Of a DNA stretch of 64,000 bases, positions 1 to 64,000 are shown piece after piece. A program made the position numbers and the translations under genes. Positions within the stretch are counted from its first letter, which is position 1. Every line of letters begins with the position of its first letter. Origin of the DNA: Ascidiella aspersa. Its lineage: Eukaryota. Under the pieces are notes generated by a model. It saw only the letters and a program-made list of their open reading frames with translations. It ran no database searches and had not been told where the DNA came from. Where the stretch lies: the NCBI GenBank assembly GCA_963924565.1, contig OZ004609.1, positions 6,510,001-6,574,000 on the forward strand, given 5' to 3'.

Positions 1-2577
1 GCTATTACACTCCTATAATAGTTGCATAGACAAATGAATTCATAAGCATTCGGATTTCTTTGTAAAAATTAATTGTTTTATATTGCCAAATTTTTTTTCC
101 ATTTTTCATCATTATTCATAATCTTGTTTGTAGTACCTAAAGTTTAATACCCACATCCCTAAGCTTTACGAACTGGAATAGGCGTGGTTATCAATGTTAA
201 TTTATTGTAACTGTTTTGTATATATTTATTAGATATGTTTATCTGTATGTTATATACCAGACTAATTGTGGGGCTTGGCAGTATTTGCTGATTTTGATAA
301 TTGAAACGAAAACACTGCTTTATCATATAAACTTCCTGTGTGCGTATCTTTACCAATTTTAGATCGAATACCCAAACAATACAGAAGCCCGTAGATTTTT
401 CTAAAAATTTGGTGGTAAATTAATTTTTAAATCCCATAAAGAAAAGGAAAATATTATGTGAATATTTAAAATTAGTATTTTTTTTTTATTTTTTATGTAA
501 AGCGTAATTGAAAAAAAAACTCACAATATATTCTACTTCTTTTTGGCATTTCTACTACTAATTACAACGTCCAATCATTTTATATAAAGCATCAATGTAT
601 TAAAATGTTTTAAAACTTTAATGCACTGTCCCTAACTGGTTGTAACGCTTGAAAGCAATCATATCGTTTATATAAGTTGTGTGTTATATAATTTATGATA
701 ATTGCTCTTTACAATTTATGAAGTTTCAGATTTTCGGAAATGCTAGATTTGTGTGGAATTTGGTTGTGTACTTGTAATAGGACATGACTTATTTCGTGTT
801 GTTTAAATCACTGTGAGGTTTTTCAATCCAACATCTCCCCATTTTTAATTGTACCATACTTGGTTTTCCACAGAAGCTAGCACGTATATCCAACCGGTTT
901 AACTATTTAAACTATAGAAATTGAAAACTGTCATTTAAAAACTTAATTTATTTAAATTGGCCCCTTGCTAAATATTAAAAGGTTTATTACATTTTGGAAT
1001 TTGTTTTTAGCAAACCTTGTTGTGCTTTGTGTGACAACCAAATTCCGTAGTATTGCCACGCCTATATGTTGCATTTATCCCGGAGTAGAATGATTTTTAG
1101 CGCCATTTAAAAGTGTGCGTGATTGCGGGCGCCGCGAGAGTATTTTTCTGGTCTTTTGTACCAATTTTGGGCTGCGTGCATTGCCCTGATTTCAATATTG
1201 CAACTCGTTTGCGCTATTAGTTCCTATAATTGCTCAATTTTAAAGTAAATCTCTTGCAAACATGTGTCGAAGGACGACGTTTATTTGTACAAAACCCGCT
1301 TACATCAGGATTAACGGCAATTAACCGTCATATATTTGCGTGTGATGAGTGGCACTTTTACGTAAAGTAGTAATTCATTCAAAATAAAAACGAGGCGTTG
1401 CAATAACCGCTTTCTACCTATTGCAAAAACATACCCAATACTCTTTGTAATGCGATAATTATGAAATACCAGCATTTGCGAACGTTTATTTTTCTCGACC
1501 GTTTGGTCAAGGATACAGTAGCAAATGTCATATCTCACCAAGATGGTAATGTCATAAAAACAAACTTGCTTATAAGTTTAAGCGCCGTAATGTTTGTTTG
1601 CATTGCATATAAAATTTGCCACCGAATTTGCATATTAAGGTTTTTGCAGAAGGGCGTAACATGGGCATGAGAAATCACCACGTCGGATCAAAAAATTATT
1701 TACTTAGCTTTTTGACTAAGGCAATGTTTTTGTGCCGGACAGGCTAAAGACCGCTTGCGGCGTTAATGTGCATTCTACATAAACCAACGAACGCCATTAA
1801 ATCGTTAGCCATCGCTGCTTTGGGTAAACATCCGGTTTCGCCTTTGCAACGCTCGCCGTCAGAAATCTGACTAGCCGAGAGATTTGTTCCTCCAGAGATC
1901 GCACGACCAGCGTTTTGCCGTGGCTTGTTCACAGGAAGTCTAAACCGACTCGGCAGTTCTCAATCTACATTCTATATTTGTCGATTTTTGGGCGAAGAGT
2001 GTTTTTTTTTGCAACTGGATTAAATATTTGCTATGGCGGTTGTACGTTATTGTGCGTCGACTGCTGCGTTTTTTACGCATTTTTTTTTCGGAGGCTTTAC
2101 TCTTATGTGGCGTTATTTACTGCAAAGGCTTTGTTACGCGAAAAATGAAACGAATATTAAAATTAAGTATTTATTTTGTGTTTGCAAAAAGTGCATTCAA
2201 CCGCCCGCACGAACCCTTGCCAATTAACTTCTGTTCGTGTTAAAACCTTGATCGAGTTGCGTTTTTGCCCTTGCGGCGTGACGTAGTTGGCTCGCCGGTA
2301 TGACGTCACGCTGGACCGCTATGACGTCACGCGTAACCGCTTCGTCGAAAAAGTACGCGATGAACGTTTTGCGCGAATTGTTCGCTTGATGAGCGATGTT
2401 CGTTGCCTATGTGTTGCGTTTCGGCGACGTGTTGTAAATAAACATGTGAAACATGTCACGGACTGCGTGTTTTCAAGTTTTCTGACACTTGCTGCTGATG
2501 TCGTGCGTCGTTTCCCACAATTGCAGTGTTTTGTCATCAGTGTCAGTCGGATGAACCTGACAATTCAGCCCATTGAC

Positions 2578-2901
2578 CGTTCAAATTTGTTGATATAACT
2601 TGACCGAACATAATGTGTTTATTACGCTTGATTTTTTGCAAAATCCGAAATAGAGGAATGATTAAGTTTGTTTATTTAACTTTGCAGAACATACTGTGCG
2701 TTTTACGCTTGATATTTTACTAAAGCAAAAATAGGGGAACGTTCAAATTTGTTTATTTGACTTGACAGAACACAATATGCGTTTTACGCTTGATTTTTGC
2801 CAAAGTGTAAATAGAGGAACGTTCAAATTTGTTTATTCTTACCAAAACAATCATGCTGTGCGTTTTACGCTTGATTTTTAACCAGAGCAAAAATACAGAA
2901 C
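2578..2901. repeat. Tandem repeat, ~81-bp unit x4
   Basis: TACGCTTGA at 2623, 2704, 2785 and 2866; GTTCAAATTTGTT recurs in register. Confidence 0.9.
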
Positions 2902-3026
2902 ACCCCCTCCCCAAAATTTATTAGATGTTTATCTGTTGAAATATTTTGCCTCAACCAAGATTATTGGCTAGACTTTGCTTAAGTTCAATACTTTGTACGA
3001 ATATTTGAAAATTGTTGCTCATAAAG

Positions 3027-3204
3027 TGACTAGTTTACCAATTTTAATGGTTGATCGTTTTATTATCATATCAGTCACTTGGAAATGGCTTGTTTTGATA
3101 ATAAATTGAATTGGGCAACTGATGACTTGGACTGAGACTTAGCTTTTTGTTAAAAGACTTGACTTGGTCTTAAGTAATTTCAAAATGTCTTGTTTACAAC
3201 ACTG
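3027..3204. mobile_element. Truncated copy of the 42663-43018 MITE family
   Basis: AGTTTACCAATTTTAATGGT...GACTTGACTTG...TTTCAAAATGTCTTGTTTACAACACTG. The left end was not found. Confidence 0.7.
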
Positions 3205-4636
3205 TTATTATTTGATCAACAGCTCCACGAAATAAATTAGAAGTATTTTTCTCATAATTGATATGCGTATATTTTTTTCAATTTCCAAAAAATATTAAAA
3301 ATTAGGTTTTTGCACAAGGATTACTGGAACGAATCTGAGTTTCCTATTAAAAGAAAAGTAGTGCCCTTAACTATTGCTATAGTTTATTTTAAAGCCGGTA
3401 AACGACAGACACAAGAGAAACTATCCCAAATGAAGGAAACTGAGCTTTTCCCTTCTTGATCGTTTGGGTTTTTTTATCGGGCCGCAAAGCAACAAACCAA
3501 TTCTCCGAATTAATTAAGATAGCTTGATAACGTTAATAATGTTTTTTTATCCGATGCACCAAATATTATAATATCTGATTGCATTTGTCAGATAATTAAT
3601 AGGTCAATACGTTAAACGTTAAAGTTACGTTAAAGAACGCTTTATTGGGTTTGTCCCGACAACAATTGGTTATTTTAATGTTTCGCTTGTCTGCGAAAGC
3701 TACCGGGACTGTTAATGACGTAACACATATTCGACGCGATCGACCAGGTGAAGTGTGGCGATCGACTGGGATCACCGGAAATTAAATATCAAAATATTTC
3801 TTTACTGACACAACTACCAGGAACTATCAGACGTCATAAAATACAAGAATTGTTTTCAAAGTTTACACCAAAGTTGAAAGGGAGATTCACCGTATACGCT
3901 CGAAATCCACAAAATATCATTGTAAATATATTATTCGCATTTGGGTTGTATAGTGAAATTACCGTAAACTAAAAAGGCACCTATGTCAAGTTTTATTTTT
4001 CGAATGCTATTAATAGGCCTAACCCCTTTGTTCTTTAATCAGCCACAAATCAGAAAGATAAAGGAATTTAAAACTTTTTTTTTACGAAGTCAGTTTATTT
4101 GGCTTGAGTAGGTGGGCGAACTAGCAAGCTGGGAACCGCCAATGTAGAAATATGTAGATTGTAAAGGTGGTATAAAATAAAGCGAAATACTTCCCGCACC
4201 CTTATATAGTAGTAAATGTGTTACATGACACCCCTATGAGCGAATTACTTCATATCCACCATAATGTCGGTGCGTTGTGGCTTAGGCTACACGGCCATTG
4301 AATCGGACTTGGACACAGGACTGGGGTTGTTTAAAACCAACTTCGAGGCCCTGCTTTGCACACCAAATTGCAAATTGTTTTAGCACGATTTTACTGCTAT
4401 GGAAGAAAATAAAGAAACAAACGCGAAAAAGAGATAATAAAACGCCATGGGCTAATCCGATAATTGAAGAAAAGTCTGTTTTTTTATTATGGTTCAGAAA
4501 GAACGGGTATATTTTTTAGTCATGATATGTCATAAGGTTGTACGTCATAATGTGACCTCCTAAAACATCTTAGAAATATCGGTTGTTTTCAACCAATCAT
4601 AATATGTAAACGAAGTTTAGTCGTGTAGGCCTATGC

Positions 4637-5004
4637 CAGTGCTCTTCAACCTTTTTTGGTTTGGTGAACCCTTAAAGTTGTTGTGACGAACTCATGTACC
4701 CTGTTTACTTGAAAGGTAAACTGAGGAAAAACAGGATATAAAAAATCATTATTCATATCAATATCATAATGTCAATTAAACCAAGCGGAGCTGCAGAAGT
4801 TTTACACACTGTCGGTGAGAGCTTGATTTTGGCTGCAGGCTGCTTGCGAGTACTATTGCATGTCATACAACAGCATTCAACGTCAAATATTAAGGATTCA
4901 TTAAAAGTTTGTGATGCACCCTTGTATACCTTTTAGTAATGGTGCACCCCAAGCATATTTCGGTGCACCCAAGGGTGCACCATGCACACCGTTGAAGAGC
5001 ATTG
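4637..5004. mobile_element. hAT-like MITE
   Basis: TIRs CAGTGCTCTTCAAC / GTTGAAGAGCATTG; decayed 8-bp TSD gcctatgc/gtgtatgt. Confidence 0.75.
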
Positions 5005-5340
5005 GTGTATGTAACTGAAGTTAAACAAGAGCTCTGGTGATTTCTAAATTATATTATAATATTTAGAGATGAATTTGGTTAAAACTACCCTTTGCAGAGG
5101 TTTGTAAGTTGACCTGGCTTAACATGCAAGTGTAGCCTACAGTAACACGTTATTTCACCTATAGAGACATCTGATAATGTCTGATCAAAGATGATACTGA
5201 GATTAAATCAGTCCTATCTGATACGAAATTAATTTGCATTTTAGCCATGATTTGCATTCTAACTGAGCACTTTCCACTTTTAAATGTTAGGTTTTATAAA
5301 GTTCAGTTAAATTGTTAAACTGTGTTTCCAAGCTCTAGAA

Positions 5341-5680
5341 CAGGGGTTCTTAAACTTTTTTCACCGCCGACCCCTAAAATGTGTTTTGGCTTCGCCTGGA
5401 CCACGCTAAGCAAGATTTTTTTAAAAATGACGCCATAAATAGACGTCACAATACAAATAGACTTTGGAAATCTACAGTTTTTGGTCCACAAAAAGTGAAA
5501 GAAAAAAAGAGTATAAATACTTTCAGTGCAAAAACGTTTCATTTTTAATTAAACTCTTTTCTTAGAAAAATTGACTAATTTTTAAATATAAACTAATATT
5601 TCAATTGGGCCTTCACGGACCCCCTAAAACTAGTCCACGAACATCCAAGGGGTCCATGGACCCCAGTTCAAAAACCCCTG
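5341..5680. mobile_element. hAT-like MITE with perfect 8-bp TSD
   Basis: TIRs CAGGGGTTCTTAAACT / AGTTCAAAAACCCCTG; CTCTAGAA on both sides. Confidence 0.9.
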
Positions 5681-6814
5681 CTCTAGAACAATATTAGGCT
5701 TGATCTTCGCTTGGATAAAATAAGTTTGCCAATCTCGTTGGTGTATAAAGTTTAGTATCCTAATAAAGTTATTTTGCGTCTTTGCAAGGACGACTGTAGT
5801 TCTTGTGCAAAATATTGTATCCGAGTAAATGTAAAGTAGCCTAACGGACATCCCTGATCAAACCTTCAATTTGTTTGTTGACGTCTTGCGGAATAGTCAC
5901 GCATTGACGTTTATTAAGATTGTTATCCGAATTTACGATGATTTTTACCGTAAATTGGAGCAATCTTAAGTCAATTTTTCGCATGACATACGAACATAAA
6001 CGTTGTGATCGAAGCAGATTTGCGACTGGCATGCTTAATAATTGAATGTTATTGGTAATTCACAATGATACGCTCCCACTAAGGCAGTCCTGCACAACAT
6101 AGGGCAAGTGTCTCGTGCATCACGTGATTATTGAAGTCAAAAGTTTTGTCAATTTTAACCAAATTAAAGTACTTTTTACTTTTTTGCTCGATAATCAACT
6201 TCGCTATATGGCCGCGAAAAAAGCAAGAAATTTTGCTCTTTGCAGCCATTTTACCACTTCGAATTGTGCACGCCTGCCCCAAGGGTTGTGCGCATTAAAT
6301 AGTCCAGCATATTGTTTCTTTGTGCTACGCATTTTTTGTGTACAGTTGTACACTATCTCTGTAGTACTTTAAAGTTCTGTTTTATTTTGTGTCTTCATTG
6401 TCGCCAATAGGGAATATAATCTGTAATTATGGAAAACAGTTGAATGAAGTTTGTATTCTAAATGTCTCAACAACCTAAAAGTAAAACATCGATAGCTTGA
6501 ATTAGGCTGGCGACCTAAATTGTAGAACAACAAAAATGAAAACCACCAACCATTGCAAGCACAGCATTTTACTTTGTGATATTCGCCACAGAAACGGAGA
6601 AAAACTGGCTTCGGCGCTTCACTGATGCAGTTTGACCCGAAATCCGCAGTTAATGTCATTTGGAAATTACACAGGTAAGATGAAACAGTTGCGCAAAGAT
6701 CAAAGCAACTTAAAAAACGTGAGAACATTATCATTTTCTTGCGTCTGCTGAAAAGAAACTGTCGTTCAGCGCAGGTAAAATTGATATTTTACCACAGTTT
6801 AAACGCTGTTGTTG

Positions 6815-6820
6815 TTTATT
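6815..6820 (-). terminator. Candidate polyadenylation signal of the collagen gene
   Basis: First AATAAA I found on the minus strand after the stop, ~1 kb downstream. Another lies at 6381-6386. Confidence 0.3.
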
Positions 6821-7501
6821 TGCTAGTGTTTTCTTGAATTAAATTCCGGAAAAATAAAAAAAATGAGCGAAAGCGAAAAACAAGGATGCTTTCCTAAGTC
6901 TACGAGGGACTGTATTTGATACTTAGGACCCGAAAAAGTTTTACATCTTGATAAATTTGGTTGCAGGCAACGATTTAAATTGCTAAACAGCATGAATAAA
7001 CGAGCACCTAAATAACAAATTATTACGAAAAAGAGGAACAATTTATGATGACGCTATGGATGACATGACGTGGGTAGGACAAGTACGGAAAAAAAGCAAA
7101 CTGAAATGTAGTTGATAGTAATCACCAGACGTATGCTGAAAATAGATTTTATGAAGTATAATATGCTGTTGAATTTGAAATCACCAAAATGTACAAAGGA
7201 TTCTCTTGCAAGACGCCGAACTAACTGATTGGTTTACGGCGCACTCTAATCGACAAAAAACAGGACAACAAAAAACTGTAAGACTAGCGAAAGGAACTGT
7301 CAAAAAACAGGGTCGGCTGCTACAAAATGTGTATATGATACAGAGTAATCAATGGCTCGTGTACGCTGGAGACAGATATTATGCGGACGAATGTGTGCAG
7401 AGCGAGAGTGTTAACTGTTTTAGTTTGTGCAGTTTGCACAATATCTCGGGTTGACAATGCGGTAGGCTAAATTCCTACTCAAATCGACATTTTGTTCCTA
7501 A

Positions 7502-7633
7502 GTATAGTCGTATAGTCGTATAGTCGTATAGTCGTATAGTCGTATAGTCGTATAGTCGTATAGTCGTATAGTCGTATAGTCGTATAGTCGTATAGTCGAA
7601 TAGTCGTATAGTCGTATAGTCGTATAGTCGAAT
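7502..7633. repeat. (GTATAGTC)n octamer array, ~16 copies
   Basis: Nearly perfect tandem array read directly, with a GAATAGTC variant near 7598. Confidence 0.97.
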
Positions 7634-7853
7634 ACAGTACAAGGTTAAACCTTTACGCTTTTCTCGCGTAGTTTTTTACCGAATAAGCTAGGCATTTATC
7701 TGACTGCACTGGCAACCCTTTGCCAACAAAAACAAGGACAAAAGCGCCTAAAAATGGTACGGAAGAACACAAAAATTACGCCGGTTTCGGGTGTATAGGT
7801 ATGCTGATTGGTGTAGACAGGAAGGGGGAATAGGTTTCGTTACGAGGTCCGAG

Positions 7854-8797
7854 TTAAAGGGCGAATTCGATTTCACCGGATCCATAATAGTCGTCTACGT
7901 CGGTGGTCGTCTCGATAGACGAGGTTGTGGTCGTTGCTTTGGTTTCTGAAAATATTTAACACATTTTAAAAGGCTTAACCTTCGTGCGAGCCAATATTGA
8001 TTATCTTCTATGTGCACTGGACACCCAAATGTGTTTCACCGTTTTGTTAATCGAAAGATCGATACATGCTGATAAGTTTGTTAGTTGATACTGTATGTTG
8101 CTACAAGGCATAGTATGATGTTACTACCGGGCATAGTTTCATTTTAGTTGACATACATCAGTTAAGTCAAAAAATAATTTTCTACATTTTTCGAAAATTT
8201 AAAAAGAACTATTTTCGATTGACCATACGAATCAGTGTTTCTCAAACTTTTCATGCAGCGACCCAAATATTGACCGTAAGTACAACAGAGGAGCTTATGA
8301 AACCCAATTTCCTTAACTTAACTTCTTGCAACTTAAAGTGAACAAAACAGAAATTAGACAATAGCATAAAAAAAGTCCAAAATAGATTAATATAAGCCTT
8401 TTCTTCGTGTTTCAGCAAATTTGCCTGAGAACCAATCTCAATAAAGCTGACAATGTGAAGTACTACAGTCGGCGATTTAACCGAATCAATGAGGGGCCCA
8501 TTTTTTAATCGCTAACTATGAGTTGAGAAACGCTGATAAAACTAAAAGTGAAAATCAAAACTATACGTTACAATCGAAAGAATGTTAAAACAATTGCTTT
8601 TTCAGAACACCAAAGACTAGTCAAGCAAATAGCAGTCGCAGTTAGGCGAAAAAGCAAGGGTCATGCAAACGTTATTAGAGAGTCAGCGATATACGAAACG
8701 CGAGCTAAAGGTAAGCAAAAGAAACAAAGGCGTCATTGCGACAACAAACCTGGAATGAACTCCTCGTACTCCAAATAGTCCCGTTCGCTGTTGTCCG
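7854..8797 (-). CDS. Last two coding exons: acidic, Thr/Tyr-rich C-terminal tail
   Basis: 8750-8797 (SDNSERDYLEYEEFIP) and 7854-7945 (ETKATTTTSSIETTTDVDDYYGSGEIEFAL*). Both have tttcag acceptors and phase-1 junctions. Confidence 0.75.
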
Positions 8798-11700
8798 CTG
8801 AAAAAGTTCACGCGGACCAGTTAATGAATGCAATTAAACGTGAAGCACCCAGACAGACAAACTTGGCATTCTCATTCGCACACCAAATGGATTCAAGGGA
8901 AGCAAAAGGCCGAATTATGATTTGGTTTATGTTTCAAAATTGAAAGGTGTTACTTATTTCAATTCTTTCTCAAATTAGATGAATTAAAGCGCTTGGAATC
9001 ACATTAAAGGCCTACAATCGGCACGGGCCGTGTTAAGGCTAATCGAAAGAACAACGTTGTGCACTTTGCAGGCACAAGTTGATTGACAACTGGAAATTTC
9101 ATACGTAGACATGAAAGTAATCGCTGAGTCAAATTACAGGACATGACAAGACAGATTATATCAATAAAATTTTACATTCAATACAATAGGAAGAAATAAA
9201 ACAATGCTCTAGCTAGAATTACTGAAGTATAAAGGTTTAAAATCTGTTGCAAAAAGTAGGAAAGCTATTCCTGTTTTGTTTTTCATTAAGCTGAAGATGG
9301 CTTCGGCTTTGATGTTAAGAAAACGTTTCTGTTAGAAGTAGGCCTACATTTTTCTTGATATTTTACGATAATTCTGCAAATATCACCACCCTTATGTACA
9401 ATCCAAACAATGAGTGTAGATTATTTAGTGGCGTGCAAAAGTGCAGCGGATTGTTAAATGGAGAGACAAATCAAGTGACCAGTATAATCCATAGAAACGT
9501 TTATTTCGGACCACTCAGCGGTCAATTGGTGTTTTTCATGGTTTTAATAAAGCGTTTGATTATGGCTAAGATATGTCCTCCTTTTTCAAAGAAATGGTCC
9601 TCTGGGGATAGTGAAAACTTTCAAAAAGTGTAATGTTTTGCAGTGTGGGTTATTGCTTATAGGTTTAACACAATTACATTTTACGCGGCCGTTCGGCATA
9701 AGAGCTTGGGTCAAATTACTTCATTTTTAAACACTTCAATGTTTCCTTTTATATTGTTTAGGATTTATTTATTCGAAATTCAACTCTTTTTACCCGTGTA
9801 TGATCTCCTTAAACGTTATTTACATTCTTAGCGAGTACGGGACCAATTCACAATCAAACACTACTAAAAGTTTCTAGTTAAGGACTTATACATTCCCTAT
9901 GCACGCCACTAAGGTTAATGCATTTTTCAAAGGGGTGCAGTTAAAACCATGCTGTTCCCTTTGGTTAAAACCAAGTAAACAAAACCGTACACAAAAGCGT
10001 ACAAGGCACAATGTCATCCAGGACGATGCACTAGTTTAGAGTCTGGTTATCTCTTTGCAAACTGCACAACTACTGTACACTACGTGAGAAAAAAAGACAA
10101 TCAAATTGCGTTTGATGATCAGGTAACCAACGCGTATATATGAGAGCTTAAGCGACCTTACGTCGGCTAAGCGAGGTTCCACTTACATCTAAAAGTGCCG
10201 CCAAAGGCTGTGCAGAGTTTGCGGACCAAACTCTCTTGGATGCTGGCGATGCCCCTGTAGTCCTCAACGCTGTACACGCGCTCGCTGTACGGTCTGGAGG
10301 CGATTTCACGCAGTTCTACCTTTTCGGCCTCACCAACGCCAATTGCGAACACAGTGACGCCTGAAAACGACAATTAGATGTTTAGGCATCACATTTTTGA
10401 GAATGATTTTCTACTGCGAGGTTCGGTGGTAATGTAGGAAAACACTTTTTTTTAGATGTTTGCCGTTATTACAGTAAATTGGGGCTCGTATAACTGAATA
10501 TAATGCCAACCAAACATGTTTAAACAGGAATTTAATGTTGATTAGAAAGCTCAACCAGAAATAGGCTCATACATTATATAAAATTTTGGTTTTAGAAAAT
10601 TGCTATCCGGAAATATTTTTCTATTTAGAACTTAAAAAGCAGTTTTTGCTAAAATAGTTTAAATTCCGTAGCTCGTAAACTTTATGTGATAGGAAAACAC
10701 TAATAACAGATTTGGAATCAATGGTCTAAACTCCAAAGTACACTAGAATCAGTTGAAAAACCCTGTGCAAGAAAAATTGTGTTGCCCATTGTTATTATAG
10801 CCATATCGCATTTATGTTTGACACAGAATTGAAGCCTCTTACCTTGCATTTTTGGACTATTTCGGACTATGTTTTAAAGGCTTTCAAGATCGAAAACTCT
10901 CCATCTATCCATGGTAAAGTTTGTATTACTACGAGGGTTTACATAAAATATTTGTGCATTCGATAAAGTTAATAAAAAATGGGCTATTAAAGGAAATCTT
11001 GCACACAACAAACATCAAAAGGTCGATTTCACTAAGAAAAATAAAATCGTTTCACTTATGCTCTAAAAACAGTTTTACATTGTGCTATCATTTTCAAGTT
11101 TTGGCTTGGTGAAAGCAAAATGCCAATAAAATTACTAAAACTTGCCCGAGTTTTTCAGAGCTTCAGCTGGTATCTTTACATCGTCCTGACTCATCCCGTC
11201 AGTGATAACAACGGCGACCTTAAAATCATAAGGAGATAGTGGGTAAAACTTGCTCCACAAACAAAAGTAAAGCATTTAAAAGCACAGAACTTAAGTCAAA
11301 GGGCATCTGAGAATAAACGGCCAATTATTTAATGGTAACTGGGCGTCATAAAAACGATGCTTGACTAGGTTTGTTTCTATTAATATCGATCTTGCCTTTC
11401 AAAAAGGTAAAAAAGAGAAAACAATTTGCATTAGGTGCAATTAAATATAGCTTGAAACCTATTTTTTGCTAATATACTCGTAAAATTTGAAAAAAATAGG
11501 CGTGACTATGTTTATTATTCCTATCATTGTTGTTCTAGATATTTCTGAAGTTGATAAAAGAGGAATATTTGCATTAGGTGCAATTAAATAAAGCTGGAAA
11601 CCTATTTTTTGCTAATATACCTTCACCGCCTTCCTGTTGCCTGCTATCTCATTGTACATCGCGTGAACGAACTCTAGAGCTGCCCCTGTTTGGGTACCGC

Positions 11701-14700
11701 CACCGCGGAATGCGAGCTCGTCAATGCCGTCCAACACTGCTGTCTTTGATGTCGACTGGCGGAATTCGAATTCTGGCCTGAATAAAGACAGTTCGACGAT
11801 TTTGCTTTTTTTTTTTGGAGGAAAAGAATAAAGTTCCTCTTTGCGACAAAGTTATTTATCAATCTGACGTAAATCGTTATGATAGCAGAGTAAATACCTA
11901 CATCTACTAGTCAGCTAGGTTTGGTTTGTTTTCTGCTGAGTGGTTTTGAGAGGTATACTGCCCACTTATGACGACTGCCAATTTTCTACTGTAGCTACAG
12001 AGGTAGGCTATGTTTTGGAAGTACATTTGTTTTATAAAAACAGCATAAAAACACATGATTGTCGCATCTCAACTTTGGCGAATGTACACAATTAAACAAT
12101 TTAAACTCTGCATCAGTCAAAGTCCTTAATCATTTTCCTTTTTATGCTCTATTGAGTAGACTTTATAGTCTACAGAGGGCAAGACTATTATAAAGAATCA
12201 CTGATCACTACGAATACAGTATTAGCAGAAATATTAACGCAAATATTGAAGTAAGTAAGATTGGGTGAAAGTTTTGAACAAAATTATGTTCAAGTCAATT
12301 TTTGATTTACTCATAATATACACACGATCCATGCTTATTCTTCTGAAGCCTAGGTGAAAATATTTTAAATGTAAGGATATTAAAAAAATCAATTATTTAA
12401 ATTGATGATGACATGGTATTTCCGTATGGGCTTGGATTTAACAGTGTCCGTAAACATGTTCAAAATGAACACAAATTCATTTAACATGGCTATATAATAC
12501 AATCGTTTATCCATGGCCTTGCATTTGAATGTTTAGAAAATAATACTTAGATGGATAACAACTCAGTGAAATTGTCTACTAAATATAACCTATTTATGCA
12601 TGGTTTAGATTTCATGTCTTATACTTCTTGCTTTGCAGCTCTTTCAATTATTCCAGGTAAATATTTGCAACGTTTTCTTAATTTGGGCATCTTTGTTTAC
12701 CAGACAAGGTCATCACCAGTTTGGAACACCAAACTATTTCGTTCATTAGCGTTAGTAAAGTTCCCATTGAACGCTAGTCTGGTTGAAACAATGGATGTGG
12801 AGTTGGGTAAAAACAACCCGAGTCTGATCCGAACGAAAAAATAAAGTCACAGCCCTGGTTTAAACTAAGGATGAGCAACCGATAAAATGTACGCTTAAAG
12901 TTTAGTACCATAAGTCCATAATTTTGCATAATGGTTGGAGGTTGTAGTATCAAGGCCCATACAGAAGTTGGTACCATTCAACATGAAGTTGAAAATGAAC
13001 AAAGAGTTATTCGAAACGTTCAAATTGATACTTACTTCTGTATGGGTTTTAATATTCTTATTATTTCTTTAAACTAATCTGCGATTTCTTTTTAAACTTA
13101 TAAATAAAGTGTCCTTACTCAGGCGTTTCTGTGTACTGAATCATGGCCACTTGGATGCCATCGTTACCGACGTTCGTGAAGCCGTCCACGACGTTCATGA
13201 GGAACTCACGAAGTAGGAAGAATCCGTTCTCACCCACCGATGAGCTCCCGTCAATCACGAAGGCGAGGTCCGACATGGTGCTCTCGCATCCGAGTCCGGG
13301 AGCGACAGAGGACACAACAGGAGCAACTGTGGTCGGAGCAGGAGGCGGAACAGTGGTGGAGGATGGTACTGGTGGAGCTTCCGTAGTCACGATGGGAGCT
13401 GGCTGAGTTGCTTTAATGAAACAGAAAATGTTTGCGCAAAGTTTTCTCAGATAATTACATTTACAAAAAAAACAAAAACCTTGGAGCAGGCTGAGTTGCT
13501 TGAATAGGGAAAATAATGTTTGCGAAAAGTTTCCTCAGACATTACGTTTGAATAACGAAAAGAAAAGATTGGGGCAAGCTCAGTTGCTTTCATAAAGAAA
13601 ACGTGTTCCGTCTTCACTTTTTTAACAAAGTGAATATTAAAAAGACAATAAACAACGCGAAAAAGATTCAGTAGTCTTACGGCGCATTAATGGCTATTTA
13701 ACTGTATTGGGAATTATTAACACTGTGTTGTCTTTAAGAGGACGCCTCGCATTAACAAAGGTTAACAAAGACGTTTCATAATTAAAAAAAAAAAAGTTTT
13801 ATAAGTCAAATAAAATAAGAGTGATAAGTTCGGTTCCATATTTTTCAACATAACAAGCGAACATATAGATTATGATTCTGCGACTTAAGTTGTGGAAACA
13901 GTCGCATATTATTTTTTTAGTCTTAGTTGCTGTAACTCGCCATACGGACTGCAAATTTGTTAATTATTGTTACGAAAAATGGGACATATTTTCATGCATT
14001 TCATTCTAAAAGTCATTATTTGGACTTCAATTCAAGTAGGCCTGCTTTAAAGTAAAAATGATGAAACTTACCGATTGCTTCACGGCCGCCCATACAAACC
14101 CATATTTGATCGCAATGGAACAGTAGTATTTAACGTTTGCAAACCAAGTAAAAAGCAATGCTGAAGGTTTCACACCAAAAAACGCTATCCATGCTCAGAC
14201 AACGGACGTGCAATGGAACCAATGAACGCTTTTTATTAGCATGTTTCATGTTTGGAAAACATTGTCACAATTGCTCTAAGTCGGAAAAACTTCAAACGAA
14301 TTGACCATTTGATGTAAAACAATGGCGAATTTCATGTGAAGATGAGTTCATCAATCCATGTAGGTAAATGGCCCCCACTACACTTCTATTAAACAGTTAT
14401 GGAAAATGCCCAAAGTTGAAGATAAGATTTCAAAAAGATAAGCGCATTTTCTTACAGGTATTATTGCAACGGAGCAAACAGGTGTAGCGGTTGTCGAAGA
14501 CGTTGCTGCCCACACAGTGCATGTAATTGAACATGGCACAGTCCTTGGCCTCCGAATCCCAGTAAAATTTAACCTCGGTCGAGGAGTGGCCAGGCCGTAA
14601 GCAGTTACCCAGGGGTACGGGTTGACCGCAAATGTCGTCAAAGTCACCCGGAGCCACTTCGCCACGGGGGGTGTTCACCCTCCTTGGGGCGGCTGCTGGG

Positions 14701-17700
14701 GGTCAGGAGTTATGTGGACCGAAATGAGGGGTCGAAAAATGTGAGAGGGCGAGATGTCGCGATGATGGGTGAACATTTAACAAATGGACATAACGACATG
14801 TACAGGTTTGGTTTTGGATGAATAAATACCGTTTAGTGTCCGTTGGAAGTTGGTAGAAAGTGAAGGAAATAAAAAACATAAGAATAGAGCTTATTTAAAG
14901 AAGCTAGATAAACATTTTAAATCTAAAGAAACCACGTTCACTATAGTAACAAAATTCTGTGTTACAAGGGACCAGCCACAGATGGAAGTGAGGCATATTG
15001 ATAACACGTGGCTTAAAATTGCCTATATTTGAAAAAAGTCTGAAGTTTTAAGAAACATTTTCCTACCTTCAAACAAATTTAATCCTATACTCAGCATTCC
15101 AAAGTAATTAGACCCTTCCTTTGTTTTTTTGTTTATTTCAATTTTAATCCTGCCTTGCGCTTATAATATTTTGGCTAAACCATTGAAAAGCAGCGAGGCT
15201 CGTTCAACTACTGGTTATTTATTGGCATGCAAAACGACTAGTAAAGCTACTGCGATCACGGACACGGCGAATTGAATTGCGAAACTGCGATGAAGGAAAG
15301 CACGAATTATATTGGGATCAGGGTGCTGGCCGATTGTTCTACACGTAAGTAAACATCTATATATGCTGTAGGTTAGTCAAGACTGGCCAAAGAAGTGCAT
15401 ATGACGCGTGAAAATTACTTTACGGGCAATTCGCTGTATGAGATGAGTTTCACTTAAAGCAGTGGTCGGCAAACTTTGCATTGCGCAAACCAGTACGACA
15501 ACAGGGGAGTATCCGGGATTTGTTAGGACTGGGGGAATCCAATTTTTTAGAGTAACGCCACAAAATTACGCTACACATATTAATTTTGAAAATGTATTGC
15601 AATAAGTATACCGCTATCAGTCACGCGGCGCACAATTACATGATAAAACTAAACTATTAAAAAATAGCTCGCGGCCCACTAAAAATGGCTTTGCGGCCCA
15701 CAGTTTGCCGACCACTGAGGTAAAGTAACAACTGAGATTGGGATTACTTATCGTGGTGAAATTAGTGACACGGTCGACAAGGGAAGACCTATGCTTTTGC
15801 CTCGGCGCGACCAGCAGTCTATACGATTCTTGCTGATATAATGTGAATGAAAATCGCGTTTTTTTTCTCGAACGAAAGAAAACGAGTACTGGATTGAAAA
15901 AAATGACGAAACGCGTGATTTGTTTTGGCTATGAATTGCTCCAAACGCGGAAATTGTGTGCACAGCGGACAGGGGTGTGGGTGAACGGGGGCGCAGGGGC
16001 CTTATTTCTTCGCATCGCCTCGGGACGGGGGGCCTGCAACAAACCAAACGTATACAGGCTGTTTAACCAGTTTTTTGGCAGTAGTATATTAATGGTATGG
16101 GGCACTTTTAATATAATATATGAACATCGGTGCCGTTATTTACTTGTTGATAAGGTTTACTGGCCAAACTTGTTGGTAGAACCCAGTGTTGTATTGAGTT
16201 AAGTCAATGACTTGACGTTTTATTTTTAGGACAGGTTGTTTACTTGAAGTTGACTTGCTATAATTATGATTTGACTGGGACTTAGTTCTTAAAATGAATT
16301 GTTTACAACACTGAAAGAATCCAATACATTTCTGTACCCCGTGATGATTATTAATATGCCCGTAAGTTAGATTTATCATTGGATTTTTTTTGGTGGGGGG
16401 AGGGGTTTGACAGAGCTGTCACGAGGCGATGCGTAGCAAAATGGAATGTCGTCTGTTAATTTGTTTCTACGTTTTGGAACTCTATTCAAGAAAAAATTGA
16501 ACTATAGACTGAACTTTTCGGGGCGGATGATAGAAGCGCAGGTTTAAAGGGGCGACTAAACACTAGTAACTGCAGCGGCATCAGTGTATAGCTGTACAGC
16601 TACATTGTATAGAGTAACATTGCCAAAGCAAAAGGCCAAGCGGGTCACGAACTGGCCACGTGGGGCGTAAAAGCGAGAAACAACACCTTTTAAAACGAAG
16701 CAAACTACAATTGCTGCTGCACTACAGGATTAGATATACGCGACGCAATTTTGGAACTCAGAGGTTGCGGCCGGAAAGATTAAAGGATGTAAAGCAAGGG
16801 GGATTACGCGGTTTTACATTGGGATGTCCGATAACAACGTTTCGGGGACGATACTCTGTTAATTTATTGTATCGGCAACCGTCTAATATTATTTCGGCGA
16901 TACCAAATAAATTTCAGCATTTCAGCCATGTGATAGAACTAATCGTATTTCTATTTGAAATTCAACTGTTTGCACAAAATAGCTTATTTACAATAAATTT
17001 AACTAAGAGTTACAGTCATTAAGCATTTTTTGCTTACCAGCCATGAAACCATTGTGCTCGAACTTTAAGGCTTAAAATTTTTCTAATTTGACCACAATAA
17101 ACAGGTCATTGGTTTGTGATAGATCGGCCGGTATCGCGATAAAACACGAAGTATCGGACATCCCTGGTTTTAAGCTTCAGAGGATATATATATGCTGAAT
17201 ACAATGTCTTTTTGTTTCGTAATGATTTCTAAAGTCTTATATATGCTGAGGGTGTGGAAAGAGACATATGACGTCATTTGGCCACGGCGTCGTCATCAGT
17301 GACGTGGCTTCTTTCCGTGGTGACGTCGAAAACGAGCAACTGCGCAAAAAGAAAAAAAGGGCGGTTTAGGGAGTTGCCGGGGCCAGGGTGTTCGTTTTAA
17401 ACACGTCATCAGTGCCATGCGTGACGTCACATATCGAGGCAACTCCCCAACTTCGCCCTTTCTTTTCGGTCCGCTCGTTTGTGACGTCACCATGGCACTG
17501 CAATGAAAAACAAACTCGCGAGCAGTGGAAGCGCTCATGGCATATTAATTCGATAAGGTTTTTAGAAAAATTGAAAAAAAAACGTTCGAAAAGTTTGCAA
17601 AATAACACATTCTACTAATACATGGACAATTTTTTATGGACATGTGACCTGACAATTGCTTTAAGACCGTCCTTTTTATGATTTTTTGTAATTTTTTGAT

Positions 17701-20700
17701 CTACAGCCCTCTTAGAAAGTATTTTTTTCTTACTTGTGAGAAAACTCCTTTTTAAGGTTTTTTAAAAGAAAAAAAAATTTCTCAGTAATAAGAAATTACC
17801 CTAATCATGGTTGATTGTTTTGTTTTCCTAACTTCAATTGTTGCTTACAAAGCATTGTCAAGAGACAATTGTGGTTGAAGAACAGCATTGATAGCTTGCT
17901 AGGTAAGTTAGTTCGCTAGGAATGCTAGTTTTGTAGTAAATAACAGTGTTTAGTTAGCACAATTTTTATAGAGGCTAAATTTAAAAATAAGCAAACGCAC
18001 AATATGACTGTTCTTATAAAATCATATTTTTTCAAGTCATTTGATTGTTGAGTACCAAATCTACGGTAGCCCTGTTCAGAAATGAACCACTTCTTATCAC
18101 ACCTTATTTATCACCAGCAGCCCTTCTAAAGTCGTACAGACCAACCATATCAATAAAAGCAAATAGTATTTATAAACCGCGAAGCTTACCGAAATCAGTC
18201 GGCCTACCAATCGATTTCATGAAAGCAAAAAAAAAAAAAACTATCCTGTTGTGTTGTCGAAGTCCTCAACCATACCGTAACCGTATCATGACTGTATTTC
18301 GAAAATGGGCTATTTTTTAAGCCTAACTTTGCTTTGTTAGCAATCCTTGGTAGGACGACTGGTTTTGGTCTTTAAAAATGCACACTATACGCGCTATAAG
18401 TGTTATTTTTAACATAAAATAAAAAGTCGCGTTACTTACTTGTTGTTACAGCAGTGTCACCGGCGTCTGCAAAACAAATATGAAAATTTAAGAAACTTAA
18501 CAATTATTGACGCAAAATGGCATGTGTTTTAACATATAATTTTAAAACACAAAATTGCATACGAGCAGACGGAGCGATTGGGCAATATTTGCAGGTGCAT
18601 GCGTGTAATACACGAATAAATTTAATTAAAGGCTTTGCGGCGTGCAAGCAGGAGACAAAAAGGAAAATACTAAGTGACACGAACACTTAGTGTATTTAAA
18701 TATACGACTAAAATCAGCCCCATGCAAAGCAGCTGGCAGACAAGCAATTATCACCAACATGCAAATTAAAAAAAACGCTGCAGAACAACGAATAAATTGC
18801 ACATAGAATAATTGAAACGAATCGCATGACAGTTGCATATCACGTACAGAACATTTACGGAATAAATTACGAATAATTTCTAAGTGCAAGGTCATTCAGA
18901 AGAAAATTCAAGTAACAGAAAGAAACTGCAAATTACGATTAGAAATATTGCGAAAGGATAGGAGCAATTACGAGTAGCAATAATTACATACGAGAAAACA
19001 AGAGAAAAAATTACATTTACTTCCATTTTTTATGGTTAGGCAGCATACGAAAAAGAAAGTAGTGCAAATGAAAAAAGTTATTGTCATTAGTTCGGCCAAA
19101 CACAGTTGATTGCAACAGGATTCTTCGGACATGCTTGACAGCCAAAAATGGGAATGAAAAAGTAAAAGTTAGACAAAAGGCTGCGCGATAAAACAAAACC
19201 GCTGTTTTTAGGTCAGATTGCATGACAAATGTTACGCGGTCCTATATAACTAAAGTCCATTTCCACCGTTATATGGAACATGCTACAAGTTTGAATCGAA
19301 TACATCGCTAGAAAACAGCTGTTTCTTTTGGCAATATTTTTGCACTTGTGGCATTTTTCAGCCAAAGTATACATTACGGTCTTGATGTGTCTAATAAATC
19401 CCATGCAACTAGCCTACAAGGCAGAGATCGTTCGAACTACGAAAGTTTAAAATCCCTGTTGGAAATTAAAGTAAAGCAGAACGAAAATAGAAGAAAAGTT
19501 AGCCCAGCAATCCAACTATATTAAAGTAGCGATAAAGTTTCCTGGTCGATGATACATAACAAGAAAGATAAGGAAGGGATGTTTAATTACTTAAGTCGTG
19601 TGATCCAATAAAACGCAGCAGATTTAATAGTGAATGAGATACCGGGAGTAACAGAAATTGAGGGATGCAAGACATATACAGCTTATCTTACCAATGCGCA
19701 TTGTACAGTTAAAATCTGAGATGCTTCGAACAATGAATCCCATGACCAGCCAGATGGAAAATATTAGATAAGCATAAAATGAAATAGAAGAGGAGCAAAA
19801 ATTCTAAGTTAGGGTAGCCACAGGATTCAGAGATCAAAACGACTGATCCTATATTTTTGGAATTGAATGTTATTACTAAGGACAAAAACTGTAGACCTTT
19901 CAAAATGTTAAGGGATCTGTAATTCAAATCTTTTAAAACAGCGGAACTGACCCAGACCTAAGACTAAATTCTTCGTCAAGCGGAAAATAGAAAAGAGATA
20001 GAAATAGAAAATTAAAACGAAGAGGCAGTGAGACATTGAAGAGATAAAAGGGATATGGTCAGAACTAATTTCCTTGGAAGAAACTTATAGGCTATTAAAA
20101 CAGACGGCACAAATCAAAATTCAGAGAATGAGAACTGCAGTGAACGTCTGCTGCAAGACTTCAAGGAAGATGAGTGAAAGATAGAAAACGAAGACGATAA
20201 CAAGAGAGCAAGAAGTAAATGAAGAGAATGCGAAGCAGCAATCAGCGGCTTAAATAATGGAAAAAGAGATGGCAAGATGAAATTACTTTTAGAGCAACGT
20301 AGCATCCGAGAACAGAAAATTATCAGCTGCGGTTGGTTTGCAAGAGAGAAAAGATCAAAGAAGAGAATAGAAAGAGGCAGTGATGCAAGTGAGAATTAAG
20401 GAGCAAGAAAGACTTGCGCTACGCTGTCTGCCATTTGCCAACCGTCAAAGGCCGGTCTTCTAAAGACTGAGACGTGATTTACCTGCGATGATGGCGTCGA
20501 TGCCTGCGCAAGTCTTCTCAACGATGCCCGAAATAATGGAGCCGAGCGCTGCGAAGTCGTCTACGTTGTACAAGTGCCCGTTGCTGCTGAAGTCGATCAG
20601 CTCGTCGTTGTCGACCTTGCTTCCGACTCCCACAGCGATCATCATCTGGAAGTTTTCGTGCGCCAGCAGAATTTCGGCGGCGTTGCGCTCGTCGCTGGCG

Positions 20701-23700
20701 TCGCCGTCGGTCATGGTGATAAGAATCTTATAGGAGCCAGGCCGCATTTCGGGCACCACCTCCCGGTTTACAAACTCAATGGCGGTGTAGGTCTTGGTGC
20801 CTGAGCGCATCTGTTGGATGTTGCGCACTTGCTGATCGATTTCGCCGATTCCTCCCACCACGTTCTGGTGCACTTCGATCATGCTGCGCTCCGAGTATTG
20901 GATCACGTCCACGTGGATCGGGATCTCGCGCATTCCCGGCTTGAAGCTGTCCACGGTGAGAAGGATCCAGTCCTTGACACGTTCGAACTCGTCGCGACCG
21001 ATTGAGTCGCTGCCGTCCACCAGGAAGGCGATGTCGACCGGATATTCCTCGCAGGTCACTGGGGCTGGACCCTCCACTGTTTGGCAGCAAACAACGAAAC
21101 CGTCACAACAACATTACTTACACGCACGCGATAACGGGGCGACAGATTACTCGGGTGCGAATTGACATAATGGCGACGTAAAAACGGGAAAACTGTTTTG
21201 CCCGACCTTGTCAGGCCTGCCTTGTAAGGTAACAGTAACACTCGCGATTTTAATGGAGAAAAATAAGGTTTAGATTTAAAATTTTCAGCGAAAAGGAAAA
21301 GGCCTTGACACGCATACAAAAATGCAAAAAAATGGCAGCGACAAATACGTTGCGTCATTATCCTACCAGGGCTTCAATTTTGTAGCACGAAAAATATTGG
21401 CACCAACAATGCGGGAAAACTACACTAAAAAGAAGCTCTGTCGGTGCTTATTCATTTTCTCCAACGTTTTGTTTGTCGGTTATCGCATTTGTATCGTTGT
21501 ATTTTTTTACAATCCCTGATAAAGGCACCCTGCTTAGGTAGCAGAAACCTTGGTGAAAATAAACAAGTACCAGATGAGCATTTTTTGGTATACTATTCCT
21601 GGTAGCAACAGCATTTTTAAAGCGGAAAAACGGTGCATATAAGCTTGTCAGTTACTGCCCGGACAGGTCCTAGCAACGAATACGATTTAAAGCTCACAAT
21701 CTAGGCGTAAAAAAGCGTTGTGTTACCTTACCAAGGCCTGCTCTCAAAGGCGGCAGCAGTATGCGAGGTTCTTTAGCGAAAAACGGCGACATACATACGG
21801 GACCTGGGGCCGAAAAAGCGTGCGCGCAAAAGCGGTGCTGCGTTTATTTAACAAGTGAATATCGACAGCGGTGGTGGATCAAAAAGTAAATATGCCGCAT
21901 GCAACCGAGTGGCGTTCGTTCAGCATCAACGCATTTCTTCAAGACAAATCTTTCAATTTTAAATATTATTTCTGAAACCTTGCGCTTTTAAATCGAAGGC
22001 GATGAGATATTTTTTATACAGAATGCCGGCATGTTTTTGTTACAGCTCTTTATAAATTTTGCTTAAAATACTTTCATGTTATTTTTAGGAATTATTTAAA
22101 CTATTATTTTACAGACACCCTATTTATATTTAAATCTGCGCCAATTAAATTGCATTTCATTTTAAAAGTCTTTTATTATTTTGTGTAGTTTGCTTTGCGT
22201 ATTATGAATATCAGAGAAAATGGGAATTAAAGAATTATAAAAGAATTTTTGCGACATTATTTATTTAGTTTTAATTCATTAGGTTGTAGTTTGGACAAAT
22301 TCATAATGTTGGTCGTATATTATTTAGTGTATGATGCTTACTGGACGTTCAACAATCAACTCGGCATACGTTGCAATTGCAAGAGGCTTCCATAATAGTT
22401 TATATTATGGACGGCGTGCATTTAGCATTTACACGAATATACACTCTTTGATCAATCGCACAAAACTCCCGACCGGTGCACGTCAATCGACGGGTAATGT
22501 AGATAGAAAAAGTCACTTACCGCATTCTGAAAAAAAAATAGAAATTATTATAAAGTGTCCAAGATCAATCTGACAGTTTTCAAAGGCAATATGTAGTAAC
22601 TTCCTTATTTAAGTTGTAAACGATTTCCGCCCAAAAGGCAAGCCGTCTCCCGAAAATTGTGCAGACAAGTAATAGTTTTCAATTATTTATAAAGTTAATC
22701 ATAAACCACAAAATTGCACAATAAATAAATATGTGTTAAGGTGAACCTTACCATTGCAAAACAATATTTAAAAAGTAATAACGAGCACAGCTTTTACATG
22801 ATATTGATTGAAAAATCTTTTCACGACTTTACTCCATGATTTAAATGTCCTTAATGGGTAGCCTATAGCCCTATAATATAGTTACTGACAGTGTATATCG
22901 CGATAAACACTGTTTTATTAGTAAAATTACAATAGCCAGAAAAGCTGTTGAATGGTCATTTATAATGCCTTCTAAAAACTGGAAAATGCCAATGTAGAAA
23001 TAAAACTAAGTACTTGATATCAATTTATTTCTAAAAAGCCATAAATAACATTTTGTTTACACTACACGGATCTGTAATGTAGCTTGATAATGAATTGCAA
23101 AGTCAAAAATATCGAGTAGATCGACGTCATCTTGATCATTAAGACATTTCGATAAGAGCTTGTATCATAAACAGTTAACGTCGGACATAACTGAAGATGA
23201 TACAAGCTCTTATCGAAACGTCTCAATAATCAAGATAATTAGGATCTACTCGACCTTTTTAGCTTTGCAATTCATTATCGAACGGTTTGTTCTTGTTATA
23301 TTAGCACCTGCTGGCATCAGTTCCCTCACAATCTCAGCGATGATGGGTCGCAACTCTGCAAGGTTGAGTGATCCTGGTGGACCTCTGGGTCCTGGAATAC
23401 CCTGTAAAAATTTTAGTGATACTTAGTGTTCCTGGGAATGGTGACCGTGTCGATCACGCGACGGTATAAATTTGCACAAAATTGTACCTTATTATTATTA
23501 TGTTAATTTGACCTGTTTTATTTACTTAAAACTCGTCTTTGAGAATATTAATCACCAATCTGACTTTAAACGAAGTCATAAATGCAACGGTTGTACATCT
23601 TAGATTTAAGATCATTATGTGAAATCGGTAGCTGGATAAGCGAGCCTGCTTTATAGCATTATATAAACAAAATTTTACCTTTTTTAGGCGTTCGTGGCAT

Positions 23701-26700
23701 ACAGAACAAGACTCTTAGTAAAGCACCAGGTTATTACGTAATTTTGTAAACCTTTTTTGAAATTCGAAGAAAATTATTGCGATTCAGCCACAGAGTATAA
23801 ACCATTTAGCCGCAAACCTGTGAGCCTTGGACTCCTGATGGACCCTCTGGACCGTCGAGTCCATCGGAACCGTCGGCACCCCGGTCACCCTGGAAAAGAT
23901 ACATTTACACCAAAATAATGAAAGTAACAAGTAGAGCAGTTATGAAATGATTTTGTGCATGTACGTTTTTGATTAAGACCTTAAACAATCGCTGATTTAA
24001 CTACTATGTAACAGTGGTGTATAAAAAAGTTTTAAATTAAAATTTTCAGGTCTAAAGACACGCATTCATTCCACGGAAAGTCACAACTTAAATAAAAGGT
24101 GTTGCACATTATTAGAACTTGACTGATAGCCAATGCAAGGTCTAGTATTACCATACACCCGACAACAGGGTGATATCGGTGCTAAGCATATAATGTTAAT
24201 ATTTCAGCCATTGTGATGAAATCAAGAAGGTTTTTTTTGTCTCCTTAATGTGATAAATCAATCGTCCCATGTAGGCTTTACTTTTCTTTTTACACCACTG
24301 CAAATTAAGTCCTAATAAATCTAAAAACACAACATTTACACGGTTTCATGTCAACAAAATGTTTTATATGATTATAGTAATGATGTCATGTGGTATTATC
24401 ATTTACCTCGATAATTAACATTAAAATGTCGGGTATTCGTATCAGAATAAAAGCATGGGATAATTTTACTCTGAATTAAACTCTTCGTAGGCATCACAAG
24501 GTAAAAAGCTGAAGCAAGTGTTTGGCTGGTGTTTTTGTGGTTTTACTGAAGGTGATGATAGTCTGCGGGCCTACTTTGCTTGTCCGCTTTTGTTTTTACA
24601 AAATTCAAGTTTTTAATCGTGTTTTTTTTCAGGTTCAATGTCGGAGAAGATTTTCTTATTAATCCACTAACAATAATTGTATTGCAACTCTGGAACACCA
24701 TTTGTTGAACATTAGGACTTGACACTTACCGTGAGACCCCTTTCACCACGTTGTCCTTCTGGTCCAGGCACGTCGGAAGGTTCACCCTTTTCACCCTTGA
24801 AGCCACGTTCGCCCTAACAACAAAAGTGACAAGTTAGCTGACTGAATGGTGTTAAGGCAGCCATTAATTGCACTTGACACTGGTGGTTATTTGGTGTTGT
24901 AGCCTCTGGGGTAACTTGTAGAATTTTAGTTACCCTTTGTTTGTGGGTTAAACAACAAAATAATGAGGTTATAATGGATTTGCACAATCAAACAAAATTT
25001 TAACATTTCAAAGGCTGAATACACAACTTTGCAATTTAGCAGGGCATTCGTTAAATTTGAAATTTGAGATTGCTTGAATTCGAAATTTCGGACTCACATG
25101 TTTAACAATTACCCAACCAAGGAAAAAAGTTTATGCTAAAGCCTGTCATTATCCTAATACAGCACTACTATAGTTTAGCAGTCAATCAGTGTATAGGTGT
25201 TTAACAGCGATTGTTAACCTGTGAGTAATTTATAAATTTTTGGGGGAATTTTATCATAGAAGTTAGATCCTAATTACGAACAAATAGAAAATGTAGTAGT
25301 TAGCATTTTGATTGTTTAAAAGTTACTGTTCATGTTATTGTAAATTCTAAGGTCATCCAAAGGTCCTTTCATCAATATATAATTGGTGACATGTCATAAC
25401 TTTTAAAAAGGTTTAATTAAAACCCATCAGGTGTTACTCGCGGGAAAGCTATTGCTATAGAACATTGACGGACAAAACAAACGATCAAAATTGAAACAAT
25501 AGTTACGAATTGAAGCCAACAGGTTGAACAAATTTAATGAAGGGCGAAAAATTTACCGCAGTTTTAATATGTTCACTGTGTGGTCAGTTTTACCTGTGGT
25601 CCTTCAGGTCCTCGCTCGCCAGTGATTCCAATTCTACCGGGAGATCCCCGTTCTCCTGGCACACCGTCTTCGCCCTGAAAAAGACAAACGAGTCATGGTT
25701 TACAAAATGTCCGATAATATCTGATTTCGGATTCTAGTCGATACCCGATGCAGACTGGATTTATCGGTACTTAGTAGATACGATGGTGTTTGATCTTAAG
25801 GAAGCCTTTACCCGATCTTGCAAGTTGTTAAGTTAATTTTGCAAAGTCAACAACAAACAATTGATTACTTCGTTAGCGCTTTGTTTGTAATTGCCCGCGT
25901 TACTATTTTTTCCCACAGACTATTTTACTTTATTTATAGGAACTTGCGATACCAATATAGGCGAAATATATATTCCTTGAACAATGTCTGATCCTGGTTT
26001 CACTCGGTTATTTAAACTTTGAGTTTTATTGTTGAAAATGAAGTTTGCCTTTTGGAACATTTCAACATTTTCACCCAAGCACGCCGTTGTTTCTTTAATC
26101 ACCCTCACTTTTAGCCCCCAGGCCTCGAAACCGGCCCAACGTAGGTCCCCGTCGCCCCAAAAGTACCAGGCCGTCCACCAAATTTTTTTTTTTAAGTTAG
26201 ATTACAGAAAAGGGTGCATTTTGTCATGAACTATAGTCTAATCTCCAAATATTTTTTTTCAATATAATCTTTAATAAATTTTCTTGAGAATAGATTATAG
26301 GTAAAATAATTTGACAAGTGGAGTCTCTCGAAGACAAAAAAGATTTTCACTTTAAATAAGATAAATATTAGACTGATATAAATCAAGTAATAAACAAGGA
26401 ACATTCCTTAGATTAAAGAATCATTTTCTTTTATAAAGAACGTGTGTTCAGTGTTTTCCTACATTAATTGTATTTGCATATGCTCCGCTGCATTCATATC
26501 GCTTTGTGCGGTTTGTAGCCGGAACCGCGATAAAAAGGGTCAGGCAAAGGTGAAGTCGATCGTTACAGGTTGGCAGATCCCAAATTGGCAGATGGCAATC
26601 TTTACAAGGCCATTGTGTCGTCGTTTATTGTGCCTAATGTCAGTAAATGTTAAAGCATCCGGACGACAAATATCAAGGTTTATTGGCAGGGCTGTAAACC

Positions 26701-29700
26701 TTGCCGCAAGCCTTCGAACAGTTAGCGAATGCTCGTAAAGTTTGCCCTGTCTCCCAAGTAGCCCATTTTTTTGGTTTTGACAGGCATAGGCTTGTGGTAA
26801 CGCCAATTGCAAACAAATGGTGGCATTTTGCTTTTATAAACGTTCGGGACTTAAGGACCGGCGGTGGCAGCTAGAGAGGAGAAAGAAAGCAAACATAGAA
26901 AATACGCACAAGTAGTGTTACTTATTAATATATCGGCTCATTTTTGGTGAATAATATCAATAGTGTATGATATATATTATAATAAATTTAATTTCAGAGA
27001 CGGTTGGCAAAAATAAAATGAAAATATTAATTCTTAAATATTAAACATAATTAAACAGTTATTTTAAAGGTAATGGAAAGGTGGTGAAGGTGTAAATGGA
27101 AAAGGCGCATAAACTTTTAAATGTAATGGACAGGTGCAGACATTTTAACTGCTTTTCTCGTTAAACTACTTCTTGAACTGTGTAAATTAAAAGTGACATT
27201 TTGCGTAGTTCTTTTAAATAGGGTTTTATTTTCACAAAATTATGTTTTACACAGTTATAGGCTTGCCTTACGAAAGTGAAAATAGCGTTCGCGTTAAGCA
27301 ATTCTTTCTAATCATTTCCTAAATAAACCAAACCAGAACAAGATAAAAAAGCTATTCTGTCTGGGGAAAATTTTGTTGCCTGTTTGTGTTAAGTACGATT
27401 TATTTAAAGTAAAATAAAACAAAGGGCACCGATAGATAGAGATTTGGATAAAGATTGATAACAATGGTGTGTTTGGGCAATATCAATATTTTGTCAATTT
27501 AATGTTACATTCCGAGAAATCGATTTTGCTTTGAACTTTTAAGTGCAAAAACTGGTGATGGCAATTAAAGGGCGTAAAAGGCAAAATATTTAGCAAGAAA
27601 CTCGACTTACTCTTTCTCCTGACGGTCCACGTTCGCCTCTCGGTCCTTGGACGCCTTGTGGTCCCTGCAAATAAAAACGAGAAAAATTGATCGTTTTGAA
27701 AATCAACAAGCCTTGTGTTACATCACAATCACGCGTCGAGTCGTACTTACCCTGCCTCCGTCCACGCCGTCAATTCCGGGGATGCCTTCTACGCCCTAAA
27801 CAAGAAAAATACACAGGTAAAAATCAACAGGATGTTAAGGCTTGGAGAAAACTCTCCGCTATAGGTAAGATTGATTGTCGCCCCGTTGCCTTATCTGGTT
27901 GGATAGCGATCTGCAACCCTATCGCATGTTGGTGTTTGTTTAAGATAACCTAAATTTTGTTCGACCGATCGTTAGCCACAATTGATGCAGCTGTCCTTTT
28001 AATGTCAAAAAAACGGTGCTATTTGCATAACTTCGCCCTGCGCATAACTTCACTCCGGGGCAATCTGGTTAAATCAACGACAGAACTTTCTCTCTACAAC
28101 ACTGAAATGAAGGTTTACGAACCGGTTCACCAGCTGGTCCAGGTTGTCCACAAAGACCTTGACGTCCAACTTCACCCTAAAAAGAAAGAAAAATCAATCG
28201 ACGTTAATTCAATTCAAGCAAAATAAACGTTGTCAAAAATGAAGTCCGCGATTCGCGTCACATACTTTAAAAGATATGCAGCTTATCAACATGGTTATTT
28301 TTAAAATGACATAGGCTACCTCGAAAATAGTTTGGTTCATTCATCAACTGCTGCAAGAAAAAGCAAATAAAAGCTGCTTCATTGTTGTGTTATTTCATAT
28401 TCTTGAAAGGTGGCGCTAAAACTTGTTCTACTAATATAACAAAACTGATTTGATGTTTAAATGAAGATTGTTTTAAGCATGAGCGATAAGAAGCACTGAT
28501 AAAATTCGTAGGTTGTAGGCTAGCTTGAATCAACACTGAAAAAAAACATTTTTGTTTGATGTTTTTTGTTGTTGTATAGCGTTTTTTAGCATTTAAGGGT
28601 CGGTTTTAAGTTGTTTTGGGTCAGTTTCACGTTGGTTATCGTTTGATTTAATAAGTTTTACGTTTAGCACTGTCAAATCAAGTTGTGCCGTTGCGTTGAT
28701 CAGCAGCTTACCTTGGGTCCATCTCTTCCATCGTTTCCGGTCATACCCTTGGGTCCAATAGGTCCTTCTTCGCCACGTTCACCCTAAAACAAATACCGGT
28801 AACTTAAAAGTGACAGGATACAAATATCCCTAAAATGTTTTCAAAATACCTTAAATAAAGTACGCGTGTATGGGACACAATGGGAAACAATAAGTTTTAA
28901 CTTTAATAGTTGTAATTGTTTTGGTAATAGCCTACAAATATTATTATATGGGGTAAACGTATAGTTTTATTAAAAATGCATAAACCTAATCATTGTTGCT
29001 TATTTTTCATACATAGCTTTTTTCAGACATTCAAGGGTTCTGCCAATTAAACTTCAGTTGTGATTCTGTTTGTATAGAAAACAATAACGTTTTACATGCC
29101 TTAAAAAGTAGAAATTATATGCTGGAAAAGTTAAACAGCAACTAAAACAGTGTATTATCTCAAGGATTACCTGGATTCCAATTCCGGGTTCGCCCTTAGG
29201 TCCACGTGGTCCTTCTTCGCCCTTAAAATAAAAGTGCAAGATATTAGAACACGTAAAAACTTTCTTATGCTAATATTGTAAATTACTGAAATTTTTGAAA
29301 GGCACTATCGCATAACTCTAAACAAGCATTTCTACTAACTTACCGGCACTCCGTCTTCACCGTTGTCACCTGGTTCACCCTGCAATGGTAAACATGTAGT
29401 TATCAGAATAAACGTCGCAGAATAAAGGTTAAGCAATAAATTTTAAAATGTAACCACATTGGTCGATAAACCACATTCATCCAGAGTAGGAAAATATTAA
29501 ACCCTACGGCCAATTTTCGTTCACGAACCGTGTTTAGTTTCGACTTAGAGTAACATAACATTATATAACTATATTCTACACATTCCAAGTAGTGCCCTAT
29601 ATTGCATAGTTAACACAAGAAAAGGCATTACTGATTATTGAAATAAGAATAACGATCTAGAAAAAGTATAATGTTAAGTAGCTTATAAATATAAATGTTT

Positions 29701-32700
29701 TTTTTTATTTCTATTCTAAGTATTACAATAATTTTCGTTAGTATGGCCCATCTTACAATTTTGTGGCGCAATCTGGATAAGAATTGAAAACAGTTTGATC
29801 CATGGAAACAAAAGTTAAAAGACACTTGAGCAACTTATAGCTAGAAATGATTTTTTTGATATTATTTGTTAGTATGGCTCATCTGACAATTTTTATGTCG
29901 CATCTTGATAAGAAGTGAAAACAAATCAATTGAAACCAAGTCAGGGTAGGCTTACCCCTGCTTTCAAATAACCAACTATAATGTTACTTGGCTATATATG
30001 TTACTTAGTTGTTTTTTTTCAGTGTTATAAGTCACTTACCTGTGGGCCAATTGGACCTTGTGGTCCCTCTTCACCTTGCCGACCTTGTTCACCCTGTAAA
30101 CACGGGTGGTTAGCAAGTTTACATGTAATGGACAACACAGCGTCGGCGCATCCAACATGGTCGTTTTAGGCTCTTTAACGCAGTAAAACATGTAATTCCA
30201 ATTCCCTGAACGCGAAATGCTAGCTCTTAATGTTTGTAACAGTCGGGGTAGGGTGGAAGACGCAACTAGATTTCGACCACCTGGTATGTTAAAACTGCTT
30301 GGTCATTTGCCATTAGGGCTGTACATCAAACACAATCGTGATTCGAGAAAGTTCCATTTACAAGACGACGAAGGACCTTTAGGCTTTAGTTAAACGATGA
30401 AAAAACATAAGTAACATTCCGAACGAATAAAGAGTTAGAACTTTTCAGGTTAAATACCGCCTATAACTGCTATATAATCATGATTTATGCACATAATACA
30501 GGAGGTTAAAAACTATTTAGCAAACAATTTGTGAAGCTTTATAATTGAAATCCGATTTTTTATTTCATTATTAACAACCTACGTAAATTTCTAATGAATT
30601 AAATCGAAATAAGTTAAGAAGTAACTTAAATTCGATTTCAGGGCAAGTTTGCAAGGAAATTCCACAACGTAGTTTTTACTTTATAAATTAAATATACACC
30701 AACGGCTGATTCGTTGTTGCCCGAACCTAAACGAAGTGCTAAATGGGACACTGTGCCGTATTACGTGAAGTACATTCGTACCTGGGGTCCTTGTGGGCCA
30801 TCCTCTCCTTGTTCACCAGTATCACCCTTGGGGCCTGTTTCGCCCCTTGGTCCTCGTTCACCCTAGAATATAAATGAGTTGGAGTCAGTAAGCTATTCTT
30901 TATAAATACCAGAGTTATCTTTATATATGTTTGCAAGCTAAGAATACGATATTATGGTAGTGTAATTACACATAAAAAAACATAAACATAAAAAATGTAA
31001 GAACTGTTGGCCAATATTTAAAAAAAAATTGCTGATTTAATATACAAAGTTGAGTAACTCCAAACTAAGTGTCCTAATGAAGTTAAGATTAAGTTTACAT
31101 AGGCATGCAGGTGTCAACAAGTATTTGTGACAAAAGAAGTGTAATGTAAAGCGAAATATATAACTATTTTCAACAAAATTTGGTTTTGCCAAAAAAATAG
31201 TAAATTTATCCGTTTTTCTGAAAAAACCATAACATATTTCCGTAGTCAAATATGGGCTGAAATATTGGCCAACCTTTACCGACACGATATATCAGTAGCG
31301 AGCTTCGTATCGGAAATAACCGCTATAAGCCACTTACAGCTGACAACAGCGGTAAAAACACAAACAATTTGCAATGAAACCGTAGGTAAAATGTACAACA
31401 CTTTGCACTATACAATCATAAGCAGTTTAAAGCATCTTGTAAAAAGTCATACCTCTTCTCCTTGTGGGCCTGTTTCTCCGATTTCGCCCTGCAGAAAGTA
31501 AAATTCAATAAATCTCAAACCTTTTAGTTTAGGAAAAATAAATGTTAAATGATGCGTTGCGAATGGTTTGTGCTTTATATTCACGGTTGGTAAGTTGCGT
31601 CAACTGAAAACCCACAAATATGGATTGGGCCTGGTTTGAATTTAAGCTCCGTTAAAAGTCTAGACACGGCTTTATTCCGAAAATAGATATGCTTGAATAT
31701 GCGGAAGTATAGGCTGTGGGATCATCAAACGCAGACGCTTTGTGTGCTTGAGTTGCACAGCATTGGATAAATTAAAATATTATCATGCAGCTTTAAATTC
31801 AAACTCGAAGTTGTATACAACATTATTGCTCTTGTGGATGTTTTGTTCATTTAACGACTTATTTTACATAAATGCGGGTTTATAGTAATATCTTATTTTG
31901 GGTTATTTTGTGATACTGCTAGTAAAAATATTGAACAACTACACGATTTTATTGGATTTATTAAGTTAATATTGCTATTTGTATGGTGTTAAATGAGTTG
32001 TTATATCAGAACTAAATATGTTTTTATTGAAATTTTAGTGCTGAATTTTACAAATGTCGTCTTATTTATGTATCTTGGTCAGTAACAGCACAATAACCTA
32101 GCAAATCTAGTTATTAAGGTCAGATACTATTAATAGATGTTGAAACATATTCATATATTTTTCGGCAAAGGTATCGTCAGTATTTTTCAATTAAAATTGT
32201 GATAATCATTAAAAATAGGGTCTGACCTGATTATACTAGCTTTTCCAGACTATTCTACTGTGTTTACAAATTGAGGAATAAAGCCAACGACAATCCTATT
32301 GCGTCTGGAAAGTGTGCGTGATGTTTACTGCTCAGCCAAAAAGCGTGGTCAAATATCGAATTACAAAAGTCTAAAATCAACGCTAAATTCCGGAATATCA
32401 TTATTCCAATTCAAGGCATGCAAAAATAAAGTGTCGATCGGTCGCTCTTGAACATGCCCGTACAGTAACGAGCTCGTAAAACAGCTATTAAAGCTGCACA
32501 CTTTCCCACACAGAGTTCTACAGCTAAGTATAGGTTTCTTACCTTGGGGCCAACTTCGCCTTGGGGACCGCCAATTCCCTGGATAATAAAGAAAATTCAA
32601 AGTCAAATTCGTCGGCAAATCTAGTCAGTTATTTAACAATATAGGAGACAATATGTGCACTTAAGGAATTTAAAGAAGACTTGTAAGGTTCTTTCAAGTT

Positions 32701-35700
32701 TTATTATTTTAAAATAGTTTTGGTCATCAAATATTCAATATAATTAGACGAGTGTTGGTCTACTTACCTGTGGACCATCATCTCCCTGAAAAACAAAAAT
32801 AGACATCGATTAAAAACTTTATTCATTACACCACAAAGTAAAAATACATCACAACAAAAAGTAAAAAACGATATTATATACACAAATCTACGAAATTAAG
32901 TTAGACTAGCTAATATGTTATGATTCGCTTTAGAAACTTTTTCTGAAACAGTGTAGCCTAATTATGTTACCGTTTCGCCTTGAACACCTCTAGGTCCACG
33001 AGGTCCGATTTCTCCTTTGGGTCCAACTTCTCCCTGAAAGGTAAACAATCAATAGCTATTAAGCTAACTTAATTTCTTAAAATTGAAAACAACTTTTTTG
33101 AGCAGCATGCTAATCAAAAAGCAGCATGGGAGTTGAAGATATTCACTACGAATCCCAAGTAAACTATTTAGTTTGGAAAACATCTTCCAATAAGTCTCAA
33201 ATTATGTCTCTTGTAATTTAATAAAACTCTGCTTTAATACTTAGAAAATCTTGAGTTAATGTAGTAACTTGGGTTTTCAGGAGAGCCAAAAGCTTTTCGA
33301 ACTAACGCAGGAAACCTTTTTAGAGACGCTTATTTAAATGTGGTAAGATGAACTTTTAGCCTTGTATAAAATGTGTGGTTGATAGCATTTACATATGAAG
33401 AAAATTCCCTACCAGGGCAAATATCTATTAAGATGACCTTATAATATGGGCTATAATTAATGCTGAAACTTACCTTGATCGACTTTCCGTCGTCGCCCTG
33501 TGGGCCTTCGGGTCCCTGCGGTCCGATTGGCAGCTAAAAGAGAAAATAAACGGAAATCGTTTAATGCACCCGTCTGACTCTATTTCAAAGCTTATGTCTA
33601 GTCGAGAAAGGCGGGAAAATTTGGTTATTCGGTCGACGCAGTTTAACATTTACATTTTCACGACCGCATGACTAGTCGTTCGACCCAGTGTTGTTTATAG
33701 AATTATTTTAGCTATGTATCTAGGTTACAGGGATGAGACAAATCCAGTATGGGGCTATAATTATGCCCCAGCTTTTCTTTTGTTTACTACTTTTCCTAGT
33801 GGAGTAATTGTGCAAACTAGGCGTGACAATCGTTCTACATATACAGTTCATATATACATTGTATATCTAAAGCAGTGGCTTATAGTTTAATTCTCGCGAA
33901 ACGGGCATTTTAACAACTTATGGGGCGTAATTTAAACAGTGGTATAATGTGCTATTTTGATCGCTGAAAGGCAAAGAGTTTGGATTGTTTAATTAAATTT
34001 GTAAAGCGAATAATATGGATAGTATTGTTCTTTAACGTAATCATACTAAAAACGTTAAGAACTACCGATCTAACATTCTACAGTACTTGAATTGCAAATA
34101 TCAATTTTATAAGAGCTTTATAATTATCTGCTTTCCTTAAAGCGATTTTGCAATTAGCGTTTTTCTTATTTTAAAAATTTGGCGTATACAAGAGCAAAAC
34201 CTACATTAATAAAACTTTACAGTAACGGTCAACTACTCTTCGATATTACTGGAAAATAATCTTAGTTAAGTTGTTATGCCATTTTTTAGCCATTTTAACT
34301 CGAAAGATTTTCCTAAAGCCGCAATTCAACAGGCAAAACAACAACGTGACTTAGTGCTCCTTTGGTACAATCAAGCTGAGCATGCCGTGTGTTAACGCCA
34401 GTGGGAGTACAAAAGCAGGTTTTATCCAAGAGTCGTGCACGTTTTATATTTCCTACACAGTGTCATTGGAAACTCATTTTTTATTGTTTCCAATGTGGCA
34501 TGCTTGATTTTGATTTGCGTGTTGATTGGGTCTTATTGAAACCGCTTGATAATAACCAGCATGACGCCAAATTAGCTGCGTGATAGTGATTGTAAAGGAG
34601 CGAACGTGAAGGCAGAGCTATATACAAGAACGTTTGGTTGTTTTCCAAATGACATATTGGTCTATGAACGTTTGTACTTGTGATTTTTCTTTCTTATTTC
34701 CTTCAACTTGTTATATTATACTTCTGATTTAATCGAATAGTACTCGTGCAACATATTTCATTGGTACTCGCAGTTTAATAGAAGAGTTTTCGTCCAGCTC
34801 GCTTTTTTCACTGGTAGTTTGGTCGAGTAGTTCTCATTTAACTAGTTTTATTGAACTTACAGTTTAATTGATTTGTTATTGCCAATACGTTTAATATACT
34901 ATAACAATAATCAATAATCTACAACCCAAACCCAATCACTCAGTGCAATAGGAATCCATGTATTATTACTGGTCACGAGAGGTAAGTATATACTACAGTA
35001 CAGGGGTTAATAAAAAATTTAGTAGCAGAAAATGGATTGCTAAAGGGCGACTCCACCAATACTAATTTTTTATAAATGTGCGATCGGTATGTAACAAAGT
35101 CTGTTATTGCCATTAATAGGCCGCGCAGAAGTTAAAGTTATTTGCCGACTGAAGGAAAATTGAAACGGACGAATAGAGTGTAAAGTGACGAAATAATGGG
35201 GCTGTGAATGACGCACTTTGCGCTTTGCTTACGTCGCTAAACGTAGTAACCAGATAAGCGAAACAACTGACTTAAAGCCGTTTAAGAGAATTTAAGTAAA
35301 AAGCATATTCCACTGTTTAGGAAGCAAAGAGAAGTTTGGCTGTTTTTCTGCCGAAATTCCCGTTTTTTCTAGAATTTTAAAAACCGTGACCGGGCGTTCC
35401 GGTCAAATATATCGCTCAAATTTGTACCAGTTTTCCTTTTCTGTTATTATGAACTAATCTACAAAGCTTGTCTAACACCAACTAGATTTCGGGTGTGTGC
35501 CATAGATTTTGTTGTATTGGATAAATTTATTTTTCTGTATTTTTATTTCGTTTTGTAGCGATAGTTTTAGTTACAAAGTTCGACTACCAGATTTTAGTAC
35601 AAATTATAAAATAAAATATTTGTATATGTTTTACATTTTTAGCTAGGTATAATGCTTCCTATATATCAAATTATTAGCTATAAACACTTTAAACATAAAC

Positions 35701-38700
35701 CTTTTTGATGGATGTGTTAGCAAGGCGTCTCATTTAAAACTGCGACAAAGGGGCAATATTGGGAGTGGTATAAGGATGATAAATTTCCATAGGAACATGG
35801 CCAACTTTAGTTGGGATACAGTAGGTTGTAAAGTGCTTTACTTACCTCACACTGGCAGGTGCAGTTGTTACATGAAGGTCCGGTAAGAGGGGCAGGAGCG
35901 TCGTTGCCACACTAGATGTTTAGAACAAAATATAACCGACATTTACACAAATATTTTAGTTGTGAAACAAGTTTTTTTTGACTTGTAATAGCTAATCAAC
36001 CATTTGTTCGTTTGGTATAACATAATTATTGTAATAAATTGTACTATTTTCGTTATAGTATTAGCAAGTTAATAAAGATCGGGCCATTCGCTGTTTAACA
36101 ACAAGTTAGTAAACCGGCATATTCCATCTATATTGTGGATCTCTAATAAATAATTCAAACTGTTTGTTTTACAATAGGAATTTGGTAATGTATCCAGAAA
36201 GTCATTTTTAGTTTAAGTTAAATAACCGTGCTTTTTGCTTCAGTGGTCATAGTCGCTCTGAAAGAAAGTTACCGGCACTTTGCTGTATCTATTAGCGCAC
36301 AATACCGGCTGCAGATAGCATAGGCCAGGCCACATTTAAAGACACATCGAAGGGAAATGGTCACGGCGAATTGTGGCCAAATCACTTGGTATTGTCGTTC
36401 TCTGCTGTGTTAGATTCGAGATAAGGCGGGGAAGGCGATAAGCGCATTCAAACGTAAACAAAACTTCAGGCGCGGTTCCGGTCGGCCGGCAATTGTCACA
36501 GCCCGAATCCTATTGGCTGGAGAACGAAAGAAAAAGGCACATGCTCTCTTATCTCTCTCGTCTTCTCTCACCTTCTGCAAAACAAAAAAACGGAAGCGTT
36601 TTTACTTCGAGCCCGATATCCGATACGATAAAGAGTTGAGCCTTAAAAAAGCAAGTCTCGTTTGTGAGTGTATGCACGACTTTAAGTGCGCTCAGGGTTG
36701 CATCGACCCTTGAAACTTTTATATTGGCGTATATATATATTCTATTTGAACCTTTAGCAATAGCTGGCAAAAGAAGCAACGCTAGTATTTCCTCATTTTG
36801 TAAAAACAATGATTAAAAAATGAGTTTTTTATTATAAAGTAATGTACAATAGGGTTAAGTAAACTTCCTTTGTTGAGGGATTCCATATTTAACCGCTATA
36901 CAGCAAACTATGTATGATCAGTTGCTTGGTTTAAATTGGTTATAAACTGTTTAAAGATCGCGTTCTTATGCAGCGCATAGTCTGCTGAAAATCTAAAATA
37001 AATACAATTACCGTAACTACATTCATCAATACTACCCAGGACAAACATCATTAAAATCAATGCAAAGTGCAAAGGTAAATGTCACACTGACTGGCAGCAT
37101 GCCAGGGGATTTTAAATTATTTTATTCAGCACTTTTCACAAGAGGACAGTGTTTAGGTTTTTAGGGTGCAAACGTTGTTCTACTAATTTTGTTCGACTTA
37201 CTTCAAGGGCCTTTACGATGTCGTTAATGGTGTCTTGGCTTCTCATCTCGAAGAAAGTAGAAGTTGCCTCTCGTCCAACCCTGGCCAGCTCATTCATGGT
37301 GACGACGTCAGGGCAGTTTCCTTCATTCCATCCATCGTTCATCGGACCGCTGAGGAATAAAGTCAAGACTAGAGCTTAACCCTGGTGTTCTTGTATAACC
37401 CTGTATCTAGACACATCACATGCATTCAAATATGGCAATTTTGGCACATTGGTTAGCTATAAGGAATGTTATTGCTACATACAGTAATAGGTTGGGTACC
37501 CATACATATTCGCAAGTTTTTAGAATATAATTTATCTTAGCGAAACTCTCTTGTATCTACAAGGCACATAATTTCATGTTGAATTTGTTTTCTAAAAAAC
37601 GGGTATTGGTAGTTTTACGGCCACAAAATAAACACTAAAATTGCCAAAAGCAGAAAAATCATCTTTCAAAGTCGATTTCTTTCAGGAAGTTACAAATACC
37701 ACATCTTGACACAGCCAATACAGACTGCAAATTGAAGAAGTTAATAAGCGTACCATGCAATGGATATTGGGGAAAACTAAATGTTTAGCTACTTAGAATT
37801 ATTTGCTCTAGCTACTTAAGAATTATTAACTAAAAATAAGCCCCCAGTAAAAAAACATTTGATCATTATAACCTGAGGACGATTCCTTTAGGCAAAATAG
37901 ATTCTCACACAATAAAGCGCGGGCCACCCGTCGTCCTATTTTCGAGAAGGAAGTATTGCTTGTCAGGCAACACACCACCCACGTCGACCTCTATACTGAG
38001 CCTGTTGGCGTTTGCTCCGAGTTGGAATGTTATATGACCGTCCAATATTATCCCACAAATGTCAACGTACAAGGATCCTTTGATAGCGCAGGCCTTAAGG
38101 GTTTAGCAATTATTTACGTAGTGTACAAGTATTCTACATGCCCTATCCTACATGCGTCATATCGAAGAAACCGGATACATTTATGATTTTACGTCGTGTG
38201 ACAAGAGAAAAGGATGTACTAATGTACAAGTGTAGCAAATAGTCTTTGGAGATAAATCAGATAACGGCAAATTTAATAGTGATATGTTTTAAATCTAGCC
38301 GAAGAATATTTTTTGCGCATATATAACTTATAGGTTTATGCTGAATTAAGTATAATATTCGTCTCCACAAATATACCTTTGTGGCGACATTCTTGCAATA
38401 AAAATTTGAATAAAAATATCTGCATTTTCAGAAACATGGTCAATCACAGAAACCGCACGTTTTTTGAGCTACGATTATTATCTTAGCTTAATTGATTACT
38501 ATGAAACATGGGTACCCCATATTGGTGTTTGTAGAGGGCTCCAGCTGACCAAGCTGCGGCCGTGCACTCTGATATCTTTTGGCTATTTTTAATCGTGGGA
38601 AATTATTCATTCTTTTATGTTATTGTTTTCTACCTTTTCCAGCTGTATATATTTGATGATATCCATGCCTACTATAGTTTCAGAAACAAATACACTTTAT

Positions 38701-41700
38701 TGCAGGCGTCTTTAAAGGAAAGGTAAAACTCACTGGCATTCGCGTGTCACTGATACTGGGAAGACGACCACTCCTGCGTTATCCAGTCCTCTGATTGAAG
38801 CCTCAATGTCATCCATTGTGACGGTCGGGTGGCTCTTGCCGTTGGTCATCAGGATAAGAACCTAGATCATAACGTGAGACTGAAATCTTAGATGTGAGAG
38901 TTAAAAACTAATCATAACGTGAAAGTGAAATCTTTAAAGTGAGAGTTGAATGCTAATCATAACGCGAGAGTGAATCGGACATGTGTTTTACGACCGTTTG
39001 GCGATTTCAGCGGCACCGGCATGTCTGGAAGGTGACGTTTGCTAACGTTTTAAAACCGAGCAAATACGGTATCTGGTCACGATCGAATGCATATAATATA
39101 GGACACCGCTGAGAATGCAAACGAGTTTTAAGGAATTTTAGGAAATGGTGGTGATCGTATGGTAATTTATCAATTGTTCTAGTTTATGGTTCAAGGTTGA
39201 ATATCCTTCAAAATATTTCACAGTAATATCTTCATTCGGTTTTTGTTTGAGGCCTGAGGGTATACGAAACTTGAACATATCAGCTCGGTAATAGATGTAA
39301 GTCTCGCTTCATGCCATGACCCCTTCACTGGTTATAAAAGAAACTAATTTTCTCGAGTTTATTTATGTTTATTAAAGGCGAAAAATGATTAAACAAACTA
39401 GCTGGAGATTCGGGATCAGGGTTAAACTTATTGTGTCAACATGAAAATCGTTGTGTCATACTATAGGATGACCTTTTTTAAGATACTTACTAAATGTATT
39501 ATTTCATTAGGTCGAATGCATGTGTTTACCTCAGAAAACTATGTAGTCCTTTCGTTAGTAGTTTAAAGATTTGTGTTGCAACAAGAATAGAGCATTAATT
39601 AAATTAGATACGAAAACGAACACGATGCTTTAGGAAGACTAAACCTAGATATTTTGATTGAAATTGAGAGGGCTGACCAAAAAGACAAAACTATCTTAAC
39701 AATTTTTCTACGTTGCTATTTGGTTTCTTTTTAGAATTTTATTATAAAAAGTTGCAAATCGATTACCTTGCGCGGCTCGGTGGGATATATTGCCTCGATC
39801 GATTCTGGTGTCCGTGGTTCGTTTTCGAAGTGGTACACAGATCGGTTGAGAGCTGCAAAAACAACAAACAAAGACAACTGTAAATCGAATCTGCCAACAC
39901 AAGTTTCGGCCACAAACAAGCTTCCGATTACACAGTAAAACTTAAATGTTGCTTTGTGGAATCGTCATCAAACACATTATAATGAATTACAAATCCAAAA
40001 TTTTCAAGTAGATCGACATCATCTTACTTCTCAGTATATTAACTGAGGTTGATACAAGTTCGTATCGAAACGTCTTAATTAAGATGATGTCATTCTACTC
40101 GACCTTTTTGGCTTTTCAATTCGATACCAAGTTACATTACAAATGCGTCAATAAGTAGCTAAAAAGTATACATTTAGTAAACATTTGGTGTGTCGGCGTT
40201 TTCTGTACGTAAGTTATCAAAAACCAAATTTTATTCCATATTTTCTAAACCTGGCGCTATGATCTAATTGCTCAAGTTTCGAGAAGAAATTACCTTTGTT
40301 AAGAAAAGAGCCTTCGCCAAGAAAGGCGAGTTGGTTAAGCTTGTCGTTGACTGCTCTCAAGAGGTCTTTCGGCCCGCTTGGATTCGTATAACTTTCGAAG
40401 TCGCTCAGTTCAATTGGGTAGATGATATTGCTGCTGAACTGTATTGAAAAGAAAAGAAAAAAAACGTTAATTGGTACAAGCAAAGAAGGACTGTCGCCTC
40501 GCAAATGGTCTCCAAATGCGACACGCACATATTTGGTCATTATATCGAAACTACGCGTTTCTATGTGCCAATCACTTGTCACAAAGCATATTGGGTAGTT
40601 AAGATAGCTGCAAGTTGTAACATAAAAAGTTTGGAGCATAATAGCTGAAATGTGATTATAATAGCTTCGAATAAAATTGTAATGATTTTTAACATCAATG
40701 ATCAAACAAATGATAACGTTGAAAGTGTATAAGATTTATTCCAAACTTTTACAAAATTCTATTCACTGGTGTATGGCGTTTAATATTTATTCTGCGTGAA
40801 ACCAATGTCAGACAAGTTTTCTCAAAATGTGCTGGGAATATCCATCTGGAAGGTTAGGGACGACTTAACAGCAGCTAGTCAATTGTGAAAATCTCCCGGG
40901 AAACACGATACCATGCCCTTTCCGTAAGAAGCTAAGGTCATTACGTGACCTCTGTGGCCTTGCCGGCCTCAATGGCCGTCAGGTGACGTCATTATCTGGA
41001 ATGACCTTTTGAAGTATGGAGTGTGATGTCACAAAGCCTCGTGTGACGTATTATAGTAATCTTTAGGTTAAATTATAGCTCTACCCGGGAGGGATTTCAT
41101 TGCTTGTTAAAGGCGGAAACCAAGAGTCTATATCGTTTTACATCCAGCCAGGTTGGTTGACAGAACATTCAGTCAGACAAGCGTCTTTAAAAAACAGTAG
41201 TTTCCGCTTTACGGCTCGGTCGTTAAAGACTCATGGACGGCAAACTTTTCCATGTGGGCGCAATGTTTAACCGAGGCGCTATTCCCGGGTTTGACATTAG
41301 CACAAGTGATGAGAAGTGCGTCGTTTACGAGACAGCTAAATGCCAGCGGCGACTGTCTTTACGATACGGGACTAGACGTCGTTCTTTGTAGAGCCTTATT
41401 GCGTTTGCGGTGACGCCCGTTCTAGTTCGAGCAGTGATTCCCAAACTGTGTGCCGCGGCATACTAGTGTGCCTCGAGAGATTGCCAAGTGTGCCGCGGAA
41501 CGTTTGGTACTTTTGGAAACATAATATTAGTATTACCATTAGGCATACACTCAAGTATTTAATCCTTAAAAATGCATTATCCATTACAAATTAATCATAT
41601 TGAAACATTTACATATAGTTCGTCGTGTGTGCAGGGCGATTTATAAAATTACTCTATTGTTGTTCTGTTAAAAGTGTGCCACGAAATATTTACGATTTTT

Positions 41701-43614
41701 TAGTGTGCTGCAAGCTAAAAAGTTTGCGAATCACTGAGTTGAAGAGCTCGTTTTTTTAAATCGCTAACCCTGGAAAAAACTTATTTGAAATGTGCTATTT
41801 TGTCAAGGTGACGACGAATCACGTAGTAATTTGCATTTACATGTCCAGTATCAATTGAACGTTAAGACACGTCTTACAGCAAAATAAAACAAATCAGATT
41901 AATCCCCCTAATCATGAAATTACCCATTTGTGGTAAATTAAGCGTTATACCTAATTGTCATTTTTTATTTAGCTTACTGAAGTAATGCATTAATAAAAAA
42001 GTGAACGTAGAGATTATAATTGCCCAAATAATACAGTTCAAAAGACATAAAACATTGGTAAATCGACTGATAATTTAAATGAACAATGGCTCAGTATCAC
42101 GCATTGTCATAAGGATAATTCAAAGGTAAGTATAACAATGAGATAATATTAGGAATACTTTTATTGAATTTAAATATAACACACCTACAAATGCACACCT
42201 ACAGTATGTTTACACAAGCATTAAATTCTTAGGCTCACTTTGCTAATTCCTGAAGTTGATTTATCACATAGCGTATATTTGAACCAGGGCTACGTCTGTT
42301 ACAGTGTGGACACAAAACAGCTGCAAGTAATTTTATTAAATCTTGGTGTCGACGGTTTTTAACTCGTCAAATTTTAAATTTATTCTGACCAGTTTAAGAA
42401 TTATTTGACGAAGTTTAAGTTTTTTTAAGGTTCTCTTAGGACTTATTCCGGCGGGTTTAGGTCTTAATTTATCGTGGGTCTTAATTCAAAGACGACATAT
42501 GTCTGACTGTATTTTTTTCTGCCTTATAGATATTAGCGTGACAACAAGTTCAGCCAGTTGCTTTCCAACAACCTAGACAACAAACTGCGGGACTATTGGG
42601 GCCTGAGGTGCGTTGACAGCACAGTAAGACCACCGGACGCCGCGAACGCACTGTCAATCTGTCAGTGTTGTGCACTTAAGTCACTGTTTTCCAATGACTC
42701 GATTTGACTTAAGACATTTTGTTAAATATCTTGCGATTAAATTAAGTGTTTTTCATTTAAATGTATCTCAAGTTTTGCACATTAAACAATTTTATTGCTA
42801 TAAATGTCGTTCGCGCTATTTGTTAGTTAAATTGTTGCTCCTATTAGGACAAGTTTACCAATTTTAATGGTCAAAAGTTACTTTTATGTCACTGACATGA
42901 CTTGAAATTGACCTGATCTCATAATGACTTGACTGGGACTTGACTTGTGCAACTGATGTCTTTTCAAATGTCTTGACTGGAATAGAAGTCATTTCAAAAT
43001 GACTTGTTTACATCACTGTCGATATGTCCACGAATAAGTACAGACACTGCTACTTCTTATATTTTCCTATTCCCACAAACCTGCTGAAGTCCAAGGCGAG
43101 TCTTTGATCCTCCGTACTCGATCTTCTCATTTTTCCCGATCTTCCTCACCAGTTTCTTGAGGAAACGCATCATCCTGCTGTGGTGATCACGGAAACACGC
43201 GCTGCTGTCCACTCCGATTATGACGTCATTAACGCACGGGGGTTCGATCAGCGCTGCGTCAAGGAACAATGTGATTAGGGATATCCGACGAAAATGTGAT
43301 TCAGTTATACATACAGTAAACATCCCTAAGTGGTATGTTTAAAATTTTACAAAGCTACGTGACTGCAATAACCATCCAAAACGCGTTTGTACAGTCCTGA
43401 TATAGGATTTCAACTTACGCTCCGGAGTCGGTTCGCAGCATTGGCAAGTGCACTCCCCCATCATTGTCTCAGGAGGAATCGGCTCCAGCGTAAGCACGGG
43501 ATCATCTGAGAGGAATCCATGATCTCGCATCATGGTCTTCATCTTGTGCTTCCTGCCGGTCGCGTAGCTTCCGGCCAGGAGAAGAATGGCAAAGGAACAA
43601 AGGAACAATCTCAT
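7854..43614 (-). CDS. Multi-exon collagen VI/XXVIII-like gene (SP-vWA-collagen helix-vWA-Kunitz-vWA-acidic tail), ~1,210-1,235 aa
   Basis: Hand-spliced exons in transcript order: 43419-43614, 43081-43253, 40294-40438, 39767-39852, 38734-38861, 37202-37349, 35846-35911, 33474-33533, 32971-33033, 32768-32785, 32543-32578, 31453-31488, 30782-30862, 30040-30093, 29344-29379, 29171-29221, 28712-28783, 28123-28176, 27751-27795, 27611-27664, 25594-25674, 24730-24813, 23818-23889, 23308-23401, 22521-22526, (21732-21803, less certain), 20483-21076, 18440-18466, 14456-14695, 13119-13410, 11621-11777, 11146-11218, 10187-10360, 8750-8797, 7854-7945. All acceptors are AG and all donors GT (one GC). Intron phases match at every junction and the frame is open to TAA at 7854-7856. 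Confidence 0.88.
8233..8535. mobile_element. hAT-like MITE (decayed)
   Basis: TIRs CAGTGTTTCTCAA / TTGAGAAACGCTG; subterminal GCGACCCA shared with the element at 46703. Confidence 0.65.
9426..9911. mobile_element. hAT-like MITE
   Basis: TIRs TAGTGGCGTGCA / TGCACGCCACTA; TSD agattatt/aggttaat (6/8). Confidence 0.7.
10187..13410 (-). CDS. Pro/Thr-rich linker plus vWA domain 3 (intact MIDAS), four exons
   Basis: Exons 13119-13410, 11621-11777, 11146-11218 and 10187-10360 give CESTMSDLAFVIDGSSSVG...GGGTQTGAAL...VAVVITDGMSQD...GVTVFAIGVG...ELREIAS...LC. Confidence 0.93.
11425..11620. repeat. Direct duplication (~52 bp) of the intron 5' end
   Basis: TTTGCATTAGGTGCAATTAAATA-AGCT-GAAACCTATTTTTTGCTAATATAC at ~11425 and ~11568. 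Confidence 0.85.
13395..13607. repeat. ~88-bp tandem triplication spanning an exon acceptor
   Basis: GCTGAGTTGCTT...AATGTTTGCG-AAAGTTT-CTCAGA repeated; the third copy is partial. Confidence 0.8.
14456..14695 (-). CDS. Kunitz/BPTI-like domain exon
   Basis: Six Cys spaced C-x8-C-x20-C-x7-C-x11-C-x3-C with Kunitz-type FYWD, F-x-Y and N-x-F motifs. Phase 1-1, donor gtaaga. Confidence 0.88.
15460..15717. mobile_element. hAT-like MITE
   Basis: Perfect 16-bp TIR CAGTGGTCGGCAAACT; TSD acttaaag/aggtaaag; GCGGCCCAC subterminal repeats. Confidence 0.88.
16184..16313. mobile_element. Short MITE of the CAGTGTTGT / GACTTGACT family
   Basis: TIRs CAGTGTTGTA / TACAACACTG; internal GACTTGAC motifs shared with 42663-43018 and ~3027-3204. 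Confidence 0.7.
16819..17166. mobile_element. hAT-like MITE
   Basis: TIRs GGGATGTCCGATA / TATCGGACATCCC; TSD gttttaca/gttttaag. Confidence 0.8.
18440..18466 (-). CDS. 27-nt linker mini-exon (DAGDTAVTT)
   Basis: tttgttttgcag acceptor, gtaagt donor, phase 1-1. Confidence 0.7.
20483..21076 (-). CDS. vWA domain 2, single exon, intact MIDAS
   Basis: CEEYPVDIAFLVDGSDS...SGTKT...ILITMTDG...IAVGVG...KTC. Phase 1-1, 594 nt, matches ORF 20460-21077. Confidence 0.95.
21732..21803 (-). CDS. Candidate cassette exon (GPVCMSPFFAKEPRILLPPLRAGL)
   Basis: ctttttcggccccag acceptor, gtaagg donor, 72 nt, phase 1-1, open frame, GC-richer than the surrounding intron. Confidence 0.5.
22521..22526 (-). CDS. 6-nt microexon (adds Glu-Cys)
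   Basis: Long T tract + cag|AATGCG|gtaagtgac. Consensus acceptor and donor, phase 1-1 matching the flanking exons, and it supplies the Cys expected after the post-helix segment. Confidence 0.7.
23086..23279. mobile_element. Palindromic (foldback) MITE, ~194 bp
   Basis: GATAATGAATTGCAAAG...CTTTGCAATTCATTATC at the ends, and TTTCGATAAGAGCTTGTATCAT / ATGATACAAGCTCTTATCGAAA internally. A related copy lies near 39980-40125. Confidence 0.85.
23308..33533 (-). CDS. Collagen triple-helix region, 17 short exons (100 Gly-X-Y triplets, 308 aa, 3 interruptions) plus post-helix amphipathic segment NLAELRPIIAEIVRELMPA
   Basis: Phase-0 exons of 18-94 nt, mostly multiples of 9 (18, 36, 45, 54, 63, 72, 81), all but the first beginning with a Gly codon after AG. 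This is classic collagen exon structure. Confidence 0.93.
24012..24300. mobile_element. hAT-like MITE (decayed)
   Basis: TIRs CAGTGGTGTA / TACACCACTG. Confidence 0.55.
29738..29922. repeat. Degenerate direct duplication (~55 bp, ~130 bp apart)
   Basis: TTAGTATGGC-CATCT-ACAATTTT...GATAAGAA-TGAAAACA twice. Confidence 0.7.
35846..35911 (-). CDS. Cys-rich linker exon before the helix (CGNDAPAPLTGPSCNNCTCQCE)
   Basis: 66 nt, phase 0-0, tag acceptor and gtaagt donor. Confidence 0.85.
37202..43253 (-). CDS. vWA domain 1 (degenerate MIDAS), five exons
   Basis: Exons 43081-43253, 40294-40438, 39767-39852, 38734-38861 and 37202-37349 give DVIIGVDSSAC...TRLGLQQFS...LAFLGEGSFLNKAL...KVLILMTNGKS...GVVVFPVSV, the ordered vWA strand/loop pattern. 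Phases 1-0-1-0-2-0 are consistent. Confidence 0.88.
38862..38974. repeat. ~45-bp tandem repeat x2.5 at an exon acceptor
   Basis: ATCATAACG(T/C)GA-A-TGAA recurs at ~38866, 38911 and 38956. Confidence 0.8.
39980..40125. mobile_element. Internally deleted copy of the 23086-23279 palindromic MITE
   Basis: Shares AGTAGATCGAC-TCATCTT, TGATACAAG-TC-TATCGAAACGTCT and TCTACTCGACCTTTTT. Confidence 0.8.
41432..41736. mobile_element. hAT-like MITE
   Basis: TIRs CAGTGATTCCCAAACT / AGTTTGCGAATCACTG; TSD agttcgag/agttgaag; GTGTGCC subterminal repeats. Confidence 0.85.
42663..43018. mobile_element. MITE of the CAGTGTTGT / GACTTGACT family (longest copy)
   Basis: TIRs CAGTGTTGT / ACATCACTG; AGTTTACCAATTTTAATGGT shared with the copy near 3030. 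Confidence 0.8.
43419..43614 (-). CDS. First coding exon: signal peptide and Cys-rich N-terminal peptide
   Basis: MRLFLCSFAILLLAGSYA is a typical signal peptide (basic residue, hydrophobic core, small-residue cleavage site). The exon ends ...GECTCQCCEPTPE with donor C|gtaagt. Confidence 0.9.
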
Positions 43615-43689
43615 GGCGATTATCGCGCGGTGTTTTGTGGTGTACAAAAATATGTTTATTTACTATACACCTTCTATTGATTAGGCTGC

Positions 43690-43723
43690 CTGCGATCAAA
43701 CGAAACCGTGATAAATTTATATA
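43690..43723 (-). promoter_or_regulatory. TATA-like box and/or 3' splice acceptor upstream of the start codon
   Basis: TATATAAA at 43716-43723 (minus), about 100 nt before the ATG. ggtttcgtttgatcgcag ends at 43690. Confidence 0.35.
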
Positions 43724-46702
43724 CAGGCAAGTATTTTCACAGAGGACTTAGGGGTTTTTCTAAAATATTGTCTGGATGTAACATTATCTATAAATGTTTT
43801 TCTAAGCATTCATAACAGTGGTAAACTTTTTAAACGAATTTGCATGTTCAACTTAACGTTTCGTTTGTGATTTACAGACCACTGTTATTAACAAAGATAT
43901 GTTTAATTAAATAGTTGTTTTAAATTGCTTTATTTGATGTTGTTGTTTTTTCAAAAAAAAACTTTTTGCGGTTTCCGACACTGTTTTGGAAACCCAATTT
44001 TAAGAACCACTGCTGAACAAAAAAGGTGTACTTTTTTATATCTTGTCATTTAGTTTTGCGCACCTAGGCACATTCCTTTCTAAAACTATCGCACAACATA
44101 AAGCACAGGCAATGTAAATACGAACCTGTATGCATAAAGACAAACTCTGCATTACAGTTGACAAGCAACCTATCCTCAAACATTTGCTGTTGAAATATCT
44201 GCTGTTTGCCCCCGCAAATGTCTGTACAACTACGCTATGCCCAATAACTGTAAACCACAGATTACTTTTCCAGAAGTAATTCTCTGACAAATTATATCTA
44301 CGTATAACACCCTTTTGCCACATTTGTCAGAATTTGACAAGCCAATAACTAATTCCAATTTTACCAATCGCTCGACATTTATTTAAAGTTTGTATTACAA
44401 AGTATGCATTCGTTGGCAATATGTTTTCGCTCACACACATGTTGTCGCCTAACAACCCCCTGGTTTTACTCTGCAGCGTTAACATCTTCCAAGCATATGA
44501 CATCAGCCGTGAATCAACATCAAAGTAGCCTGTCTCGATCTAAGCACAAGGGTCGCCATCCCGCGCCTAAGGGTATTTTGCAAAGCGTGGGCCGAAGAAG
44601 CTAAGAGGGTAATCAGTAAATTGACAGCGTAAGGTTGAGAGGCAGACGCCCAACTTTTACCCAGGCCGTGATTGACTGGTTCAGTCTCGTGGGAAGCGGA
44701 CGGCAACTGTTGGAACGGGTTACGAGGCCTTACGCGTTCCAAGAATAAATCGAATGGCAAGGGTTGCAAACCGTGCGCTAATAAGCAACGCCACCCAGGC
44801 GACTTGGTAAACCGCACTGAAAGTTGTATTACTGCGCAGACTGTTTTCCACTACTATAAACACAAATCATTAATCACGTGGACAAATCTTTTGAAATTTG
44901 CTTTTCAGGTATCTAACAAAGCGAAGCCTAGTTCCAACATATGATAACTTTTATCAAATCTAAATTCAACTAGGCGTTGTTAAGTTCGGTGCTTATATTT
45001 TATCAGTGTGTTGAAAATGGGATATAGCAGTTCAAGTGGGATATGTACTTTTATCAAATAATTCTCACTGTCCAAATTCTCAGCTGTTGTTGATTTTTGA
45101 ATTTATACTCTATTGCCATTTGTACGAAGCGTGTACAATGTCATTGCGCTGAAATATGTAATGCGACTGTTTTTACCCTTGAAGGCAGCTATTTTAAAAC
45201 TTGTGCGCCGCGGAGCTTATGGCCAGGGAGATTCTCAAGTCTTAAGTGTAACTTTCAGATTTTGAAAATAAATTGGTTTTATTACAAATGCCCGGGCAGT
45301 CAAACATGCGAGACTTAAGAAACGAACAGTTAAACACTACATATTACCGAACTGTAAATATTTAGATATGTTAACATTTAGATTTTTTAGCATTTTTTGT
45401 CACATATTAAGGGCGATTGTTTAGGTCCTGAATTTATTATTTAAAAAAATATATTGGCGCGAATATGTTTATATTTTGTGTTGCAAGCTAATACAATTTA
45501 AAACTCCGTTTTTAAGGACATAAGTTTAATCTCCACAAAAAAATATTTGACGCGGGGTATTACATCACAATCGATCACATGGAGACCACACGCGTTTGGA
45601 GCGCTATTAGAAGGCGTCGCGGAAAAGTTTGTTTAAATGCGATTACAGACAATCGGAGAGACAACGAAATCCCAAAATCAATCCGGTTGGAATAATGGGG
45701 TATACATTACAGTGAATGTTTTCTGGAAAGAAAAAGGCATTTTTACAGACGTCACGGAGCCTATCTGGAGCTGGCTTTGTCCTGGTACCTGTCATATACG
45801 TCGTTTAAAAAAACGGACACTTTTTTCGGCAAAATGTTTTTTTTTTTCTAAACACATCAACAAAGAGTCACATCCTAACAAGTTTTTTTATCAATCGTGT
45901 GTATAAACGGAACCATTTATACTAGATTCCTATCAATTCGCAACTCGCACGTAAATAAATATGAATAACTTAACCAAAATATTTGTGTCAATTTTCTAAA
46001 CATTATTTCTGATTCTTACATATAGACGCAACGAAGCGTGCAAAACCACTTTGTTTCATCGAACCGGAGGGTAAACATTCAGTTTTAACGCCGTATACAC
46101 AAACCATAGGCGACCTATAGCCAAGTCTATAGAACCCAATGTAGTATTTATGTCTGTGGAGACAACTTTTTGAAGATGGTTGATTGTTTGGTAAAACATG
46201 GGACTTATCAAACGTCAAACATCGACTATTGTTAACTCGTCGCATTGACCATTTTTTTAAAGAGGAGTTGCAAACCAAGTTCGCAGAAAATGAGACGCCA
46301 ATAAGCAACAGTCTATTTATGGTTCGTACTTCTTAAACAGCTCACAACGATGAAAAAGCGGATTGGGCAAAGGCGCTGCCGGCAAAGCCGTGTTTGTGTG
46401 CAAACATCTCGCCACAAAAGCCTTATCGACCTTCAACAACTCGCCAAGAGCGATCGGATGAAAGATTAAGGCGATATATGCGAACGTTGGGAGCTTTGGG
46501 ATAAAAACGCACAACGCTTCGAGCCAAAAGCGTCTGTTACAATGCTGCAAGTGTCTGTGAGGATTTAAAGGACCTCCTAATATGTATTCTGCAATGAGGA
46601 TTACAGTGAATTTAAATGGTCATTCCAATGATAGTTGTCATATGCAATTTTGTTACTATAAGTCCATATGTTAAAATGTCAAACCACAGTGATCCTTTAA
46701 AC

Positions 46703-47043
46703 CAGTGCTTCCCAACCTTTTAGGTTCGAGACCCACTTTTTTTATGCAAGTTTTATTTTGCGACCCACAATGAGATATGACCAAACGAATGAAAAACAAA
46801 TTTATGAGAAAAAGAACAATGTATACATATGCAATTTACTGTTAATGCGAAACTTGAGCTTGCGTATTGCATAATTATTATCAGATCAAGTCGAGGCTTG
46901 ATTAGAGACAAGCTCAAGCGCAACGTAGCATAAAAATGTGTCCAAATGCAATAAATTGCCGATCTAATAGAAAACTGTAAAATTTTGAAATGCTTCGCGA
47001 CCCACCTGACATAGCTTCGCGACCCACTGGTTGGGAAGCACTA
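46703..47043. mobile_element. hAT-like MITE
   Basis: TIRs CAGTGCTTCCCAACC / GGTTGGGAAGCACTA; TSD ctttaaac/ctttaatt; GCGACCCAC repeats. Confidence 0.88.
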
Positions 47044-50000
47044 CTTTAATTCACTTAAAACATAAAAGTTACACAGCAATTGTAACATAACGCGCAGTGC
47101 GCTATTTAGATTCAGGAAATATGGTAAGCTAAACTTTGTTTAAACAAACACGAAAGCGACAACACGCACACAAGACAAATCCACAAGCCCTGCGTATGTT
47201 CAATTATGTATTGTATATGTTTTACCTTCGTGGTATTTAGTATTCCTACGCTCTCCAGGTTTCAATGCCTAAAATATAACTTAGTCGAATATCCTTGCAC
47301 AGCTAAGGCGGAAAACCACTGCTCGCCTAAACTGTATTGCCGCTGCGCATTCGCTTTCCAGTATCGTTACATCAACAGCTTCAAGAACCAAAGTCGGCTC
47401 TAAGGCCGGCGCGAAGTGCAGAGAAAGTGTCTAAAACCGTGCGCAGCAAATACACAACTAGGCCTCAACGAGCGAAAAGCAAAAAGGGCGAGCGAACCCA
47501 CAAAATCCCGTCTGGCGCGGTTTTCGCCCGACGGCAAATCCAGCTTTGCGCTTTGGGACTCGAAGCGAGCACGAATCGGCGGCGGTCGCATTAGCTTCGG
47601 GATCTAGCGAAAATTGGGTTTTCGCTTTGGCGGCCTGGTGCACTTTGCAGCACCGCCGAGCTCTGCGCCGATTGGTCGGTGTTTGCGAAACCGCAGTTTG
47701 CGCCGATATAAACAACCTGGAAACGAATGTTAAATTTGTCCGTGGCAGTGTTTAGTTATTGGTTTAGGGATGTCTCGCTCGGAATCTATTTCTACAGTTT
47801 TGACACGGCAGCATTACAATGAATTAATAAATGTTGCTTTACTTGGAAATTTTCGCTTCTTTTAACCTACATTTTGCCTTTTAAAAAAAAAATTATCCAC
47901 CATTTCGCCATTTGCGACCGAGTTGGTTCATTGAATCTGTTTTGCCAAAAATAAATCGAGTAAAAAAACGCATGGGTTTAGACTTTTATTAAGGCTTCGG
48001 ATAAATTGGATCTTAGAAAAACCGTACAAATTAGAAAACTAGAAAATATAGTTCATGTGAAAATCCCTTCCTTAAGGATGCCTGTATTATATTTTATGTT
48101 AAAGGACTCGAAACCAAGCACAAGTAACTCCTATGTTTGTCCCGTTAACCCATTTTTCGCTCTGCTTTTTTATGGAAGAATAAATTACTTAATTCGTAAT
48201 CATTAACTTCATTTTTATTGAAATAGCACTGTTGAAATGGTTTTCAATGTTTAAGAATCCGCCCAACAACAAGATTATCAATTAAGAAAAAAAAGGAAAA
48301 ATGTATAAAAAGAAACGTTTGTTGGAAAATTTGTTAACAGTACAAAATTTTCAGTTTTAAAAAAAGACGACAGCTACCAATCATAATACATTTCACATAA
48401 AATTAATAAAAACGCTTTTAAGTGTTTTTCAAAATACTCGCCGCGGCCCGCCGGATGCTTAACGCTGTCTTTACCGATTAGCTCGGCACCTTTTCGTCAG
48501 TCCCTGTTTACAGCAACGCAATTTGTGCGGTTTGATGTGGGCGCGATGTATACAGTGGCCATATGGCGGCGAAACAGACACACCTGGTTTGATTTCGCGC
48601 AGGATATACGTTTTCGGGACACGATGACGCATCGGTTCAAGCACAATACGACGAGTCCATAATGTATCACGCGAATTAGGCGCGTTTTCAGGCTTCTTTG
48701 ACGGTCAGTCGAGCGATACGCGAATCGTGTCTCGCACAGATACTCTTCAATCGTTTCTGTTTTTAAACGATAAGGTAGGCTGAAAGCCATTCGCAAAAAT
48801 ATTTTAGGCGTAAAGCCACATTTGCGATGGAATTTCCTGCCGCTGGCTCGTGTATTGACTACAACGACTCGCAGCGCACCAGAAAAGTTTGTCGCTGTTT
48901 CCGAAATTTTATTTGAAGCGCATTTCGGCCGCCGCTTGTGTCAAAACGTCACCAATCGTCTTTTAACACGAGGTAATTTATTGTGACAAGCAGATTTTTT
49001 CTTATACGCTCTCGATCGTGCTATGGAGTTTTTGACGCAAAGATAAAAGTCAAGTCTCAACGCAAGAATTCTAGCCAACACTGCAATGAGGTTTTTTGTT
49101 GCATTAATGTAGCCTGTAACAATCTAGACCAGTTGTTATTTTTTCATTTAATTTGAACACCTCGCAAAAAAGTCAAAAAAGTTCCTCTATTGTGTATAGT
49201 TAATGTTTGATGTTTCCATCACGTATATTGCTATAGCGCAGTAAATGAATAATACCGTAGAAATGCCACAATTTACTTGTCTTTCACGTTTCACGTAGCC
49301 TGGATGTCGAAAAAGTTACGAAACTAGACTTTATACCAACTATCGGGAAAAACTTGATTTCGAACTTTTAAATGTAAATTGTCATGCAAATCACACCTTG
49401 TTGTTGCTTTTAGTTTGTAGGCTAAACATTACAACTCACACTAAGCAAATTTTAATAAATGTCATATCATTTTAACCAATTGCTCCAACTAAAGCACGAT
49501 AATTACAACCGAAAAATATAAAAAGCAACACGCTTCACAGCCAATACACCTAGATGAAGAATCACATCGTACAATTCTAAAAAATTTACGAAGTTTGCCA
49601 GTAATTAAAATACACAGTTGCAATGGCAAGCAACTTTGCGCTGAAGGCTTCATCGATTAACCGACAGGTTATCTGACAAACTTCTGCCACTCAGCGAAAA
49701 CCGCCGGTTTTAAACCTCAGAGTTGCCCCTTTTTTCCACAAGAATCGCCTCGAAGAGAAAAAATGGTTCTCTAAATATGTAAACAGCGAAGGCCTGACGC
49801 TGACGATAAACGACGCGTAAAGTTATTCCGAGAAAATGTTGCGCACTGCGAAATGTGAAAGTATAGGACTTTAACTCATTTGCCGGAAACATCCACTCCA
49901 AATAGGGGGTAAATTGGAAATGGGACCACGTCCAGGCCTTTTGGGTAAACACACTAAAATTAATCCCCCGAAACCTAAGTTTGGTTAGATTCCCAGATTT

Positions 50001-53000
50001 ATTTCTGATAAAAGCCCGTAGTTCTAATTTTTTTTTTATTTGATCGCAAACATATAGGTAAACCCTACAATCATACATTGAGAATACTGCAGAAGCTTAG
50101 TACAATACCAACTTTTCAGAGACACGCTAATCAATTTGCCCATACGTTTCTCAGCAGTGGAATTTGCATGAATTCTGTGCTACAGAAAATATATGCCTAT
50201 TTGAGGCTTGTAAAGCAATGTTTCACGTTAACATGCCAAACGATCCAGCCAACTATAGTGTAGATCAGTGATTCTAAAAAGTATTTAGAAAAAACTACAA
50301 AATAGAAAAAAAGTAGATGGGAGTTGATATCTCCAGCCAACTAAAATGATGGAGTCACATTATTTTAGGTTTTCCGTCTCCCAATCAAAGGCCCCTGGGG
50401 GTGCAGACTCATAAACCCGTTATATGCAAATACATACCATTCTGTGTTATTATATGGGCCGAAAAACACGGGAAAAACAAGGTAGTCCCGCAAATCAATT
50501 TTTGGTTCACATAATAAAAGGTAGTAGGTGATTGGCATTTGGTTTATCGACAAAGAGTATTTATTTAAATCTCGCAAGCTTCACTGTATGCCGACTTGCG
50601 AATTGAATAGGTTCAGTTGCTACATTGCAAAACGTCAGGCGGCAAAATTGGGAATCTTTCGAGGCGCACAGTTTAATATTCCACGGTGGGTATCTCCACG
50701 CAGGCGTAAGGTGTAAAGGTCGCTTCGAACCCTGTGGGGGGAGGGGGGAGGTTTCATTCTTTGCGCCCATTGTTCCGGCACCGTGTGCGTCAACGCGACA
50801 TTAATATGTCAGAATTACCGTGTCCCCCACGTTCCGACTCGACGCCCGTCTTCTTCACGGCCGATCGCCCCAGACCAAACATAGCGACGTGCGCGGAACA
50901 AAATACCGCTTATTATCGTGTCCGCCGCCGTTCGTCTTGAGCAAATGTCAACCCCGGCAGCAGCCTTAGATCTCCGTGAAATCTAAGGCCTGCAATGGAC
51001 GATCTTCTATGTATGTCACGGACAAACGGCAAACTAGTAGTCTGCTGAATCCTTTTAAAACCCTTGGGTCGCGGTCCCGCTTTGATTTCCGGGGTCGCTT
51101 TATTGCTGGTGGAAAGCATTGGAAAAAAGAAAACGAAGAACGTTTTTGTTTGAAATGTTTAATGCAAAAACCCATGCTTATGCAAGTAACTCCCCTTGGT
51201 TAAAAAAACGCAACCGACTTAAACAGCCTAATCTTTTATTACTTGAAATTTACCATTCTAAAAATTTTCAACAATATACTTGCTGAACTGCCCAAACCCC
51301 TAAAATCAAGTAAAACAGTCCTAAAAAACTCTATCTGCGACAAAGTTATCTGGGACGAATCTATTTTATTTTTAAAACAGCTTCAACTATCAGGTATTTT
51401 CCAATAAAAAGCGAAGGATATACCTAATTCAGAAATACAACGTATTACTCGATTTAAATTCATTTTATCCCTGGTACTCACAACTCAACAAAAATCACAC
51501 TTGTCCACTAACAAGAAAATTAAATCATTCAATAGACCGATTTAGCAAAAAATCGACAATAAGTTCAAAAATTATGCAGCTTAAACTTATATTAACCTCA
51601 AATCCTACGCTATTAGCCTTAAAAGCTGTTAGACTAAAGCGAATTTTTAGAATGCAGCTCACACGAGCTTAGATCGATTTCCAGCTGAGCTGTACGCCTT
51701 TCCGGCGTGGGTTAAACACCTGGAATAGAAACGCCCAAACGCAACTGCTAGGTCGATGAAGAAAAATACGAGACAACAAGAGCGCATCCCTACTTGCCTT
51801 CAATCACATTAGCATCGACGCACTTAAAAGCCTGTGTGCGGCTTCCCTTAGCCGGCGAAGCACAAGAGGGGCGCCGTAGTTATTCTTCAGTCCTAATGCC
51901 GCCGCACAGCTGCCAAAACGCCCGGGCCCCCCTGACGATAAAAACACGGGCCTCTGGGATGGAAACCTTATCTCGTTGAACAACGAGCCCTAACTGCCCT
52001 GTGTGCATCCACCAGGGACTTGCAAAGTAGCAGAGGGTTGGCGTAACAGGATTAGAGACATGAAAAGGACTTGCGTAGGTTAGAATTGTCAAAAAGTTGG
52101 GAGCTTCTATTAAGATGTAAAACATAAAAGTGCCTGGTGACCTTAAATTTAACTGACCCTGTGAGAAACTCAGCCTTGAATAGGCAAAAAAAAATCTGTT
52201 TTGCCACGCAACTTTCTCGGAAGTTTGGTAACCTTGCCTTAAAGAAAAGGGATTCATTTCAGCAAAAAAAGGGCCGCCCTGAAATACCCGGCACATATTA
52301 AACTTTGATTTTTACTGTGAAAATACTTTTGCTAGGCATTTTCATGTTGTCTGACTAACTTTAATAGACAAAAATTTCAATAAGATTTTAATTGCGTAAT
52401 ATTTAACTAATTTGTTTAAAGTAAGTTTAACTGTCGTCTTTAATTTGGATAACTGTAGCGTAACTTAAGCTCCCTAACGATAAAAAAATAACCAGCTTTT
52501 CTATCAACTATCAGTCTGCGCCTGAGCGAATCGAAGATGTTCGTGTAACCTCAAAAGTAGGCGGGCAACATAAAAATCTAGAATGGCGGTCAGGCAGTTT
52601 CAGGCAGCTAACGGTTGCAGACAACTGTTCAGCTCTGTAACTGCAATATTTCAACGTTAAAGCAGCAAACCTTTCCTTTTACCACCATTACACTTCTAAT
52701 ATAACTACTCTGCAAAGCCTGGTCGAGGAAACGAAGCTGCTGTATTCTAAACAAACCGACCAAGCTCCGTCGCCGATTGCAGTCAAAGGGGAAAGGCTGC
52801 AACCCAGCTGTAGCTAAAGCGTCTGCAGCAGTAAGAAGTCGGTAACCTGTGTGGCCTTCAGCTTTCCCGAGGCGTGACTATATGTCGAACACACACACGG
52901 CAAATAATGTCGGGTAAATAACGCGGCCCGCCAACGCGGGGCGATGTGATGCAAAGCTTTGCTTGTGTGTTTGCTATCGGTAAACGAAGCGGGAAAACGC

Positions 53001-53313
53001 ACAAAGATGGAAAGAGAAAGAGAGACCCCCCACACCCCCTCCACCCCCGCTTTCACTTTTTCGCTTGAATTCGCTGTCCCGGGCCAGCGCGCCCTTGTTC
53101 GGTTCGGCTCTATCGACTTGTAAAACACGAAAGGCTCCAGTGATCGGGCAAAAGGCCAAGACGTATATTAGTACTCGGCGAAGTTCCGTTTAAGGCGAAA
53201 CTAAATGCGAGGCAATCGCTCGGTTAAAAAGGTACATTGCTGGGAGGAACTAGTATGGCTTAGAACTGCTGGGTTGAAGAAGCGGTGGCGCTTGTAGTAT
53301 TAAACTGTTCAGG

Positions 53314-53602
53314 GTCAAAATTTTGTTGCTTTAAACAATACAGTATCAAAAATATGAAACGTTTGAGTGCGAAAAGATTCTTTGTGAACTTTGGTGGTTA
53401 TATTAGCAATTCTTCCTCATAATTTAAAAAAATCCTTTTAACCACGCAGGGTTGGAGAATTGGTGACGCTATTCGTTTTAAACGGGTCCGCGTCAATTTT
53501 GTTGCTTTAAGCAATACAGTATCAAAAATATGAAACATTTGAATACGAAAATATTCTTTATGGACTTTGGTGGTCATATTAACGATTCTTCCTCATCATT
53601 TA
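53314..53602. repeat. Direct duplication (~110 bp, ~177 bp apart)
   Basis: TTTTGTTGCTTTAA-CAATACAGTATCAAAAATATGAAAC...ACTTTGGTGGT-ATATTA...ATTCTTCCTCAT twice. Confidence 0.85.
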
Positions 53603-56600
53603 CCTGTTTCACATTATAGTGACACTATAACCCAGAAATTCTTTCCTAAGAATCGTAGTACATTTAACATTATGTTTGGCCTACAACACGATGCAAATTC
53701 ATGCGACCTCATGTACGAAATATTCCTAAGTCCCCGATTCCTGGCCAATAGAGCATTATTAATCGTCAATTTTTATGGCCGAAAGATGTTAATGGATGAA
53801 AAAGTGAATAAAATCCAAAATTTACAGAAAAAAATACAAAAATAGGAAAGTCTATAATTATGGACTAGTTAGGCATCGCATAGCATTGAACTACCTTTAG
53901 GTTTCGCTGCAAAACTAAACGTACCATCCAGCGCAAATCTGTAAAACACAGATAAATCAAAAGAGGGTTTTACACTGTTGTACAAACCACGGGCAGGCTA
54001 CCAAGAAGAAAGCGGAACAAAATTACCCCTCATGGCTGAACGCAGCCCGCCCGACCGCACTAATCGTCGCTATCGGCTTACGTGGCCCCAATCTGCAGGG
54101 CGGAAGATAACGACGGAGGAAAAGACGTAGGTCGCAAATGGGAGACATTATAGCCGTCAGGAAACCGTACACAAGCGTGCCTATCGCTTCGCCCAGCTGG
54201 CACAGGCCTTTACTATTCACAGAAGCTGCTGGAATCGGATGGGAACGGTTATGACGTAATCGTTATCTTGTCTGCGGCGATGTCGGAAACTTGTTTAGAA
54301 GGGAGGCCCAGACTTGGACCATCAGAAACTGTTTCATCTTTTCTTAAAATGGACTTGAATTAGAAACACCTACTTAATATTAGAAATTGAAAACAAATAT
54401 TAGAAATTGAAATAAAATCTTATCAAAAACTATCATTCACCAAATGTTTACATTTTTTTCATCAGAGCGGAATCGAAAAACATTCAACATATCAAGATTG
54501 TCATTTTCAGGCTATATAAAACTCAACTTGCGTCCTGAATGGATAACAAGTTGTTCAGATTGAGAAACATGAAAGCCCTTTAGGACAATATTTTATTTTC
54601 TGAAATTCATAAATTAATCTAAAACAAAATCAGACACTCAAACAAATTACAAATTAATATAGAATTGCCATTAGTTGCGTATCATTCTAATTCGTCATTT
54701 ACACATGTTGAATTCACTAGTTGTGTAAGTCTGGGGAAGACTACTTCCTCCACCCAGCTGCCCTACTAATACTCGCCGTTTGTGTGAGCGCGCGAATCCT
54801 TCGTGAAACATCAATCATCGGCATGTTCGAGGTTCAGCCAGCTTTTTCGGCTACTGGTTGTCCGTTGTGGACGAGGCATGTCCACTGACGTTAAAGTAAA
54901 TCATTGACTCGCGCCCGAAAAAAAGTTTTCCAAAAAAAATCCTGTTTTCTTTTTTAATTTTTTACTAAATTCAAGGTAAAACTGTTTATGTAGGGCAACT
55001 GTCAAAGCATTGCGGTTATAGGATCAGGTATTGTCGAGATTTTTATGTATTTGTGACTTGTGTACCCGATGAATAAGATACGAGTCCAAGAAACCATCAA
55101 CGTTGCCACAATAAATTCATTAAGCATATTTTAAGGCGAAAAATGAAACCTGGAATTGCTCGGTAGCTCTATATAACTTTGTACAAGTTTTTAGGAGCTT
55201 TTCATCCTTGAGATCTCATTGTGTGATGGCGAAACGCTTGATATTCGCTTTGCTTAAATTTTATGTAGTATACAAAACCAGGAGAGATGCCTACCTTAGC
55301 GGACCTTTAAAACGATGTAAAAGACTATAGTTGATATATATGAAAATATGCAGGTGAAAGGCGAAGCTCGATGAATTGAAACGAAGCTCAACAATCAAGA
55401 ATAAAAGAAGTAAAAATCAGGGAAAACAACCGCAATACATCAAAAAAATAAATTGAAAAAAATACACGAAGTTCGTGCCGACATTGTAGGTTTGCATGCT
55501 GTTTTAACTTATCTATATCAAACAAAGAAACTTTGGCTGTTTAAGGTAATAAGATGCTTGGTAATCGCATTAAAGGTTCAGGAATTAGCCTGCGTAAAAA
55601 AGTAGGCGGCCGAAATTGCTTAGAAAGACCCTAACCGCAAAATACGCTCATATCCGCAATCTCTCAGCTGACAATTCGTCGGGGCACGGAAGGAATTCGA
55701 TGTTGACCGAAGTCGTGAAAACGCTACACGTTGTGTCTGTTCCTGTGCCAAGGAATGCGAAAAGACGAGAAGGGCGTCGGCCGTTTTTTTTTATACTTTT
55801 CCCAGCGTGATTCCCACCGCGAAAGAATGCGGCGCAAATGCGCAATGTGAAAGCGCTTGGGGGAGGCTGCCCCCCTCCCCACAGGACTCCGATCAATCGA
55901 CGAAATTGCCGAAATTAACGCCCGTGCCAAGTTCGCACTGCGTAGGCGAAAAGTAGGCCTTATTCTGTCCGCCGAACATATAGTTTGACTCCCTTTTTCA
56001 TAATGTGTTGCATTTGTTCCTGGTTAAAATTGTTCCGTAAGTATGGCGTTTCAAGGTAATTTTCACAGCTTGTGTTAAGGTGTTTCAACAAGTATGAGCA
56101 GTGACTTGTTAAACTGCGATATCTAAAGACTGATGCGCGATTAAAATATTCTCAATCTGTCAATAAGCGAGTGTACAATGAGTACGAACAAACTTTTCGA
56201 CATATCTTTTTATGTAACAAATTTTTGACGACTAGATTGGACCGTCTGCTCTTCAACCTAAAATGTTGGTTGAAAATTAACCCTTTATCGCCTGAATTTG
56301 TTTCTGTAATCTTAAATTATTTCACTGCGTGTTTACACTTGTTTTTTCATAAGTTAGACATATATCAAACAACGTTTTGGAAATATCAATGTATTGTGTC
56401 TAATTTGTGTTTGTCGCGAATTCGCTACACCAGACATTCGAGGCTAAAAAATAGGTGAAATTGTGATAAAATAAAATAAGAAAACATTACACCGCACTTT
56501 TGGAAATTATTTATTGGTCAGTTAGAAAGTTGGACACGGTATACTTTAAACTGGCCAAAAAATTTGGCATTTTGAATGCGATAAGAACTTCAGAAGCGAA

Positions 56601-57395
56601 GAGTTCATCCGTGCAATTGCGTGGGACGACGGTCGGCAGCTTATGTTTATACTTTCCCCTTCCGATTCGTACGAAACCCCTCCAACTGTTTCGATCGTTT
56701 TTACGCGTGGGAGGTTCGTTTCTTTCCGACTCTTAAACATTGACTGCGCTTTGCTGCACGTTTTCTGTGCATTAAAATGCCAGCCGAGTCGTCCTTGATG
56801 CCTCTGTACGGCGCTAAACGTGATGCCGTTTCGCAAACCAGTTACGCAAATCGGTGGTCAACTATAAGCGACAAAGCCTTGTAAGTAGCACCGCATTTGT
56901 TTTCGTGCCCAACTTAAGGGATTAGGGCGTCAAGGCAGTAAAGAAACGGACAACTGTGCTTTGGTAATGTCACGCTGGATTTGCTGTCTAAATTGAAAGG
57001 AACCATCAAACGGTTTAAAGAACTGATGATGCCGCGCGGTCTTCAGGCGATGAGCACCTTTGTTTGTTTTTTTAACCTTAAAGCCATTTAAATCCATCCA
57101 TTGCACTTCTCACGCTAGTAGTAAGCAATGGATTATCACCTTTGGCCCATTGCACGATTACAATTCATGTTGTACATTCAACAAGTCATATTGTTTTCCA
57201 CGTCTGTCCACGCTGTCAAAAATATATTAACCTGGTGTACTGACACATACGCGTTTACGTCAACTTAAACTCGGTTAAAACTGACTGGCGGAGTATATTG
57301 GAAGTAACAAAAATGGCAATAAAAACATAATATTGAACCCGTCCTTGTCCTAACTAAATCAAAACTATGACACACATCCTCTTGTAAGAAATATA

Positions 57396-57655
57396 ACCTA
57401 TGTCACCAGATTATAATATCTCCGTGCGAAGTGTACTTACTAAACTAAAATCAAACATTCAGTAAATCCAGTGTCACTGATGTGGCTTACAATACATTTC
57501 ATCCACTTTTATTGTTTAATACAACCTATGCCACCACATTGTACCATTCCCGTGCAAGGCAATTGTAGTTACTAAACTAAAATCAAACATTCAGTAAAGT
57601 GAAAATCAAACATTTCAGTCAAGTGACACTGTTGTGAGTCGCAATACATTTTCGT
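57396..57655. repeat. Degenerate tandem duplication (~130-bp unit x2)
   Basis: AACCTATG-CACCA-ATT...CCGTGC...TTACTAAACTAAAATCAAACATTCAGTAAA twice. Confidence 0.8.
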
Positions 57656-60600
57656 CGCCGATAAAGGAATAGGTTTCAACCTAAGAGGAAGTATAGCATT
57701 GACAACAGGGCTGTATAACACAAGGGGAACCCCCTTTGAAAGATCGCAGATCAGTCGGTTTCCATTACGGACTAAGTGGGAGCATGTGTCGTACAAGCGA
57801 GCGCACTCAACTTGTCTTGCATTCGAGGATATCTGGTTTCACGAATAAAGAGAGGGGGTGGGCGTCGCGATTACGCGATAAGATCTTGCACTAACCGGTC
57901 ACGTTGACCTCACTGTAAGCCGGTTTCGTAAACGCCCTCATTCTCTCTTAACGTCGTTTTCTGACGCTTAAAGAAACATCCATGGCGTTGACCGAGTGGC
58001 AGCCTTGAACGTTCCGCGTGTTTTTAATATATGTTCATGTTCGTTGCCAGCGACCGATCATTAGACGAGGCTTACGGCAGATTTGCTTGTCCAATATGTA
58101 TGGCTCTTTGTCAGATGTTAACAGCCACAGGTTTTGTGAATGCCTGTTAACTTTGTCCACCTCAAATAGAACGCCATGAAACAGAAGTTTTGCTTAGATT
58201 CGTAATCATGTTGGCATAAATATACCCCGAGCGTAGAAATATCATGAGAATAAATCGATTACATTAAATGTTCCCTAATATTTTTATTGAAACCTAGAAA
58301 AATTGTGACTAAAACTAAATTTATCGAAATATTCCTTTACTATCTTTTAAAAATAAATCCATGAAAATAAAACGTTTCCACCAAAATCAAAGTTGCCAGA
58401 GCTGAGAAATCATAAAGATCGTAATTCAATTTTAAAGGTCTGACCCAATGCTGTTCAGACACCGGCCTATTGGGAGACGATTGCAGAAGCAAACCTACTG
58501 GTCATTTCTCATGGGGGTGGCTATTTTGCGACTTGTTTGTCATAAATAACTTTCAACTTTTCCCTAATGATGTAACGACAGGTCAAGAGTTTGCGGCAAA
58601 AGTTCATTCGATTTTAGCGATCATGTAACCATTATGCGAAAGGTACTTGGAAGGGGGCACTTAATAACGTCACCATTTAAACTAAGAAAAAATCGTTTTC
58701 TTTATGACCTGGCAAAGCCGTGTGGACTTTCTCTGTCTCGAAAGGTTTAACACTTTCGAAAGAACTAAAAAAAACGTTTATCGCAAAGAATTAGTTTGTA
58801 GCGCTTTTTTAAAATTGACTTAAAGAGCTTTTTTATTTCAAAATAAAAATTTGATCTAAAGAATTTATTTTCTTGCATTCAAAATGTAATTCGAAAGCAA
58901 ATTTATGACTCAAACTAAAAAAATGTGAAGGCATTTTTAATACTTAATTCAAATTTGAATCCAAGTTTTTTTTTGATCTCATTTAAAAAATATTTCAATG
59001 CCAAACTAAAAACAAGGCGTAAATATTGTTTGTTTTTCTTCAATTAAAAAAACGTATTCAATCTAATAATGAGAATGCAGCTTAGAGGATTTTTAAGGCT
59101 AATTTAAAAACACGGATTCGATTGTTCGTCGTAATCTCTCGTCAAACAAACCAACCAAACAAACAAACAAAGACACGTGTTTCCGTAAGACAAATAGTAC
59201 GAACGCGATCGAACGCTTTCTCGCAAAGTCCCAATTAAAACAAAGCAAAAGCCGAAAGAAAATGGGCGGTGGTGAGATGCCAGGTGCGCCAGACGACTGG
59301 CCATTGCTTATTCAGCTTGGAATATGGAATTCGCCGGCTCGGACAACCGACCGGTCTCCAGGCTGTCCTACAGTCCACAGAAAAGCGGCAACAGCCTTCC
59401 GGGATGGGCAGAACGGCCTTCAGTGTTTGCACGGCGCGTTTGGCCGGCCAGAAGGTCGCCCGTGTTTGCCAAGCGGGCGCGGTCGCCGGGTTATGCCAGC
59501 CTGGTTTCCGTAGCTTCCAGACGCTCTCCAGTTGAACCGAAGTGCGAGCTTTTTCTTCTTCGCGCTCCGAACGACGTTCGCGGGTTTTCGGTTTAATCGC
59601 AAAAAAGGCGGCCTGTGAAAGATTTAAATTCTTTTTTTGGCGTGTGGAGTTGTGCGTGGGCTCACTTCTGCTGCAATATCGGCCGTTACCTTCTTCTAAC
59701 TATGCTACCTACCTATCTCGTCACAATAATGCACTATGACGTCAAGACGGTAAGACAATGATCTCGAATCACTGAATTGTTGGGAGAATGACTTGAGAAT
59801 TTCCGGCTGAATATATTAAATTGAATTAGCTCATTCAGATAATAATTTGATCTTGTTCGGATAATAATTTATTTCACATATCTTGAACTGAGTAATTTAA
59901 TTGACTTGAGGTAATCTTAAAGAATATATTTTTCTGTAGTGGTAGAATTTAGTTATCAAAAGTTATTTTTATCTATCCTGTTAAGCGGTGTGAGATTTGA
60001 ATTCGGTCACTCGCATAACGACGAGGTTACGAGAGAATTTCCCAAATGTCTAGTCCTCGCCTCACTATTCTACCGACACTGCGCGTTTTTCATAACTTTT
60101 TCTTCGTACCAAACCCCCACAGTCCACACATATTCGCTACCGCGACTCTACGCGAAGCTACAGCATGTCAATTGACATTATGTTATTATTATGACGATTA
60201 AAGCAACACAGTTCAAGGATATATACAAGAGGGATTGAATGAAGGGGGCACAAGGTTTTTCTCTCCCTTTCCTAGCACGCTAAGAGTCATGCTAGCTTTC
60301 CCTATACGAAAGAAATGCTTTCAGCTAAGCTTTTAGGATTATCTAGTACTTTAAAACTTGGGATATGAATGAACTTTGCGAATTACCCTTCTAAATTATA
60401 CGTTTTGCTAGTCTAAATTTAATGCGTTTCTTGGCTTGGCGCTATCATATTCAAATACAGTTGACCATTTACTCACAAGTTCACTCGCGAACAACAGGTT
60501 TCAAAGATTTATTTGGTCTTATTAAGTCAGAGTAGCACGTACACTTCAAGACGTCATTGCTAATTATATTTTTGCGATTGTTAACAAAATCCTGGATTCG

Positions 60601-61793
60601 CCGATGAATGTATATAAAGTTAGGAATAGACTAGGCTTAAGTTCTACCATCCTGTTTTGTAGGCTGTAGCAGAAAAGATGAAAAAGACAACTTTGTTGTA
60701 ATCGTATGACTAGCTTAGCACTTTCCACTCCCATTTGACTTAAGTTATTTCTCACTACTGCCGTAAAAATGACGAACAAAGGCTTTTAAAAACGGCGTTG
60801 AGACCGAAACTTTTAGAGTTGTCTGGAGACAGTCCACCAAAATGGGCTGCATTCAAATGGAGTAGATCTCTAGTTATTGAATTTCAACTGAGATGCGACG
60901 TTTTGTAAGTCGTACTTCCCAAAGATATTGTAACATTTCACAAGTAAAGCATTGGATAGTTTTTTTTTTATTGTACTTAGTGCTAGCAGTGCACGGGATA
61001 CCGTCTTGAGGGTGGGAGCAAAAGTGGCAGGCGTGGAATGCGATGGGTAAAGGACGGCAAAAAATGAGAAGCTTGTCGTGATATTTAAACACACTATCTG
61101 CGCTACCTTCACTGCTAAATCAACTGAAAAGACTCAGAATTTCAGAAAAACCTTAAAATAACAAATAACGGCTGCAGGTAACTGTACGATATATTCAAAG
61201 AGCGCGTTGGTTTGGTGTACATAATTTCTGTTCACGATTTAGGTAATATATATAATACGCATCTAATCGTAATGTTCTTTTTTCCGATGTAAAAGCGCCC
61301 GCGACCGAGTTATCGATATTCTGTAGTGAAACTATAATGCGGTTCCGCGATCGGGGTCAAACTGTGAATGCTCGACCTCGAAAGCTCAAGTTTTAGTTTG
61401 CCGAAGAGTCGTTCGCGGAAAGTTTCACAATTGCCCCTTTGTCGTCAGGCACTTCACCACAGTTTGTCTTGCGGTGCGAATTGACAAGTGATCTTTAATC
61501 TATCGCTCGATTGCGGAACACCAGCGCTTATCGGCAAATGCGAGAACGTTAGATCACAGGAACCTTAAGGGAACGGCGTGTGGGGTCCAACGACTAAAGT
61601 GGGGACGTTTCGCGACAAAAGAGCCCTTGCTGCCAATTTTCCGCCTCGTTTGCCTGTAGTAAATATTTAGCTTGCGATGGGAATTCGGAAATTAGCTTGC
61701 CGGCTGCAAATTGGACGCAAATGTTCTGGCCTTAACCGACTTAAACATCCCTGGAATCTTGTTTGACAAACTAAGAGGATATTCTTCCGTATA

Positions 61794-62133
61794 TGCAATT
61801 GAATAGCTTTGAATCCTGTTTTTTACAGTTTAAAAGTGAGTAGTCATTGTATAAATGTTTCATTTTAACAACATTTGTTAGGCTGTTTTATGCGAAAAAT
61901 GGCTTAAAAATTTAAAATAAAGTAGATGCAGCACACATGACATCAAATCAATAAAATAGTGCATTTAGTATTCACATAACTATATTGACTACTTATCTAA
62001 AGTTAAAAAAACGTGCTAAAAAGCCATTTTTCGTACAAAACAGCCTAACAAATGTTGTTGAAATGTGACATTTGTACCATGACTACTTACTTTTTTACTG
62101 TAAAACAGGTTTACTTTTAGCTATTCAATTGCA
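61794..62133. mobile_element. Foldback element with ~110-bp imperfect inverted arms
   Basis: TGCAATTGAATAGCT...AACAACATTTGTTAGGCTGTTTT...GAAAAATGGCTT pairs with AAGCCATTTTTC...AAAACAGCCTAACAAATGTTGTT...AGCTATTCAATTGCA. Confidence 0.8.
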
Positions 62134-64000
62134 AAGCAATGCAAAAAAAGTCAAAAAAAAAAAATTTTCTGGGAGAAGATGCAGATGTTTTCACCCATCG
62201 GCAAAAGCTTGTATAACTGCAGGAGTGCAGGGTTAACGTTCACTCTGGGATTTCATCGTATGTTGGTGTTTAAATAAAGAAGTTATTACCAATAAACGGG
62301 AATTTATCGAAAACAAATTTAAAAGTAGGCCTACATCATATTTTGAGCACGCAAGACAAATTAATTTAAGTATTCCATTCGATTAGCAAATTCATTTTTA
62401 AAATATTTTGCACATATTGACTTGCATTATCATAATATAACCACATAAACCCAACTTTGTTTAACAAATAGCATTTCAGGATTGTACGTTGTTCAGATTC
62501 ATTCTTCCAGATTAGCACACAACCGTGTGGATTTGGACCGAAATCGCTGCACGGGAAGTAACCATTCGTCGGAAGCTTTTATGCTCCCATATCCAATATG
62601 AGAACTTTCGACGCAAAACGTTCATTGTGGACAACGGCCACGACGTGCAATTTACAAGGTGTAATACCCGGACATTTGGTGCACAAAGCAAATTCCGTTA
62701 GGTGTAAATTACACCTTGATATGCTGTATCCTGGAAAGGAGGCTTTGGTTTATTATATATTTCTTCCGCTGAATCATCAAAACAGAAATGCCATGTTCAA
62801 CTGCGTGAAATAGCGATCGGTTCAAGGTATTGTGATGCGGTTTTCGTTAGTAAGCAGAAAGTTTTGCATTTGCATATATGTGGCATTTCATTCCACCTAC
62901 CCAATTTAACACTTAGTTGCTTGTGCGTAAAATTTTAAGTTACCGCGTTAAGGACGACCTTTTCGTTGTAAAACTGTAGGATATTCTCGGTTAATCCACA
63001 ATAATCTCGCAGTAAAAAGAAGAACCACCGATGGTTTCGCACACATAATTATTGCATTAGGTTAGTGCACACATATTTTTTTTTGAGTCAAGTTTTGGTA
63101 ACAATCATGATTTGAAATACACCTTTTTACTTACGATTTCAAGAAATGAACCTTGGTTTCATACGTTCCTGCGTAAAGAAGATTTTTTTGCATGGACCAA
63201 GGAGTTTAGGCCAATTAAAGGCGGGTTTTTGACGCAAAAAGTATAAAATGTAGTCAATATACGATTATAGGTGGATTGAATAGGTTTAGGAAATAAACTC
63301 TGAAGTAATGCCATTTTGCTGTCTGGAAACAAATATTATTATCTAAAGTGATTGAAGGAGGAAAAATCTGTTCGAAAAACATGTTTATTTAAAATTTGTG
63401 TTTTAACGGATGCCTTTATTTGTTAAAAATATCCAACTCATTAGAATGCTATACCATAACTGAATATGATTAACGTGGTTCTTTGGCATGTTGTATACAG
63501 AGATGCATATGGAGATGCAAATGGTGTTTGATTTTCATTTATTTTCTGTTCATAGCACAACAAATTTACCCAATTTCATAGCACGATAGGAAAATTACTG
63601 AAAATATCCCCAAAATAAGGTCACAGCAAGCCTTCAATGGTGGTCCGCCATGATGAGAGGGTTGTATAACAATAGCATAAACAAGCATAAATATAGCCTT
63701 TCCTGAAATTCCAGGTTAAGGTTACACAAGTGGAAGGCCGGAGTGTGCTCAGGCGTAAACCGTCATCACCTTTTCAAGGTCACCTTAAGCGACGAAAACC
63801 TGCGCCACGTGCCATTTAGTGAGAACCGCAGAAACCGGCACACGACGCAATTACAGCTTGCCCGGGCGGTTGATAACAGTATAACGCGCTTAGTAGTTCA
63901 AACATGAACAGGCGAGCAACCACCTCCTACCCCTAATTTACGGCTAAGCTGTCAAGCTGTTGGCGCAACAACGCGAAGCTTTTAATTGGCCGCCAGAACA

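What the first reader, a model, noticed from the sequence alone, without database searches (positions are those of the whole stretch)
22521..22526. 6-nt microexon that inserts Glu-Cys right after the trimerisation helix
Seen: T-tract-cag|AATGCG|gtaagtgac in the intron after the last helix exon. Inclusion gives ...IVRELMPA-E-C; skipping removes the Cys without a frameshift. Known: collagen VI and XXVIII chains have a short amphipathic helix followed by Cys residues just after the triple helix, implicated in trimer assembly and disulfide locking. Inference: the microexon may act as an on/off switch for an interchain disulfide. Gene predictors usually miss exons this small.
Basis: partly seen in the sequence, partly recalled or inferred. 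Interest (0 to 1): 0.7.

Follow-up and report, generated by a model that had tools for sequence, protein, structure and literature searches.

The report
Conserved cysteine microexon in sea-squirt collagen
A six-base exon in a sea-squirt collagen gene is real, is spliced into the main transcript and has a counterpart in related animals; it supplies one cysteine that likely acts as a permanent cross-link between collagen chains rather than an on/off switch.

Summary
The 6-nt exon at 22526-22521 (minus strand) is real. Spliced contigs of run X3 show it in the dominant path (depth 211.7), and a minor contig uses its acceptor directly. A genomic orthologue (L005, 65% identical VWA domain) has a 9-nt exon at the same place and phase encoding D-C-A. 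Of 21 tunicate-type orthologue sequences, 19 keep this Cys; the other two look like gene-model errors at this exact spot, and none is a clean skip. Styela isoforms that drop the whole next VWA exon still keep E-C. In both species its splice sites outscore all 15 control exons, and the flanking introns are not conserved, which is the profile of a constitutive microexon. The on/off switch is not supported, but assembled contigs drop rare forms, so minority skipping stays open. The Cys is likely unpaired within its chain and so likely cross-links chains or trimers, as coiled-coil cysteines do in collagen VI. No disulfide was shown. A recalled 9-nt exon at the aligned site of human COL6A1 hints at ancient homology; my searches did not confirm it.

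The parts
22521..22526 (-). 6-nt microexon, phase 1-1, adds Glu-Cys
   Evidence: In the dominant spliced contig of X3, acceptor use shown by a second contig; 9-nt counterpart at L005:5529-5537
22527..22546 (-). Polypyrimidine tract and cag acceptor of the microexon
   Evidence: 12.8 bits, above 15 of 15 control acceptors
22515..22520 (-). gtaagt donor of the microexon
   Evidence: 8.5 bits, above 15 of 15 control donors; same hexamer in L005
23308..23401 (-). 94-nt exon: end of the triple helix plus amphipathic helix (predicted trimerisation coil)
   Evidence: Joined to the microexon in X3; 94 nt in L005 too; hydrophobic moment peaks at 100 degrees; helix 140-154 in the model of the Ciona orthologue
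20483..21076 (-). VWA2 exon (594 nt, phase 1-1) with one Cys at each end of the domain
   Evidence: Pfam VWA E 1.5e-26; both ends spliced in X3
18440..18466 (-). 27-nt small exon after VWA2
   Evidence: Joined to VWA2 in 6 X5 reads and one X3 contig; a 27-nt candidate exon lies at the matching place, L005:8522-8548
28123..28176 (-). Collagen exon holding the single triple-helix Cys (GLCG motif), candidate partner of the microexon Cys
   Evidence: 154 residues before the microexon Cys in the window and in 19 of 21 orthologue sequences; pairing is inferred
14430..14702 (-). Kunitz-domain reading frame (optional exon in Ciona isoforms); exon ends not mapped by RNA
   Evidence: Pfam Kunitz 27.7 bits, cut-off 21; present in 3 of 5 Ciona RefSeq isoforms
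13115..13534 (-). Reading frame with the first part of VWA3; exon ends not mapped by RNA
   Evidence: Pfam VWA E 4.3e-11
21732..21803 (-).
   Evidence: No joint in X3 or X5, and the intron-retaining contig reads through it; no similarity in the L005 intron, 108 of 200 shuffles score as high
33474..43620 (-). N-terminal exons: N-terminal leader, VWA1, Cys-rich linker and start of the triple helix
   Evidence: tblastn of orthologue N-termini

Best explanation
This is a real, frame-preserving microexon that is spliced into the main transcript of an ascidian collagen VI/XXVIII-like gene and is likely constitutive; its one cysteine likely forms a fixed disulfide cross-link between chains or trimers rather than a regulated switch. 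Shown: the exon and its inclusion in the dominant RNA path; a same-position, same-phase microexon in a second species; conservation of the Cys. Inferred mechanism: (1) very strong splice sites let the tiny exon be recognised by default, and the one splicing intermediate seen had lost the upstream intron first. (2) Three chains align through the amphipathic helix. (3) The Cys at each end of VWA2 and of VWA3 pair inside their domains, as in other VWA domains, leaving the microexon Cys free. (4) It bonds to a neighbouring chain, or, as I favour, to the single triple-helix Cys of an antiparallel trimer 154 residues away, as alpha2(VI) Cys600 is proposed to do in collagen VI. That would give dimers with about 41 nm overlap.
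For: RNA: main X3 contig (depth 211.7) includes the exon; a minor contig (7.93) uses its acceptor. Orthologue DNA: 9-nt D-C-A exon between a 94-nt helix exon and the VWA exon in L005. Proteins: 19 of 21 keep the Cys three residues after the helix-ending Pro, and 0 of 21 show a clean skip. This holds although the Ciona and Styela isoform sets vary at other places. Styela X4 and X5 drop VWA2 with both its Cys but keep E-C. Both splice sites exceed 15 of 15 control exons in both species. Flanks are not conserved: 11 of 200 shuffles score as high upstream, 187 of 200 downstream, and there is no GCATG within 150 nt. Constitutive microexons have stronger sites and alternative ones have conserved flanks (PMC4317164, passages). 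The Ciona G-D-C aligns with S-C-C of alpha1(VI). Coiled-coil Cys form interchain and probably inter-monomer disulfides in collagen VI (PMC12354898, passages and section 8). In the monomer model the Cys lies in a low-confidence loop outside the VWA fold.
Against: No inclusion level was measured. Contigs drop rare variants, only one run was informative, and the raw-read run listed nothing at this junction (depth 0.79, about 6% of the run read). Annotated isoform sets under-report rare forms. The splice-site matrix rests on 15 exons from two species, and control scores were leave-one-out while the microexon was scored with the full matrix. No disulfide was tested. There is one Cys here where collagen VI has CXCC. 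The fixed 154-residue spacing is weak support, because the rest of the helix is almost as fixed (175 or 172 residues).
Confidence: 0.7

Rival explanations
1. Regulated disulfide switch: the exon is skipped in some tissue or stage, giving chains that trimerise but cannot be locked or cannot dimerise.
For: Skipping keeps the frame. The gene is alternatively spliced nearby: Kunitz exon and one-residue variants in Ciona, VWA2 skipping in Styela. Exon length stays a multiple of three in both species. Contigs would hide a minor skipped form.
Against: No skipped contig; 0 of 21 orthologue sequences skip cleanly; strongest splice sites scored; no conserved flanks and no RBFOX motif. A multiple of three is also forced in a constitutive exon lying between two phase-1 boundaries.
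Confidence: 0.12
2. Constitutive exon, but the Cys bonds within its own chain (with the Cys before VWA2) or stays free, so it only tethers the linker.
For: A second Cys lies 7-14 residues downstream in the orthologue sequences that keep VWA2. A homotrimer with one such Cys per chain cannot form a symmetric ring. Pairing in the collagen VI junction is heterogeneous (PMC12354898, passages).
Against: The downstream Cys has a natural partner at the VWA2 C-terminus, conserved in the sequences listed. Styela isoforms lacking VWA2 keep the microexon Cys.
Confidence: 0.15
3. Chance splice-like motif in an intron, not an exon.
For: About 0.7 such sites are expected per 64-kb strand by chance.
Against: Spliced inclusion in X3, an orthologous microexon in L005 and the conserved Cys.
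Confidence: 0.01

Closest known systems
Tunicate orthologues: Styela clava 'collagen alpha-1(XXVIII) chain-like' (XP_039263575-579) and Ciona intestinalis 'matrilin-1-like' (XP_078481142-146)
   Same: Triple helix, short helix, [DE]-C, then VWA domains, with an N-terminal VWA in the full-length Styela models; VWA2 52% and 64% identical; same 154-residue Cys spacing.
   Different: Their exon structure could not be read here. A 6-nt exon in Styela is inferred from where its isoforms and one model diverge on either side of E-C. Two models (XP_077972708.1 and F6QQE0) look mis-built at this spot.
Vertebrate collagen VI alpha1/alpha2 chains (PDB 9HAN, 9GTU; PMC12354898)
   Same: N-terminal VWA, a triple helix of about 300 residues with one Cys, a short coil, junction Cys and two C-terminal VWA domains. 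Ciona G-D-C aligns with alpha1(VI) S-C-C. From memory only: human COL6A1 encodes that tripeptide on a 9-nt phase-1 exon.
   Different: One Cys here instead of CXCC. The helix is about 306 residues against about 335 (recalled). There is an optional Kunitz exon between the two C-terminal VWA domains. No partner chain was found in this genome (a weak search), so it may be a homotrimer. Orthology was not tested by a tree.
Vertebrate collagen XXVIII (architecture recalled: VWA - triple helix - VWA - Kunitz)
   Same: VWA on both sides of the helix, and a Kunitz domain; NCBI names the Styela gene after it.
   Different: An extra VWA follows the Kunitz domain, the Kunitz is optional, and the helix is much shorter than the roughly 528 residues recalled for COL28A1.
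Constitutively spliced microexons (PMC4317164)
   Same: Very short, with unusually strong 5' and 3' splice sites and unconserved flanks.
   Different: That study is on mammals and notes that constitutive microexons become rare at the smallest sizes; inclusion across tissues was not measured here.

Membership tests
Constitutive microexon | Internal exon of at most 51 nt that is spliced in | tested here: met
   6 nt, present in spliced contigs of X3
Constitutive microexon | Splice sites stronger than those of ordinary exons | tested here: met
   Above 15 of 15 control acceptors and donors in the window and in L005 (small home-made matrix)
Constitutive microexon | Inclusion of at least 90% across tissues | tested here: inconclusive
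   Dominant path in one contig set; raw reads too shallow
Regulated (alternative) microexon | A skipped isoform exists | tested here: inconclusive
   None in X3 contigs, which drop rare forms; 0 of 21 orthologue sequences skip cleanly
Regulated (alternative) microexon | Conserved intronic flanks | tested here: not met
   Window against L005: 11 of 200 (upstream) and 187 of 200 (downstream) shuffles score as high; only two distant species were compared
Regulated (alternative) microexon | RBFOX (GCATG) motifs and weak splice sites | tested here: not met
   0 GCATG within 150 nt on either side in both species; the sites are strong
Regulated (alternative) microexon | SRRM3/4-type UGC close upstream of the acceptor (feature recalled) | tested here: not met
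   Nearest upstream TGC in the window is at -62; L005 has -42, -27 and -5, the last within the acceptor. The search for the regulator's domain was uninformative.
Collagen VI chain | Short amphipathic coil right after the triple helix | tested here: met
   Hydrophobic moment maximum at 100 degrees; helix 140-154 in the Ciona model at modest confidence; aligned
Collagen VI chain | CXCC motif at the end of the coil | tested here: not met
   A single Cys in the window, in L005 and in 19 orthologue sequences
Collagen VI chain | One Cys in the triple helix and two C-terminal VWA domains | tested here: met
Collagen VI chain | Heterotrimer of three gene products | tested here: inconclusive
   Only the window's own copy matched the helix exon in G000 (1 candidate scored)
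Collagen VI chain | Groups with COL6 chains in a phylogeny | not tested
   No vertebrate COL6A1, COL6A2 or COL28A1 sequence was obtained as a stored protein
Collagen VI chain | Interchain disulfides through the junction Cys | not testable with these tools
   Needs non-reducing gels or disulfide mapping
Collagen XXVIII | VWA - helix - VWA - terminal Kunitz (recalled) | tested here: not met
   Kunitz is present but optional and followed by a third VWA
Collagen XXVIII | Triple helix of about 528 residues (recalled) | tested here: not met
   About 306 residues in the window if no exon was missed; 308 in Styela

The most novel reading that the evidence does not exclude
The exon is an ancient chordate 'cysteine lock' module, homologous to the recalled 9-nt exon of human COL6A1, that sets whether collagen trimers are bonded into antiparallel dimers, and ascidians skip it in some tissue or stage to switch matrix assembly off. 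Deep homology alone, without skipping, I put at about 0.35; the probability given is for homology plus regulated skipping.
Probability: 0.1. Interest if true: 0.72.

Novelty: new member of a known kind. Interest (0 to 1): 0.36.

Why it matters
It is a validated, conserved 6-nt exon that carries a structurally placed cysteine, at a spot where two public tunicate gene models look mis-built, so it can correct annotation. It also offers a one-cysteine, possibly homotrimeric version of the collagen VI junction. There, nine cysteines lie close together and their pairing is unresolved (PMC12354898), so this simpler chain could test which bond drives antiparallel dimer formation. If the exon proves homologous to the small COL6A1 exon, it dates that splice architecture to before tunicates and vertebrates split. 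Without skipping, it is not a new regulatory mechanism.

Tried and rejected
Raw reads: X5 (about 6% of the run read) listed no joint or loose end at the microexon, because depth was about 1 and the listing threshold is 3 reads. It is uninformative either way; it did show the downstream junction in 6 reads. The first lay over 19.5 kb was swamped by repeats. No holder was on record as RNA. The 72-nt exon at 21803-21732 was rejected as unsupported. Another place in the intron as source of the 6 nt was rejected: the two other AATGCG copies lack splice flanks and no AATGTG occurs. RNA editing for the difference at 22522 was considered; an allele is likelier because the intron-retaining contig carries two intronic differences as well; not checked in DNA. 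I first read the 154-residue spacing as a specific ruler. I downgraded it after finding that the apparent variation in the N-terminal helix part was a pattern artefact; it is 175 or 172. The search for the SRRM_C domain in G000 found nothing and its control did not ring, so it is no evidence. The single-sequence fold of VWA2 was low confidence (pLDDT 44). The fold search of the Ciona monomer model returned generic VWA matches, with collagen VI 9gtu_C at rank 6. Attempts to confirm the recalled 9-nt COL6A1 exon failed: searches; term look-ups in PMC9286875, PMC5300266, PMC12257123 and PMC6027950 (no main text held); and supplements of PMC7821500 and PMC4317164, one file of the latter not searchable. 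Six papers asked for by id were not held. Searches for a description of this exon or gene family found nothing relevant, but most subscription journals are not in the library. Earlier findings of the scan: none bore on this.

Full report
Setting. The finding lies in a minus-strand gene spanning at least 43620 to 13115. Its closest named relatives are ascidian proteins: Ciona 64% and Styela 52% identity over the VWA domain. The layout is N-terminal leader, VWA1, Cys-rich linker, a triple helix of about 306 residues, a short amphipathic helix, VWA2, a 27-nt exon, a Kunitz frame and VWA3. One search with the helix exon found only this copy in the genome (one candidate scored, so weak).

Observation. 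The upstream exon (23401-23308) ends in phase 1 and the VWA2 exon (21076-20483) starts in phase 1, so inclusion adds Glu-Cys and skipping would keep the frame. Sequence alone does not prove it: one site per strand of this strength was found where about 0.7 is expected from 20 Markov resamples.

RNA. Five runs were listed, none of the four indexed holders on record as RNA. X1 and X2 behave as DNA, with contigs running through the introns. X3 behaves as RNA: exon depth 211.7, intron depth 4-9, and contigs joined at splice sites. Its main contig covers VWA2 and continues without a break through the six bases into the upstream exon. A minor contig (depth 7.93) joins the upstream exon to the microexon acceptor and then reads on through the downstream intron, which pins the exon to 22526-22521 and shows one intermediate with the upstream intron removed first. 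The main contig has a synonymous change in the Cys codon, probably allelic. No skipped contig appears, but such contigs drop rare variants, so this shows only that inclusion dominates in one sample. The raw-read run X5 was too shallow at this junction; it confirmed the next junction in 6 reads.

Conservation. A scan of the metagenome collection returned one genomic orthologue among 135 pattern matches, L005 (65% identity). It has the same 94-nt helix exon, then a 9-nt exon (5529-5537; D-C-A, phase 1-1, T-rich cag acceptor, gtaagt donor), then the VWA exon. Of 26 proteins fetched I dropped five that lack the region or are not orthologues (P0008, P0009, P0015, P0020, P0025). Of the remaining 21, from about five lineages, 19 have a Cys three residues after the helix-ending Pro. 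The two exceptions are a newer Styela model with a 37-residue insert in place of E-C and an older Ciona model lacking the end of the helix. Both look like prediction errors, which is my inference. None of the 21 is a clean skip, although these isoform sets vary elsewhere. Styela isoforms X4 and X5 omit the entire VWA2 exon but keep E-C, and the residue after the Cys changes with the next exon, as a phase-1 boundary there predicts.

Splicing signature. With a matrix from 15 collagen exons of the window and L005, the microexon acceptor and donor outscore all 15 controls in both species (the first version included four spurious entries and was redone). The flanks show no clear conservation and no GCATG. 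In mammals about 81% of microexons are constitutive, these have stronger splice sites, and alternative ones have conserved flanks (PMC4317164, passages). The exon fits the constitutive class.

Mechanism. The helix before the Cys is amphipathic and is predicted as a helix in the Ciona orthologue; the Cys sits in a low-confidence loop outside the VWA fold. This stretch aligns with the coiled coil and S-C-C of collagen VI alpha1. In collagen VI that coil is needed for trimer formation, its CXCC cysteines form interchain bonds, and alpha2 Cys600 appears to bond to the single triple-helix Cys of an antiparallel monomer (PMC12354898, passages and section 8). Here VWA2 and VWA3 each have a Cys at both ends, which by established knowledge of VWA domains pair internally. 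That leaves the microexon Cys and one triple-helix Cys unpaired, three of each per trimer. They are 154 residues apart in the window and in 19 of 21 sequences, but the rest of the helix is nearly as fixed, so this is weak support. I favour an inter-trimer bond giving antiparallel dimers. The overlap would be about 41 nm: 131 helix residues at about 0.29 nm each, from the paper's 90 residues per 26.3 nm, plus the coil. A bond within the trimer is the next option.

Comparison with what is known. It works like the Cys-rich junction of collagen VI but fails the CXCC test, and it fails the recalled collagen XXVIII layout, so I do not file the gene under either family; no tree was built. From memory, human COL6A1 encodes the aligned tripeptide on a 9-nt phase-1 exon. 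Six searches and several look-ups did not confirm this, so it is a lead only. I found no paper on this exon (PMC12724666 was irrelevant on the passages seen), within a library that lacks most subscription journals.

Verdict. It is a real, conserved, mostly or always included microexon that supplies a likely cross-linking cysteine (confidence 0.7). A regulated switch gets about 0.12. New member of a known kind; interest 0.36.

Noticed in passing
window 36574-36572 (minus): Candidate 3-nt exon (one Lys, phase 0-0) between the last VWA1 exon (ends 37202) and the Cys-rich linker exon (starts 35911); acceptor 14.6 bits, donor 6.8 bits. At the matching site older Styela models have a single Asp where the newer model has a 16-residue insert, suggesting a second missed microexon. 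No RNA test.
   Followed up: partly
window 18466-18440 (minus); L005:8522-8548: 27-nt exon after VWA2, spliced in X5 and X3, with a same-length candidate in L005. The X3 contig ends exactly at its 3' end, suggesting alternative downstream exons; X5 reads continue with three letters that fit an acceptor at 13326, which would skip the Kunitz exon.
   Followed up: partly
window 22522: The main X3 contig has a synonymous difference in the microexon Cys codon (TGC to TGT); probably allelic.
   Followed up: partly
window 23086-23279: High-copy inverted repeat element in the intron just downstream of the helix exon (82% self-match; very high DNA depth).
   Followed up: no
window 15104-17707: Stranded RNA depth of 2-10 in X5 inside an intron of the gene, higher than on coding exons; the first two bins overlap repeats, and an alternative terminal exon is possible.
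   Followed up: no
window 19700-20400 (plus-strand view A-rich): Long pyrimidine-rich stretch on the minus strand just after the VWA2 exon, with an open frame on the minus strand at 20114-20395; possibly a decayed mobile element.
   Followed up: no
P0012 (XP_077972708.1) and P0004 (F6QQE0): Public gene models that appear mis-built exactly at the microexon position.
   Followed up: partly
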